The notes beneath the pieces were generated by a model, which saw nothing but the letters and a program-made list of their open reading frames with translations, did no database searches and had not been told where the DNA came from. A stretch of DNA of 62,872 bases, filler included, from Dugesia japonica (taxonomy: Eukaryota), in the NCBI GenBank assembly GCA_001938525.1. It is 6 parts of 6 records of this genome, joined end to end, with 100 filler letters (N's around TTAATTAATTAA, not from the genome) between each part and the next. Parts side by side here need not be neighbours in the genome. Positions count along the whole stretch, not along the records: positions 11,478 to 20,955 come from MQRL01529081.1; 5 more parts are not named here. One strand, written 5' to 3'. The translations under genes were made by a program, and so were the position numbers. Positions 1-62,872 of this stretch are shown piece after piece. Within the stretch, counting starts at the first letter, position 1. Each line of letters starts with the position of its first letter.

Positions 1-1405
1 TAAATATAAATGATTACAATAATTGCAATATTAATATTCAGTTAACTCGATTTCTATTGAATGAAATTATTAAAAATTAATTACTTCCTCATATCCCTCT
101 TCTTAAGAAACTTTCTAATACCTATTTCTCCTATCATATCTGGTGTCACTATTTCAGCAACTAAGAAAGTAATCTCTTTGCAAACTTCATCAATTATCAC
201 TCCAGTTGTGACTTTCCCAACAATTTCAAGTGTATTATCATTTGCACATCGCAATCTTTCATCACTCATTTCTAAATTTCCTTCTCGTAATTTATTAAAA
301 CAAATCAAACTTATCAGGTAAATTCGAGCCCCTGTATCTCATAAACATTCTACTTTATTTCCTTGAATTGAGACTGTAACACTTGGTCTGCTTTGCAATT
401 TATGGTACGAAATATTTGTTTTATTTTCTGCTTCAACTGTTCCAATTCATTCTACTTTTCTCTCATCCGCAAAATTTTCCCTCTTTAAGAATCTTTATAC
501 TCTTTCTGAAACTTTTTCGATATCATCCAACTTTTCGACCCCTTCAGGATAATTACTCACTTCATTTAACAATTGATGGCTCCAAACAACTCCTCTTCTG
601 ATGGAGCCTTTCTTTTTGGGTACTGACTTTCAGAATCACTTTCATATACTTCCTCATATTCATCGTTTGTAATTACATCTTTATTTTCAATGTCATGTAC
701 TCGATTATATCAGTTTCTTGATCTTTATGCAGTCATAAATATTTTACTTGTTCTTTTCATTTTTAAATTTGTTTAGCACTACTCTGCCCTATTTCCAGCA
801 TTACCACATCGTTTACACCTCATTTCTTGACATAACCTTCTAATATGTCCAACCTTTCCAAAACCAAAACATTTTGTTGGTTTTTTATTTGGACAATCTC
901 GACTTATATGTCCTGTTTTATGACAAGTCCAACACTCGACCACTTTTTTGTTTGGACAATTTGCTTTAACCATCATTCGATATTTTGTTTTCCCTTTTAT
1001 TGCTCAACGTGTCTATTCACTGTATGATTTACAGGTTTCTGATAATTTCGACTTGTAATTCTCGCATAAACGTGATCTCTGTTTTTCTCNACTTGATCTA
1101 CTAACGTCATTGTTTATTCAATTTCTTCTATATTCTTTCGTTTCCGCAAAGTCACTTCAACTTTTTGTTATCTGAACAATATACTAGCATTTTTGCTATC
1201 ACTGCCATCATGTTAGGTAAATCTTCAATTGGTAATTCATTTTCCAAATAACAACTAATATTTTTAGACATCATTTGTTTTACTANNNNNNNNNNNNNNN
1301 NNNNNNNNNNNNNNNNNNNNNNNNNNNNNNNNNNNATCAATATTAATATTCAGTTAATTCGATTTCTATTGGATGAAATTATTAAGTAATAATTATTTCC
1401 TCATA
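1..1405 (-). mobile_element. Internally deleted Ty3/Gypsy LTR element (copy 1): 5' LTR 1211-1405, gag zinc knuckles, protease, integrase tail, PPT, start of 3' LTR (<=1-93)
   Basis: CCHC knuckles (CWTCHKTGHISRDC) in ORF 779-976; protease-like ORF 81-308 fused directly to the integrase C-terminus RKFLKKRDM; purine tract at 94-104 next to the LTR; LTR sequence shared with 5692-5877 and 6263-6454. Confidence 0.88.
1199..1210 (-). other. Degenerate primer-binding site (tRNA-Leu-like)
   Basis: TGATGGCAGTGA immediately follows the LTR end ...CCTAACA; 2 mismatches from TGGTGGCAGTGG. Confidence 0.4.
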
Positions 1406-2292
1406 ATTAATATTATTATTCTTTTATTAACCTCCGAGGTTTTACGAATTTCTCCTCTTTTAAATTTCACCCTCGAGCTTCCTTCATTTGTTCGGCTAGT
1501 GTAACGCACCTTGGTACCATAAGATACTACTCTTTACTAAGCTTCTGGCTTAGTAAATTTTTTTATATATCAAATTTTACTCACATTTTTACATAGCTAC
1601 TACTTTTTACTAAGAGCTTTTCATCTGATGTATTCAACTTTTAAAATCTACAAAGTTACTAGCTTATAACCAAAAAACAGGATAACTAATGTTTTATTAT
1701 CATTATTTATTATTGTTAAATTAATATTTATTGTAATTATTAAATTATAATTTATTGTTATTAATTTATAGAATGAACTGGAATTGAAACCGATTACTTC
1801 TGAAAATAAATGTGGAAAAACTATCAAAGAATTCCGTATTGAATGTCAAATTATTTTGAGATTTAGCGATGAATCTATTTCAAATTTCTTCTATAATTCC
1901 AGTACTGATGCAAGTTTACAAAAACTACTCACAGCTATTATAAAATTCGATGATTCTAGTAAAATAAATTTATTGTTTTATTTATATTATTTTAATTGTT
2001 ATTGTGAGTATGTTTTGAAAAGCGAGTTGACATTTTTGTGCTTCAGTTGGAAATTATTTTTTTAACAAAATCGAAAGTCACAAATTAATTACGAAATTAA
2101 ATTAACTTTTTCTTACAAAAATTATGAATAGTTTAAGGATTAATTTAAATATTTCTATACACAATTTATTGTAGATTTTTAAAAATGACAATTTTGTTTT
2201 AAAATTTTGGAAGATTTTTAAATGATATTTTAAAAGCAAATGACTATTGTTTTAAAATTGCACGTTTAAAGAACAACTTTTTTCCTTTCAAT

Positions 2293-2705
2293 TTATTTAT
2301 TCCAATTTTCTTTTATTACCTCAAATAATTTCTCTATTGGATCTCCAATGACATTGTCACGCCACATAAATTCATTAAGATAAACTTGTAAATATTCTTT
2401 TCTAATTCGCATATTTTTACAACAGGATTTTCGTTTATTCCAATATGATTCGACATTCTGGGTGTGAGCTCCTGTTTGAGGGTTAATGAAGTTCATTTTA
2501 TGATTAACTGTCAGGTTTTCATATCCCAGTGTAGCAAGATAGCAATAAGCTCTTGATTATTTCATCACTATGTATAATGCTACCTGGACGCACTATCTGA
2601 GTAATTATTGGCAATGAAGTATCAGCTTTTCTATCAGGTACCCCCTGCATAAATCATTTAGCTGGAACATAACTGAAGTCTACAATTCCAAATACCCATA
2701 TTTGG
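2293..2705 (-). mobile_element. Merlin/ISXO2 (IS1595-family) DDE transposase remnant
   Basis: WVFGIVD...PGSIIHSD...TVNH..NFINPQTGAHTQNVESYW...YLNEFMWR motifs, frameshifted. Confidence 0.85.
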
Positions 2706-2709
2706 GCAT

Positions 2710-3243
2710 TTGAAACTCGATGATTCTTTCAACGGATCTACTTTGGCTTGCTCTCAGCAAGAGCAATTAATTTATTTGAAAAATGATTTAGTTTTGAAGC
2801 GATTGTTTGGAGAGCTGGAATTGTCTGCGTTTTGGATTTGGCTTTATGATCAGTATCATGTATTAAGCAAAAATGCTATAAAAAATTTGCTTCCATTTGG
2901 TTCATCATATTAATGTGAATTGGGATTTTCTGTGCTAACAGAAATAAAATCAAAAAAGCGTGAACGGTTACGAAAACTTGATAAAGAAATGCGAGTTTGC
3001 CTCTCAAATATCCAGCCTCGTATAGAAACAATTTGTGAAGAAAAACAGGCCCACTTTTCTCATTAGATTTATATTTTGTTAAATAAATTTGTGTGATATC
3101 TATGAAGCTATAAATATTATTAAAATTATTAAAAAAACCGTTTAAATGAGGAAATTTCTTAAGTTTGACTTTTAAGAATAAAAACTAAAAAAATGATTTT
3201 TTATTTTACTGTGCCGAGCGAAGAAAAAGTTTGACAGACATTG
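2710..3243 (+). mobile_element. hAT (Buster/Charlie-type) transposase C-terminus and right end
   Basis: FWI...LLPFGSSY*CELGFSVLTEIKSKKRERL...MRVCLSNIQPRIETICEEKQAHFSH dimerization region; degenerate terminal ...AAAGTTTGACAGACATTG. Confidence 0.8.
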
Positions 3244-3499
3244 GAATAAACAAATAATGATGGACATAGTTTTGTTTTGTGAATAAATCTTTTATGGAAA
3301 CGAGTTTTGATATTAATTATCCGATAAGTGTTTTAATTTCATCTAACAGTTATCATTATTGTTTTGTAAATTACTTGAATTCATTATTATCAGGAATACC
3401 GGAAAGTAATCATGTAAAGTCAAAAATTTATAAAACAGCTATTGTATTAATACAAATTACACATTCCTTAAGATAAGTCCATTCTTGAATAAATTACCA

Positions 3500-3730
3500 T
3501 CTTTTGAGACAAAGAATGTCGTTAAGACAGAATAATATCATCCATATTTTCAATATTGTGTTCCTAAAACTATGTTCAACTGAACAGAATGGATAATAAT
3601 CTGTTGGTGATCTTACTAGGGGAATTTTGTAGGATTTGGTAAAACTTTCCAGTCCAGTTGCCGGATTTTCTCTTGAGTCCACATTGCTGAATGAGGTTTG
3701 GCCATATCAAATTACCCTGTTCGATTTTAC
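3500..3730 (-). mobile_element. mariner transposase remnant
   Basis: AKPHSAMWTQEKIRQLDWKVLPNP...SPTDYY.F.SVEHSFRN matches the mariner ARPH...WEVLPHPPYSPDLAPSDYHLF region. Confidence 0.7.
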
Positions 3731-5691
3731 AAAAGCTCTCAAATTTAATTTTAATTCCTTATGTCATGGGTCCAATTGCTCAAAATTAAATCATTTTTAA
3801 ATATTTAAATTTGTATTATAAAATAATTTATAAATAGATAAATTATCATTTTCATTATTTATAAAAATAACTAAATATGTATTGATTTTTTTTTGGTAAT
3901 TTTGTTAATATACTTAAAATTTTCATATTTCGGTTGGTCAATAAAATATATTTTTTAATGTATTTTTAATTATTAAAATTTTAGATAACATATAAGATAT
4001 AACATTTTAAAAAGAATAGACTATAAAATATTGTTAATGGAATGTTTTTTACTGTATTTTTAAATTTGACATTAAATAAATTTTAAATAAAATAAAAGAA
4101 AATATATTTATATTTATAGTTTTGTTTTTGAGAATTAATTTTCTATGAAATTCAGTTTTAATATTAATGATCCGATGAGTACTCCAAACTCATCTAACAA
4201 TTGTATTTTCAACAAAGATTGTCACATGAAACTTAAAATCAAATAAAATTTAGAGTGATTTAATTAAATAAAAAAACAAATCAAAAAAATTATAAGATTT
4301 TTTTCAAAAATTAAAATTTTAAAAGTTCTTCAAATAATTTGATTAATCGTTTTATTCTGTGCAAAAACTATTCGTTTTTTGAAAAAAAATGTGGTTAATG
4401 CAATCAATATTTAATTTTAAGAATATTGTCAATCTTTTTAATTAATATGACATACCAACAAGTCTAAAAAATAGTCAAGTCAAAATAGACAAAAAGAATT
4501 TTCATTTATGAATAAACTTTTTAATTTGAAGAACCGTCATGAAATATGACAGTGAAAATGTTCTTTTTACAAATTATCTCATTGAAATATATATTTGAAA
4601 CTTCAAAAACTAAAGAATAATTATTAGACTTAACTATTGATCGTATTTGGAGATTAAATTAAATTGAAATTATAATTTTAGACTTTTTTCTTTTTCAGGA
4701 ATTCTCTTTGAAGACGACACTAGTCGAAAATTCGAGTAACTACCAAAAAAAGAAATAAAATAAATTAACGATAATTAATTACATAATAATTAAAAGTGCA
4801 GTAATAAAAATAATTATTACTTTGGTGAAAATTTTCTTTTTTACCATATAAATATGAAATAAATTTGATTTTCTGATTAAAATTAAAATTCATTTTTATT
4901 ATATTTTTATTTTTTTATAATGTTTTCAACATTTTTATAAACAAAAATTTAATTAATAATTTCAATTAATTAAAATGAATTATTTTGAAGTTATTTAATT
5001 TTGTATTAATCAATTTATTTTTATTTTAAATTTTAAAATTTTCAAATAATTTCTATTTCAATATTTTTATTTATATTTCCAAATTTTTCTATTAATAAAT
5101 GAGTTGATATATTTTATTAGAAAGATTCTCGCTGTTGTGGATTACGCAAATTATATTGACAATTATAATTATATCCTTAATTATATTTGTAATTGTGGAG
5201 AAAAAATTTAGAAGAAATAAATTAAAAGTTTGTTTTAGTTAATTTTAATATTGATTTAATAATCATTATAATAACTATTTTTTTGTATAGATTTATTCAA
5301 ATATAAATATTAAAATAAATAAAAAATTATTGCATGATATCATTGACTAGGGTCCATTTTTATCTTAATCTGCTTCATTTACTACATTTCCGTCTTATAT
5401 ATTTAGTGCATGTTTGTATTTTTATAGTGTGTTAGTGTATTTATATATGTTTGTATATTCAGTGTATGTAGTTTTTTAATGAATGCTGTTTTAATGCTGT
5501 GTCTTTAATACATGCTAGTTTAGTGTCGACTAATTGGCTAAATTTGCAATTATTTTTGTCGAAATAATACCTTATGAAAGAAATAANNNNNNNNNNNNNN
5601 NNNNNNNNNNNNNNNNNNNNNNNNNNNNNNNNNNNNNNNNNNNNNNATGCGCTTTTATAATTGCTTAACTCTTTGTTTAAATATAATAAAC

Positions 5692-8600
5692 TGTTAGGTA
5701 AATCTTCAATTGGTAATTCATTTTCAAAACCACAATTGCTTTTACGCATAACTTATTTCTATGCACACAGCTATCTCACTCATATTATCATATAATAATA
5801 GAATTATTAAAATATTAATATACAATCAAATCGCTTTCTATTGGCTAAAATTATTAATTAATAATTATTTCCTTAAATCCTTCTTCTTAAGAAACTTTCT
5901 ATGTTTTCCCAGATTTCTATCTAATTGCTGTCGATTTTCTTACTGTACTGCATACCATCTTTCGTGATTTTCTCAATTATTGGATAAGGACCTTCGAATC
6001 TGTCCTGGCTTTTATTTCTTTTATTTATACCTTGATGAGTACAAAATCGCCCACTTTAAATTCTCTTTTAGTAGTCACTTCTGAAATTCTTTCCTTATTT
6101 CTCTCTGAAATGTCTGACTCGTACCACTTTTCTATAATAATTTTCTTTCCAAAAACCATCTCAGCTAAACTCTTTCTAGTTGTCTTCTACTTTGTTGAAT
6201 TCATCGTAAATTCGATTTCGGGTCAAAAATCTACCAAATCTGTTGTCTTTCTCTTTTGAAGTTGTTAGATAAATCTTCAATTGTTAATTCATTTTGCAAA
6301 TCAGAATTCATATTGTTAGACATTTTTTATGTTACTACTATGAACTATACTTAATTAAAGAAATGATTATTGAATAGTTTCTTAAAAATTTTTATCCAGA
6401 ATTAACTCAATTTCTATTGGCTCAAAATTATTAAATAATAATTATTTTTTCATATCCCCCTTCTTAAGAAACTTTCTAAGTATTTCCACATTTCTTTCTA
6501 ATCGCTGTACATTTTCTCCTTGTACTGCATACCGCCTTTCATGAATTTTCTCAATTATTAGATAGGGTCCTTCCAATCTGTCTTGGCTTTTATTTCTTGT
6601 TTCAACCTTGATGAGTACCATATCGGCCACTTTGAATTCTCTTTTAGTAATCAGGTCTGAAGTATTTTCTTTAGCTCTTTCTGAAACGTCTGACTCATAC
6701 CACTTTTCTCTGCTAATTTTCTTTCCAAATAAAATCTCAGCCTGGCTCTTTCCAGTCGTCTTCTGTTTTGTTGCGTTCATTGTAAATGCTATTTCCAGTA
6801 AAAGATTTGCCCAATCTGTTGACTTTCCTTCCTGAAGTGTTGCATCAATCAAATCTCGAATTGTCCTGAACTGTCGGTCAATTTGTCCGTTTGCATTATG
6901 ATGATAGGGACTCGAAAAGCAAAGTTTAATATCTAGCTTCTGTGCCAACTCTCTCATAANNNNNNNNNNNNNNNNNNNNNNNNNNNNNNNNNNNNNNNNN
7001 NNNNNNNNNCTTGTCTAGGCAATGGTATAAGAACCATATATTTACTGTACTGGTCGATTATTCCAAGAATGTATTTTTTACGTTCACTTGTTTCCCCCAT
7101 GGCCTCACATATATCTGCGAATATCATTTCAAATAAATTGGCAGCTTCTAAACTTTTTATCTTCTCTTTAGTTGCTTTTGTCACTACTTTGGTCTTCTGT
7201 CAAATTTCACAACTTCGAACAATCTTCTGTATTTGGCTGCAAAATTTTTTGCCATATATTTTTTTCTCATATATTCGTACTATTTCTATACGGTTTTACA
7301 TTGATTGGTTCACCATTTGTGATTATTTTGTGTCCTGTCAGATGTGTNNNNNNNNNNNNNNNNNNNNNNNNNNNNNNNNNNNNNNNNNNNNNTTCAATAA
7401 TTTTCAATAACCGTTGATCCTCTTTAATCTTCAAGATATTTAAAGCTCTTCTCAATCGCTCTCCTATTTTAATTTGTCTTCTGAATTTTGCGTTAATATT
7501 ACAAATGTAATTTTTGAATTTTTCATCTGTTTTGCAATCGACCTTTCGCATAAGCTGGTATCCAAATATCTTCTGTATAGCTATTCCTCCTATCAGATCT
7601 GGTGTTAATCTATCAGCAACTAAGAAAGTAATCTCTTTGCAAACTTCATCAATTATCACTCCGGTTCTAACTTTCCCAATAATTTCAAGCGTACTATTAT
7701 TTGCACAACGCAATCTTTCATCACTCATTTCTAAATTTCCTTCTCGTAATTTATTAAAACAAATCAAACTCATCACATTAATTCAAACCCCTGTATCTAA
7801 TAGACATTCTACTTTTTTTCCTTGAATTGATACCGTAACACTTGGTCTGCTTTGCAATTTATGGTACGAAATATTTGTTTTCTTTTCTGCTTCAACTGTT
7901 CCAATTCATTCTACTTTTCTCTCATCCGCAAACTTTTCCATCTTTAAGAACCTGTTTACTTTTTAGTAACTTTTTCTATATCATATCATTTATCGACCCC
8001 TTAAACTTCATTTAACAATGGATGGCTCCAACCAACTCCTCTACTGGTGGAGCCCTGGCTTTTGGGTACTGCCTTTTGGAATCACTTTCATATGCTTCCT
8101 CATATCCATCGTATGTACTGACATCTTCATCTTCAATCGCATGTACTCGATTATATCGGTTTCTTGATCGGTTTCTATGCAGTCATAAATATTTTACTTG
8201 TTCTTTTCATTTTTAAATTTATGTACCACTCCTCTGCTCTATGTCCACTATTACCACATCATTTACACCTCACTTCTTGATATAACCTTCTAATATAACC
8301 TACCTTTCTAAAACCAAAACATTTTGTTGGTTTTTTGTTTANNNNNNNNNNNNNNNNNNNNNNNNNNNNNNNNNNNNNNNNNNNNNNNNNNNNNNNNNNN
8401 NNNNNNNNNNNNNNNNNACATAACCAACACTCAATATTTCGTCAATAATTGGTTTTTCCTTTCTTTGCTCCACGTGTCTATTCACTGTATAATTTACAGG
8501 TTTCTGATAATTTCGATTAGTAACTCTCGCGTAACTTCTAACTGCATCAACTCGATCTCAGTTTTTCTCTACTTGATCTACTAACGTCATCGTTTCTTCT

Positions 8601-9870
8601 ATTTCTTCTATATTTCTCTCGTTTCCGCGAAGTCACTTCTTTAACTTTTTTGTTATCTGAACAATATACTAGCATATTTGAAACCATTTTTTCTTCAGTA
8701 AAATCTTTGATAGTAAATAATCTTGTTACTAAATCTTTTACATTTCTAAAATAAACTTGAATCTCTTCATTTAAACGTCTGTAGTTAATCAAATTTTGAA
8801 AATCTTTGATAACATCTTTCTCTTTCTCAAATCCCATACGTAAACGATCCTGAAAACCTTCAACTTTTTTNNNNNNNNNNNNNNNNNNNNNNNNNNNNNN
8901 NNNNNNNNNNNNNNNNNNNNNNNNNNNNNNNNNNNNNNNNNNNNNNNNNNNNNNNNNNNNNNNNNNNNNNNNNNNNNNNNNNNNNNNNNNNNNNNNNNNN
9001 NNNNNNNNNNNNNNNNNNNNNNNNNNNNNNNNNNNNNNNNNNNNNNNNNNNNNNNNNNNNNNNNNNNNNNNNNNNNNNNNNNNNNNNNNNNNNNNNNNNN
9101 NNNNNNNNNACATTTTTTATTTTACTACTACAAACTATACTTAATAAGAGAAATGAATATTGAGTAGTATTTTAAAAATCTTTATCCAGAATTAACTCAA
9201 TTTCAATTTGCTCAAAATTTTTAAATAATAATTATTTCCTCATAGAAGTGGTGCATTAATTAAATTTCGAATTATCCTGAACTGTCTCTCAATTGTCCGT
9301 TTGCATTGTGATGTTAAGATCTCGAATATCAAAGTTTAATATCTAGCTTCTGTGCAAACTCTCTCATAACTCTGGATTCAAAGGGTTTCCCACAATCTTG
9401 TCTTATCTCAATCGGGCATCTAAATCTTAATATCCACTTTTCAAAAACAGCTTTTCCTATTGTTTCATCATCTTGTCTAAGCAATGCTTTAAAAACCAGA
9501 TATTTACTGTACTGGTCTATTATTTTAAGAATACATTTTTTTCGTCCACTTGTTTCTATCATTGGCTCACATATATCTGCGAATATCACTTCAAATAAAT
9601 TGGTAGCTTCTAAACTATTTGTCTTCTTTTTAGTTGCTTTTGTCACTACTTTGGTCTTCTGACAAATTTCACAACTTCGAACAATCTTCTGTATTTGGCT
9701 GCACAAATTCTTTGCCATATATTTCTTTCTCGTATATTCGTACATCTTCTCAACTTCTGCATGACATAATAATTGGTGTATTTCTTATATTACTTCATGA
9801 ATTTTGTCATCCATCATTTTAATTTTCTTGATTACATTATTTCTTCAGAAATCTTTGATTGATCCTTTTT
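5692..9870 (-). mobile_element. Ty3/Gypsy copy 2 (3' LTR 5692-5877 plus integrase), split by insertion of copy 3
   Basis: Integrase C-terminal part at 5880-6262 and N-terminal part at 9245-9870 (ORF 9329-9745: CEICQK...IFADI...IIDQYSKY...QDCGKPFES) are collinear across the insertion. Confidence 0.85.
6263..9244 (-). mobile_element. Ty3/Gypsy copy 3 nested in copy 2: both LTRs, gag, protease and integrase present; most of RT/RNase H deleted
   Basis: 3' LTR 6263-6454; 5' LTR ends at 9244; 5-bp TSD GAAGT at 6258-6262 and 9245-9249; integrase ORFs 6442-7184; protease 7417-7850; RT start joins the integrase at ~7290. Confidence 0.92.
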
Positions 9871-11377
9871 TTGTGATTTTTTATTATACCTTTTATTCAA
9901 TTAATGCATAAATGGTGCAATTTAGTTTTCTTGTTTTTCTTTAATTGAAAAGTTTAAACGTTTAAAGAATTTAATGACTATTATTTCAAAATACACAGAA
10001 GGCCATAAAGTTTTTAAATTTCCGCGTAAATATATAGGAAAAATAGTTTAAAAAATCATAAATATCATAAGTAAATTCATAGAAGTCATTACTGATTACA
10101 TCTGTCTCAAATTACATAGACATCACTACTTGTGTGTAAGAATTTCTATTGCATAAATAATGATTAAATATGACATGTGCAATACAAATTCAACATTAAA
10201 GTATTTTAAAAGTTTTTATAACCCTTTTAAAATAAAATTTTGTCTATTTGCAAATTGTAAGTAGATAATTTATTCATTTTTACATTTAAGTTTAAAATTG
10301 AAATTGCGAATAACTCGCCACCTATCTTCAAACTTATTTAAAAGCATGATATATGTATTTGTCAATTTATTATCATTCTAATGATGTCAAAAATACATTT
10401 TCAAAATATTTCTAAAAGTTATTTGTTCTTTATTCTACGATTGTCTTGTAGTGAATACATTGTCCTATACTAATCTATTAAATATTGTATTAGCAGTTTT
10501 TAATTGCCTACTCCACAGTATCAAAGCCCAGGTCAGATGATAAAAATTGGAGTCTGGGGGTAGTTTTCAAACTTTAAAATCTTTGAAAACTCGTGACTAA
10601 CAGATTGGATTAAAATTCTTAGATAGCAGTTATGTCTCTAAAGCTTTCACGAGTCTCATGATACTAAGTTTGTCATTATATCATGTATATATCATTTTCG
10701 TTTTAATTGTAATTTTAAAAAGCTGAATTTAGAGTCTGATAAGCTGATTATTCTCCCTACTTTCCTGTCCTTTATTTTTCGTCATGAAGAACGAATTTTT
10801 CACGTCCCTTAGGTAATATATAGATGCTTTTCGTTTCTCATCTTAGTGATAGTGGATTCAACTCAAAAAATTGGAACGGCCTACGGTAGATCAAAATATT
10901 TTAGTTTATTGATATCACCGTTAGTAATCATTTGTATTAAAAACGTTAGCAGTGAAATATATTTTCCTTTTAATTCTCTATTACATGGTATCAAAACCGT
11001 GATGTGTGTAAAATAAAGTTTTGATGAAGATTGATTTTTAAAAGTTTGAGATTTTTAATAACGTTTTACCCTTAGATCGGATAAAACTTAACACAACTTC
11101 ATTGTGTTCATCATCTCATTTTGCATCCAACAATATCACGTTTGATCAGTAAATATGATTTTAAGTGAACTTTGACCTTTAAAATCGATATGTACTTTAG
11201 TTGCCATTTTGAATTGGAAGGAAACATTTTCAAAACATTTTGTTTGGATGTTTTTTTGCTTACTTTTTAGTTTTCTATTAAAATCCGAAAAACAAATTTC
11301 TAGATCATTTCTTCTGCAAGGGGTGGTATGACACATAAAATATAGATTTCGTATGAAACAGTATATAGGTAGTTTTT

Positions 11378-11477
11378 NNNNNNNNNNNNNNNNNNNNNNN
11401 NNNNNNNNNNNNNNNNNNNNNTTAATTAATTAANNNNNNNNNNNNNNNNNNNNNNNNNNNNNNNNNNNNNNNNNNNN
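11378..11477. other. Assembly linker N-TTAATTAATTAA-N (also at ~21000, ~31950, ~41292, ~49686)
   Basis: Identical 12-mer with stops in all six frames, embedded in N runs five times. Confidence 0.9.
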
Positions 11478-13816
11478 AGACGTTGAAAAAAGTAGAAGGT
11501 TTTCAGGCTCGTTTACGTATGGCATTTGAGAAAGAGAAAGATGTTATCAAAGATTTTCATTATTTGATTAACTATAAGCGTGGAAATGAAGAGGTTCAAG
11601 TTTATTTTAAAAATGTAAAAGATTTAGTAGAAAGATTATTTACAATTAAAGATTTTGCTAAGAAAAAATGGTTGCAAAGATGATAGTGTATTGTTCAGAT
11701 AACAAAAAAGTTGAAGAAGAAGTGACTTTGTGGAAACGAGAGAATATAGACGAAATTGAAGAAACGATGACTTTAGTAGATCGATTTGAGAAAAACAGAG
11801 ATCGAATTGATGCAGTTAGAAGTTCCGCGAGAGTTACAAATCGAAATTATCAGAAACCTGTAAATCATAACATGAATAGACATGTAGAGCAAAGAAAGGA
11901 NNNNNNNNNNNNNNNNNNNNNNNNNNNNNNNNNNNNNNNNNNNNNNNNNNNNNNNNNNNNNNNNNNNNNNNAGTTGTCATAAAACAGGACATATAAATCG
12001 AGATTGTCCAAACAAAAAACCAACAAAATGTTTTGGTTGTGGAAATGTTAGTCACATTAGAAGGTTATGTCGAGAAGTGAGGTGTAAACGATGTGGTAAT
12101 GGTGGACATAGTGCAGAAGAGTGCTACATAAATTTGAAAGCGAAAAGAACAAGTGAGAAATTTATGACTGCAGAAATATCAAGAAACGGATATAATCGAG
12201 TACATGCGATTGAAGATGAAGATGTCAGTACAAACGAAGGATATGAGGAAGTGTATGAAAGTGATTCCGAAAGGCAGTACCCAATAGGCAGGGCTCCACT
12301 AGTAGAGAAGTTGGTTAGAGCCATACATTGTTAAATGAAGTGAGTAATTATCCTCAAGTGGTCGAAAAGTCGGATGATATAGGAAATGTTACAGAAAAAG
12401 TATAAATATTCGTAAAGAGAGAATGTTTTGTGGATGAAAGAAAAGTAAAATGGGTTGGAACAGTTGAACCAGAACAGAAAACAAATATTTCGTACCATTA
12501 ATTGCAAGGTATACCAAGTGTTGTGGTATCAATTCAAGGAAATAAAGTTAAATTTTTATTAGATACTGAATTAGATACTAGAATTTAACGTGATGAGTTT
12601 GAGTTGTTTTAATAAATTAGTAGAAGGAAATTTAGAAATAATTGATGAAAGATTGCGTTGTGCAAATAATAGTACAGTTGAAATTGTTGGGAAAGTTAGA
12701 ACCGTAGTGATAATTGATGAAGTTTGCAAAGAGATTACTTTCGTAGTTGCTGAAAGAGTGATACTAGATCTGATAGGAGCAAAAGATATGCAGAAAAACT
12801 TTGGATACCAGCTTATCCATAGCAAAACGAATGAAAAAGTCAAAAATTACATTTGTAATATTGAAGCGAAATTCGGAAGACAAATTAAAAAAGGAGAGCG
12901 TTTGAGAAGAGCCTTATATATTTTGAAGATTAAAGATGATTGACGGCTATTTAAAATAATTGAAAGTGATGAAGATTCTTTTATGGCAGATAAATGGTAT
13001 GTAGGATGCATGCATTTGACAAGACACAAAATAATCACAAGTGATGAACCAATCAATGTAAAACCGTAAAGACAACCAATGAACCTAGAATCTAAAATTG
13101 AAGAAGCTATCCAAAACCTTTTTGAGAATAATATTATCCGAAAATGCAAATCTCCATGGAATACCATATTGATCTGTGTTCGGAGAAAGGAAAGGAAGGA
13201 CATAAGAATATGCTTGGAATTTAGAAAATTGAATGCTATAACGAAAGACAAGCCTTTTCGATGCCTAATGTCGATGAAATGCTGGACATGTTAGATGGAG
13301 CCAAATATTTCAGTTCAATCGATTAAGGAAATGCATACTATCAGGTAGAGCTTGAAGAAGAATCTCAAGAAAATACGGAGTTTTCAACGAAACATGGACA
13401 ATATTGTTTTAATAGAATGCCATTTGGCATCGCACCGGAACCAGGGCTATTTCAAGAGATGATGGCAAAAGTGGTAGGTGGAATNCATCGCACCGGAACC
13501 AGGGCTATTTCAAGAAATGATGGCAAAAGTGGTAGGTAGAATCAATGGAACCATGGTTTATCTTGATGACATTCTGATATTTACGAACAATAAAGGTCAA
13601 CACTATAAAGTCATTGAAAGAGTATTATTGGAAATAATGAAGGCTAGTTTAAGAATTAATCCAGAAAAGTGTGAGTTTCTTCAAAGCGAAATCAAGTTTC
13701 TTAGACACATAATTAGCAAGGATGGTGTTAGAACTGATTCGTTTAAAATAGAAGCAATAAGAACATTTTGCAGGCCTAACTGTGTGAAGAAGTTACGAAG
13801 TTTCTTGGGAAATTAG
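11478..13816 (+). mobile_element. Ty3/Gypsy copy 4: gag, zinc knuckles, protease and RT (pseudogenised, 3'-truncated)
   Basis: Same gag/protease family as copies 1-3; RT motifs SPWN..I.V, R.CLEFRKLN, RMPFG, YLDDILIF, LRSFLG. Confidence 0.92.
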
Positions 13817-13891
13817 AATGGACAGATAAAATAAACGATACTAAAAATATTTCTGTCTTAATCTTGATAAAGTTTTTTTTGCAGATAGATG

Positions 13892-14790
13892 TTATTTTAA
13901 TTGCCCACCGTTATACTGCATCATTACTGCTTTTCTAAGTATTTTGGGAACCATGACTACGTTCAAAGTTTCCTGATATTTGACAAGTCCATCCTCCAAT
14001 TTGAACTTTCCTTGGTTTTTAGACAAAAACATTTGAAATTCAGCTGGTATTATTTTAGTCTGTAATACTTGTTTGATCTGATTGACCTCTTCATCTTCGA
14101 ATTGTGCTTGAATTACTTCTGATTGATCGTTAACTTGTTTTAAAATAGCGAATATAGTTCCTTTAAGTCTCTCTTCTTTTAAATCTTCTGGTTCCTCGTC
14201 TTTTTCTATTCGAGACAACGCATCCGCGTTTGAATTCTCTTTACACTTTCAGTAGATTATCTCGATATCGTATGGTTGTAATTTAAGTGCTCATCTAATT
14301 ATTCTTGATAAGTCGCTCTTATGCTTCATTAACCATTGTAATGGTTTATAATCAGTAAATATAACAATTTTTCTACCCCACAGATAATGCTGATACTTAG
14401 CAATAGCAAATATTACTGCTAATGTTTTCAATTCAACAAATCCATAATTTTTCTCGTGAGGTTGCAATCCTCTTCTTGCGTATGCTATAGCATATTAAGT
14501 TTTATTCTCATCTAATTGTCTTAACACTGCACCAATGCCTTTATTGCTTGCATCGGTCATCACTATAAATTGTTTTTCAAAATCGGGAAATCTCAAAATT
14601 GGTGCAGATGTCAACAGCTTTTTAAGCTCCTTGAAAGTTTTCTGTTTCTCTGGTCCCAAAATAAATGTTACTCCTTGCTTTTCTAATTGAGTTAATGGTT
14701 AGGCTAAAGATGAAAAATATCCTGTCATGCCTAAAAATTCTTTAATTTGTTTCGGGGGTTTTAATGCTGGAAGTTTTGAACTTTGGTGAT
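13892..14790 (-). pseudogene. Gypsy-type pol fragment: RT thumb, RNase H and linker toward integrase
   Basis: Manual translation: KQIKEFLGMTGY...LLTSAPILRFPDFEKQFIVMTDASNKGIGAVL...EKNY..ELK.LAVIFAI..YLWGRKIVIFTDYKPL...NADALSR. Confidence 0.9.
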
Positions 14791-15423
14791 CTTGATAGTT
14801 GGTTTATGAGCTTAACTGCTTACCATGCAACTCGATGATATGAATCCCAACATATTTTCGCTTTGAGTATCAGGGTAGGCCTTTAATTTAATGCTATAAA
14901 TACTACTCTCTACATCTTGACTTGATAAACTCCATTGATCTTTTTTCCAGTTCTTAAATTCTTCAGCTAATTTATTTTGAGTGAAGTTTAAAGGTTATAA
15001 TGTGACCAGTTCGTTTTTTCTAATATCATACGTACCAGATTTTGTGATACTGGTGTTTTCTTTGCATAATCTAGAATTCTTTCGATATCCCAATTATCAA
15101 TAATTTTTCTTAATTTATCCAATTCCCAAGTTGGGTACACTGGTGGTGGTAGAACAGAACTTTTAGTTGGTGCGCTTGCATGTAATAGTAGATTTTTTAT
15201 AGTACTAATTGGTGAATTCTATGGTCCTCGACGTGCATATCTTATACGCCCATGTAATTTTGTTGGAATGCCCAATTGTTTCTTTTTCTTATCAATAAGC
15301 ATAGTAATTTTGGCGCTCTTAGGCTTGCTTCATACTCTTGGAATTCCATCATCATCAAAACCTCCTTTAATTTTTAATTCAATATTCTCATCAGCATCAT
15401 CGTTTTCATCACTATCTGAGTGT

Positions 15424-17035
15424 TTAAGTCGCACCATTGTATGCTTCACAGTTCGATGTTTCATTTTTAATTTTTTTAATCTCTTCATGATAATGCTTAA
15501 ATAATAGAAATTTGGCACAAATTGGAGAAAAACCAACAAGTAACTGGCATGTCCATCCACCGACCTTGAATATACTATAGGTTGACAATAATTGTGTAAA
15601 TACCAATTTTGCCAAGACACAAATAACATATATACCAGCTAAACCTGATATAAATACTCCAAACGCACTGAATTTTCCCCAAATTCTCTTTGCTACATTC
15701 TTGGCAGCCTCTTTAAAATGTTCTGGCACGAACAATAAGTTATAATTAAGATGGATCTTATTTCGTTGATATACTGTTCTGATTATTTCTGATATACCCC
15801 TTTCTCTCGTTTGTAGAAACCACATCATTTTTCTAGTTTGCTCATAAAACTTTTGCTGTATAAATTCCTGATTTGGCTAATTCGTCCATAGTTTTAAATT
15901 CCATTCTGCTTGTCAAAGAGTTTATATCTAAAATTTATACTTGTTTTTGTTGGTTATTTCCTATCAGGCAAGGAAATTCAATGCTTGTTAATTTCATATA
16001 GTGGTGACATTGACGAATTACATACTGCTTCTTGTGGTTTCACATTTTTCTTTAGAAACATATGGATCACTGGACTCATGAATCTCAGTTTCCTTTCGTA
16101 AACAACTGATAACTATACTGTACACTGATTAAAGTTTGCTAATGACACTTCTGCTGGTGCGCATTGATAGCTATATATCGCCTCTCCCATGATTCTTCCG
16201 AATAATCATTTCTCCATTAACATTATAACGATAAGATCTAGATTCACTATCAATATCGCTAATCAATTTTTGATTATTTCTGTACTCAATTTATCCTCAT
16301 TCATGACGATCTCATGATACATTTACTCCATTTGAATAACAAACTATGATAGGCGTAATCAACCTTGTTATTTAAATAGTTTATTATTTTTATATCTTGG
16401 GCATTCAATTGTGTAGATTTAGGGATATTCATTTTTCCCAAATACAAGCCTTTATATTTTGTTTCATACACAAGATTGGAACATTTCATTGTGAAACCTT
16501 TCTTGATAAATCGAATTGCATACTTGGGGTTGGTTGATACTAATACAATTAGAGTATTCTCTTCTCCAATTCCCTCTTTTAGTATGCTGTTGACCATGCT
16601 TCCTACTTGCTTTTATTTAAATTTTTTACTCTTTGATTTTCCATTAATCTGGATCCCTTTTCTTCTGTTTTCTGTCAAGTTCCATTTATTTGTGTGAAAG
16701 ATAGCTTTTTTAATAATATCAATACACAAAAATCACGTTTTTCATCATATAGAAGTGTAGTGAACTCCGTTCGACAGGTAGAAAACTTTGAATTGCAATT
16801 CGGATTTCCAACCATCTTTCCTGTTTCCACTTCGAATATTCCTTCATATTCTCGCAATTCAACTGTATAATCCTCTAAATCCACTACTCGATTTACCAAA
16901 TTATTCTGCCTGGTTTTTGTTTGACCAGTACAATNNNNNNNNNNNNNNNNNNNNNNNNNNNNNNNNNNNNNNNNNNNCAGTATCTTTCCTACTTCTGCTG
17001 TTAACGTCACTTCGCTGTTGACTTTTAATTTTTCT
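15424..17035 (-). pseudogene. Chuvirus-type (class III, gB-like) envelope glycoprotein, N-terminally deleted
   Basis: C.....ETKYKGLYL; YLNNKVDYAYH; GEAIYSYQCAPAEV....QC...L.V.....FMSPV....CNS.MSPLYEI; C-terminal IWGKFSAFGVFISGLAGIYVICVLAKLVF...GW. The order and spacing of these motifs match chuvirus-G-like proteins as I recall them. Confidence 0.8.
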
Positions 17036-18160
17036 GTTCAAAATGCGATCTGTTTTTGGTAGCGTTGACTCATCTATTTCATTTTCTAAATCAATTTTAT
17101 TGATTATATTTTCTAATACTTTAGCTCTAATTTCTCTAGCAACCGTTTCATTCTCTGGTTCAACATTAAATTTATTTTTAGGTCTGCCTCTCTTTTCAAT
17201 CTTTGGTTGATCTGTCTCCCTCAGAGCTCAAGATGTTGATGCTTTTGCATTTATTCTTGAATTTTGAACTGGACAGGGATCTAATTCTTCTTTCACAAAT
17301 ATTTTTCGTGCTACATTTAGTACATTATGTATTACATTCAAATCCATGTGAGGCTCATACTCCTCATTATTATTTTCAACTACTGTGACTGAATTTCGCT
17401 GAATAAACTCCGCTATAACTTCTGGAAACATCAACATTGTCCAGTGATAATCAGCTCCTTCTACTTTCAATACTGATACTATAGTCGTCTGTGAAAGCAA
17501 ACAACCAACATCTACTAAATACTCGACATCATCAACTTGTTTTCCCCAAATCACTATCAAACAAGTGCTTGGAAATCTAATTCCAATATCCTTTCTCCAT
17601 TTTAACACCTTTTGGTAACACGAATATCTTTTGATTTCAGGTATCTCCTGATTTGGTTTTCTTATTTCTACTAAGAAATGACTCTGCTTTTTTCGGTCTT
17701 GTCTAATTGCTTCACAATTTTTCCGTATCAACATTCAGATTTCGTTTTGGTAACTACTTGGCGTACCAGCCAGAGGTAGTAATAATGGTACTATTTCCTT
17801 TAATATATCCGTTAGAATGTTCAAAGACAATGTCCAACTCAAAATATCTTTAATATTTTCATTGTTTCTTGGATTGGATTGGATTTCTCTTTCCAACCAT
17901 TATGGAATAGCCTACGTTTCATGAAGCTGGTCTAATTCCGTATGTTCTTTAGCAAATACACTATCTGGGCTAATAGTGGCTACCTCCGCCACTTTCTCAT
18001 TAGCCTGCAATTCTGTTTTCACATTTAGCAGTATGCCGCATAACAGAATCATTTTTTCTCTATCTAATATTTCATTGAACAAATATATTTCAAATTCTCT
18101 GCGTTTCACTCTCTTTAAATGTGTTGTTAATCCAAACGGATTTATATTTATTCAAAACTA
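17036..18160 (-). pseudogene. Unknown ORF upstream of the glycoprotein, probably part of the same retroelement polyprotein
   Basis: ORFs 17912-18109 and 17228-17734 link up through isolated stops and run to ~17036; same strand and similar base composition as G/pol; no family recognised. Confidence 0.5.
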
Positions 18161-18874
18161 ACAAAAAATACCTTTTTAATTTGACTGCTAACTTAGCAAA
18201 ATTTAGCTTTTAAACTGCTTATTAGCTCAACAGCTATTTTAGGTTTAAAATTTGAAGTCTGATTGAACTGATTTTGCAATCAGTAAATATACTTTTCTCA
18301 ATATTGAAATTACAGAATTAATAAATTACTGCATAATTTTTTATGCTAATATTANTAATTTTTCTAGAAAAGAATAAATTAATATTTCTGTCCATTATAT
18401 TGCGTTCCTAATTTTAGGAAATTAAAATATGAAATACAATAATTTTAAATAATTCAAAACTAATTGTTACTAATTTTAGTAATTTATAAATTTAACCTTT
18501 ATTTTAATACAAATATCTTTATTTATTTAAACAAATTTTTAATAAATTTGTTAAATTGTTAGGCTTTTGGATNNNNNNNNNNNNNNNNNNNNNNNNNNNN
18601 NNNNNNNNNNNNNNNNNNNNNNNNNNNNNNNNNNNNNNNNNNNNNNNNNNNNNNNNNNNNNNNNNNNNNNNNNNNNNNNNNNNNNNNNNNNNNNNNNNNN
18701 NNNNNNNNNNNNNNNNNNNNNNNNNNNNNNNNNNNNNNNNNNNNNNNNNNNNNNNNNNNNNNNNNNNNNNNNNNNNNNNNNNNNNNNNNNNNNNNNNNNN
18801 NNNNNNNNNNNNNNNNTTTAATGATCCAATAAAGCAAAGGATATTTGATACAACATTGTTCGTTATTTACTAGA

Positions 18875-19926
18875 TCACTCGTCCAACTCAATCACCTCGC
18901 TAGTTTTCTCCTTCGGCATATCTGATATTGAGTTTGATACCCGTGTCAATGTACGCACCGTTGCGATCAGCATGGTTTCTCTGTCGGCGTAGGATTTTAT
19001 TATGTCNNNNNNNNNNNGACATGTCTGAGCCAGTGCTAGTTCTCGCTCTTTTAGTAGGCCCACCTTTCCTCGGAGTTGAGTATTCTTGTGTTGTAAATCG
19101 ATGATATCACCCCTTAGCTTTTTCTGCAGAGAAATCCACTTAGCTTGGATGTCGATCTTTGATCCTTCCGTGAGCTTTTTCACTTCCGTCACTTTAAATA
19201 CGAAATAACTTGTAATCAATTTATTAAAAAAATTTTTAATAGTAAATAAAACATTCATGGTATCATTCCACCAGATCATTATAAATCGAAATCATTAGCA
19301 TTTAATATGAAATTTATCTTTAGTTGAAAACAAATCTTTAACGAATCTATATTAGGGATAACACACGAATCAGTTGATGGTTACACTAATTTCATCTGCT
19401 TCGTCTAAAGGCACGAGCACTTGCTGAAGTACAGACTCTATCTTACAGGCTAATCTTTCTGAAAGTTTGCTATATTCTTCCGCTTCGCGTTGTGTCGTTC
19501 TCATGGACTGAATGACCGTCTGCTGCTGCTTGGCGAGTTCTGTGGTTCGGACTTACAATTATATTAGTTCTTTCTCACGCTCCTGTTGCCATCTGGTAAT
19601 CTCTGTCACTTGCAGTTGATGTTGACTTTCTTGCTGCTCAACGCGTGTCTGCAGAGCATTAATCCGCTTTAGTTGTTCAGCGAACTGATGTCGTTGTCAC
19701 AATATTTCCTCTCCCATCTCAGAGATTTCGTCCTCCTTGATTCGCAGCTGTGTCTGAGTGATCCACCAGGGTTCGACGTCGGTTCCCTCAGTAGTAACCG
19801 AATCCCACATCGGTGGCATATTGTTACATGGTGTTGTCTCGAATGCATATCCGGCCGGTGCNNNNNNNNNNNNNNNNNNNNNNNNNNNNNNNNNNNNNNN
19901 NNNNNNNNNNNNNNNNNNNNNNGCAT
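18875..19926 (-). pseudogene. Two tandem coiled-coil ORF remnants (~19926-19370 and ~19200-18875)
   Basis: Heptad Q/E/L-rich translation (QFAEQLKRINALQTRVEQQESQHQLQ...; LQKKLRGDIIDLQHKNTQLRGKVGLLKE); stops of CAA>TAA type; higher GC than the flanks. Confidence 0.5.
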
Positions 19927-21055
19927 GTCACTTCCTCCTATACGAGTATTTCCTATTCTAATACATCAAAATATATTTATTCAATTTATTTTAATTTTAA
20001 ATGAAAATGAATGTTACCATGAGCTCGGAACGATCAACAATCACTCGTCATTACCGATGAGATTGGGCTCTCGAATTCCAATAATAATTCATAATCAATT
20101 TAATTCATATACTGTAACTGTTTAATCACATTTGGATTTATATTATTTCTGGAGATACCCATTTTCCTCCCAATGACGAATGATCCATAGGCCAGCCCGG
20201 AAAATTCTCCAATTTTATTTGAATAAATCTGTAAAACAAATAAAGTCGTTTTCTAAAGTAATAATATTTTTATAAACATTAGTATTCAGTAAAATTTATA
20301 CAATCAAAAACATATAATAGGAAGTTAGGTCGGATTCAACCACCCCACTTTGAATCTAGACACTCGACTATCTCTCATCTCGTAATCATTATCATTAATA
20401 TTATTTCTCACACATCGTTATCATCTTTTACAATTATCATCTTCCCTTGTCACCCTTTTATAAATCGATGTCATCATATTCGTCATCTTTCATAAATTAT
20501 TATCATATTTCATAATCATNNNNNNNNNNNNNNNNNNNNNNNNNNNNNNNNNNNNNNNNNNNNNNNNNNNNNNNNNNNNNNNNNNNNNNNNNNNNNNNNN
20601 NNNNNNNNNNNNNNNNNNNNNNNNNNNNNNNNNNNNNNNNNNNNNNNNNNNNNNNNNNNNNNNNNNNNNNNNNNNNNNNNNNNNNNNNNNNNNNNNNNNN
20701 NNNNNNNNNNNNNNNNNNNNNNNNNNNNNNNNNNNNNNNNNNNNNNNNNNNNNNNNNNNNNNNNNNNNNNNNNNNNNNNNNNNNNNNNNNNNNNNNNNNN
20801 NNNNNNNNNNNNNNNNNNNNNNNNNNNNATCAATATCACCTTTCATTTTTCATAATCACTATCAATAATATCATCTCTCCGAAATTTGGTATCATCATTC
20901 ATAATTATCGTCTTTCATAATAACTATCATCTTTCTTATCATTATCTTATTTCATNNNNNNNNNNNNNNNNNNNNNNNNNNNNNNNNNNNNNNNNNNNNT
21001 TAATTAATTAANNNNNNNNNNNNNNNNNNNNNNNNNNNNNNNNNNNNNNNNNNNN

Positions 21056-21817
21056 AATAGTCTTCTTCAGGAAAAGTTTTATTACAAGTTACTTATTTAT
21101 ACTTTTTTCTGATCTTGAAAGAAGAATAATAAATGAAATGCATTCAGATTGTGAAAGAAAATCCAAACTGGTGAAAGAAGAATATTGGGACTACGTTCTG
21201 GAAGAAGAGTTGATTGATATCGAGAGAGTTTTATACCTTTTCGAAAACGAATTTGAAATAATATCATTGTGTGAAATCAATCCATGTTTATACTGGGTAA
21301 TGCGGGACATTATTTTAGAAAGATTTCCATGAATTTAGTTTGCTGTATTGATGTAAATTTTATTGATGTTGAATAAATTTTTTATAACTTGATTTGTTTC
21401 TTTTGTTTTATTAAAAAAAAAAATTTTAAAAACAAAAAGATTTTAAAAAAAATAAATAAATAAAACTAAAAAACAAATTTCAAAAAAATAAAAAAAAAGA
21501 TCAAAAATAAAAAAAATAAATAAAATAAATAAATAAAAAAAATAAAAATTTAAAAAAAAAGATAAAAAAAAATAAAAATAAAAAAAAATAAACTATAAAA
21601 TTATTTCTTTTTTAAATGGACTTAGAAAAATTTTCGATAATATTTATGACTCATGATCTATGAATTTCGTTTTCTCTTAAAATGGACTAAGAAAAATTTT
21701 CGAAAAAAAAATTTTAAAAAAAATTTTGCATGAGTCATCGACTTTGTCTTAATCATTGATGACTCATCATCATGAGTCATCCCCTTTGATCCTACAATAC
21801 ACTACTATCTATCTACT
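21056..21817 (+). mobile_element. Polinton/Maverick terminal region with a small acidic ORF (21138-21332)
   Basis: Ends ...ACACTACTATCTATCTACT (reverse complement AGTAGATAGATAGTAGT, the AG-initiated short-repeat terminus typical of Polintons); clustered GACTCAT/ATGAGTC motifs and an A-rich spacer. Confidence 0.6.
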
Positions 21818-22639
21818 GTAATTATATTTTAACTGTTCAATATAACTACTTAACATCGTAATTTATTCTATAGTTTATTATTTATATTGCACAATAATAG
21901 TTTTGTTTTTGATAATAATGTATTCAGAATGGTAAATGTAATGAAATAATTCGTATGATGATGAAAGATGTATCAAATTTGATGACTTCTAGAGTAATGA
22001 AAGACAGTTTATATGGTCAAATTTGAGATCTAAGTGTGCCTATATATTAACGTTTCGGTTCAGTCAGCTGAAAAATGTTTGAAAATTCATTCTCATTTGA
22101 TTGTGCAAATAACTGTTAATTAAATTATCATGATATTTAGTTGCTTGTTAAAGATCAAACTTTCTATGTAACAATAGTGTCATTTCCTACATCAATTTTG
22201 TATTAATTAAATCAATTCATTAATTTTAATTTATTTAATAAATTTCATTGAAAAGATTTTATTATTACTTGTTAATCAAATCTTTCCAATTTTTCATCAT
22301 TTGTTTTATCAATTATTTGTTTCAGATATTAATTAATTAATTTGGTTTGAATTAATTAACAGTTCAATTATTTATTTTATCTAAGCTATTATTTTTTATC
22401 AAATATAAAAGAACACATTTCGGATTTGATTTTTTCGCAAATTTGATATCATTTTTTTTTGAGAAACGTAAATCCTGAATTTATATGTAGTGAGAAAGCA
22501 GTAGGAATAAATACAGTTTACTAAACTCTTATTTCCTAAGATTGTGAGAATTCAGTAACATAGATGTAGACAGATATTTGCAAATCTCTCCGCGAAGAAC
22601 AAAGTGAATCTTTATGTAACAGTGTTGATAGTGTGTCTT

Positions 22640-23460
22640 ATTTAAATCAATAATATTCAAATATCTTGCACCAATCAAATTGTCTAGTATTTCCTCTACT
22701 TTGGTCATCGGAAATGCCTATCTTTCTGTGATTGCATTCAGGCTTTTAAAATCTAGACATAATCTAACTGTTTTCCTATATTTTTTCCATACACATATTA
22801 ACGGAGTGTTCCATTGCAAATTACACTTCAAAATAATGCCATTGTCAAACAAATTCTTGTTAGCTTCGTCGATCCTATTTTCTAAATGCATTGGTTGTCT
22901 CCATGGTTTCGTATTTATTGGTTCTTCATTTGTGATTATTTGATGTTCTGCCATTGTTTTTCTGCCAATATTTCAGTTGTCTACCATGAATATTCCTTTA
23001 TGAATCATTATAACTTTCTCTAAACTCTTGTTTAGCTAGTTAATCAATATTTTTATTGCTGTCTGTACTCTCTCTTTATCCGTTGTATTGCGTCCATACT
23101 TTACTTCTATATTAAAAAGATACCTTTATTATCCTCACATTTAGTCTGTTTAAGCAGTTAAAATACAAAATGTTTCTTTAATTCCATTTCTCTTATTAGG
23201 TCTGGATGTATCTGTTTCGACACAATGAATTGAATTGTTTTGCTTTTATTCTCGAATTCCACTTCTACCTTAATCGTATTTACTATTTTGAGTGAACCAT
23301 AATTGGCACATCTTAACTTGTCTTTTCTTTTTAATATATTGACTTTTCTCAATCTTTTCAAAGTTTTTGAACTCATAATATTAACTATTGCTTGTGTGTC
23401 TAACNNNNNNNNNNNNNNNNNNNNNNGTATTCCAACCGTTATACTTGGTTTATCTTGCAT
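22640..23460 (-). mobile_element. Ty3/Gypsy protease and RT N-terminus remnant (different subfamily)
   Basis: LDTQAIVNIMS protease motif; EHQIITNEEPI...WNTPLICV.KK...RLCLDFKSLNAIT. Confidence 0.85.
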
Positions 23461-25872
23461 CTTGTCATAACATATGAACCAAATTGTCCCAAAACCGACC
23501 GAAATAACCAGATTCTACTTCAAAGAATAATTTTTTACCGATTTCACCTAAATATTGTCCAAAATTACCCAAACTGACCAATCCCGAGGAAATATTCGAC
23601 CGAATTAATGAATAATTACTCTAAACCAAACAAAAATTAATCGTAATCGACCTATTCGAGGTAATTATTTTCCAAATTCACCTGAACCATACAAAATTCT
23701 ACCTCATTCAACCTCACCGAACAAATTTCCAACCAAAAAGCTTGAAAAATAATGCAGCTTAAAAACCCTAAAAGGTTTTCCTATCTATAAATCCAAAAAT
23801 TTGAAAATAATTCGCCAAACCTTTCATAATACGAATAAAATTTATATATTAGCACATAAATTTTGCTCGCCAAGTAAAATGCCTGGGAAATATCATACCA
23901 CTTAATCCTTTAAAAATCAAATTTCACAAATTAAATTAATCTAATAACAAAACTTATGTGCGAAAAACTTTCCCAACTAAATACAGGGAAAATTAAACTA
24001 AATTATCTAATATTACCTATAAGTTTCGTTACATCACTAGTCCTGGAGGGAGGCATTGTGTGTTGATGTTGACCGCCACTATCTCTCTACTACTCACCTT
24101 TCTATGAAATTATTTGAAATTAAAATTCTAGATAACAGAACATCTAATTTAGCATTTAGTTCAGGCAAGCTCTTCTTCAATGTAAGGATCAGAATTTTTT
24201 TGTCTTTTAATATTCAAATAGACTTGAAGTTTCATCAGAAATTTCCAAACCGACGATATCTTGAAATATTTCAAATATATCACCATGAAAGAACTTAAAG
24301 ATGATTAACAAAAAAAATATTATAAGTAAATGCAACTGTTTTANNNNNNNNNNNNNNNNNNNNNNNNNNNNNNNNNNNNNNNNNNNNNNAAGAAAAATAA
24401 TAAAATATGAACACTAAAAATAAATGATAAATACAAATTATTATTAACAAAGTGAACATAATAACAAGCCTGTATAATAATGTAAATAAAACAAATATAT
24501 TTTAATGAGAAGTTTGGATTGCTTCATTCCAACCAATTGGTTTATATTTACGGATATAAATGAGACAACTCAGATACAGTTCTCCAGTCGTATGTCATTT
24601 AACTTCGAACGGCTATCGCTTTTAATTATTTTCATTGTGAAAATTAATTGCTCACACTCATAAGTGATTTCAATAAGCGTAATTTTTTCATCCAAAAAAT
24701 TGAGAAAAATTAGTTTTCAATTGACATAATTGGTATTTAAATTTGAAAATACTTATTTTTATTATTAAAATAAAATTTAAAAATAAAAACCTTTTTTGAA
24801 TTTGAAAATATTTTCTGTGAGCCGGAGAAAAAAAATTGCCGGCTGCTTGTTATACATTCCCGCTTTAGACAATTAACATAAAATATCAGAATCAATAAAT
24901 TCGCAATGGAAAATATAGAATTTATCGAACTCACTAAACCGGACCAGGATTTCTTCGAAGAGGTATTTCTGCAAAAATCCACGAATCTTTTTTTAGTACA
25001 AATTAAATTTAAAACTAATTTATTCTTTTTTTAAACTTTAATATTTGATTCTAATATTAGATTGATTCTTTCATTCTTATATCATTATATTAATAGATTG
25101 TCCGCAGAACCAGTATTCATATAAGGAAATTTTTGGTGATTACTTAATTTTTAAACTTTTTTTTCTAAACACAACTCTAAACCTGACTATACATCGACTA
25201 TTAGTTTACTTATATTGGAAATTTAATATTAAATAATTAAAAAATTAAATTAATTCTGATTAAACTGTTGAGTAATATTTTTACTTAAAAATATTTGAAC
25301 GTATCATTTTTTCTTATTTAACAATTTAACTTTAGTCAAACAAATGAACTACATAAATTATGAGAAAAATTATTTCATGATGATCAAACAGAAGGATTAA
25401 ATTTTGAAAAAAAATAATACAAAATCTCCAAATGTTTAATTTCATCAAAAAAAATCCCTATGTGTATTATTTTCTGATAAATTAAATTGTAGGTGGTAAT
25501 TTCATCCAGTTTCATCGATACGTGTGTCAATACCACACGTAATAATTAGTCTGGAATATTTCAACGAATCAAAATAGCGACATTAATAAATAGAATATCG
25601 ATTAATTTCTGTCCTCATTATTTCATTAATTTTAGTCAAATCTGAAGTAGACAATATGTAGATTTATATGATTATCAATTATTTATAATTTATTTAATGG
25701 ATTATGTATTTTAAATGTATTTATAATCAATGAAATATCAATTTACTTAACTTTCACCAAATTTGGAAAGTGCATTTATTTCTAATAAAAGTTTAAAATA
25801 ATTATAAAAATAAAAAATTTAAATACCACTGTCCAAAATGTAAGTTGACTGTTTAATTANNNNNNNNNNNNN

Positions 25873-26391
25873 TAGTCAAAATATTCTTCCCTTATGTTGG
25901 TCCAAATTTTAGTTACAAATGTAAATTTATTTCAATTTATTATGCTTACCTTTGATATTTATAGTTTCTTTGTTTATTCGTATTTTTTATCCTTTTTCGA
26001 TTCTTAAAATGGATTATGTATTTGAACAAAGAAATTACATTAAGTTTTGCGTGAAAAATAAAATTAATGCTATGAAGAGGCATAAAGTAATGTAAAAATC
26101 ATTTATTGATCAATCACTTTCAAGAAAATCTGTATTCTTCAACATCAATAATTGAAAACAATCTCAAAGAAATTAAAAGCAAAGTAATGGCAATGGTAAT
26201 TTGATAGCTTTCTGTACATGTTGACATATAAACAGATTCGGTATACGTAAGTAAGTGGAAGTTAATGTCTATCCGTATCGCTATTTTGATTCGTTGAAAT
26301 ATTCCAGCCTTAATTATTACGTGTGGTATTGTCACACGTGTGATTAAAAATTTAATTCACGACTCATAAGATAAACAACAGGAAGTGTGAA
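25873..26391 (-). repeat. Inverted near-identical copy of 28112-28696 (a third partial copy lies at ~25519-25581)
   Basis: Direct reverse-complement match; ORF 26120-26335 mirrors 28168-28458; this copy lacks ~65 bp present at ~28369-28433. Confidence 0.9.
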
Positions 26392-27049
26392 TTATCACAT
26401 CTTTGACTCCAATTTTCACACTTTTATGTAAACAATGTACTTCGTCACCTAAGGAGTGAATTTTCACAGTTTTTTTGACCTTAAAAATTACTTTTATTTT
26501 TAATCGTAGTTTAATGTAAACAATTGATGTTTTTTTTGTTTAGTGCGTGGCGCATTTAGCATTAATACATGAAATTATTAATATTAATATTATTATTTAT
26601 ATGTTTTTATAGGTAGGAATTTTCACAATTTTGGTACCAATATTCACATCTAAATGCAAATAATAATTTTTTTATTGACATGTAAATTTTCTCACTTTAT
26701 TTTTTATTAATTATAAAATGTTTTCATAGGTGTGAACTTTCACATTTTAATACATCTTAATTTTTTAAAAGTGAGAAATTTATTGGAATTATCTTTGATA
26801 TTGTTGATTTTTATTGAATTAATGAATATACATATTTTCTTTATCCGGTACAATCAAACTTATAATCTAAAATTAAACCAATAATATTTATTATATTATA
26901 AATTATATGCATATTACCTATTACAATCAATTCTAAATCATCCAACCAGCAATTTACCAGTTTCTTTGTTTAATATTAGTGGTGGTAAAATGGGGGGAAA
27001 GGGCTCACCCCGCCCCCTCCAACCCATTTGAATAAGGCATATCATAGAT

Positions 27050-28110
27050 CAGTGGTGCTCAAGGTGGGGCGTATGCCCCACCAAGGGCCAATTTCATTTT
27101 TTATGGGGGCAAAGGGATATTTTTTGTTTAAAGGGGTTAATTCAGAATTAGTTATTAACATTGAATTTTATTTCAAATTTACATGTAATATATTTTAATC
27201 ACAATGCAAAAGTCCATTTCTAACGAATCTATAAAATTTATAGTCTATGATTCAATGGCTAATCAATCTATGCTGTTGTGTTTAAATGCGTCAAATTACA
27301 TTTTGTGTCGATTTGCTGATAGTTTAAAATTGGTGGTATTCACTGGTTACTAGTGTAAATTAAAACCTGATTTGACATTCTAAGTATCTACAATAATTGC
27401 TTCACAACTCTAAGACAATGGTATATTTTATTAAATTTCCATGAGTATTTTTTAGGTTTATTTCATTCAGAAATGAACTTGATGTCTAACAGCGATATAA
27501 TTACTGCGAGGAAAAAAAATTTCTTCAATATTTAGAGGAATACTTAAAATGGGGCTTCATACCGGCCAACCATGATAATCGTTTACCTTTCTGCCTTTTA
27601 TGCCAGCAATGGTTGTCTAATGAATCAATGAAAAACAATCGTCTTCAGGTGCATTTAATGGCGAAACATAGTGTATATGTAGATTCAGATTTACATTATT
27701 TCAAGTCTTTAAAGGATAAGTTTGAAAAGCGATCAACAATAAAGTCTCTGTTAACTGCACAAACTGTTTCGATCAGTCGTACTATTGAAGCCAGCTATGA
27801 AATTTCACTACTCATTATTAAATCTGTGAAAAATCATACCATAGAGGAGGAATAACTTAAACCGGCAATATCTGCATATGTTAAAACAGTTCTGGAAAAA
27901 GATGGCAGAGATGTGAAAGCCATGCTACTTAGTTATGATACTGTCAGAAGAAGAATAGATGAAATGAATGATGACATTGAAACACAACTTGTTGAAAAAC
28001 TGAAATCAAGAAATTTCTCGCTACAGCTGGATGAATCAACTGTAATGGATAGTGAGGCCATATTGCTAACTTATGTAAGATATATTGATAAAAATGATTT
28101 TGCTGAGGAA
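27050..28110 (+). mobile_element. hAT Buster/Charlie-type element: left end and transposase N-terminus
   Basis: Starts CAGTGGTGCTCAAGG; EEYLKWGF...PFCLLCQQWLSNESMK..RL..HL..KH (BED finger); TVRRRIDEM..DIE.QL...FSLQLDEST. Confidence 0.88.
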
Positions 28111-28716
28111 CTTCACACTTCCTGTTGTTTATCTTATGAGGCGTGAATTAAATTTTTAATCATACGTGTGTCAATACCACACGTAATAATTAAGGCTGGA
28201 ATATTTCAACGAATCAAAATAGCGATACGGATAGACATTAACTTCCACACACTTATGTATACCGAATCTGTTTATATGTCAACATCTACAGAAAGCTATC
28301 AAATTACCATTGCCATTACTTTGCTTTTAATTTCTTTGAGATTGTCTTCAATTATTGATGTTGAAGTACGACCAGAACGATGTGCATCTACTATCGACTC
28401 ACAATATTCTCTGATGAGCTTATGTTTCTTGAATACAGATTTTCTTGAAAGTGATTGATCAATAAATTATTTCTACATTACTTTATGCCTCTTCATAGCA
28501 TTAATTTTATTTTTCACGCAAAACGTAATGTAATTTCTTTGTTCAAATACATAATCCATTTTAAGAATCGAAAAAGGATAAAAAAAATACGAATAAACAA
28601 AGAAACTATAAATATCAAAGGTAAGCATAATAAATTGAAATAAATTTACATTTGTAACTAAAATTTNGACCAACATAAGGGAAGAATATTTTGACTACCG
28701 CACGAGCTTATAATTA

Positions 28717-29051
28717 AAACTCCATTATTTAGTTGGCAGTTAACATCATTGATTATGAATCATAAATTTATTATAATTGAAACAGCTGATGGGTATTGGT
28801 CAATAGAGAAAAATAATGCAGGTATTTGGATACAGAAATCTAAAAATCTATTTGATGTTAAAGGGAAAATTGGTAATGATTTTCGACCAAGAGAACCAAA
28901 CCTCCTTGATGGAAAATCTGGAAGATTTGTTACTTTGGAAGTCCTAATGGAATATATTAATGAAATTGAACTAGGTATTATTTACTATTACCTTGATCAT
29001 TTTAAAAATTGCAAAGGATTTGCTGAGAGAATCTTTAACTTTATTATATAA
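28717..29051 (+). CDS. Permuted papain-like (PPPDE/LRAT-like NlpC/P60) domain, gene or pseudogene
   Basis: KTPLFSWQLT..IMNHKFIIIET.DGYWSIEKN..GI.IQ.S...Y.....NCKGFAERIF: His followed by the NC nucleophile motif; an upstream in-frame TGA leaves integrity uncertain. Confidence 0.55.
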
Positions 29052-31324
29052 TCTTAATGTTTGTCATTAATATTTATTTTGCGTCATGTACACCTGTTTT
29101 TATATTAAAATAAATATATATTGGTATTACATCATAATTTAGTAAATTTAAATTCAGTTTATGATTAAAATAAAATTAGAGTGCCTTAAAATGTTCATTA
29201 ATATTCATTAAAACAAATTAATTTGGTAAACATTAAATTTAGAATTGATTGAAAATTGAATTATTTATTATCGATTTATTCTATTAGATTGATAGATTTA
29301 TCAAAATGATAACGTTTATCATATTTAATTCGAATTTGTAAATAATCAAGTAAGTAGTTTTTTATTAAAATCAATTTCAATAATAGTTAATTTAAACTTT
29401 TAGGAAATCTTTACTAAGTTAGCAAGTATAAACTATGATAAAATGTATGATAATCGTCTGAATTACAATAGGTGAACAGTGCACCACTGGAACAAAGATA
29501 TTTTTTTACTCCACCTTACAATTAATTTCGAAATAAATATTCAGTTATTATACAAAGAATAAAAGTAAATATCAGAAAAAATATTTTATTAATTTATATT
29601 TAGAAACAGAAAAATAATTTTCAAGTGATTTAATTTGATGAATTTCTCAATAATTATTCATCATACAATTTCTTATTAGTTAAATTGTAAAAATAATTAC
29701 ATATTCATCCTTATTTATATAGATTATGAATATTACACTAAAAAAGTTTAACATATTAATTATGACAATCGAATTCTTACCGGATAATAAGTTGCTAGAA
29801 TTTTGATTGGATCCCTATAATATAAAAAAATTAAATTTATATACATAAAATCTTAAAAGTTTAAGAGATGAATTTAATATGGAAATCTTAACAGATATGA
29901 AAAAATAAACAAACACACAGCAAGTACACACATACACATGTTTTTATCAAAAATTAATAAGTTTTTAAAAGTTTAAGAGTTAGAATTTTAAAAATTTAAA
30001 TTATTGTTAGATCTAACAATTTAATTTAATTTTTCCAAATTTTGCTTTAAAAATATGCGTGTAGGTATATTAATTGGACATAAATAATTTGATATAATAA
30101 TAACAATAAATAACTAAGGGAACGATTTTTTTATTTTCTAAACTTTATTAAAATAATCAAATATAATTTACAAATAAAAATTACAATTTTCACAAGGGTT
30201 GATTAATTTTAGGAATAGCAAAAACCGCTCTATAGTGATTTTAATAGAAAGATTAATACCGGTATTACAATATCGTCCTATTAAGAAATGAATGGTGAGA
30301 CTGAATTGCCTCACCACACGTAATAGATACAAGAGTAATTTGGGGCGATATTTGGTAACAACTAAACAAGTAATAAATCAGTGTTTAAACCTTTGTGTTA
30401 TTACTTAAATATTTATTTTGAAATAATAATAATNAGTTACTGATTTTTACTATTTCACTTAATAAAATATAAATTAAAATTTACCTAAATTTTAGCTTTC
30501 GAAACTTTTTTAATATCACTGCTATTAATTAGCCAAAAATATTTGTGTAGAAATCAAAACTGCTATTTAGCTTTAAAAATTTTTCTAATTTTTTTTGTGT
30601 TACACTGCTATTAATTAGCTAATCAATTTTTTTGCCATTCTACACTGATTTTGAAATCATTATTTATACTATTATTTTAAAAGTAAATTTGCATAGTGTT
30701 ATGCATAAATTCTTTGTTTTANAAAATTTTGAATAAAATTATGCAATTAATCTACATAGAATCGTGTCAACAAAAATGGTAATTTTTATTACCTAAAAAT
30801 GCAAATTAATTGTAAATTGCAAAACTTTTGGTCTTATTAACCATCTAGAAAAATACTTTATTATTATTATTTTTTATTAGATTATTTTATTTTTATTAAA
30901 ATAATATTGAATCAATAAATTTTATAAATCATTAAAATATGTAAGTCTAGCTTACAATCCTAACAATATGAATTGCGAAAATTTTGATTAAGTCAGCAAT
31001 TTTCCAAGTAGTGGTAAAGGATAAAATATTTCTCTAAAATTTTATTACAATAACATTAAATATTTTTACCCGCAATGCTTGTTGTTGAAGGATATTTGGT
31101 AAAAATATAATATTTTCTTCTATTTCTTCTACTATATAATTATATCTAAAGTTTTTCATGTAATTATTAATAATTATTAATAATATAAAGATAATTGTTT
31201 TACAAAATTTTTATTGAAATTATTAAAATCCATTATAAATTATCTTTCATAAAAAAACATTTTTAAAAATAAAAATTTTTTTACTAATAAAAACTAACTA
31301 CATTAATAATTCTAGCTGTTAAAC

Positions 31325-31900
31325 TTATACCAGTGAAATTATACCAATTAAATTATTATTGGACAACATTTTATTAAGTCTGTTGTGTATTATTGTTAGG
31401 GTGCAACACCAGCTTAAGGCAAATAAAATGGCGTAAGTAAACACGAAATTCGAAAAATCTACATAAGAAAATGAAGAATTCGGACCCAAGAAAGGCATAA
31501 TATAGTTGGAGAGAAGAATGAAGAAAGCCAAAATTGGATAAGAAGGCCAAAATTCGTGCGAAGGACGAAAGAACTAGANNNNNNNNNNNNNNNNNNNNNN
31601 AAATAAAAAAGCCAACAAAGTAAAGAAGCGGTAATCAGAACAACGAAAATAATAAACGATAGCCAAGGAACTGATTCATTAATTAAAAAGAAGAAAAGGA
31701 AAGTCATGATTGGTAATCAAAACCAACGAAATAACCGAAATCACAGCAAGAAACAACTCTGAAATAAGTAAACCAAAGAAGAAAAGAAGTAATAAAACAT
31801 GTGGCAGGACGACAAAAAACTAATGATTAACAATTATTTCATTGGTCAAAATCAAGAAAATCACATGGAATTAATATATGAGGAAAGAAAAATTAATTAA
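31325..31900 (-). pseudogene. Multi-transmembrane F/L/S-rich remnant, possible NUMT (nad2-like)
   Basis: One frame reads SMWFSWFWPMK*LLIISF...SCFLLWFRLFRWFWLPIMTFLFFF if five in-frame TGA are read as Trp. Confidence 0.3.
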
Positions 31901-32110
31901 ATGAANNNNNNNNNNNNNNNNNNNNNNNNNNNNNNNNNNNNNNNNNNNNTTAATTAATTAANNNNNNNNNNNNNNNNNNNNNNNNNNNNNNNNNNNNNNN
32001 NNNNNTTCTCCAATGTCTGATATCAAACTGAATAATACACGGTATATTTTAATAAATGTCTGAACACCCGCTTGATTTTGACCTGATTTTAATAATTTTA
32101 TTAATTTTAT

Positions 32111-32128
32111 TCCCGGTTCGCGGCACCA
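32111..32128 (-). other. Primer-binding site, tRNA-Phe-like
   Basis: TGGTGCCGCGAACCGGGA, 18 nt, 4 nt downstream of the LTR end ...CCCAACA; close to the canonical Phe PBS TGGTGCCGAAACCCGGGA. Confidence 0.8.
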
Positions 32129-32132
32129 AATT

Positions 32133-33025
32133 TGTTGGGTATTGCAACTCAACAAAATATTTTATGGTTCGTAAAAATATAATTAAGATTTCATGGGTGT
32201 TAAATTCTTTATCCTTAATTGTGTGTCGATACGATATTATATAATCAATATGTGACAATGTAAATAAATTGATATAGTGTATTTCCTATTTAAATAAATA
32301 AAATCAACATTTTAAAATACTTTTATTATTTTTGATATATATCGATAACTACACAGAGTATCACTTATAACTTATAGAGCTAAATTTAATTATCAGAAGT
32401 ACTGCCTCACTTANNNNNNNNNNNNNNNNNNNNNNNNNNNNNNNNNNNNNNNNNNNNNNNNNNNNNNNNNNNNNNNNNNNNNNNNNNNNNNNNNNNNNNN
32501 NNNNNNNNNNNNNNNNNNNNNNNNNNNNNNNNNNNNNNNNCAATAAAATTTTATTCATTTAGATATTTTTTTACCAAAATTAATTGTTTTCAAAAATAAC
32601 TCTATAAAACATTTTCACAAAATAAATTGCTTTCCAAAATAAATTTAAAAATATTTTACAATTACAATAAAATAAATTCAATGAACTAAAAACAAAACTA
32701 AATACACTATTTAATTCATGAATTATAAACTAAAATATTAAATTCAACAGAATTAATAATTCAGATAAACAATGTCAGAAAATAGAATTATAACAATAAA
32801 ATGTTCAATTCAACAGAATTAATAAGTCAGATAAACAATGTCAGATACTGGATAAGTCAAATTGATTTGAGTTGGATCTGTTTGGGATTTGAATTTTGAC
32901 TCGCACAATTTGATTTGTTTGAATTAACTCTGCTTTGGGAGATTGTTTCGACTTTGAAGATTGATCAAATGTATGTGTGTATTGTTTTGCATGTTATGTG
33001 TTTGCCTGTTGTGTGTAACTCAACA
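32133..33025 (-). repeat. 5' LTR (~890 bp, TGTTG...CAACA) of a sister of the cargo-carrying element
   Basis: 5-bp inverted termini; PBS follows; homologous blocks and matching length with the LTR at 34260-35139. Confidence 0.8.
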
Positions 33026-33320
33026 CATGCATTATTCTTAGCTTTGATTGGTGATTAATCATAATCATAATGAAATAATTTTAACTAAATAATTTTCTAA
33101 TTAAATGAAACAATAAATGTTTTGTTTAAATTCATTGTTTACAAGCATTTAAAAGTATTCAAATTTATTTAAATAATAACAACAATGATAAAAAAAAATA
33201 ATAATAATAATAATGATAATAATAATAATAAAAATAAAAATAATCAAACCTCTTATATTGCTGCTCTTCTAACTGTCTTTAGACTATTATTTATTAAAAT
33301 TAATCTAGACTTAATAAATC

Positions 33321-33611
33321 TTATGCTATTGGAAGTATTATTGTTATAAAGCTACCATTTTGTTCGTACAATACCGTTTTCATCACTTTCTTATTCTTGT
33401 TATTTACAATTGATAACAAAGAATTTCTACGTTTTTCTAATACTTTTCTTTGCTCTTCGTTTAAAGTTACATTATCACTAGCAATATTTACAATAATCTC
33501 GAGTAAATCATCAATAACGAATGATGGAAATAATTGCAGAATTTTCATTCTCTTCATACTAGGAGAATGTATTAATGCTTTAAAGAATGATTTACTTCGT
33601 TCTAAATTCAT
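33321..33611 (-). CDS. Polinton/adintovirus-type small basic virion protein (GG|F-motif protein), likely decayed
   Basis: Pattern KAL..SP..R.KIL......I..L.EI..NI...NV.L...Q.K.L......L.........K..L.Q.G(S/G)F...ILP matches the small Polinton protein ending Q.GGFL..LLP. Confidence 0.55.
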   Translation of the reverse strand: MNLERSKSFFKALIHSPSMKRMKILQLFPSFVIDDLLEIIVNIASDNVTLNEEQRKVLEKRRNSLLSIVNNKNKKVMKTVLYEQNGSFITIILPIA

Positions 33612-34259
33612 CTTCTGTTTAAATAGATAAATAATACTAAGTTGTTTTTAATATTATCAATAAACATTAAATTAATAATCTTCCTGTTTCTTACGATACT
33701 TTTTACGTTATTTTACCTTATTTACCCTATTTTATATTATTTTACAGGATTAACTATATTTTTTCATATNNNNNNNNNNNNNNNNNNNNNNNNNNNNNNN
33801 NNNNNNNNNNNNNNNNNNNTTTGCCTGATTTCCTCATCTTTTGACTGATTTGCCCGATTTCCCCATATTTTGCTCGATTTTCCAATATTTTGTTCTGTTT
33901 TACCACAATTTACCCTATTTCCCCATATTTTTTTCACATTTAAGTAATAAGCTTTGAATATCAATAATGAGACTAGGTTTAATTTATTATATGATTACGA
34001 AACAAGATAAGCCTCTATTAATAGGTTATGGTTTATTTTATTTGATAAAGGATTAAGTCCAATACAATTTGAGATCAATATGGTTTCAACATGAAAATGA
34101 TAGGTTTATTTTGTGACAAATAGGTATTTCTTTTAATAAATTCCTTCACTTTTTGCCTTCATACTTGCTTGCTTCCTGATTCCTTGCGTGCACTTTGATT
34201 GTCATGGGTTTATTTATTTAATCGTTTATTTGCGAATCTAGCTTCACTATTTATAGTAT

Positions 34260-35139
34260 TGTTGGGTATCTAAATCAACAAAAGATTTTTATATGGTTCG
34301 ATAAACGGTTGGGTGTTATTAATTTTTGGTAAAGAAATTTTTGTGATAATGTTTATCAATGTATGTCAATGCAGTATTATATAAATGTAATATCTTAATC
34401 AAATTATAAATAGGGTAATATTTGTATCAATAATTAAAAACACACCTTTAAAGAAAGTAATATTTTTNATATATAACAAATATAAATTTGTATTATAACT
34501 ACAACTTATAGCGCTCAGATTAGCTTTAAAGTAGANAAGCCAATCAAAGAGATAGGTTCTCTAAATTAAAATTGTCTGACAATAAACTGACATACGTCAN
34601 TATTTATAGCAAAATTGACGTTAGGCCTTCATGCATTGACCTCGTGTTTATATAAAATTTTCCATAAAAATCATAATTGATTTATCAATTTACATAAAAA
34701 TAAATTATATTCAATAAAAATTTTATACACAAAATTTTCCATGATCATAAAATAAATTATATATCTTAATTGTTTATGTAATAAACTAATAGTCTAAATT
34801 GTTTATACAATAAAACCAATAGACTTTTGAATAATCCAAATTTTTCATGAAATATAATGTCACATTACAATATAATAAAATTGAATTCCAATAAAATATG
34901 ATATCACAATAAAATATAATGTCAATCCATTTTTAAATATAATGTTAGCAAATTTGAGTCAGCACATTTGATCCGCACATTTGAGTTGGATTGATTTTCA
35001 GGGATTGATATTTATTTGAGGACTTGAGCCAATAATTGATTTAGGAATTTGTCTCTGTTATGTTTGTTGTGTGCTGTATATATTTTGCTCTGCTATGTAT
35101 TGTGTGTTGCTTGTCTATTTTAATTATTAAACCTCAACA
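34260..35139 (-). repeat. 3' LTR (880 bp, TGTTG...CAACA) of the cargo-carrying retroelement
   Basis: Begins TGTTGAGG 4 nt after a polypurine tract; ends CCCAACA with no PBS; contains an ATTGG (CCAAT) box and a TATAAG box near 34500-34545. Confidence 0.82.
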
Positions 35140-36434
35140 AACGTTCCCTCTCTGAAAAAGATGCTCCGTCATCTTTGGGTAAACGCGAAATAGGGACATG
35201 CAATATCGAGATACGGTGAAAAGACATTACTGGAACAGGGTTCATTAAAGATACATGCCGGGAACTTGGCTTCTGGATATATGGGGGATGGGGAAACCGA
35301 AGAACTTCGGGAAAAGATATCTATATCTCCTGCTTTGGAATGACGGGTAAGTATTCTGGCAGGCTGGTGTCTTCTAGCTCAGCTTTCATCCGCAATTGCC
35401 TGTAATCTTTTATTGTTTTTTTCTATTTCCATTCTTGTTATTGTAGCGTGCGTATACATATAACTTAACGGGCCAAGTGATTTCGGGATAGATACGGTAT
35501 TTATGGTGATATACAGCGACCAAATTTTTGTATGTTCAGGTAAAAATTGGTATTGGAAATGTGCTGGGTTTTCATGATCGATTTCAATCAGATCTGTGGT
35601 TGTAATATATCCACTTACGCGAAACGGGGTACTATCTGGCGGGTTATTGAGAAATTGCATCTTTTGTTTCTCATTTAAAAATGTTCGATGGAATACGGCG
35701 GATTGGTACATAAAGGCAGTATTTTGTAGGATAGTATGATGCACTAAAAGTTTGAATTTTTCAGCATCTATGGTTTTTTGAGTGAACGTTTTCTCATATT
35801 GTAGTTTATCTAGTATCTTAATGTGGAACGTAAAATATGTTCTCTCAGTCTTCAATATTTTAATTAACTGGTGCTTCTGTTTTTTCGAAAACTGACCATA
35901 ACTAACTGCTCGAATATCGTTGTTAATTTGTTTCATTGACAAGGAGTCATGATGGATGAAGATGTCTTGAAATTTGCTGACCGGGTCCCAACAGTCAGGG
36001 ATATCTCTTTGCTCAATAAAAGGAGTGAGGTGGGCAAAACTCGTACTATTGTTATATGGCATTTTTATCATGAGGGTTAGGGAGACAATTTGTACAATAG
36101 AAGGTTTCTTAACGTAACAGAAGGTTACACGGCATAATTTAGTGTCATAGATTCTCTGGGATCGACACGAAGGACACGGTACATTATTGGAGTTGACTAT
36201 ATTAAACTATTCTGTTATTCAAGCAAAGCAAAAAAAGTGCCCACATAGTGCTATACGAGGTAAGATAGGTTGATCATAACATAGAGGGCATATAGGTTTA
36301 TCGGTGATAAGCAACGTAACTAGTGTAATATCTGACCAACAATAAGGGTTTATTAAGTTCCGGTATTTCTCATATAAAGTTATGCGTGCTGACTGTAATA
36401 AAAATAATTGTTGTGCTTAATAACTGGGATTCAT
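35120..36434 (-). pseudogene. Intronless RNF10/Mag2-like C3HC4 RING E3 ubiquitin ligase carried as retroelement cargo
   Basis: In frame upstream of ORF 35379-36071: W.DITLV......PICPLCYDQPILPRIALCGHFFCFA*ITE*F......PCPSCR (RING 36165-36290; the stops are single-base changes from Cys and Tyr codons), then L.LM.K; later FMYQSAVFHRTFLN and P.RVSGYI...QYQFLPEHT parallel the RNF10 YFYQAEDGQHMFLH and PEKISATV...RYLSHLP blocks; a frameshifted tail runs to 35120. Confidence 0.8.
35144..35153 (-). other. Polypurine tract
   Basis: AGAGAGGGAA just upstream of the LTR start. Confidence 0.7.
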
Positions 36435-36520
36435 TCTAAAANAAATACAATATTAATGATAGGGTTAGAGAGTGATACTATAATAACAATAGATAAATAC
36501 AAATAATTTCTTTGTTTATG

Positions 36521-38672
36521 TCAATTATTGTTAATTGAAAGTGTAAGTGTGGCACCTTTTTCTGTGACAGCGATGGTGTTAAGCAAAACATTTTCAACAA
36601 AACATTTTAATGCCTTTTTATTATCCTTTTTTATGGTTCTTAATCTAATGCGTTTTCTTCCAAACTGTAACTGCATATCCTTACCCGATATTCGTTTCAA
36701 AGTTATTTTTGCTTTATTACTATTACCATCAAACTTATCTATTTTTAGAGCTTTATTTAAATTGATTGTGTCCGTACTAGGTTCGTATATATCAATTTGT
36801 GGTTCCGGACCTAGATCATCACTGTCGCTATCTATTTGATATGGTATCCCCTCACAATCTCCTTTCACCTGATCCTATCTGAGGTCTTCTACCTCTTTAC
36901 CTTACCAATGCTCAGTTTCACTTTCAGACTCCTTTTGTTTTCTCGTTTGTTCTGGAATTTCTTCATCCCCAGATGCATCCATATCTGTTTGTATCCCTTT
37001 GGGATTTTGTCGCATCATATCCTCAATTAATCTCTGCTGTTCACCAGCATCATTATGTGGTTTAAGCTCCTCGGGTAAGTCTTCCTCGTCCCACTCTATA
37101 TTTGTATCATCACTCATAGTAAATTGACTATCTGCACTTTTATTTGTCTCTTCTCCATCACTTTCCATATCAGAATCTAGTATCCATATTACACTCTCTG
37201 GTTTCTCCTTCTCTCTAATCAAAACCTCTTGCAGTATTGGTACATCATTTCCTACACCTTGTATAATTGGGTCCTTTCCAGGATATATAGAATCTTGCCA
37301 TGCTTGTTGAGTAATCATTTGCTTATGCGTAATTTTTATAAATGTTATTTGTTTCGCCGTTGATTCATGCGCTTTTTCTCTCGCCGTTTTCAAGATCTCT
37401 CTAATGACCCTATCTTATCTTATGGGTTTAAATACTGCTTTCATAATGTTGATCAATTTTAACTTTTTTATATTTGGAGTATACGTTTTACGTCATCTGT
37501 CTTCCACAAGATCTCTGATCCCAACAACATGCCTGTGGTCGATATGTAAACTTGTTAGCTTATTTCCTTATTCAAAGCGACTAGTATTTTTCCGTACAAT
37601 AGCTGCCGTGCTTTCAGAATTGTGGGATACGCATCTTTACATTTCCTTATCCTTTCATGGGTATACCATGTACTTTGCGTGTCGAAATGCTTTATCCTTT
37701 CTCGTGGACATAGGGTTTCATCCAATATAATCTCTCCCTTATTATTAAACATCGTCAACTCTACCACTTGCAAATTAAAATATGAATCCTTAACTGTTAT
37801 TATATCCACATATACTATTAATTGCTCTATATCGACTTCTGTTAAGATTGCATATTTGAGGAATGATGTATGGTTAATCAGGTTTATATAATTTATCGCA
37901 CAATGCCCTTTTATAGCAGTGTACGTAGGGAAAGGTATAGGAATACGATCATGATAAATTAACTCTACGCAAAGTACGGCTGAAATATCTTGGTTTACTT
38001 TTTGACTTTTATTTGGTTTACTCCCGGATCTATTTTTCCTTCCAATATCAGTGTGTTGTTTTCCAGCATATGTATATCTCTTTTTTTGTATGAGAATTTA
38101 ATAGGAGTTTTTGTAACATGTAGTCTAATCTCTTTAAGTACTCGTTTGTTGTTTAATACTGCTTCCTGTGGATCTTCTTCTATTTCTATATATCCTATTA
38201 ATTGTTGTAGTGAATATCTCCAAGCTTTTTGAAAGCGTATCATGATGACGTCTTTATCAAAAGTGTTGTTTTTTAAGACATTCGGGATTGTATTTACACC
38301 GTTAAATACTTCTATCCTAGGTTCACTATCTTTATCTTTGAACACAAAACTTTGTATATGGTTGTAAAAATGCGCGACACCTTTTGTGACTAAGGATGAG
38401 GAAGAAGGAATGTTTGCTGAGTATGTAGATTTGTTGTGTATTGTTTGTGTTGATTCGCTATTTTTGTTATCTTTCTTTGTTAGGTTATGTTCTGCTTGTT
38501 TATCTTGCTGTGTTTTCTTTATGTTACTATCTGATTTTGTTATATGTGTAATGTGCTGTTTTGCCTGCATTGTGTACTTTGTAAATGAATGGTATTTTGT
38601 GATCTGTCTATTATATATTCTATTGTATTCATTGATTTGACTTGATTCTGCTATCTTTGTTTGAAATGTTAT
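36521..38672 (-). pseudogene. ~715-codon cargo protein with a central ISG20/REXO4-like DEDDh exonuclease fold and an acidic region
   Basis: ORFs 37995-38570, 37555-37809, 36902-37393 and 36521-36868 join via two frameshifts and isolated stops; IVYVDII.V...QVVELTMFNNKGEIILDETLCP...FDTQ......I......TI.KARQLLYGKILVAL...L.IDH....IRD follows the REX4/ISG20 layout. Confidence 0.7.
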
Positions 38673-38809
38673 TTCTAAAATAATGCAATAATTAATTTCT
38701 GATTTTAAGGACTGACTATTCCTATATACTGCTACATCTACTAGTAGCTCATTATATAAATATATATATAATATAGATTATTTTCTTTTTTGAATTTTTT
38801 GCAGGGTGT

Positions 38810-39420
38810 TCAGACCAATATCCATTGGACATAATTTGGAATTTGTGGGGTATTACGACGCCGATAACGCTGCCTCTTTCACCTATATCGCTTATGCATT
38901 TGAATTAATGTAATTATGAAAGTGAGGAGGAAGAATAATGTAATCATACCTAATATTGAAAATGGGTGATGTAATATTTTTATGTCAAATGATCTTACTG
39001 TTGTTGTAACCCACATCTGCAGAATTTTATGCCGTAATTGCTGATAATCTAACTTCATGCTACTATTCAAAGTTTTTAGATCTTTTTCCAGATTTACTTT
39101 TCTTGTCATTATGGCATTACCATATACTGGTGTATTATGAGGAATAGTTGTTTTTGTTTGTGGTTTATTCAACTTTCCTTGTTTTGTCAGAATAGTCATA
39201 TACTGTGTCTTTATTTGTGACTTTGTTGGAGGGATAGTTGTTTTTGATTGTGGCTTAGTTGTAGTCAACTTTCTTTGTTTTGTTAGAATAGTCATATATT
39301 GTGTCTTTATTAGCGATTTTGTTGCGCTTAACTTCTCTTGTTCTCGTTTCTTAGGCAGTGTAGTAAATATATGCTGTTCTACTACTCCGTATCTACCTAT
39401 TCGTACCCATATCCGGAGTT
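38810..39420 (-). pseudogene. Single-pass membrane protein with a T/K/Q-rich repeat stalk (cargo ORF; annotated ORF 38879-39295)
   Basis: Tandem 90/96-bp repeats at 39141-39326; TM segment ILGMITLFFLLTFIITLIQM followed by basic HKRYR*KRQRYRRR. Confidence 0.55.
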
Positions 39421-40329
39421 TATATTCAGTGTTAGCTTAGCTGAATTAAAAGTCAGATCAATAATTGGAATTTAATTAATTTCAAAGAGTTTCTCTTTTT
39501 CTTAAAGAGTTTCTAAAAAGCATTTTAAATACTTTATTTTATGATTTATGTAAATATTGTAATAATATAATTGATGACATGGCGCACTCCTGCGACGTTG
39601 GCTTCAAAGTCCCGCTTAGGCCAGCTCTACACCAGCCCAATATCTTATTTATAATTATTTAAAATCATCTATTATTCGCAACCTCACAATATTTTCCATG
39701 CAGATTTCTTATTCTCATTTTGTTTTATTTTCCAAATTTTTTATTCTGGCTTTATTAATTAGCTAAATTTAAGTTTATTTGTTGCAATTTTAAACTTATT
39801 TGAAAATGATCAAACCNNNNNNNNNNNNNNNNNNNNNNNNNNNNNNNNNNNNNNNNNNNNNNNNNNNNNNNNNNNNNNATAAAGTTGTATTTTAAATTAC
39901 ATTGTTTTGAATATTTGTATCAAGGATTTCTGATGAAACACTAAAAAAATTAGAATTTTCGATAATAAAATTAGGACTGATTGAAATTTTGAAAATTTTC
40001 TAATCTTTAAAANTTTTTGTTGTAACATCCAATTATGTATTTTATATAAAAATAACTTTAACTGAATTTTTTCTAATTTAAAAAATTTGCTTGAATCGAA
40101 ATTTTATTACTGAAATTTGAAATGTTTACTTTTTTTTATAAATTTAATTTAATAATTATATCTTATTTTATTAAAAATTACAATAATAATATGAATTTTG
40201 TATTTATTGAATTGTTTTAATTTAATTTAAATTTGAGAAAATTTAATTTATTTAATTTATTATTAAATTTATTATAATAATAAAACAATTTCATTAAGAC
40301 CTTGTTTAAAAAACGTCAGAGTAATAGTA

Positions 40330-41247
40330 TTATGAACTATTTTGAGTTCAAACGTGTTCATACACCTACACTTAATGCAACAGCTGAATCAGCAACTGAT
40401 ATGCTAGTGTGCGAAAGATCAGTAGAAGTAGCTCAACTGCCATTGGTTGTTAAAATAATGGAATCGACCGAGACATCGTGATGAAGTTGATCAATCACTT
40501 TCAACAACCATTCGAATAATCCATCCCAACGATATTGTAAATTATGTCAATGTAAAGGTACCAAACGAGAAGAAATCGATATTTTAAACAACATCAAAAC
40601 ATTCTTTTGCATTTTTCCAATTGTTAAATTTGCTTTTATATAGTTGACCTAATGGCTGCCGACTTATGCCAGCTCCATCCTGAGTAAGCAAAACACAGTA
40701 TTTACAAAATGCCCCCTGCTCCAAATCAGAGAATGCCAACCATTTCCACAAAGAAAACCAATAATATTTAAAACGTAAATTTTTGCGACCTACCGCAAAT
40801 TCATAACTGCATATCCAATATAACAAAATTGATTCAGATATGTGTAACAAAATGTATCGAAAGGCACAATTCTGTATCGGCATTCTTGGAAATTCAAGAT
40901 GCTGTTTTTTCTGCCTGGGATGATATAAAATAGTGAACTGATAGAAATACATCATCACAAGCCACGCAGCCTCTATGCACCATTAAGCAAACAGATTTCA
41001 ACATTGATCTGCAGTGTACAGCTTAAGTATTTAACTATAGCAAACAACTGTGTAAAGAACTTCAAATGATAGACCTTGATNTTGTAGAAGCCTTGAAATC
41101 AGTAGAAGACATCACGGCAGAGGTGCAACTTTTGAGAATAAAAGCAGATTCTGAATTTATAAAGTTGTATGGTGCTGTATCTGAAGTTGCAGAACAACAT
41201 GATTTTTCATTAAAACGACGAAGAATAACTGCCAAACAAACTAAACG
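40330..41247. mobile_element. Rearranged hAT (ZMYM1/TTF-zinc-finger type) transposase remnant
   Basis: Minus strand WFSLWKWLAFSDLEQGAFCKYC...FNNWKNAKE; plus strand IERHNSV.AF and LR..ADSEF.KLY...RR. Confidence 0.7.
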
Positions 41248-41359
41248 NNNNNNNNNNNNNNNNNNNNNNNNNNNNNNNNNNNNNNNNNNNNTTAATTAAT
41301 TAANNNNNNNNNNNNNNNNNNNNNNNNNNNNNNNNNNNNNNNNNNNNGGGGGGGAGGGG

Positions 41360-41900
41360 GTGTTTATGTGCGCTAGGATCTACCTACTGATTTGTACACG
41401 CCAAGCTCAATCTTCTTGTTCATACAGTTGAGGCTATCACCATGGCGGCTCTTTTTATAGGCATTGATAATCTTCTGATATCACTATTATTGACTATTCT
41501 TAACAATCTAGAGGCAAAATTTAGGAAGTTACTATCAAGGTTATAAAAGTCACAAATCATATAGATATCTTCTACCCAAACTGAACTAATAATAGGATCA
41601 CTGTTAAACTGATGGTAAACAGTAACATGTCCTACAATAAATTTTCTTGTTATTCCATTAACTTATCGGCGTTATCTGGTTCATTAAAAATAACTAGTCT
41701 TATAGTCATCAGCTTTCGGTAGAAGTTATGGGCCCATTGCAATATATACAACTGATTCTTATCCCACATTTTTATTTAGAAATATGCCTGCAGAGTTGCA
41801 ATGTACACTGTGCTTAATTCAAAAAAACGGAAAGCAGCATGTTTGAAACAGTTGATAGCTCATCGTCTATTTCCAGAGCTGGTGGAGCACCCTGATGAAA
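41360..41900 (-). mobile_element. Degenerate LINE (APE endonuclease-region) remnant
   Basis: Fragmentary GIFLNKN, ISCIY, KIIVG motifs; heavily decayed. Confidence 0.35.
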
Positions 41901-42559
41901 CAGATTTAAGCGGTTTTCAGTATATGTTTCCCACAGAATTCAAAGTTTACATAGATCATAACTTTTAGTTGGAATCATTTCAACCTGTTATTGTTTGCTA
42001 ATAAAATCAGCTTTTAGTATTGTTATTAAGACTACCTTTAATTTGTTGTGTTTACTTCCTTGATTTAGGATCTGTTTTCATTTTATTTTCGTTTAACGAT
42101 TATTTTTATTTAGTGACGCAGTATCAATGGACTACAGAAACCATCGAGGTAAGTCTTCTGGGGTGCCGCCTCGTATTTAAAGGAGTGTCAAATTTTTATA
42201 ATCCGTTAGCGGACATTCTAAGGAATCGATCAAATTTGGATCCCTCAAAAGCTGACTATCAGTTTGGTCGTGATGAATCTGAGCAATGGTTACATCGTAA
42301 CTGGCCCCATGAGAGAGCTTTTTCTCCGAGATAGACTTAGTGGATTACTTTGTTTATTCAGGGGCATCTTTTCCTTGAACGTTGACTATTTGATTCAGTA
42401 TTTTATAATAAATTGAAGATTTAATTAAATGGCTGAGTCTTTTTAATTCTTGTTAATGTTCGTTTTAATTCTTATATCATTATTTAGCTTATTATAAAAC
42501 ATTCTGTTGACTTGTCTTTATGAATTAATCGTTCAGTGTCTACATTTCGTTCATGATCA

Positions 42560-43620
42560 GTTGCCCCTTATACGAAACTGAGGGAGGATAGCGAGGATAT
42601 TTACATGTCTTGGGACCTTTACCGCCTGGCCAATCGAAAATGGGAGGCAAACATGTCAACAGAGAAAACCAAAGTCAGTCGTTACAAGTGTAGATGTAGG
42701 GAATATAAATCTAGAGCAGATGACTCCCAACAGCAAGAGCGTATTGGGAAACGCCAGCTCAAATCATTCGCCTATATAATCCGGTCCCTCCATGACTGTG
42801 AAAATAAACTGGTATCTGATCTGTTAGCGCTACTATAACGTATTTCATTAGAAGTCTTGATGGTTAATGAAGCAACACAAACTCCTCGCTCCGGAAATTG
42901 ATGTTGTAATCACTTTGATGTAAATTAAAAATTTGTATAAATAAAGTTTTGCTCTTAAGTCTTACGTGAATTGCTGAATTGGTTTTCCTTATGATGCATC
43001 TATGATTAAAGAGTAAAATTAATATTTCTGTTTTAGTGCCTAGTATAAGACTTCCTACTAGTCTACGTCGGTGCCATAGGCTTATTTAAAGATTGTTAGT
43101 AGAACGTCACTATTCCAAAAGATGTGAACGTTCATTACTTCGTCATCTAACCCAAAGAAACTGACTTATAAAGAAGCTTAAAATTGTGAACAAAAAACAA
43201 GACGAACTAGCGAGCCGAACGAAGCAGCTTCGCACTAATAAAATAAATTTTCTAAGGCAATACATCGCTCACCTGTCCACCCGCCTAGAACTAGAGACAT
43301 GGATTAGGTAGAACAGTGAAGACAACGAGGCCGCGTTCGATTTTACGAACGACGCTCCCGTTGAATGGCTCGATCCAGGAACCTTTGATTAGTTGTAAAT
43401 AATTTTTTCTAATTTATGTGTTGTCTTCATTTTGGAATTAAATGGCATTGTAAACCCAAATTAAAGGTACGTGGGCATGAACTCCAAGTAAGTGATGGGA
43501 GTCAACGAGTCCGTACCGAAAGCCTAAATAAGGGACTTTAGGTAAATTCTTCGAGGGACACCCTGAGGGCTGTCTTTTCCCTAGCCATAATTTTCTATCT
43601 GCAACTCAGGTGGAATCCCA
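42560..43620 (+). mobile_element. Probable non-LTR retrotransposon 3' remnant ending at an (ATT)n tract
   Basis: NMSTEKTKV...ERIGK resembles a LINE RT C-terminus; GC-richer block abutting the microsatellite. Confidence 0.35.
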
Positions 43621-43623
43621 ACA

Positions 43624-43648
43624 TTAATATAATAATTATTATTATTAA

Positions 43649-43701
<53 letters not shown>

Positions 43702-43751
43702 NNNNNNNNNNNNNNNNNNNNNNNNNNNNNNNNNNNNNNNNNNNNNNNNNN

Positions 43752-43817
<66 letters not shown>
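43624..43817. repeat. (ATT)n microsatellite
   Basis: Direct observation. Confidence 0.95.
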
Positions 43818-43818
<1 letters not shown>

Positions 43819-43899
43819 GTATGAAACGCCAATATTCTTGAGAGATAGACCTCGCATATAGATGCCAATTTGAGCGTGGGAATGCACCAATTGTTTTAT

Positions 43900-44350
43900 T
43901 AAAAGAGCCAATAGATTTGTGTTGTGAAATATGAAATGAGTTTAATCTTAATAAATCCTCTTTAGATTATATATCGTTTCATGATTTTTTAACTTTTGCA
44001 ACATCAAATGTTCAATTTCTTTTTACTGATGAATGGTATAGACAGGTTGATGGTGTGGTGATGGGATCCCACACTAGCTCTAATATTGGCTTCTATTTTC
44101 TTGTCTAAATTAGAGAGTAAGATTAATGATTATTCTTCTGGTAAACCTTTCGTTTTTAAACGTTGTGTCGATGACATTTTTCTTGTTTAGGAAAATAGCT
44201 CTCAAGTACATCCGTTATTGAAGTATATGAATAACTTGCATCCAAATATAGGCTTTTTGGTTGAAGAAAAGATCAATTCAACTATTCCATTTCTTGATTT
44301 GCTTATAGAAAGAAATAGATATATATAGAAAGAAAACTGATGCCGGTTTC
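43900..44350 (+). mobile_element. Penelope-like reverse transcriptase remnant
   Basis: F.FTDEWYRQVDGVVMGS...FLSKLE...KRCVDDIF...MNNLHPNI.F.VE......PFLDLLI...YRKKT. Confidence 0.85.
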
Positions 44351-46790
44351 TTTACAAATCCTATCAAGTTAGAATCAATAATGCCATTTATTTGAATTAA
44401 ATCGTAACTAGTTTAGACCCAATTAATTTAGAAGCAGTTTCTAACTACCACGATCAGTCTGTATTAACCAGATTAATCATACTGAGTAAATTATTGAAAG
44501 AGATTGTCCAAAATAGACTTATGTAAACAAATAATCGACCAACATTTGACCTCACCGAGAAAATTTCAGACAGTAATTAACCAGATTCAATCCCACTGAG
44601 TAAATTATCGCTCAAAGGCGACCTGGTTTGACCTCGACGAGGAATTTATTACCCAAAATGAGCCATAACCGACCATGTTTGACCCCATTTGTTCTCAACA
44701 TGTAAATTATCAACATAATTCACTAAAAACTAATTGAAATTGACCAGACTCGACCTCACCAGGCAAATTATCACCCAAAAATCACCTAAAATATACCAAA
44801 AAAAGAAAAGAAAGACAAAAAATGTCGATTAATCAAATCACTTAAAATTGAGAGCAGTTTTAAAAAACATTTTAAAAAAATCCTATGTGGTGAGTTGGTG
44901 CCCTACTTTCTAGTGACTTCGCATGTTGAGTATTTTCCATCATTGCCAGCATTGATGCAATATTTTTTTATTTGGGTGTTCCGGTTGAAACATGAGAGAA
45001 TATGGACCTCCTATTCTTGTCTGTGATTGAATTTATTACAGTTACTTATTGATTCTAAACTCACTACAACTCACTACAATTTGTTTATCTTTATTTTTTA
45101 ATTATTTATTTTTAAAAAAACTATTTTATATTGCTTGAATTTATGAAATCTAGAGGAGGATTCGGATATTCACTTTTATTTCATGATTTAATCGAAATTC
45201 AATACATTTCAATATTTCAAAGTATATAAAAAAGTGGTTTTTATTTTTTTCAATTAGAATAAATCTGAAAAAGTAAAAAATTATTTATTGAAATTTAGAA
45301 AGTAAATCTGATTTATTTGAAAGACCTATGATGACGTCATTTCTGTATATTTAAACCAATTGTCCAATAGTAATTCGTCGAATTTAATTCTTTGATCTGG
45401 ATAATTTTCTATGCATTTGAAAAAGAATTGTTTGATCAGTTTCTATCCATTTCAAGTTTGTGGTTGTTTTTTTAAAAGTGGTGTTAAATTTTTAAACTTT
45501 CATCAGCACATCCTTCGATTTTTGTTTTATTGATTTCATTTACTCAAATCGGATTTTTCGAAGTGGTTTCTTTAATTAATTGAACAGGAAGAAACTGTAA
45601 TAATATTAATCATTATTCCATCATTCAAGCATATGTTTAGAAACATCAATACGATTTCTTTTTCAATTAATAATGTTGGTGGATGATCAAAATGATGAGA
45701 ATCTTTTCTTGATTTTCGACCTTCTATGACGAGCTCATATAACTTGAATACATATTCTCTTCAGATTGGTTAATCACAGAATACTGTCTCCATAATTTTA
45801 TGTGTTTCCGTACTATTAATTTTATTTTTCAAAATAAATTTATTGCCACTTCTTTGTTCAAATATATCGCCTATTTTAAAAATTAAAAAAAGATTAAAAA
45901 TGTGTGCGAATAAATCAAGAAACTATTTATCAAAGGTAGGCATATTAAATTGAAATTAAAAGCAAAAGTAACTAAAGCTTGAACAAACATCTGAGAAAAC
46001 GGTTTATTCAATAATTACTTTAGCGTGCGTTTAAAATTAAAATATTATCTAAAATTTTAAACACAGCATTATTTTGTCTTTCAAGATGTCTAAGATACAC
46101 GTTCTTTTATCATATAATAAATAATAACTTATGGAAACTGTTAGATGAGTTTGAAGTGCTTATCGGATAATTAATGTCAAAACTCGTTTCCATAAAAGAT
46201 TTATAAAACTATATCCAACACTATTTGTTTATTCAAACAAATTAAAATTCCATGTTTTAATTGGTGATTATTTTTCAAATATTAAAATTTTAAACAAAAT
46301 AATCATTCGTTATTAAATCTTTACCTAAAATTTAAATATTTTTAAATAAAAAAGTTTTCAGAAAAATGATCTCCAATCACACAAAAATATCAACTCGCTT
46401 TTCAAAACATACTCACAGCGATATCTTTACAAATGATCGAGTGATGAAATTTAAATCAAAAATCAAATTAGTTATTTAAATAAATCATAGTTTTTTTATC
46501 AAATTTTTAGATGATTTTGTAAACATTTTAAAAAAACAATTTTGACCATAAATATAATCAATTAGTGTCAGATAATAAAATAATTTAAATTATTATTGTT
46601 GGAATTTTATGGGTTAGCCATAGACTTTGAACTGATTTTATTCTGTTGGTATTGGCTTCGCTGTTGTTACGCATGATTCTGTGAAATTAGCTAGCTTTTC
46701 AGGCTAGTTTTTGGGTTAGGTAAAAGAGCCTATAATACCTTCTATCAATTGAGTAGAATGCTCTTCTAATCTAATTTTAGTTCTTCTTAT

Positions 46791-47926
46791 AGAGCATCCA
46801 TTAAGGACGTCCTCAAAAAATAAGCAATTTTTACCTATCTCTTCCCCTTATCCCTATAAGTCTCTTTTCAGTTGACGCTCTCCCTTGGAGACATACATTA
46901 TTTTCAGAAGAAATTTAGAAAATTTAATTTATTGGTTTGCAAATTGGCTTGTTCAAAATATTGTTTAGGCTATAATTTAATAAAGATTGTTAGAATTTAA
47001 AGAGGTAACTAATTTATTAAGAACAAAATTATATATAACAATAAAATGTCTGTCTTTAAATTAATAAATTATTGCAATGAATTTTTAAAAGTTACTCATT
47101 CTTTCATGGCGATCTGAAAATATCAAAGATTAATTTGTAGACAGTATGGAACATTCGTTATCATCTTTAACACTAAATGTTGCATTATTTACATAATTAT
47201 CTAAACATCTAACGTTATCTTACTCAAACTTTCAAATAACACTTATTTTTTAAGATTTTTCTTCTCTAAATTTTCATCATTTGTACATCCTAAAGCATTA
47301 AGATGGTTACCATAGGAATCGTGGGGAAGAATGATGCTGGAAATATTTTTGCTGAGAGATGCCTCTTGTTTTTCAACATAGTTGAATGTCAATAAACCTG
47401 GAGCATGTATCATGGTGATATAAACGTCGAGATTTTATTTTTGAATCGGTTAACTACCACAACAGAACATTATAAGATGTACAATTTTTACTGTTGGAGC
47501 AAAAGCTTTAATTATTGCAATAATATTGAAATAATATTGAAATAATATTGAGATAATATTGAGATATTATTGAGATAATATTNCAGATTATATTAAGACA
47601 TATGTCATTTAAAAAAAAAGAGGTTATGGATTGTAGGCTGCAACCTCACTAAGACAACTGATAAGATAGCATTAAAATAATAAGGTTGTTGGGTATTACA
47701 TAAATCTCTAACAGAAAAGATTAAAAAGGAATTTATGGTAAATCGATTTTTTGCAAGTTTTAATGGCAAAGTAAATAATGTTCTGAAATTTATATTTAGA
47801 TATTAATAAAAGTGTAAGTTGTAGTTAAAAGTATATCTCTTAAGCCCTACCCCCTCAATATTGTATCTGTATATTCTTTTGTGAACCCCCCCCCCTATTT
47901 TTAAGAGACGCTCTTAATAAATACTC
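46791..47926 (-). mobile_element. Zator-like DNA transposon (deleted)
   Basis: Degenerate TIRs GAGCATCCATTAAGGACGTC / GAGTATTTATTAAGAGCGTC; HAPG...NYVEK...LS....IILPHDSYGNHL......ENLEKKN at ~47230-47430. Confidence 0.6.
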
Positions 47927-48068
47927 AATAATGATACCTATGATATTCATCTTTTGTTGCTTGCAGGAGATTATTCACATCTTGAAATCTTTGTCTGGTT
48001 AAACTCATTCATGCATGGAGCACTTATATTTCTCAACTAAAATTATCATCATCCATCATTGTATAAAT

Positions 48069-48514
48069 CAGTGTTTCCCAACCTTTTTCTTGCCATACCC
48101 CACCTAAGCTTTAAAAATTTTAATATGTCCCCCAAAATAATAAAACTTTTCAAAAAGTATCTTAAATGATGAATTTCAAGTAGAAATAACAAGGAAGTTA
48201 TTAAACGAACATAAAATATTCGGGTATTCAAATCGAAGTTATCCGTATGCATCTCGGCTACCTTATAATATTATTTCATTGCTCTTTTAAACGGAGTCAC
48301 TCGCTGTGGGATATTCAGTAAAATTGGAGCGAAATATTAAAATGGCGGCCAAAGGTTATGTGCATTCCATACTGAATGTTTACTAAGCCTGAGAGATGAC
48401 TTAGAGTCGCCATATGGTTAAATTTGCATTCTTTAAAAATTCATTTTTCAATTNCCCCTTTGAACAATCGAATTGCCTCCCTGTGGGGCGTACGCCCGAT
48501 GATGAGAAACACTG
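48069..48514. mobile_element. Non-autonomous hAT (Buster-type) element
   Basis: TIRs CAGTGTTTC...GAAACACTG; perfect 8-bp TSD GTATAAAT at 48061-48068 and 48515-48522. Confidence 0.92.
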
Positions 48515-48747
48515 GTATAAATACATATTGTTAATTAAAACTGTTGGAAAATGCACATAAAATAATCAAGTCGAGGTTGTATGATTTTAATTGCTCTTTT
48601 AAAAGTCAATTCCTGACGAAGACAAAGTCGAAGTATAGAATTATTATCAAAAAGCAAAAAAGCAAATTTCGATCGAAGCTTTTATTTTAAATGAATTCTG
48701 AAAAACGATCAATGATTATGTCCAACAATTATTCTCCCAATAATTGC

Positions 48748-49376
48748 AATTTTAATTAATTAAATAATATTTAGAATAAAATTTTAAAATTTACAAATAA
48801 TAATCAATATGTTGAATAATTTAAGAAAAATGAAGAAATACTGAGAAAATAACGCATAAATATTGCTAATATCGTGCACATAATTGAAATATTTTTTTGT
48901 TTTAATGTTAAATGACGAAATATTTCATTTAAATAATTATTTGAGAAATGTGCTTAATTATTCTTTTAAAATTATAAAGAATTATATGTAATCGAAATTT
49001 TAAAATAGAATACAATTTATATTAGAATACAATTTATTGGTCTTTTCTGAAGATAAAATATAAATATTTATATAATTATATATTATATATTAATTCAAAA
49101 AAATTTTAAATTTAGGACATTTAGAAATTTTAATTAATACATTTATAATTCTTTAAAATTATAAAAAAATAATTCCGCATATTTCTCAAAAATTAATTTA
49201 AATAAAATATTTTTTCATTAAACATTAAAACAAAACATTATTTCAGTAATTTGCATGATATTAGCAATATATAATCGTTATTTTCTCTGCATTTCCTCAG
49301 TTTTTTTCTAAATTTTTCAACATATTGATTATTATTTTAAATTTTTATTCTCAATATTATTTAATTAATTAAAATT
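48748..49376. repeat. Foldback/MITE-like long inverted repeat (~270-bp arms)
   Basis: 48750-49010 is the diverged reverse complement of ~49115-49376. Confidence 0.75.
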
Positions 49377-49574
49377 TGATAATAAATTAAGTGTTGCTGA
49401 AAATATTATTAAAAAATCATTTTATAATTTTACTAGAAAATCAAAGTTTAGATATATTTCAAAATTAATAAATAAAAATGACTGTCCAAAGCAATAATTT
49501 TAATATTTTAATTAATTTTTAAATTAATTAACTTAAACATCTTACTTGTTTTTATTTTTTATTTAGTAAATTTA

Positions 49575-49580
49575 TTATTA

Positions 49581-49641
<61 letters not shown>

Positions 49642-50090
49642 NNNNNNNNNNNNNNNNNNNNNNNNNNNNNNNNNNNNNNNNNNNNTTAATTAATTAANNN
49701 NNNNNNNNNNNNNNNNNNNNNNNNNNNNNNNNNNNNNNNNNTAATATAGAATAATAATATAATAATTAATAATAATAATTAATATTATAATAATTAATAA
49801 TTTTAATATTAATGATAATAATACAATAATAATATAATAATTAATATATTAATAATTAATAGTAATAATAATTAATAATTAATAGTAATAATACTTAATA
49901 ATTTTAATATTATTAATAATAATATAATTATTAATGTAATAATAATTAATAATTAATAATAATAATAATTAATAATAATAATAATTAATAGTTAATAATT
50001 AATAATATAATAATTATAATAATTAATTATTAATAATTTTAATATTAATAATAAGAATAATAATCATAATAATAGTAATAATTTTATTTT
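49575..50090. repeat. (ATT)n/(AAT)n simple repeat around a linker
   Basis: Direct observation. Confidence 0.9.
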
Positions 50091-51374
50091 TAATCATAAA
50101 TCCATATTTTTGGTTATATTTTATATTTTATTTTATATTTATATGATTACTTTAATAATTTTTTTTATGAATTCCACATAAATCGATTATGTTGATCAGT
50201 TTTAAAATTATGTTTTAAAAACAGTTCTTAAAAATATTTCCATATTCCAATGACACTGATGTTTATTTAAATATTTAAGGTAGAGCTGTTGCATTTAGAG
50301 TTCTGGAAAATATAGATTTTGTAATTTGAAACTCATTAAATAGTTTACAATTCAAATATTATCAAAAAAATTGGACGAAGTTATGCTAGATGAAGTATGA
50401 AGAGAAAGAACCATTAACTTGTTTCAAAACCGTTAGTTGTAATGTTCCTGTGAAAGAATAATTACGCTATTATATGTAAAAAACAGAAACGCATTAATTA
50501 TGAATACTTGATTATATTTATTGAATAGGAAAAGTATTATTGAAAGTTTTTTTTAGATATTTATGTCGATTTTATTTATATTTTAATTTATTTTATATTC
50601 GATTATTATTTTACTTACGTAATTGTTTTATTATAATTCTTTAGATCATTTAATTGAAAATTGCTTGGAAATTCAACCAAAGATAATTTATTTTCAATAA
50701 CAAAAAACTATTAGTTTCACACATAATTTATTCAAAAATTTTAAAGATAGCTTTAAACCAAAAAAAATAACAAATTAAAATTTCAAACAATTTCAGCAAA
50801 ATTAAAATACATGATCAATAAATTTTTGCCTTCCTAATAAATTATTTTCTTACCATACAAGTTTTCATTGTAATTTTTATTTTTTTAATATTAAATAAAT
50901 AAATCTTAAAAATTTCCAATTGCTAATATTCATGTTTATTGTAATTTTTTATTATTAAAATTGGTATAAATTAATTTATATTCTAGAACAAATTCACTAA
51001 TTAAAACAACCTGACATACAAATCTTTTGGAAAACTTTAGAGTTTAAAAAATTAATTAATTAATTCAAATGCAAACAAATTAAATATTCTATTGATTAAA
51101 ATAATTTCATTTCATTTTTTGACTTTTGTAATTGTTGAAATTCTTATTTCAATTCAAAAAATTCAATAAAAAGTGTTCTTAGAAAATGAATTATACCCGC
51201 AAAACCCTACAAGAACATATTTCTTTAATTAATAAAAAACACGTTTTTATAAATGAATTTCTATTTTCGGAAAATATTTTATAACTATTAAAAGACCAGG
51301 AAGTAAGGTCGTTTTTTTATATTAAATTCAATCAAATAAAATTTGATTACGTTTTCATTTTTAATCAATGATGT

Positions 51375-51880
51375 AATCATCGTCGTTTTGGATATCATCT
51401 AAATTTCTAAATTCTTTGTCATATAGAAAGTGCTGTAGCAATCGAAATAAATAGAAATCCAATTGTGCAATTTATGGCAAGCAGGGTGGGTGAGATAGTA
51501 CCTTCCAACCAAATTCATTTATTGTTTTCAGAGTTAGTCTTGTGCAGTGCGTTCTTGCATTATCGTATTGCATAATAACGCCTTTCCGGTTGACAATAAC
51601 TGGACATTTTTCAATTAAAAATTAATTTATTTTATCTAATTGTTCACAGAAGCGCCTTTCGGGATTGTAAACTTTGATTAACAGTAATTCGTGGTGATTC
51701 ATTCAGAGAGAGCCACTGCTTTTTGCGTTATAAATTATCATAAAGGATTCATTTATTTTATTCTCAGTGATCAAATTATCAATTATGCGGGACCCAAACA
51801 GTTCATTGATTGTCTGACGCGGATTTGCTTCCATTTCCGCCTTTAACCCCTCATTGTTGGTCTTTCTGATCAATACGAGT
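51375..51880 (-). mobile_element. mariner transposase remnant
   Basis: LKAEMEANPRQTINEL; NRKGVIMQYDNARTH...GWKVLSHPP...DFYLFRLLQHFL. Confidence 0.85.
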
Positions 51881-52836
51881 CTAAAAGATAAAAATAACCG
51901 GATTTAAACTTAGAAAACCATATTTGGCATTTACCGAACTGGAATAAATATCGCAAATGTTTTTGGTAGCTACTGTTGTGTTGCATACGATTCCGAATAT
52001 GGTTTTTGGCTGCCCATTTCAACTAAAATTGCTAATGAAATTTAAGATTTAATTATTTACAAATAAACAAGTCACTTTGACCTTAAGATATCTTTAACAA
52101 GACATTATGATACGCAATGGACCATTAAACAGTAAGAAAATATTGATATCTACAAAAACGACATTACTTTTCGGTCTAAAATTTTGGTTCTATAATCAAT
52201 TGCATAATTACTTCAATAATGAAATTCTATTTAACTAAAACTATTCATTGAAGACTTAAAAAGAATAGTTTGAGCATTAAAATTAGAATAATAGTAATAA
52301 ATCTGAGACACTATTTAATGTGTTCTGATTTTTATTTCCATCAAAACTGGAGTTATTTTCAATTCTATAAAAGAATTCCAGAAAATTCTTTCTGGAAGTA
52401 GTTTCAGAAATACACCTGAATTCAATAATAAATGAAAACAATTATAAACAATTTATTTATTAATAATTTTAGAATTTCGTCTAAGAACTCTAATGATTAT
52501 CGGAATCATATAATCTGAATTATAACATAAAAGTATTAAAACTCTGAACTGTTGTCAAAACCTGTAGCTAAAAATAACTATTTTGTCAAAATATTTTATC
52601 AAACATAAAATTTAATTACAAAAATTTATTATTATAAAAAATAGAATAAATCTTTTACAAAACAACAAATTCATCGATTTAATAATGTTTTACAATTATT
52701 GCGAGAATAATTGTTGAATGTAACCATTGATCGTTTTAAAGTATAAAAGTTGACTCAAAATTATTTTTGGAAAAAATCAAACAAAATGTTTATTATAAAG
52801 TTTATTATAAAAAATTTATAACATAATTAAAGGTTT

Positions 52837-53125
52837 CAAAGATGTTGAAAGTGGCCACCATTTTGCGCTAGGCAAGACTCAATACATGTTATTGAAAACG
52901 TTGACCAATGTTAAATAAATTCCGTGGTGTATTGTTCCAGTTCCCGTAGAGTATGAGGATTTCTTGTGAACACAGAATCTTTTAGAGAGGCGAAAAGAAA
53001 ATAATCGGAGGTGTGAGGTCCAGGCTACGTGGCGGCCATAAGTCTTTTTTGATCATGCGATGGTTAAATAGGGCTGTCAAGTGATTCATTGTGTGACGAC
53101 TTGTGTGACTTGTTGCAGAATCCTG
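52837..53125 (-). mobile_element. Tc1/mariner-superfamily transposase C-terminus
   Basis: WPPRSLDLTP.DYFLF.SLKDSV...P.TL.EL...CL.QNGGHFQHL. Confidence 0.8.
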
Positions 53126-54428
53126 TTGNNNNNNNNNNNNNNNNNNNNNNNNNNNNNNNNNNNNNNNNNNNNNNNNNNNNNNNNNNNNNNNNNNNNNNNN
53201 NNNNNNNNNNNNNNNNNNNNNNNNNNNNNNNNNNNNNNNNNNNNNNNNNNNNNNNNNNNNNNNNNNNNNNNNNNNNNNNNNNNNNNTTCACAAACTTACA
53301 ACTACCAATTGAAACTTACAATGACATTAAAAATTTCGAGTCAACTTTTATACTGATATAAGTTTCGATTGTATAAGCTTCGATCAAAGTTTTTTTTGAT
53401 TTTGATAATGATTCGAATTTTGAAAAGTAAATTCCAGACGAAGAAAAGGTCGAAAATTTGAATAATTATAAAAAACAAAAAACTTTTGACCGAAGCTTTT
53501 ATTTTAATGAATTAAATAATGTACCTATATTTTATAATTTGTTTAAACGAAAAGAGAATTTATAAATTTCTTAATTTGATAGAAATCGTCTATAATTATT
53601 TATCATAAATAGGTCTCAAAAACCACTTGAATTCAGTAGCAGATATTTTTTCATTTTACTTTGAATGAAATAAATCTTTTAACATGTTTACATATTGAAA
53701 AATTGTCAAAATAAGTAACAGTTAGAATCTACAATTATCTCGGTTTTGAATTCCGATAAATTTTTCCTAATAGAAATTTTATTTAGACTTAAAGAATTTA
53801 TATATTTTTTATATATTTTTTTTAAATGATAATTAATTAAATACGTAAAATTTCAAATAAAACAATTATTTTCAAGTTCAAAATATTAATTTTGTAAATG
53901 AGTGATTTTCAAGGTGGGTTTTATGACCCCCCTAACGGGAGGCCACAGAAAATATTTTAGAAAATCGGGGGCCACAGAGACCAATAAGGTCACAAAAGCT
54001 TAATTTGTTAAAATTAAAAACCAAATAAAAAAAACATTCGCATCTCACAGAAATCAAAAATTTTAAAAACCTTAATTAATAATTTCAATTGACATGTATT
54101 TCATTAATTCATATAAATATATACATACATTTTTTAAAAAAAGTTTCAAAATCTTTGAATATTTATAAACAGATTTTTTTAATACTTTAATATTAATATG
54201 TATATATCAAATAAAGCGCATTCGAAGTACATATAACATTCTATATCCATTCATGGGCAACAGGGATACTCTAAGGAAGACAGGGTCGATAAAAAGTTCA
54301 GCATTCCTTATGCATATGATATTTATTGGTTCAATTACATTGAAAAATTATTAGAAATATTATAGATTGTTAGATGGTCCCACATGATTAGCATTTATTT
54401 CATCAACAAATGAATAATAAAATAAATA

Positions 54429-56300
54429 CAGTCAAACTTGTCTATAAGAAACACTAGAATTGACAAAATAGAACTTGTTCGCTAAAGAGATATAAGAAAC
54501 AATTATGTAAGAATTTTTATTATCCAATGAAATTACAATAAGGTTTTACCTCCTAATTATGTAGTCAAGCATAGTAAGACTTTGTGAATTTCTCTCCGAC
54601 TACAATTCATCTTTGACTTTGTATATTATGTTCAATTTTTCTGGAATATTTTTCAGAAAAATTTTTTCTAATTTTTGAATTGACAAATATGCATCATATT
54701 GAGTTATATCGTCATTTTCAGAGGTCAAATTCTGTACTGGCTCATTTAAAAAGTCACTATCAACTGACTCTAAAATTTCCGTATTAATTTTTGAAATGAA
54801 GTCATCATCGTCATATTCCAATGGATCATATGGCGGAAAGTCATTCTGATCTCTGTTACTAATACTTAGCTCTGTATAATCGATCTGTGCGTTTTTGATA
54901 AAATGGTTGAAGGAATTAATAATTACCTCAGTAGAAACATTGTCCCATGCTTGTATTGTTAAATGAACTGCGTCTATCATTTTAACATTTTTAACTAACA
55001 ATTCGTAATCAGTATTTGTGCTTTCAGATTCAAAAATTAAATTTCGGGACAGAATCATTTTATAAGGCTGCTTAAAAAACCAAATTATAACTTGATCTAA
55101 TGCCAGAATTTCGGAAGAATGCTTTGGTGGTATGTACAATATATCAATATTGGAAAACTTAATCCACACAGGATGGACTGGTGCATTAGCCATAATCAAA
55201 AGAATTTTCCTTTGGTCTTTAATTAAAGATTGATTGAATGTTTTCAACCAATTACAAAAAATATCTAAAGTCATCCAGGATTTTTTTTTGAATAAACGTA
55301 CTTTAAACCCAATTTCTGAAAATCAAGATTTTTGAATCCACGTGGGTTTCTCGCGGACCCTATCATTGACGGATTCGAATTTTCATATATTTTTTTATAT
55401 TTAACGTGAAAAAAATATATTTACGCAAAATAATATAGTTAATTTTTCTATTGATAATCGTCCAATGGTTCTGTCATCATTTCCTATAGTGAGAGTTCTG
55501 CTTGGAGTACATTTATAAAATAAGCCTGTTTCATCACAGTTGTAAACATTCCGAGGTTCATATTCTAATAACTTTTTACAAAATAAATCTTTGAAATTAC
55601 AAATTGTTGTTTAATCTACTAGGGATTCCTCGCCAACAATTGCTTTGCTAACAGTATTATGACGCTTTTTAAAGGACATAAGCCAACGAGAAGATGCCGT
55701 AAAAGACTGTATTTGAAAAATACCGGCTAATCTAAGAGCCATAGCTCTCACAATATCATCAGTTACAGTAATGTGTTTATTGAGTTTCATATTAAATCAC
55801 TCCAACAGCTTGGAATCAATTTCTTAATTTCTTCAAATTTATTTGCTTTGATTTGTAATCATTTTCTCATTTTTCAAAATCTTGTTAATGACTGCAAGAG
55901 GCATTTTAAACTTGCTGCTCAATCGTCTTTGTGTATACATAGGATGACATCCAAAAAAATTAATTACATCTAACTTTTCTTCAATAAAATATGCTCTCCT
56001 TTTAATTTCTGACCTTTTATTCATTAGAAAATTTAGAATTAATAAAGTAATTTTAAAAAATGTAATAAAATTGTTTTATGAAAACAAAGTATGTTTCTTA
56101 TACAATTCTAATTTCTATTAAAATGTATACATTTTTTCATAAAATCGTGTTCACTGTTCGTAACAAGCAATGTTTTTTAAAAATTTCAAATTTCTACCGT
56201 TTAGTATATATGTTTTAAAATTTAATTATAATAATTGTTCCTTAAAAGATTTGTCTCTTATATACAATGTTTCTTATATACAATCAACATCTTAAAATTA
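54429..56300 (-). mobile_element. Tigger/pogo (CENP-B-like) transposon with a decayed transposase (54600-56024)
   Basis: EEKLDVI HTH; FTASSRWL.SFKKRH.....IVGES; YNCDETGLFYK; WMTL.IF..WL; LLIM.NAP.H; TA|CAGTC terminus at 54429; the other end is approximate. Confidence 0.88.
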
Positions 56301-59118
56301 AATTAAAATTTTTAATAAAAATACTGTTTGGATCGAAAAATTATAGAAAATACATAGAAGTGTAATAGTAAAATATTAATAAAATTAAACGCTACCTTTA
56401 GTAACAAATGAAACTGCTTCTTGAAAAATTTTTTAACCAACCAATGTTTAAGTCAAATTAACGTTAGTATTTGTTAAAATATTTTGTCATTTGCAAATAC
56501 CACAATTTCTACAGATCTCTCAGTTAATTGAAAAACAGTACATAACGGATTCGAGATTACACTTTCCGCAAATAAATAATCGGTTTCAAATTAGAAGGTT
56601 CCATCGTTTGAAGCAAACAATTTTAATTTTAAGATTTAATTATTAATAAGGCGTCGATCCTATCAACACCCAATTTCGTGTAATAGATTTGCTGCAAAGA
56701 GAGATAATGAATGACGTTCATCCATTTGGTTGAAATTTGTTGACCTCAGTAGGAAATCTTCGTCGAAATTCCAATATTGTTGTTAAGTAGTACAATCACT
56801 AACATTATCGAACTTTACGTTAGGAATTCTTCGTTATGACTCCGCTATGACTGGGGGTTGCATTTGGGAGATGAAAAATTGAGAAATTATGTTCCAGAAA
56901 TCAACTGAATGTTAGTTGAAAATTGATTGAACATTAATTAAATAANGTTGAGGATGGACTAATCATTGAGTCGATTTTTGGTAGTAAAAATCCATGTTTT
57001 CAGTCCCTATGAGATAGTAGTGCATGTAAACACCCCTACTATCCCGCTTTGCCAACATATAACAAATGCTTACAAAATTTATATGTTTTCGTGATGAAAA
57101 ATCTTTTTTAATTTTTTAAAATTGGATAGTTTAATCTTTACAAAATCTTTTTAATTTTTAAAAAAATAATCTAGTGCTCTAATACAATCAAATTTGATAT
57201 TTACGCACGCCGAATGTGTAGGTACACATTTTGATGCTATTTTATTTTAATGTACCAAGTGTACTAATTGATATTCACAGAAAACACTTTTAGCACTCAA
57301 CAGCACACTAAGCTTATTGATGTTTACTTTTTAGAATCGAAATGCTGCTAACGAGGTAGAACTAAAATTCCATCCATATATTGTCTAAAGAACTTGTGAT
57401 GTAAAGTGCTTTGTTCTCGATATAAATAGTAGCGCATGTAAATATATGCAATACACATGCAAGGCGAATACAAAAAATCAAAATTACTTCATTGAAACAA
57501 ATTAAATCGATACTTGTTTATTAGACAATATATAAGTAGTTGTTAATTCTATCGGTTTGTAACAAAAAAATCTATAGTTGTAATGTGAACATTTTTCTGT
57601 AACTGTTTTTTGATAATTATGGATTTTAATTTTAAAATATCAATTTTATAAATATCATTGAAAAATCTGTGTTCACATTACACATTCAATGATGCTTTAG
57701 TTGTTGTAATCGGATAATAAATATAATCACACGAGCAATTATACATAACTTGTATAATAAATGAGTTAATTAAAATAATAAAATAGTAAAAATAGGTAAA
57801 ATATAAAAGATAGAAACATAGAAATAAAATAGTTTGACACTAGTTCTTTAGACAATGTATGGTTACTTTTTAATTCTATATCTGATGGTATTTCCAACTT
57901 GATTACTGCAATTGAAAGAATTTCACTGTATACTGTGTTTTAAAGAAAATTAAACAGTTTTTGTCAAATATTGATTTGAGGTTTGACTTAATTATTTGAT
58001 TCAATTACATATTCAACGCTACCACGTTTGTCACAATCGGATTATAACTAAAAAAACCTTGAACACTTTTTTCGCAAATGCGCGATGAAATCATCAGGCT
58101 TTTACCAGGGCTACTTTCTATCTACTCAGATGAAATCGCCGAAGCAGCCAGAAAAATTATACTTCATCAAAAAATGGTGTTATCAAGCATGATATGTATC
58201 AACCATAAAATATTGCAACTATTACCTGTAAAAGAAAAGGTTTATAATTCAAAAGTTACTACCATAAAACTTAAAAAGTTGTTATCCGCCATTTACTATA
58301 TCAAGTAACAATTTTAAATGATAACCGCAAATTCATCAAAAATATTTTTATTAATGAATTAAAAATAATTTTTTCTTAGTTTAATTTTATTTTTTAATCC
58401 TTTAAAGTTTAGTATATTTTGTCAGATCATTATAGAATTTTTAGACTAGCAAAATTTCATTTATTAACCGTCATTCTTTGACGGATGATACCTAGTTTAA
58501 TTATTAAAATTAAAATAAAAACTTTCAGTTAAAATAATAAAAAGTCTTTTAGCGCTAATATCAGAAAAATTTGATAAAAATTTCAATCAATTTTATATAT
58601 AGCTCTATTAATTAAAAATATAATATACCAAAAATAATATAATATATAAATAATATATAAAAATAAAGTATATTGTTTTCACTAATTACTTGTGATCTTA
58701 CAATTTACTCAATATTATTGATTTATATTTTAGTTTATTTGATTTTTAATTTTCCCGCTTTTGATAAACATTTATTCATTACAAAAAAAATTAGAATCTC
58801 TAAATAAAATGTAATTAGAAAAATTAAGTTTAATAAATAAATATCAATTTTTAATAATTAAAATTAAATCCCAAAATTAATGTTTAGTTGACGGATTCAA
58901 CATCTCTCCTGGACTTTTGAGATGAGATTATTTTATTGATTCTTTATTGAGATTGCACAAATAAATTTACATTTTGTCATTTTAAACTTTATAAATAGTC
59001 TATTTTAATGATTTTTCAGTAGCCTGATGATCATAATTATTCCGTAGAAATTATTTGCAAATAAATATGTTTTCAATAAAATAAAATCTTCTAACAAATT
59101 ATTTTTGTTTTTGATAAT

Positions 59119-59153
59119 ATTTCGAATTTTCGACTTTGTCTTCGTCAGGAATT
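59119..59153 (-). ncRNA. Minimal type-I hammerhead ribozyme-like motif in a dispersed repeat (related copies at 48608-48642, 53430-53464, 4701-4738)
   Basis: AAUUC-CUGACGA-A-GAC AAA GUC-GAAA-AUUC-GAAAU: intact catalytic core, stem II and palindromic AAUU stem III. Confidence 0.5.
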
Positions 59154-59414
59154 GACTTTTTTTGAAGCTTTTATTTTAATGAATTCTGTAAAACGATCAA
59201 TGACTACGTCCAACAATTATTCTTGCAATAATTGCAATTGTAAAAAAAATCAATATGCTGTTAAATTATGTACTTTTATTTTTATGAAAAGGTTGCCAAT
59301 GTTTTTTGAGATTTTATATCGTAATAATTATTAAATTAAATAAATCATTAAATATCTATTATAGTATTTTCAATGATTATTAGTTTATCAATTTATTTCT
59401 TACAATTAATTCAG

Positions 59415-59586
59415 GTATGAGAATTCTCGTAATGTTGTTGCTAGATACATTACCAATGCTGGGAAATGTTCTTTTACTTTGTTTCTTTGTGTTTTTCATT
59501 TTCGGAATAGTTGGAGTACAAATGTGGCAAGGAATTCTTCGGAATCGATGCTATCTACATCTCAATAGTTCATATCGACATCCTGG
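59415..59586 (+). CDS. Cav3: Internal exon of a T-type voltage-gated calcium channel alpha1 subunit (Cav3; CACNA1G/H/I family), domain I S4-S5 linker and S5
   Basis: ttcAG|GT ATG...CCT GG|GTaaaag; [45 protein letters not shown] is near-identical to the Cav3 IS5 signature; no stops. Confidence 0.96.
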
Positions 59587-60849
59587 GTAAAAGAAAACTT
59601 GATTTACATATTTTCTTTATTTTTATTAATAGAAATTGTAAATTTATTTATTTTATTTATAATTAAAATTTATTTATAACTACTACTTATTAAAAGCTTT
59701 GTCATTTTTGTTTTCATTTACGAAGATTAAAGAATATAAATTATTGATAATATATAATTAGTGGGCAAATCGAAGTCCACGAACTGCTTAATGGCGGTCA
59801 GTGAGAAGTCTTTCTAAATAAAATTTATCAATCTTATTTACGTATACAACATTATATATATATACAAAGGATATAATTATATAATAAGTAATACAATATA
59901 ACAATTATACCACATACTTTCAATTTTGTAACATCTATGAGTTTGTAGTGGTCTGATTGGGGGATGCTTATTACCATATTATTCGAAGTTATCAACAGTA
60001 AGTTTCCGATGTTTTATATTAATACAGAAAATCTATAATACCGAACTATTATTATAATACAGAACTAATACTAAAAACTATTAATAAAGAAAAACTATTT
60101 TAGAAAAATATAGAATGGTCCCCTAGTAACAAAAGATTGGCAACTACCTGTATAAAAATGACTCAAAAAATGATGAAGGCTTTTTAGTACTGATATTATT
60201 TATAAATAGATCCCACCTTCTCTTAGAAAACTATGAATAAAATTGCTGACCATTTTATAATACAATTTCCTTTAATTGACATTACTTATTTTCTCTTCTG
60301 TACAAATTTATCATGATTTTCTTTTTATTTTCTTAATTATATTTAAATGGCTATTTGTTTTTATTTCAGTAATAAATTTAATTTGTGACATTTATAATTT
60401 TTTATTAACATTTTGTTTGTTAATTCTTACATTTTAATTATTAATTCAGGCTTGATTTCTTTATTTTGTCATTTCTTGCTGGCAGTACGATTTAGCTTTT
60501 CGTTAATTTCAGATATGCTTCTACGTTTTTATTCCTTTTTTATTCTTTTTTTTTAAAATTCATCACAATGTATAAAATGTATAATTTTTGATGATTTTGT
60601 ATCAATTTATGGACTNNNNNNNNNNNNNNNNNNNNNNNNNNNNNNNNNNNNNNNNNNNNNNNNNNNNNNNNNNNNNNNNNNNNNNNNNNNNNNNNNNNNN
60701 NNNNNNNNNNNNNNNNNNNNNNNNNNNNNNNNNNNNNNNNNNNTTTATTTTTTAGTTTTTAATTTAAAATTGATATTAATTGTAATTATTTATTTTTTTA
60801 AGAAAATGATAATTATAATTATAATATAGTGTTTGTAATAATCAAATCT

Positions 60850-61035
60850 TAAATAATAACTATTATTATAATTATAATAATAACAATAATTGTTATAATA
60901 ATAATAATATTAATAATATTAATAGTTATAATAAAAATAATCATTATAATAAAGATAATAAAAATATAAATAATAATAATAATAANNNNNNNNNNNNNNN
61001 NNNNNNNNNNNNNNNNNNNNNNNNNNNNNNNNNNN

Positions 61036-61074
<39 letters not shown>

Positions 61075-61075
61075 T
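60850..61075. repeat. (AAT)n microsatellite
   Basis: Direct observation. Confidence 0.9.
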
Positions 61076-61089
61076 AACTTGGTCCGATG

Positions 61090-62872
61090 AGACACATCGT
61101 GTCTTTGCCCAGCAAGACAGCTTTGAGTCCTTCTAAAATGTCTATTATTTTTAAAAATGTAAATTTGCTTGTGTAAGTTACAAATTTCTCGTTATTAGAT
61201 AGCCCTTCTTATCGTGCACTTCTTCATCGTTCACTTCTTCAAATTCTCCACTGTCTTTCCATATACCTCATTATTTAATAGTTTGTAGGAATTCTTTTCA
61301 AATATGAACTTCTATTCCGCTCTTCTCACCTAATTTTGCATTAATATAATTGGTAAATATTTCGGTTTATTTAAACATTACTACAATCACAATAGCTCCA
61401 CGTTTTATATTTAATTTGAATAATTGATAATTTATCACATAATGTTATTTTGGCTTATATGTTCGCAACGACGTTTTGATTTTAGATCCAGATGGACATT
61501 TATGATATAGAGCCAAAGATAATTGATCTAACTAATAAGTATTTCAAAATCAATTTCAATCAGGTATTCAATCATTATATTGTTGTTGGTCAAAATCTTC
61601 TGATATGTTTCTTGAATCGGATTTTCTGTGTAAAGGCCCAATCATTTATGTTATTTATGTAAATCAGTGAGGTGTTCTCATCATCTGCACATAATACATT
61701 TTCCACGAATTCCTAAATAGTCGATGCATTTCCACACCCTAGATTATCTCTATTGACCTAGAAATCGACTTAANNNNNNNNNNNNNNNNNNNNNNNNNNN
61801 NNNNNNNNNNNNTAATAGTTCAAATTTGTGCTCTTCAACTGCTTTTTGCAAAATATTTGAAATAAATCAGCTAACAAGTATAGTTTCAGTTATATATAAC
61901 ACACCATGTATTCCAGCAAGTTATAGCTTCATGATTCGATCCATGCAAACTTTGCTATTTCATATGCTACAATTCGTTTTAGTGTTGGGGACTCTCTTTG
62001 ATTTATGAACATTTCATATGAAGTTCCAAATTTTTATAAAGGAATTTACCCTTGCTTTGTTGTCCATGCGAAAATTCAGTTAATGTTATTGAACAGCTTT
62101 TAAGGATTGATGTCAATGATGATAAACCAGAACTGAAAAACTGGGGTGAATAATTAAACCGTATTTTTAATACACCATTTCTAACATAGTAGATGTCCTA
62201 TAGACAATTTTTAGGTAATTTTTCATTCTGAGTCAAATTATATCAAGAATATTATCAGTATAAATAATTATTGTTATAACTACTGTCATTATATAAACAG
62301 AATGAAAAAAGCTTTTCATTCTGATTCCAATGGTATCAAAATATTTAAAAAAATATTTTCACAAATTAATTTTAATATAATACACTTTAATAAATTCGAT
62401 TTTTTCAAGTTTTATAGAGTTTCATATAAGGAATATTATCAAATAGTAGATGTCCTATTATTTAAATAACAGGTGGGAAAATATTTTAAAATACACCTAC
62501 TATTTGATTACAATTACTATTTGGTGCTTTTGTAAAAAATTTGTAAAATAAAAAAAAAAGATATAATTCATCAATGATAACAAAAGCATCATTTTCAAAC
62601 ATTTCTTCATTGTCACTGAGATTATTTTATTTTTTGGTTTCCGACAAATATCTTTCAGCGAAACCTTCACCATACACATCATGTTTTGATATATGCCATT
62701 CAGAATAATTGGCAGAAAACCTTGCTGCATTAATCGACCTTTAAATCTTAATGGATAATTCATCCCATGCACGACTGACCCAATAAATCACAATATCAGG
62801 CGAGAGGCCTAGAATTACCAGCTCTTGTGTATTGAACCAAATCTAAATATTGTTTTTATTGTAAAAATAAAA
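61090..62872 (-). mobile_element. Polinton/Maverick protein-primed DNA polymerase B remnant
   Basis: FEKNSYKLLNNEVYGKTVENLKK (motif B, KLxxNxxYGK); QFFSSGLSSL; YLLADLFQIF; heavily frameshifted. Confidence 0.75.

Follow-up and report, generated by a model that had tools for sequence, protein, structure and literature searches.

Remnant of a Ty3/Gypsy element in Dugesia japonica with a chuvirus-type fusion glycoprotein gene ahead of pol

In retroelements env usually stands after pol, and the Anakin elements of the BEL/Pao type reportedly carry a chuvirus G (PF24664) downstream of pol. Elements with the two genes in the other order are described in Ty3/Gypsy: the GAG-ENV-POL HSV/gB errantiviruses of the Platyhelminthes have a gB-type ENV upstream of POL (PMC13524379, eLife 2026), and nematode metaviruses also have ENV before POL (Sacco et al. 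2022, as cited in PMC13524379). The consulted text of PMC13524379 describes three ORFs arranged GAG-ENV-POL, states that the GAG-ENV-POL elements are not monophyletic and lists no tRNA type for the Smed elements; its main text makes no mention of a single polyprotein (the words "polyprotein" and "fused" are absent), a ubiquitin domain, late domains, fibronectin or Burro. The Burro elements, giant LTR retrotransposons of planarians, are described as encoding a single polyprotein with env in frame, flanked by gag and pol, and with the order gag-Ubl/SUMO-like-Bcl-2-env-PR-RT-RH-IN; they exceed 30 kb, contain a 4,873-aa ORF with MATH, BIR and other domains, and their env has been likened to gypsy Env/F and to mononegavirus glycoproteins (PMC6431247). 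The novelty that the original prediction implied for the locus studied here does not stand, an env-before-pol Gypsy with the same glycoprotein type being already published (PMC13524379, PMC6431247).

The stretch of DNA analysed here (the window) has 62,872 nucleotides and comes from a Dugesia japonica assembly. On its minus strand, domain matches bear out the predicted order of an ORF, a glycoprotein with a transmembrane segment, a linker, the RT thumb and RNase H (Table 1). We are highly confident that this window copy is a decayed Ty3/Gypsy element with a gB-like fusion glycoprotein gene ahead of pol, likely once a single gag-Ubl-G-protease-RT-RNaseH-integrase frame as in intact relatives, and that it is cut off at the 3' end and has suffered two internal deletions. 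The continuous G-pol frame first proposed holds for the relatives only, whereas in the window copy 1,406 aligned codons fall into nine frame segments with 21 stops. In the RNA runs X9 and X8, of which 25% and 6% were read, mean depth over the element at 80% likeness was below 2, a value that is not read as evidence on expression.

Table 1. Features of the window copy and of neighbouring or related elements in the window.
Feature	Position	Strand	Basis
Unrelated high-copy Gypsy element (CCHC gag, protease, RT)	11480..13843	+	RVT_1; translation
RT palm end, thumb/connection, RNase H (14584-14270), integrase zinc-finger start (13951-13844); 6 stops	13844..14866	-	PF17917, PF17919, PF17921; 42% to P0055; tree
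Junction of internal deletion 2, which removed the protease(s) and the RT fingers/palm, ~470-500 codons relative to P0055	14825..14935	-	Profiles, depth minimum, spanning contigs
Cytoplasmic linker from G to the deleted protease; late-domain-like PPxY and YPx3L motifs overlap at ~15146-15120	14870..15462	-	Bridging contigs; relatives
Predicted class III (HSV gB/chuvirus-type) fusion glycoprotein G, broken by stops and frameshifts	15463..17052	-	PF24664; 36-50% identity to P0055 G; fold of P0006
Junction of internal deletion 1, which removed the signal peptide and the N-terminal portion of G	17040..17060	-	Abrupt homology start, loose contig ends
Decayed part of the polyprotein that lies between gag and G, with a helical region and a ubiquitin-fold domain (~17650-17453), low-complexity stretch after; 4 stops	17055..18103	-	Collinearity with relatives
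Coiled-coil reading frame, two blocks	18870..19860	-	Translation; depth 3,300-7,900 in X1 (family-level)
Cargo cassette: Thr-rich stalk and TM, exonuclease-like ORF, acidic tail, C3HC4 RING ORF	35379..39436	-	Other contig; order as in L001

The glycoprotein was recognised by three collinear pieces, lying in three frames, that match the Monjiviricetes (chuvirus-type) fusion glycoprotein PF24664 at profile positions 246-322 (E 0.014), 329-451 (E 1.2e-11) and 482-619 (E 1.6e-15); these matches were obtained with short pieces, and Pfam scans of whole frames missed G. A profile built from eight relatives extends it to five collinear pieces over 17055-15442, with the hydrophobic transmembrane segment at ~15663-15595. 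The homology passes in frame through a run of 43 N at 16935-16977, which excludes a large hidden gap at this place. Word-based protein searches with two G pieces gave 0 of 55 and 0 of 300 candidates, and a viral-contig scan gave 0 of nine stretches. All fold comparisons were made with VIA-align. The model of the relative P0006 (pLDDT 77.6) has herpesvirus gB for all of the best five of 48,161 chains, the first being HSV-1 gB (Z 10.2, rmsd 8.3, 433 aligned). The class III fold expected of G is thus seen on this relative, and the PF24664 match of the window copy is consistent with an ENV of class III/gB type.

In the pol remnant, RNase H (PF17917, E 3.5e-32) is followed by the start of Integrase_H2C2 (E 0.0047), and the RT profile matches solely at 14773-14630. 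The order RT thumb-RH-IN is that of Ty3/Gypsy pol, and the best PDB match of P0055, the nearest intact relative, is the Ty3 Gag-Pol (E 1e-110). The protease profile has no match in 13830-20955, where a protease remnant near 14870 was considered and rejected; elsewhere in the window the same profile did recognise two further Gypsy copies (E 4e-11 and 1e-12). Protease and RT core are therefore missing from the window copy, as had been proposed. An unrelated Gypsy element on the plus strand meets the G-first element head-on, both being cut at ~13830-13844, with a summed depth of 1.5e5-4.8e5 for the former versus 5e3-1e4. An RT fragment at 22625-23032 was left out as a candidate G-first pol, being 25-31% identical to the G-first relatives and no closer than the unrelated plus-strand element. 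The predicted TGTTG..CAACA LTRs and Phe primer site were not found; both ends of the window copy are lost or unrecognised, and in L001, CA, 2 nt and a TGG primer-like site precede the ATG, and there is no LTR pair on the contig.

The abrupt join of G to pol does exist, at ~14870 (range ~14825-14935) and not at the ~14790 first given. The alignment to P0055 begins at 14866 with BLOSUM62 and at 14779 with BLOSUM45, contigs of other copies still reach across 14819, and the summed depth has its minimum at 14834-14929. Single-copy contigs of 850-915 nt with 0-1 differences span the join in X1, X2 and X5 (three DNA studies, one possibly the source of the assembly), and the join is therefore no misassembly. 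It could have arisen by recombination between two copies of the same G-first family instead of a deletion within one copy, since the family has many copies, whose contigs show further joints at 14823-15065, 15573-17044 and 15247-16804; we consider this unlikely, as nothing demands it and a simple deletion yields the same sequence, and even then the gene order would be unchanged.

Between G and this deletion lie the ~200 further codons noticed originally, now read as a linker in two frames with 2 stops. Contigs of other copies bridge the G tail and the linker (15132-15476, 15171-15476 and 15122-15435), and the G tail of P0003 aligns into it (E 7e-4, 1 kb database). The linker aligns poorly to the relatives (shuffle p 0.017 to 0.76 in six comparisons), and its last ~85 codons match nothing compared. 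Its YP motif occupies the same place in relatives: YPxL or YPx3L is present in seven of nine of their linkers versus ~0.6 expected from shuffles, for patterns picked after the motif had been seen in the window copy. The consensus applied here (PPxY, YPxL/YPx3L) is what we take to be that of late domains.

The same gene order could also be realised by gag, env and pol as separate ORFs (through frameshift, readthrough or splicing) and not as one polyprotein. The three ORFs of PMC13524379 speak for this, as do the G frame of the window copy, which stops at 15424 with the linker in another frame, and the pairs P0009/P0053 and P0008/P0049, which are split on their contigs. However, G-PR-RT-RH-IN runs in one frame without a stop in six distinct relatives, P0055 included, and P0052 and P0050, cluster mates of the split pairs, are unbroken; the P0003 tail continues into the linker frame of the window copy, as expected of a frameshift by decay. 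Separate ORFs thus appear quite improbable, and a single ancestral frame is preferred. The DNA of L001 likewise holds a single 3,181-codon ORF.

G stands first in all 13 related records with both PF24664 and a pol domain (P0004, P0007, P0008, P0009, P0011, P0013, P0018, P0050, P0052, P0054, P0055, P0104 and P0105). The domain scan covered 20 of 46 phmmer matches, mostly the longer ones; Bcl-2 was seen before G in P0006 (E 1e-3) and ankyrins in P0052 and P0057. The closest intact relative is 36-50% identical to the window copy, all intact copies having been read from sources other than D. japonica itself. When the RNase H region alone was the query, the best of 49 matches was P0055, with gag, Ubl domain and G, PF24664 being listed for one of the 49. 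In the RNase H tree (matches with fewer than 150 aligned residues excluded) the window copy falls in an 11-row clade (98/96), whose other ten rows comprise seven with G upstream in the same protein, two pieces of such elements by cluster and one that begins at RT. The G tree, from which 10 of 51 matches were excluded as not covering the piece, is congruent and groups the window copy with P0055, P0106 and P0003 (99/100). Stand-alone G matches, among which pol-then-G could hide, lie mostly in a separate, more distant clade. These trees and the intact single ORFs support the original idea of an enveloped Gypsy lineage with G before protease-RT in one polyprotein. A chimera formed from two pol-then-G elements in tandem, or an assembly error, the danger which that prediction itself had named, would suit the fragmented scaffold full of nested Gypsy pieces and the usual place of env, but it is hardly credible given the join in contigs of three studies, 0 of 13 relatives with pol-then-G, and a G half and a pol half that trace to the same G-first clade.

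Upstream of G, the ORF of undefined content in the prediction is where it was placed, and it is now read as holding a ubiquitin-fold domain: nearly all of the best 50 structural matches are ubiquitin-like folds, with ISG15 on top (Z 7.4, rmsd 2.4, 64 aligned). The segment is collinear with P0055 465/521-665, P0050 230-378 and P0007 406-547. A gag precedes G in P0055, P0105, P0007 and P0018; the profile search of 17900-20955 in the window copy gave no gag match. A further deletion at ~17050, missed originally, took the signal peptide and approximately the first 100-115 residues of G. Homology to G begins abruptly at 17052-17055 (profile position 117 of 660), the length across this point is 333 aa in P0055 versus 150 codons in the window copy, and loose contig ends lie at 17050 in the DNA sets X1 and X5. 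If the family of the window copy had a Bcl-2-like segment, this deletion may have taken it too. The coiled-coil frame further upstream, without a Pfam match below E 0.05, could be a 5' accessory gene belonging to this element.

The original link to the cargo cassette gains support. The cassette lies upstream on the scaffold and is therefore not the window copy's own 3' end. In the relatives integrase is followed by a second membrane protein, and they have late-domain-like motifs and an exonuclease-like ORF2; no description of these features was found in the published texts consulted. Residues 238-371 of L001 ORF2 match 37992-37576 (26% over 144 aa, E 4.9e-5), and the RING of the cassette reaches E 3.3e-5; the cassette is likely the 3' arm of a related element. 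A profile made from the post-integrase membrane proteins of seven relatives had no significant match in the window, 38879-39436 included, so that the link rests solely on layout and the neighbouring ORF2 match. Atlas matches to fn3 (0.82) and RNase_T (0.89), both under 0.9, are leads only, for which Pfam and PDB sequence searches gave no confirmation.

In an intact element, translation would yield Gag-Ubl in the cytosol; G would be directed into the ER by an internal signal sequence and released from Gag by signal peptidase. The single transmembrane helix of G would stop transfer, so that protease-RT-integrase would be synthesised on the cytosolic side while attached to the G tail; Pol could then be packaged through Env instead of by a Gag-Pol frameshift, until protease cuts it free. 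The YPxnL/PPxY/PTAP-like motifs of the linker may recruit ESCRT for budding, and fusion of the particle with a new cell would be the task of G. We infer this topology, cleavage, budding and fusion for intact elements; the window copy cannot perform such a cycle because it is without gag, signal peptide, protease, RT core and integrase core. A single frame crossing the membrane repeatedly with Pol tethered to Env, a post-integrase surface protein and late-domain-like linker motifs together point to a way in which such elements could assemble and pass from cell to cell. Tentatively, and as possible rather than probable, the relatives could be two-spike retroviruses made from one polyprotein: a fusogen of gB type would stand ahead of Pol, and a second spike, a fibronectin-III-like attachment protein, would follow integrase. 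Pol would be packaged via the fusogen tail, which would also carry the ESCRT late domains, and there would be a DEDD-exonuclease-like (and RING) accessory gene; the window would then hold the G-pol arm and the 3' arm of a related copy, the cargo cassette.

Compared with Anakin (PMC7642597, PMC10084718), the window copy has the same glycoprotein family, but its G is upstream and its RNase H relatives are Ty3/Gypsy, which places it outside BEL/Pao. Nematode metaviruses share ENV before POL in a separate host clade. As in the GAG-ENV-POL errantiviruses, ENV lies upstream of POL in the window copy and in 13 of 13 relatives, and among the published elements consulted the closest is Smed_errantivirus_4 (PMC13524379), with a common Ty3/Gypsy pol and gB-type ENV before POL. 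By-eye counts against its published domain I-II row give 40/73 and 24/41 identical residues, and the top phmmer match, P0003, corresponds by eye almost exactly to a piece of its ENV; with ~55-60% G identity, the decayed window copy belongs to a sister and not to the same family. Burro, compared by description, shares the placing of env in a single ORF, in frame and flanked by gag and pol (seen in the relatives and probable for the window copy) and the Ubl/SUMO-like domain before env, for which the window copy has its ubiquitin fold. The Bcl-2, MATH, BIR and ankyrin domains described for Burro were not detected in the window copy, deletion 1 spanning the Bcl-2 position, and the nearest intact relative is compact (3,181 aa, contig of 11.9 kb). 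Since the layout is published and the window copy is dead, the finding extends a known group by one family; the fuller anatomy of the intact relatives may matter to retroelement specialists, and it suggests that the Burro and GAG-ENV-POL errantivirus descriptions belong to one lineage.

The window is a eukaryotic scaffold, AT-rich (~27% GC), gapped and crowded with Gypsy fragments; the element described here is on contig 11478-20955. Base composition and the nearest published element suggest that the host is probably a planarian flatworm. Six-frame translation, with Pfam run on the single-frame pieces, detected the chuvirus-type fusion glycoprotein (G, PF24664), and the minus-strand order anticipated earlier, G then RNase H, was borne out: G is followed by a transmembrane (TM) helix, a linker, RNase H (RH, E 3.5e-32, Pfam) and the zinc-finger start of the integrase (IN). 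The element is truncated at ~13844, head-on against an unrelated and far commoner plus-strand Gypsy. The protease (PR) and the RT core are missing from it, while the same protease profile detects two other Gypsy copies within the window. It is decayed, 1,406 aligned codons being split over 9 frame segments with 21 stops, and gaps in the alignment to P0055, an intact relative, mark two deletions. Intact relatives and trees support the original prediction of a Gypsy polyprotein with G before protease and RT, from which protease and RT core were lost.

Features of the window and of its relatives
Feature	Position	Strand	Evidence or remark
G, three collinear pieces	profile 246-322, 329-451, 482-619	minus	Pfam, E 0.014, 1.2e-11, 1.6e-15
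TM helix after G	~15663-15595	minus	six-frame translation
Ubiquitin-fold (Ubl) region	17938-17501	minus	collinear with P0055, E 5e-8
G region	17052-15463	minus	collinear with P0055, 36-50%
RT-RH-IN	14866-13844	minus	collinear with P0055, 42%
Deletion 1	17050	minus	~180 codons, signal peptide and G N-terminus included
Deletion 2	14870	minus	~470-500 codons
Predicted type I membrane protein	same ORF, 3' of integrase		second in the relatives; ectodomain (FN3-like, possibly) behind a signal, then Thr-rich stalk, TM and a tail rich in proline; P0055, P0050, P0105, P0011, P0013, P0052, P0057
ORF2 of L001	9958-11781 (607 codons)		directly after polyprotein
Cargo cassette	35379-39436	minus	Thr-rich stalk and TM frame, ORF2-like frame, C3HC4 RING frame
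Coiled-coil frame	18870-19860	minus	two in-frame blocks, AT-rich spacer between (could be an intron); multi-copy, depth equal to that of the G element
58-nt tandem duplication	13428-13544	plus	in RT of plus-strand Gypsy; skipped by many contigs
Envelope-less CCHC-gag Gypsy family	118-926, 7393-8870, 11486-12964	two minus	three copies, 86-93% alike
Long inverted repeats	25873-28697		arms 97-99% complementary, flanking ~1.7 kb; possibly a DNA transposon
DDE_1 (pogo/Tigger-type) transposase fragment	54600-55322	minus	E 1.1e-19

A phmmer search with one G frame returned 46 hits, and Pfam was run on 20 of these plus cluster mates. In P0011 (2,855 aa), P0013 (2,627), P0050 (3,003) and P0052 (4,844), a single protein carries G ahead of protease, RT, RNase H and integrase; in P0004, P0007, P0008, P0009, P0018 and P0054, G precedes protease. 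An independent search with the RNase H region alone gave 49 hits, the best being P0055 (3,181 aa, 43%), which has the layout gag-Ubl-G-PR-RT-RH-IN; PF24664 is listed for none of the other 48. The same layout is found in P0105 (3,735 aa), cluster mate of the second RNase H hit, and L001, the contig DNA encoding a cluster mate of P0055 (P0104), carries a single open frame of 3,181 codons. G came first in all 13 records having both G and a pol domain, and pol-then-G in none. Among these proteins, P0013 (HBK71150.1), a complete G-PR-RT-RH-IN retroelement of animal type, was submitted under a Flavobacteriaceae MAG, and its contig is likely eukaryotic and mis-binned. The gene model P0003, in which a Smed_errantivirus_4-like ENV piece is joined to part of an ion-channel gene, is probably an artefact of annotation. 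Aspartic protease domains are multiplied in P0052 (7 DTG-type motifs) and P0007 (4), and copies also lie after the integrase in P0011 and P0052.

The abrupt join to the RT thumb, previously put at ~14790, is real but lies elsewhere: contigs and the P0055 alignment place it between ~14825 and 14935, with 14870 as the best estimate. Contigs of 850, 915 and 915 nt (0, 1 and 0 differences) cross 14669-15518/15583 in X1, X2 and X5, sequencing runs from three studies, one of which may be the source of the assembly itself. These contigs have a depth of 6-11, whereas summed depth is in the thousands over G and RNase H and ~100 at 14834-14929, which indicates a multi-copy family with a join particular to one or few copies. 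The linker is also joined to the G tail in divergent copies (e.g., 15132-15476, with 44 differences), which shows it to be part of the G-element family. In the RNase H/thumb tree (54 rows), the window falls inside an 11-row clade (support 98/96), where seven of the other 10 rows have G upstream, as the original prediction would have it, two are pieces of such elements and one begins at RT. In the G tree (42 rows, one frame piece), it clusters with P0055, P0106 and P0003 (support 99/100), and most stand-alone chuvirus-like G proteins fall outside this group. A chimera of pol-then-G elements at the join is therefore rejected, both trees placing the two halves in the same lineage.

The G of the relative P0006 was modelled (31-row alignment, pLDDT 77.6), and its top five matches among 48,161 chains are all herpesvirus gB, the best being HSV-1 gB (Z 10.2, rmsd 8.3, 433 aligned), which makes it a class III fold. 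A stop-free stretch of the upstream ORF, which was initially unassigned, was modelled with a pLDDT of 60.8 overall and ~70-80 in the core. Ubiquitin-fold proteins occur throughout its top 50 matches (best ISG15, Z 7.4, rmsd 2.4, 64 aligned). Although the Z score is moderate, these matches are uniform and in line with a UBX match in P0055 (E 3e-4), supporting a ubiquitin fold.

The relatives have a hydrophobic segment before G and a single TM at its end. Gag-Ubl would be kept in the cytosol and G delivered to the ER; PR-RT-IN would be made on the cytosolic side, tethered to the G tail until cleavage. YPxL or YPx3L occurs in the linkers of 7 of 9 relatives versus ~0.6 expected, for patterns picked after the fact and linkers whose pairwise alignments are mostly not significant; two of these linkers have PPxY and one has PTAP, and in the window linker PPxY overlaps YPx3L. 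We take these motifs to resemble ESCRT late domains. In all six distinct full-length relatives, the integrase is followed by a signal-like segment and then by an ectodomain with a TM, with both hydrophobic segments above threshold in four and one in the other two, where the second is visible in the alignment. A sub-threshold Atlas score gives fibronectin type III as a lead for this ectodomain. A two-spike retrovirus made as a single polyprotein, with Env-tethered Pol, is a tentative idea to which we give rather less than even chances.

Just 5' of the ATG of L001 (378-405), CA and 2 nt precede a TGG primer-binding-like site, which seems to resemble the 3' end of tRNA-Trp, not Phe. ORF2 of L001 looks like a DEDD exonuclease, a lead with a higher but likewise sub-threshold Atlas score, its catalytic residues appearing degenerate by eye; such cargo is known in rotifer Gypsy elements (PMC5408684, in part). 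ORF2 matches window 37992-37576 (26% over 144 aa, E 4.9e-5). With this match and the flanking frames, the cargo cassette, on a different contig, probably represents a related element's 3' arm. The suspected link thus probably holds for the kind of element, but not for the G-pol copy itself.

A literature search that did not extend to figures, Repbase or subscription papers turned up neither the second membrane protein nor the late-domain-like motifs. Burro has its env between gag and pol in one frame, with Ubl and Bcl-2 domains preceding env (PMC6431247, in part). The portion of PMC13524379 considered here describes errantiviruses of Nematoda, Bryozoa and Platyhelminthes with an HSV/gB ENV in GAG-ENV-POL arrangement, remarks on the likeness of ENV to chuvirus G, and lists six Schmidtea mediterranea families of 1-215 copies. 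The window G shares 40/73 and 24/41 identical residues, by eye, with Smed_errantivirus_4 from that account, and the decayed element adds another family to the GAG-ENV-POL elements whose layout is already published.

Follow-up and report, generated by a model that had tools for sequence, protein, structure and literature searches.

RNF10/Mag2 is the E3 ligase of initiation ribosome quality control and of 18S non-functional rRNA decay. In the available text of two reports it acts on uS3/uS5 (PMC11604940, PMC12008924), the host enzyme carrying out RING-dependent monoubiquitination of uS3 and freeing stalled 40S subunits (PMC11604940). Host RNF10 is repressed by uORFs and its overexpression reduces 40S levels, as the accessible part of PMC12008924 has it, and Sindbis virus is described as unaffected by RNF10 loss in the accessible part of a preprint (bioRxiv 10.64898/2026.01.29.701737). 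Host-gene capture by large retroelements and viral damping of ribosome quality control are both already known. Planarian Burro elements carry ubiquitin and apoptosis modules as cargo, and the portion of the review consulted lists MATH, BIR, ankyrin, BCL2, Ubi2/SUMO, midasin-like and IAP RING cargo, with no RNF10 and no exonuclease in that portion (PMC6431247). Exonucleases and TM proteins are among the ORF3 products of rotifer LTR elements, in which such ORFs are typically spliced (PMC5408684, available text), and herpesvirus deubiquitinases attenuate ribosome quality control (PMC10721647, available text). Among the papers listed for RNF10 with retrotransposons or viruses and for retroelement cargo, in which Burro was represented by a review and a secondary account, we found no RNF10 as element cargo; the primary Burro descriptions might annotate such an ORF.

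The locus described here, from the planarian Dugesia japonica, shares with RNF10/Mag2 the spacing of its RING and, in the same order, the Trp block before the RING, the strands after it, the helical hairpin, the FYQ C-terminal domain and the long helix. It differs in that the encoded protein (the window protein) is about half the length, lacks the long N-terminus and its NHLLNF-type motif, and has a basic residue after the RING, and in that the gene has no introns, is multicopy and is broken. With the Burro giant Gypsy elements it shares an AT-rich host and ubiquitin-linked cargo, a Burro-style env fragment lying elsewhere in the window (PMC6431247, in part); however, Burro1 B-IAP has an IAP-type RING (as cited in PMC13465017, in part), whereas the RING here is of the RNF10 type and has no BIR. 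Host-captured extra 3' ORFs, 3' exonucleases, small TM proteins and splicing recall the ORF3s of bdelloid rotifer LTR retrotransposons and Terminons, although the rotifer exonucleases are DEDDy and RING is mentioned 0 times in the available text of PMC5408684. EBV BPLF1 is likewise a parasite-encoded ubiquitin-system enzyme aimed at host machinery, but, unlike a captured quality-control ligase, it strips ubiquitin from ribosomes (PMC10721647, available text). What appears to be new is a derived RNF10 in a repeat family, i.e., a variant of known cargo capture, with a predicted function.

A compact RNF10-like reading frame

The window, i.e., the whole stretch of 62,872 nucleotides that was analysed, carries the following features of this frame.

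35130..36434, minus strand: compact RNF10/Mag2-derived E3 ligase frame of 435 codons, with in-frame stops at codons 6, 72, 76, 352 and 422
36291..36425, minus strand: N-terminal RNF10 block (helix, strand, conserved Trp33), directly before the RING; found by hhalign and by N-flank shuffles (0/500)
36165..36290, minus strand: C3HC4 RING, residues 49-90 (Pfam zf-C3HC4, E 4.4e-5)
35721..36164, minus strand: post-RING strands and helical hairpin, collinear with RNF10, the host's acidic linker being mostly missing
35382..35720, minus strand: RNF10 C-terminal domain (FYQ...P...LP motifs) and long helix, from profile, alignment and a model built on the RNF10 alignment
35130..35378, minus strand: likely coding tail after the codon-352 stop, with collinear motifs, few stops (P 0.03) and DNA-run depth about 10 times that of the rest of the ORF

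Read from 36434 to 35130 with X at the stops, the frame showed no frameshift and closed on a double stop at 35129-35124; its five internal stops compare with about 27 expected by chance (P 1e-7). The N-terminal block retains W33 and V39, which are invariant in RNF10 alignment A1. The original prediction had placed a RING at 36165-36290, in frame with ORF 35379-36071 and interrupted by point stops only, and the Pfam C3HC4 match at 36290-36165 on the minus strand, within 435 codons free of frameshifts, agrees with it on each count. The RING had also been described as missed by the ORF track. Its last two ligands already lie within the stop-to-stop ORF 35379-36206. The codon-72 stop coincides with the sixth zinc-ligand position, the other seven of the eight ligands being present, so that the window copy is unable to make the RING protein and is, as judged from its sequence, dead as a ligase. 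An Arg directly follows the last RING Cys. The tail (residues 353-435) is the weakest part of the frame; it gave no match to the profile of compact relatives described below and an E value of 0.1 against the best of these, P0122, alone, and it is likely coding on the basis of its collinear motifs and few stops.

RNF10 ancestry and compact relatives

RNF10/Mag2 reference sequences were gathered by scanning metagenome contigs with an RNF10-type motif (109 loci, 108 ORFs); when one of these sequences was searched against proteins, named RNF10s appeared among the best 120 of 1,122 matches. The window protein aligned to a 34-sequence RNF10/Mag2 profile over residues 33-223 at 39.7 bits, compared with 22.4 bits for the RING alone, and the RING alignment, over 33-124, had RNF10 spacing with one inserted residue. 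Shuffled sequences attained the observed score in 0 of 500 cases for both flanks together, 0 of 500 for the N flank and 14 of 500 for the C flank; the corresponding counts with an animal-weighted profile were 0, 0 and 34 of 500. By hhalign, RNF10 was matched at 97%, the match extending to the first residues of the window protein, and the C-terminal domain by itself was not detected. This domain, which is weak when compared directly, placed itself at residues 239-342 (2/300 shuffles, 0/81 window decoys) and was bridged by P0122, which scored 32.5 bits on the host domain profile and aligned to the window protein over 11-318.

The flanks added 18.6 bits in the window protein against a maximum of 14.2 among 92 non-redundant viral RING decoys. 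One of these 92 unrelated viral RINGs nevertheless reached a total of 40.2 on the RNF10 profile against 41.0 for the window protein, so that the total score alone is little proof. Host-RNF10 profiles alone detected the flanks of the RING-masked protein poorly (E 0.005-0.04), and identity to host RNF10s is about 14-20%. An unindexed phmmer search of the window protein against 1.84 billion proteins gave 100 matches, of which 91 reached 60 bits or more on an RNF10 profile built independently, a cut-off that was our own choice and that admits a few matches with little similarity outside the RING; the RNF10 C-terminal domain was found in 65 of the 100. Among 20 matches whose names were checked, four clusters were named RNF10 or RNF10-like and none bore the name of another RING family. 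A word-indexed protein search with the window protein, confined to lengths of 240-767, returned nothing, and no exact match of ten window ORFs was found in the protein collection. In the PDB, where no RNF10 structure was found, a sequence search with the window protein gave generic RINGs only. The viral contigs yielded no RNF10-type motif match and no relative of the RNF10-like ORF, of an exonuclease-like piece upstream of it or of the compact relative P0127.

The best phmmer match, P0122 (E 2e-26), is an intact protein of 386 aa that is as compact as the window protein and 27% identical to it over 11-318. Two further proteins, P0123 and P0127, are also intact and similarly compact, with source contigs of 2-7 kb; none of the three has an informative name. 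Against a profile of these three relatives, the window protein scored 121 bits, its RING-masked form 39.7 bits and residues 91-235 alone 30.8 bits. Pairwise identity among the four compact proteins is 20-28%, with the folded core, including the C-terminal domain, kept in order. All eight zinc ligands are retained in 3/3 intact relatives, which begin 49-54 residues ahead of the RING. Aligned with human, brachiopod and nemertean RNF10, the window protein is collinear; missing from it are some 170 residues at the N-terminus, the larger part of the acidic linker and a good deal of the tail. The three relatives similarly lack the long N-terminus and much of the linker, their RING-to-FYQ distance being 138-155 against a host median of 236. 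The NHLLNF-type motif was present in 106 of 147 full-length host-type proteins and in none of the four compact ones, which marks the latter as a derived form and not an ordinary RNF10 orthologue. A basic residue (Arg/Lys) follows the last RING Cys in 4/4 compact proteins, compared with 2 of 204 host-type proteins, many of which are near-redundant vertebrate sequences, and 0 of 103 metagenome ORFs. We take it that a basic residue at this position helps RINGs to activate E2~Ub. In the window copy, another residue takes the place of the conserved His in the C-domain motif.

The frame is almost certainly RNF10-derived, and these comparisons make plain both its RNF10 ancestry and its compaction to the folded core. 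RNF10-like blocks outside the RING had been proposed at the outset, and a profile search had been expected to return RNF10/Mag2; the flank shuffles, the RING-masked score on the compact profile and the phmmer matches bear out both, and the similarity extends beyond a generic RING to RNF10-specific blocks on both of its sides.

The predicted fold of P0122 had a pLDDT of 80.9 and a pTM of 0.72, in a model that leans on the RNF10 alignment. The model of the window protein (pLDDT 57) showed the same order of elements and, having been built on that alignment too, is not independent evidence. Fold searches with both models recovered generic RINGs and helical hairpins only, and in BFVD the matches were to generic RINGs, with none attaining E 0.001. 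We found neither a Pfam family nor a solved structure for the RNF10 C-terminal domain (residues 112-323 of the P0122 model); the only fold match spanning it was the RB1CC1 Claw domain (7ea2_B; Z 8.2, rmsd 2.6, 78 aligned), which was tied with unrelated entries. Entamoeba invadens has an RNF10-like protein, P0128, that is naturally short (493 aa) and likewise begins immediately ahead of the RING, which shows that a host lineage has undergone compaction too. P0122, P0123 and P0127 could be fast-evolving host genes. In the trees, the four compact proteins grouped among long branches without a support star (SH-aLRT 87 and 93). With the window protein as the sole compact member, it fell among fungal-type sequences on a branch of 8.3. 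The compact group adjoined tapeworm RNF10 when 19 of 41 rows, other long branches included, were dropped, and Entamoeba when they were kept. Because of these long branches, the donor lineage cannot be named from trees.

A multicopy repeat family and its probable carrier

In each of three DNA runs, more than 2,300 contigs matched 34630-39730, most of them less than 95% alike, and near-identical contigs had a depth of about 5-12. Summed depth, which is no copy number, was 112-525 over most of the RNF10-like ORF, 2,150-3,310 over its tail and 20,000-28,000 at 38734-38904; tens of related copies are a fair reading of it. The stretch, which three DNA studies of a single organism contain, is multicopy and belongs to a dispersed repeat family. 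The 38734-38904 segment (about 170 bases), at roughly 50-100 times the summed depth of the RNF10-like ORF, covers the end of an upstream membrane-anchor-like ORF, and no special RNA fold was found in the two high-depth stretches (z 0.15 and 0.50).

Selection was assessed over 35960-36440 in contigs at least 80% alike, from 40 of 52 differences, 39 of them outside stop codons. Synonymous differences made up 25 of these 39 against 11.3 expected (omega ~0.23), which argues against a neutral retrocopy. Third positions accounted for 23 of the 39, and the synonymous bias was confined to the RNF10 frame and absent from the other two. Among differences that split copies or subfamilies, 18/23 were synonymous (omega ~0.11). 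Sites at which nearly all other depth differs from the window copy look neutral (7/16 synonymous, and 2/9 at nine further positions downstream). Two differences at zinc-ligand codons among copies were both synonymous. Most other depth differs from the window copy within codon 76, so that this stop is not family-wide; for codons 6 and 72 no difference was among those listed. With copy-splitting differences constrained and private ones neutral in appearance, the family was under purifying selection and the window copy decayed after insertion. The original prediction of long divergence under selection fits both these omega values and the low identity to host RNF10s, and a dN/dS near 1, as in a neutrally evolving retrocopy, was not what we observed.

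The surroundings of the frame carry the following marks and neighbours.

36436..36468, minus strand: 3' splice-site-like sequence (CTAAC resembling a branch point, T tract, AG) whose end lies two bases ahead of the ATG
35135..35153, minus strand: polypurine-tract-like run followed by TGTTG, likely the start of a 3' LTR, overlapping the last codons of the ORF
34630..35139, minus strand: repeated non-coding stretch, candidate 3' LTR, with depth above single copy down to 34630 and an end that is not fixed
36521..38777, minus strand: likely one long accessory ORF broken by frameshifts, the open frames handing over along the strand
37555..38097, minus strand: upstream ORF piece resembling RNase T/DEDDh exonucleases (Atlas 0.91, 166/256 features common, PF00929 on 52% of the cluster)
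38879..39436, minus strand: ORF containing a 96-bp duplication and, at its C-terminus, a hydrophobic stretch that looks by eye like a membrane anchor

The CTAAC..TTTTAG..ATG arrangement is the only one in the window. Purine runs with TGTTG occur at eight sites in 120,782 bases, one of which closes the RNF10-like frame, and in nine RNA reads of other copies the matching ends at 35133. Both the polypurine tract and the splice-like site were noticed after the fact. On one strand, the gene order of the fragment is membrane-anchor-like ORF, frameshifted accessory ORF and RNF10-like frame; this strand is A-rich (A 0.40, T 0.26), like the env-bearing fragment of the same window. The accessory ORF runs from an unassigned part through the exonuclease-like and acidic parts to an unassigned end. 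Pfam and other searches assigned no family to 36521-38777, neither Pfam nor PDB gave an RNase_T match for the piece at 37555-38097, and no family was found for ORF 38879-39436. The fragment runs out near 39700, in the neighbourhood of an assembly gap. A profile search of 36441-39500 revealed no gag-pol, RT, RNase H or integrase; the fragment of about 5 kb, whose 5' end is missing, had no detectable 5' LTR and no tRNA or Rfam match, and no second copy of the candidate LTR was found within the window. No Maverick/Polinton core genes (protein-primed polymerase, capsid, ATPase) or terminal inverted repeats were found in the ORFs scanned, and the RNF10-like frame and upstream ORFs contained no BIR, the RING being RNF10-type.

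Near the 5' end of the fragment, a short GC-rich stretch beginning TGG (39570-39650, minus strand) is possibly primer-binding-site-like, and sense-side RNA reads of related copies adjoin it. No RNA data set was listed as containing the stretch itself. In RNA run X9, 87 reads fell on the 5.1 kb, of which 71 were less than 90% alike. Runs X8 and X12 gave 0 reads on 481 bases, a span that counts as no test of expression.

The RNF10-like frame is very probably mobile-element cargo. Its carrier is probably an LTR retroelement of the Gypsy type, a reading that draws on the polypurine tract with TGTTG, the splice-acceptor-like site, the A-rich strand and the absence of introns; since no pol, 5' LTR or LTR partner is attached, we infer the carrier type from these marks. 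Together they suggest that the frame is the final accessory gene ahead of a 3' LTR, expressed from a spliced RNA. The earlier description of the frame as retroelement-borne is therefore upheld as regards carriage in a multicopy repeat (more than 2,300 contigs per run), but the LTR type is suggested at most, with no RT or integrase on the 5-kb fragment.

The window as a whole is AT-rich (GC 0.18-0.35 per 2 kb), gapped and full of transposon debris, which includes pieces of Gypsy RT and integrase, DDE transposases and a fusion glycoprotein of mononegaviral type. This glycoprotein belongs to a decayed fragment at 14900-19400 (minus strand), with Monjiviricetes-type matches at 15424-15876 (E 1.6e-15) and 16304-16612, preceded by a coiled-coil and a segment at 17231-17734 that looked ubiquitin-like by eye, in an order that recalls Burro ORF1; searches gave no confirmation of the ubiquitin-like segment. 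Within positions 1-14250 lie several remnants of a smaller Gypsy element, nested and in part inverted (zinc knuckle, RT 13478-13816, integrase 9329-9784). DNA transposon debris at 2296-2556, 27490-28143, 40600-41000 and 54600-55322 is IS1595/Merlin-like (Pfam), hAT-like (by eye) or DDE_1 (Pfam), and long inverted repeats span 25873-28697. A small ORF lies 1.5 kb downstream of the RNF10-like frame (33321-33647, minus strand); judged by eye from a motif, it resembles a Polinton/Maverick core protein, and it had no Pfam match.

Proposed function and alternative readings

The explanation that we favour, tentatively and at slightly less than an even balance, is that the window holds a dead copy of a compact RNF10-derived gene that ends a multicopy, likely LTR (Gypsy-type) element, and that intact members likely encode an active ubiquitin ligase, with 40S subunits (uS3/uS5) as its predicted target. 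Intact copies are predicted, with good confidence, to encode an active E3; that its substrate is still the 40S is a prediction on which the balance is even, the 14-20% identity, the replaced C-domain His and the missing NHLLNF-type motif making a new substrate possible. In this explanation, an RNF10 mRNA would have been captured long ago by the element and expressed from a spliced subgenomic RNA. The disordered host arms would have been lost, and the uORF brake would presumably have gone with the host 5' UTR. The compact protein would then be an unregulated RNF10, the simplest action given the element's own control and an intact RING, which might clear initiation-stalled 40S or lower the 40S pool, with a resulting shift in translation and stress signalling in element-expressing cells. 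The original prediction that the protein protects very long polyprotein mRNAs did not find support: no polyprotein is linked to the fragment, and extra RNF10 lowers 40S in the available text of PMC12008924, which makes clearing or depleting 40S a better fit to the known activity than protection.

A possible loss of the ribosomal target has to be set against this. An element-borne, active RNF10-derived ligase might, like many viral RING ligases, act on a factor of host defence or cell death, and the low identity to host RNF10, the loss of the N-terminal motif and tail, the basic residue gained by the RING and the apoptosis and ubiquitin modules of Burro elements (PMC6431247; Burro1 B-IAP as cited in PMC13465017; both in part) are in keeping with it. 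We regard it as unlikely, since four proteins that are only 20-28% identical have preserved the entire folded core in its order, RNF10-specific C-terminal domain included, and a ligase that had changed targets would more likely retain nothing but the RING. Retention of the substrate-side domains would also suit a decoy that sits at RNF10's site on the stalled 40S, blocks host RNF10 and spares ribosomes on element RNA; herpesvirus deubiquitinases, which damp ribosome quality control, indicate that damping can serve a parasite (PMC10721647, available text). There is, however, no sign of a crippled RING, with eight ligands intact in 3/3 relatives and both ligand-codon differences synonymous, and a decoy is quite improbable. 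Among the alternatives it is the nearest to the protection idea.

Other readings concern the carrier and the origin of the copies. The lack of pol on the fragment and the post hoc recognition of the polypurine tract and splice site would suit a DNA element (Maverick/Polinton, Helitron) or an expanded host gene family, and a DNA element might further be read from the by-eye Polinton-like ORF 1.5 kb downstream and from small RING proteins in adintoviruses (a BFVD match to a generic RING only). Against both stand the arrangement of all ORFs on one A-rich strand, as in the env-bearing fragment of the window, and the parting of other copies' reads at the TGTTG boundary; the hundredfold variation in depth along the fragment is as in element subfamilies and unlike a gene family. 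We consider such a carrier improbable. That a neutral processed pseudogene of host RNF10 was simply carried along in the repeat is scarcely credible: it would account for the absence of introns, the five stops and the neutral look of private changes, but not for an omega of ~0.11-0.23 among copies, the clean loss of disordered parts only or the existence of intact compact relatives.

Returning to the favoured reading, an element with an RNF10 copy would likely tamper with host ribosome quality control. In its fullest form, which is possible although rather doubtful, a giant LTR lineage would have captured RNF10, cut it down to some 350 core residues with a basic activating residue in the RING, and used it to ubiquitinate host ribosomes since a deep divergence. 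If this were true, a mobile element would encode its own ribosome-surveillance enzyme, and the compact proteins would map the minimal 40S-engaging core of RNF10, of which we found no solved structure. The natural, well-folding relatives of 319-445 aa offer a ready minimal RNF10 for structure and substrate work. If the 40S is still the substrate, the family would represent a new front of transposon-host conflict or mutualism, located at the ribosome.
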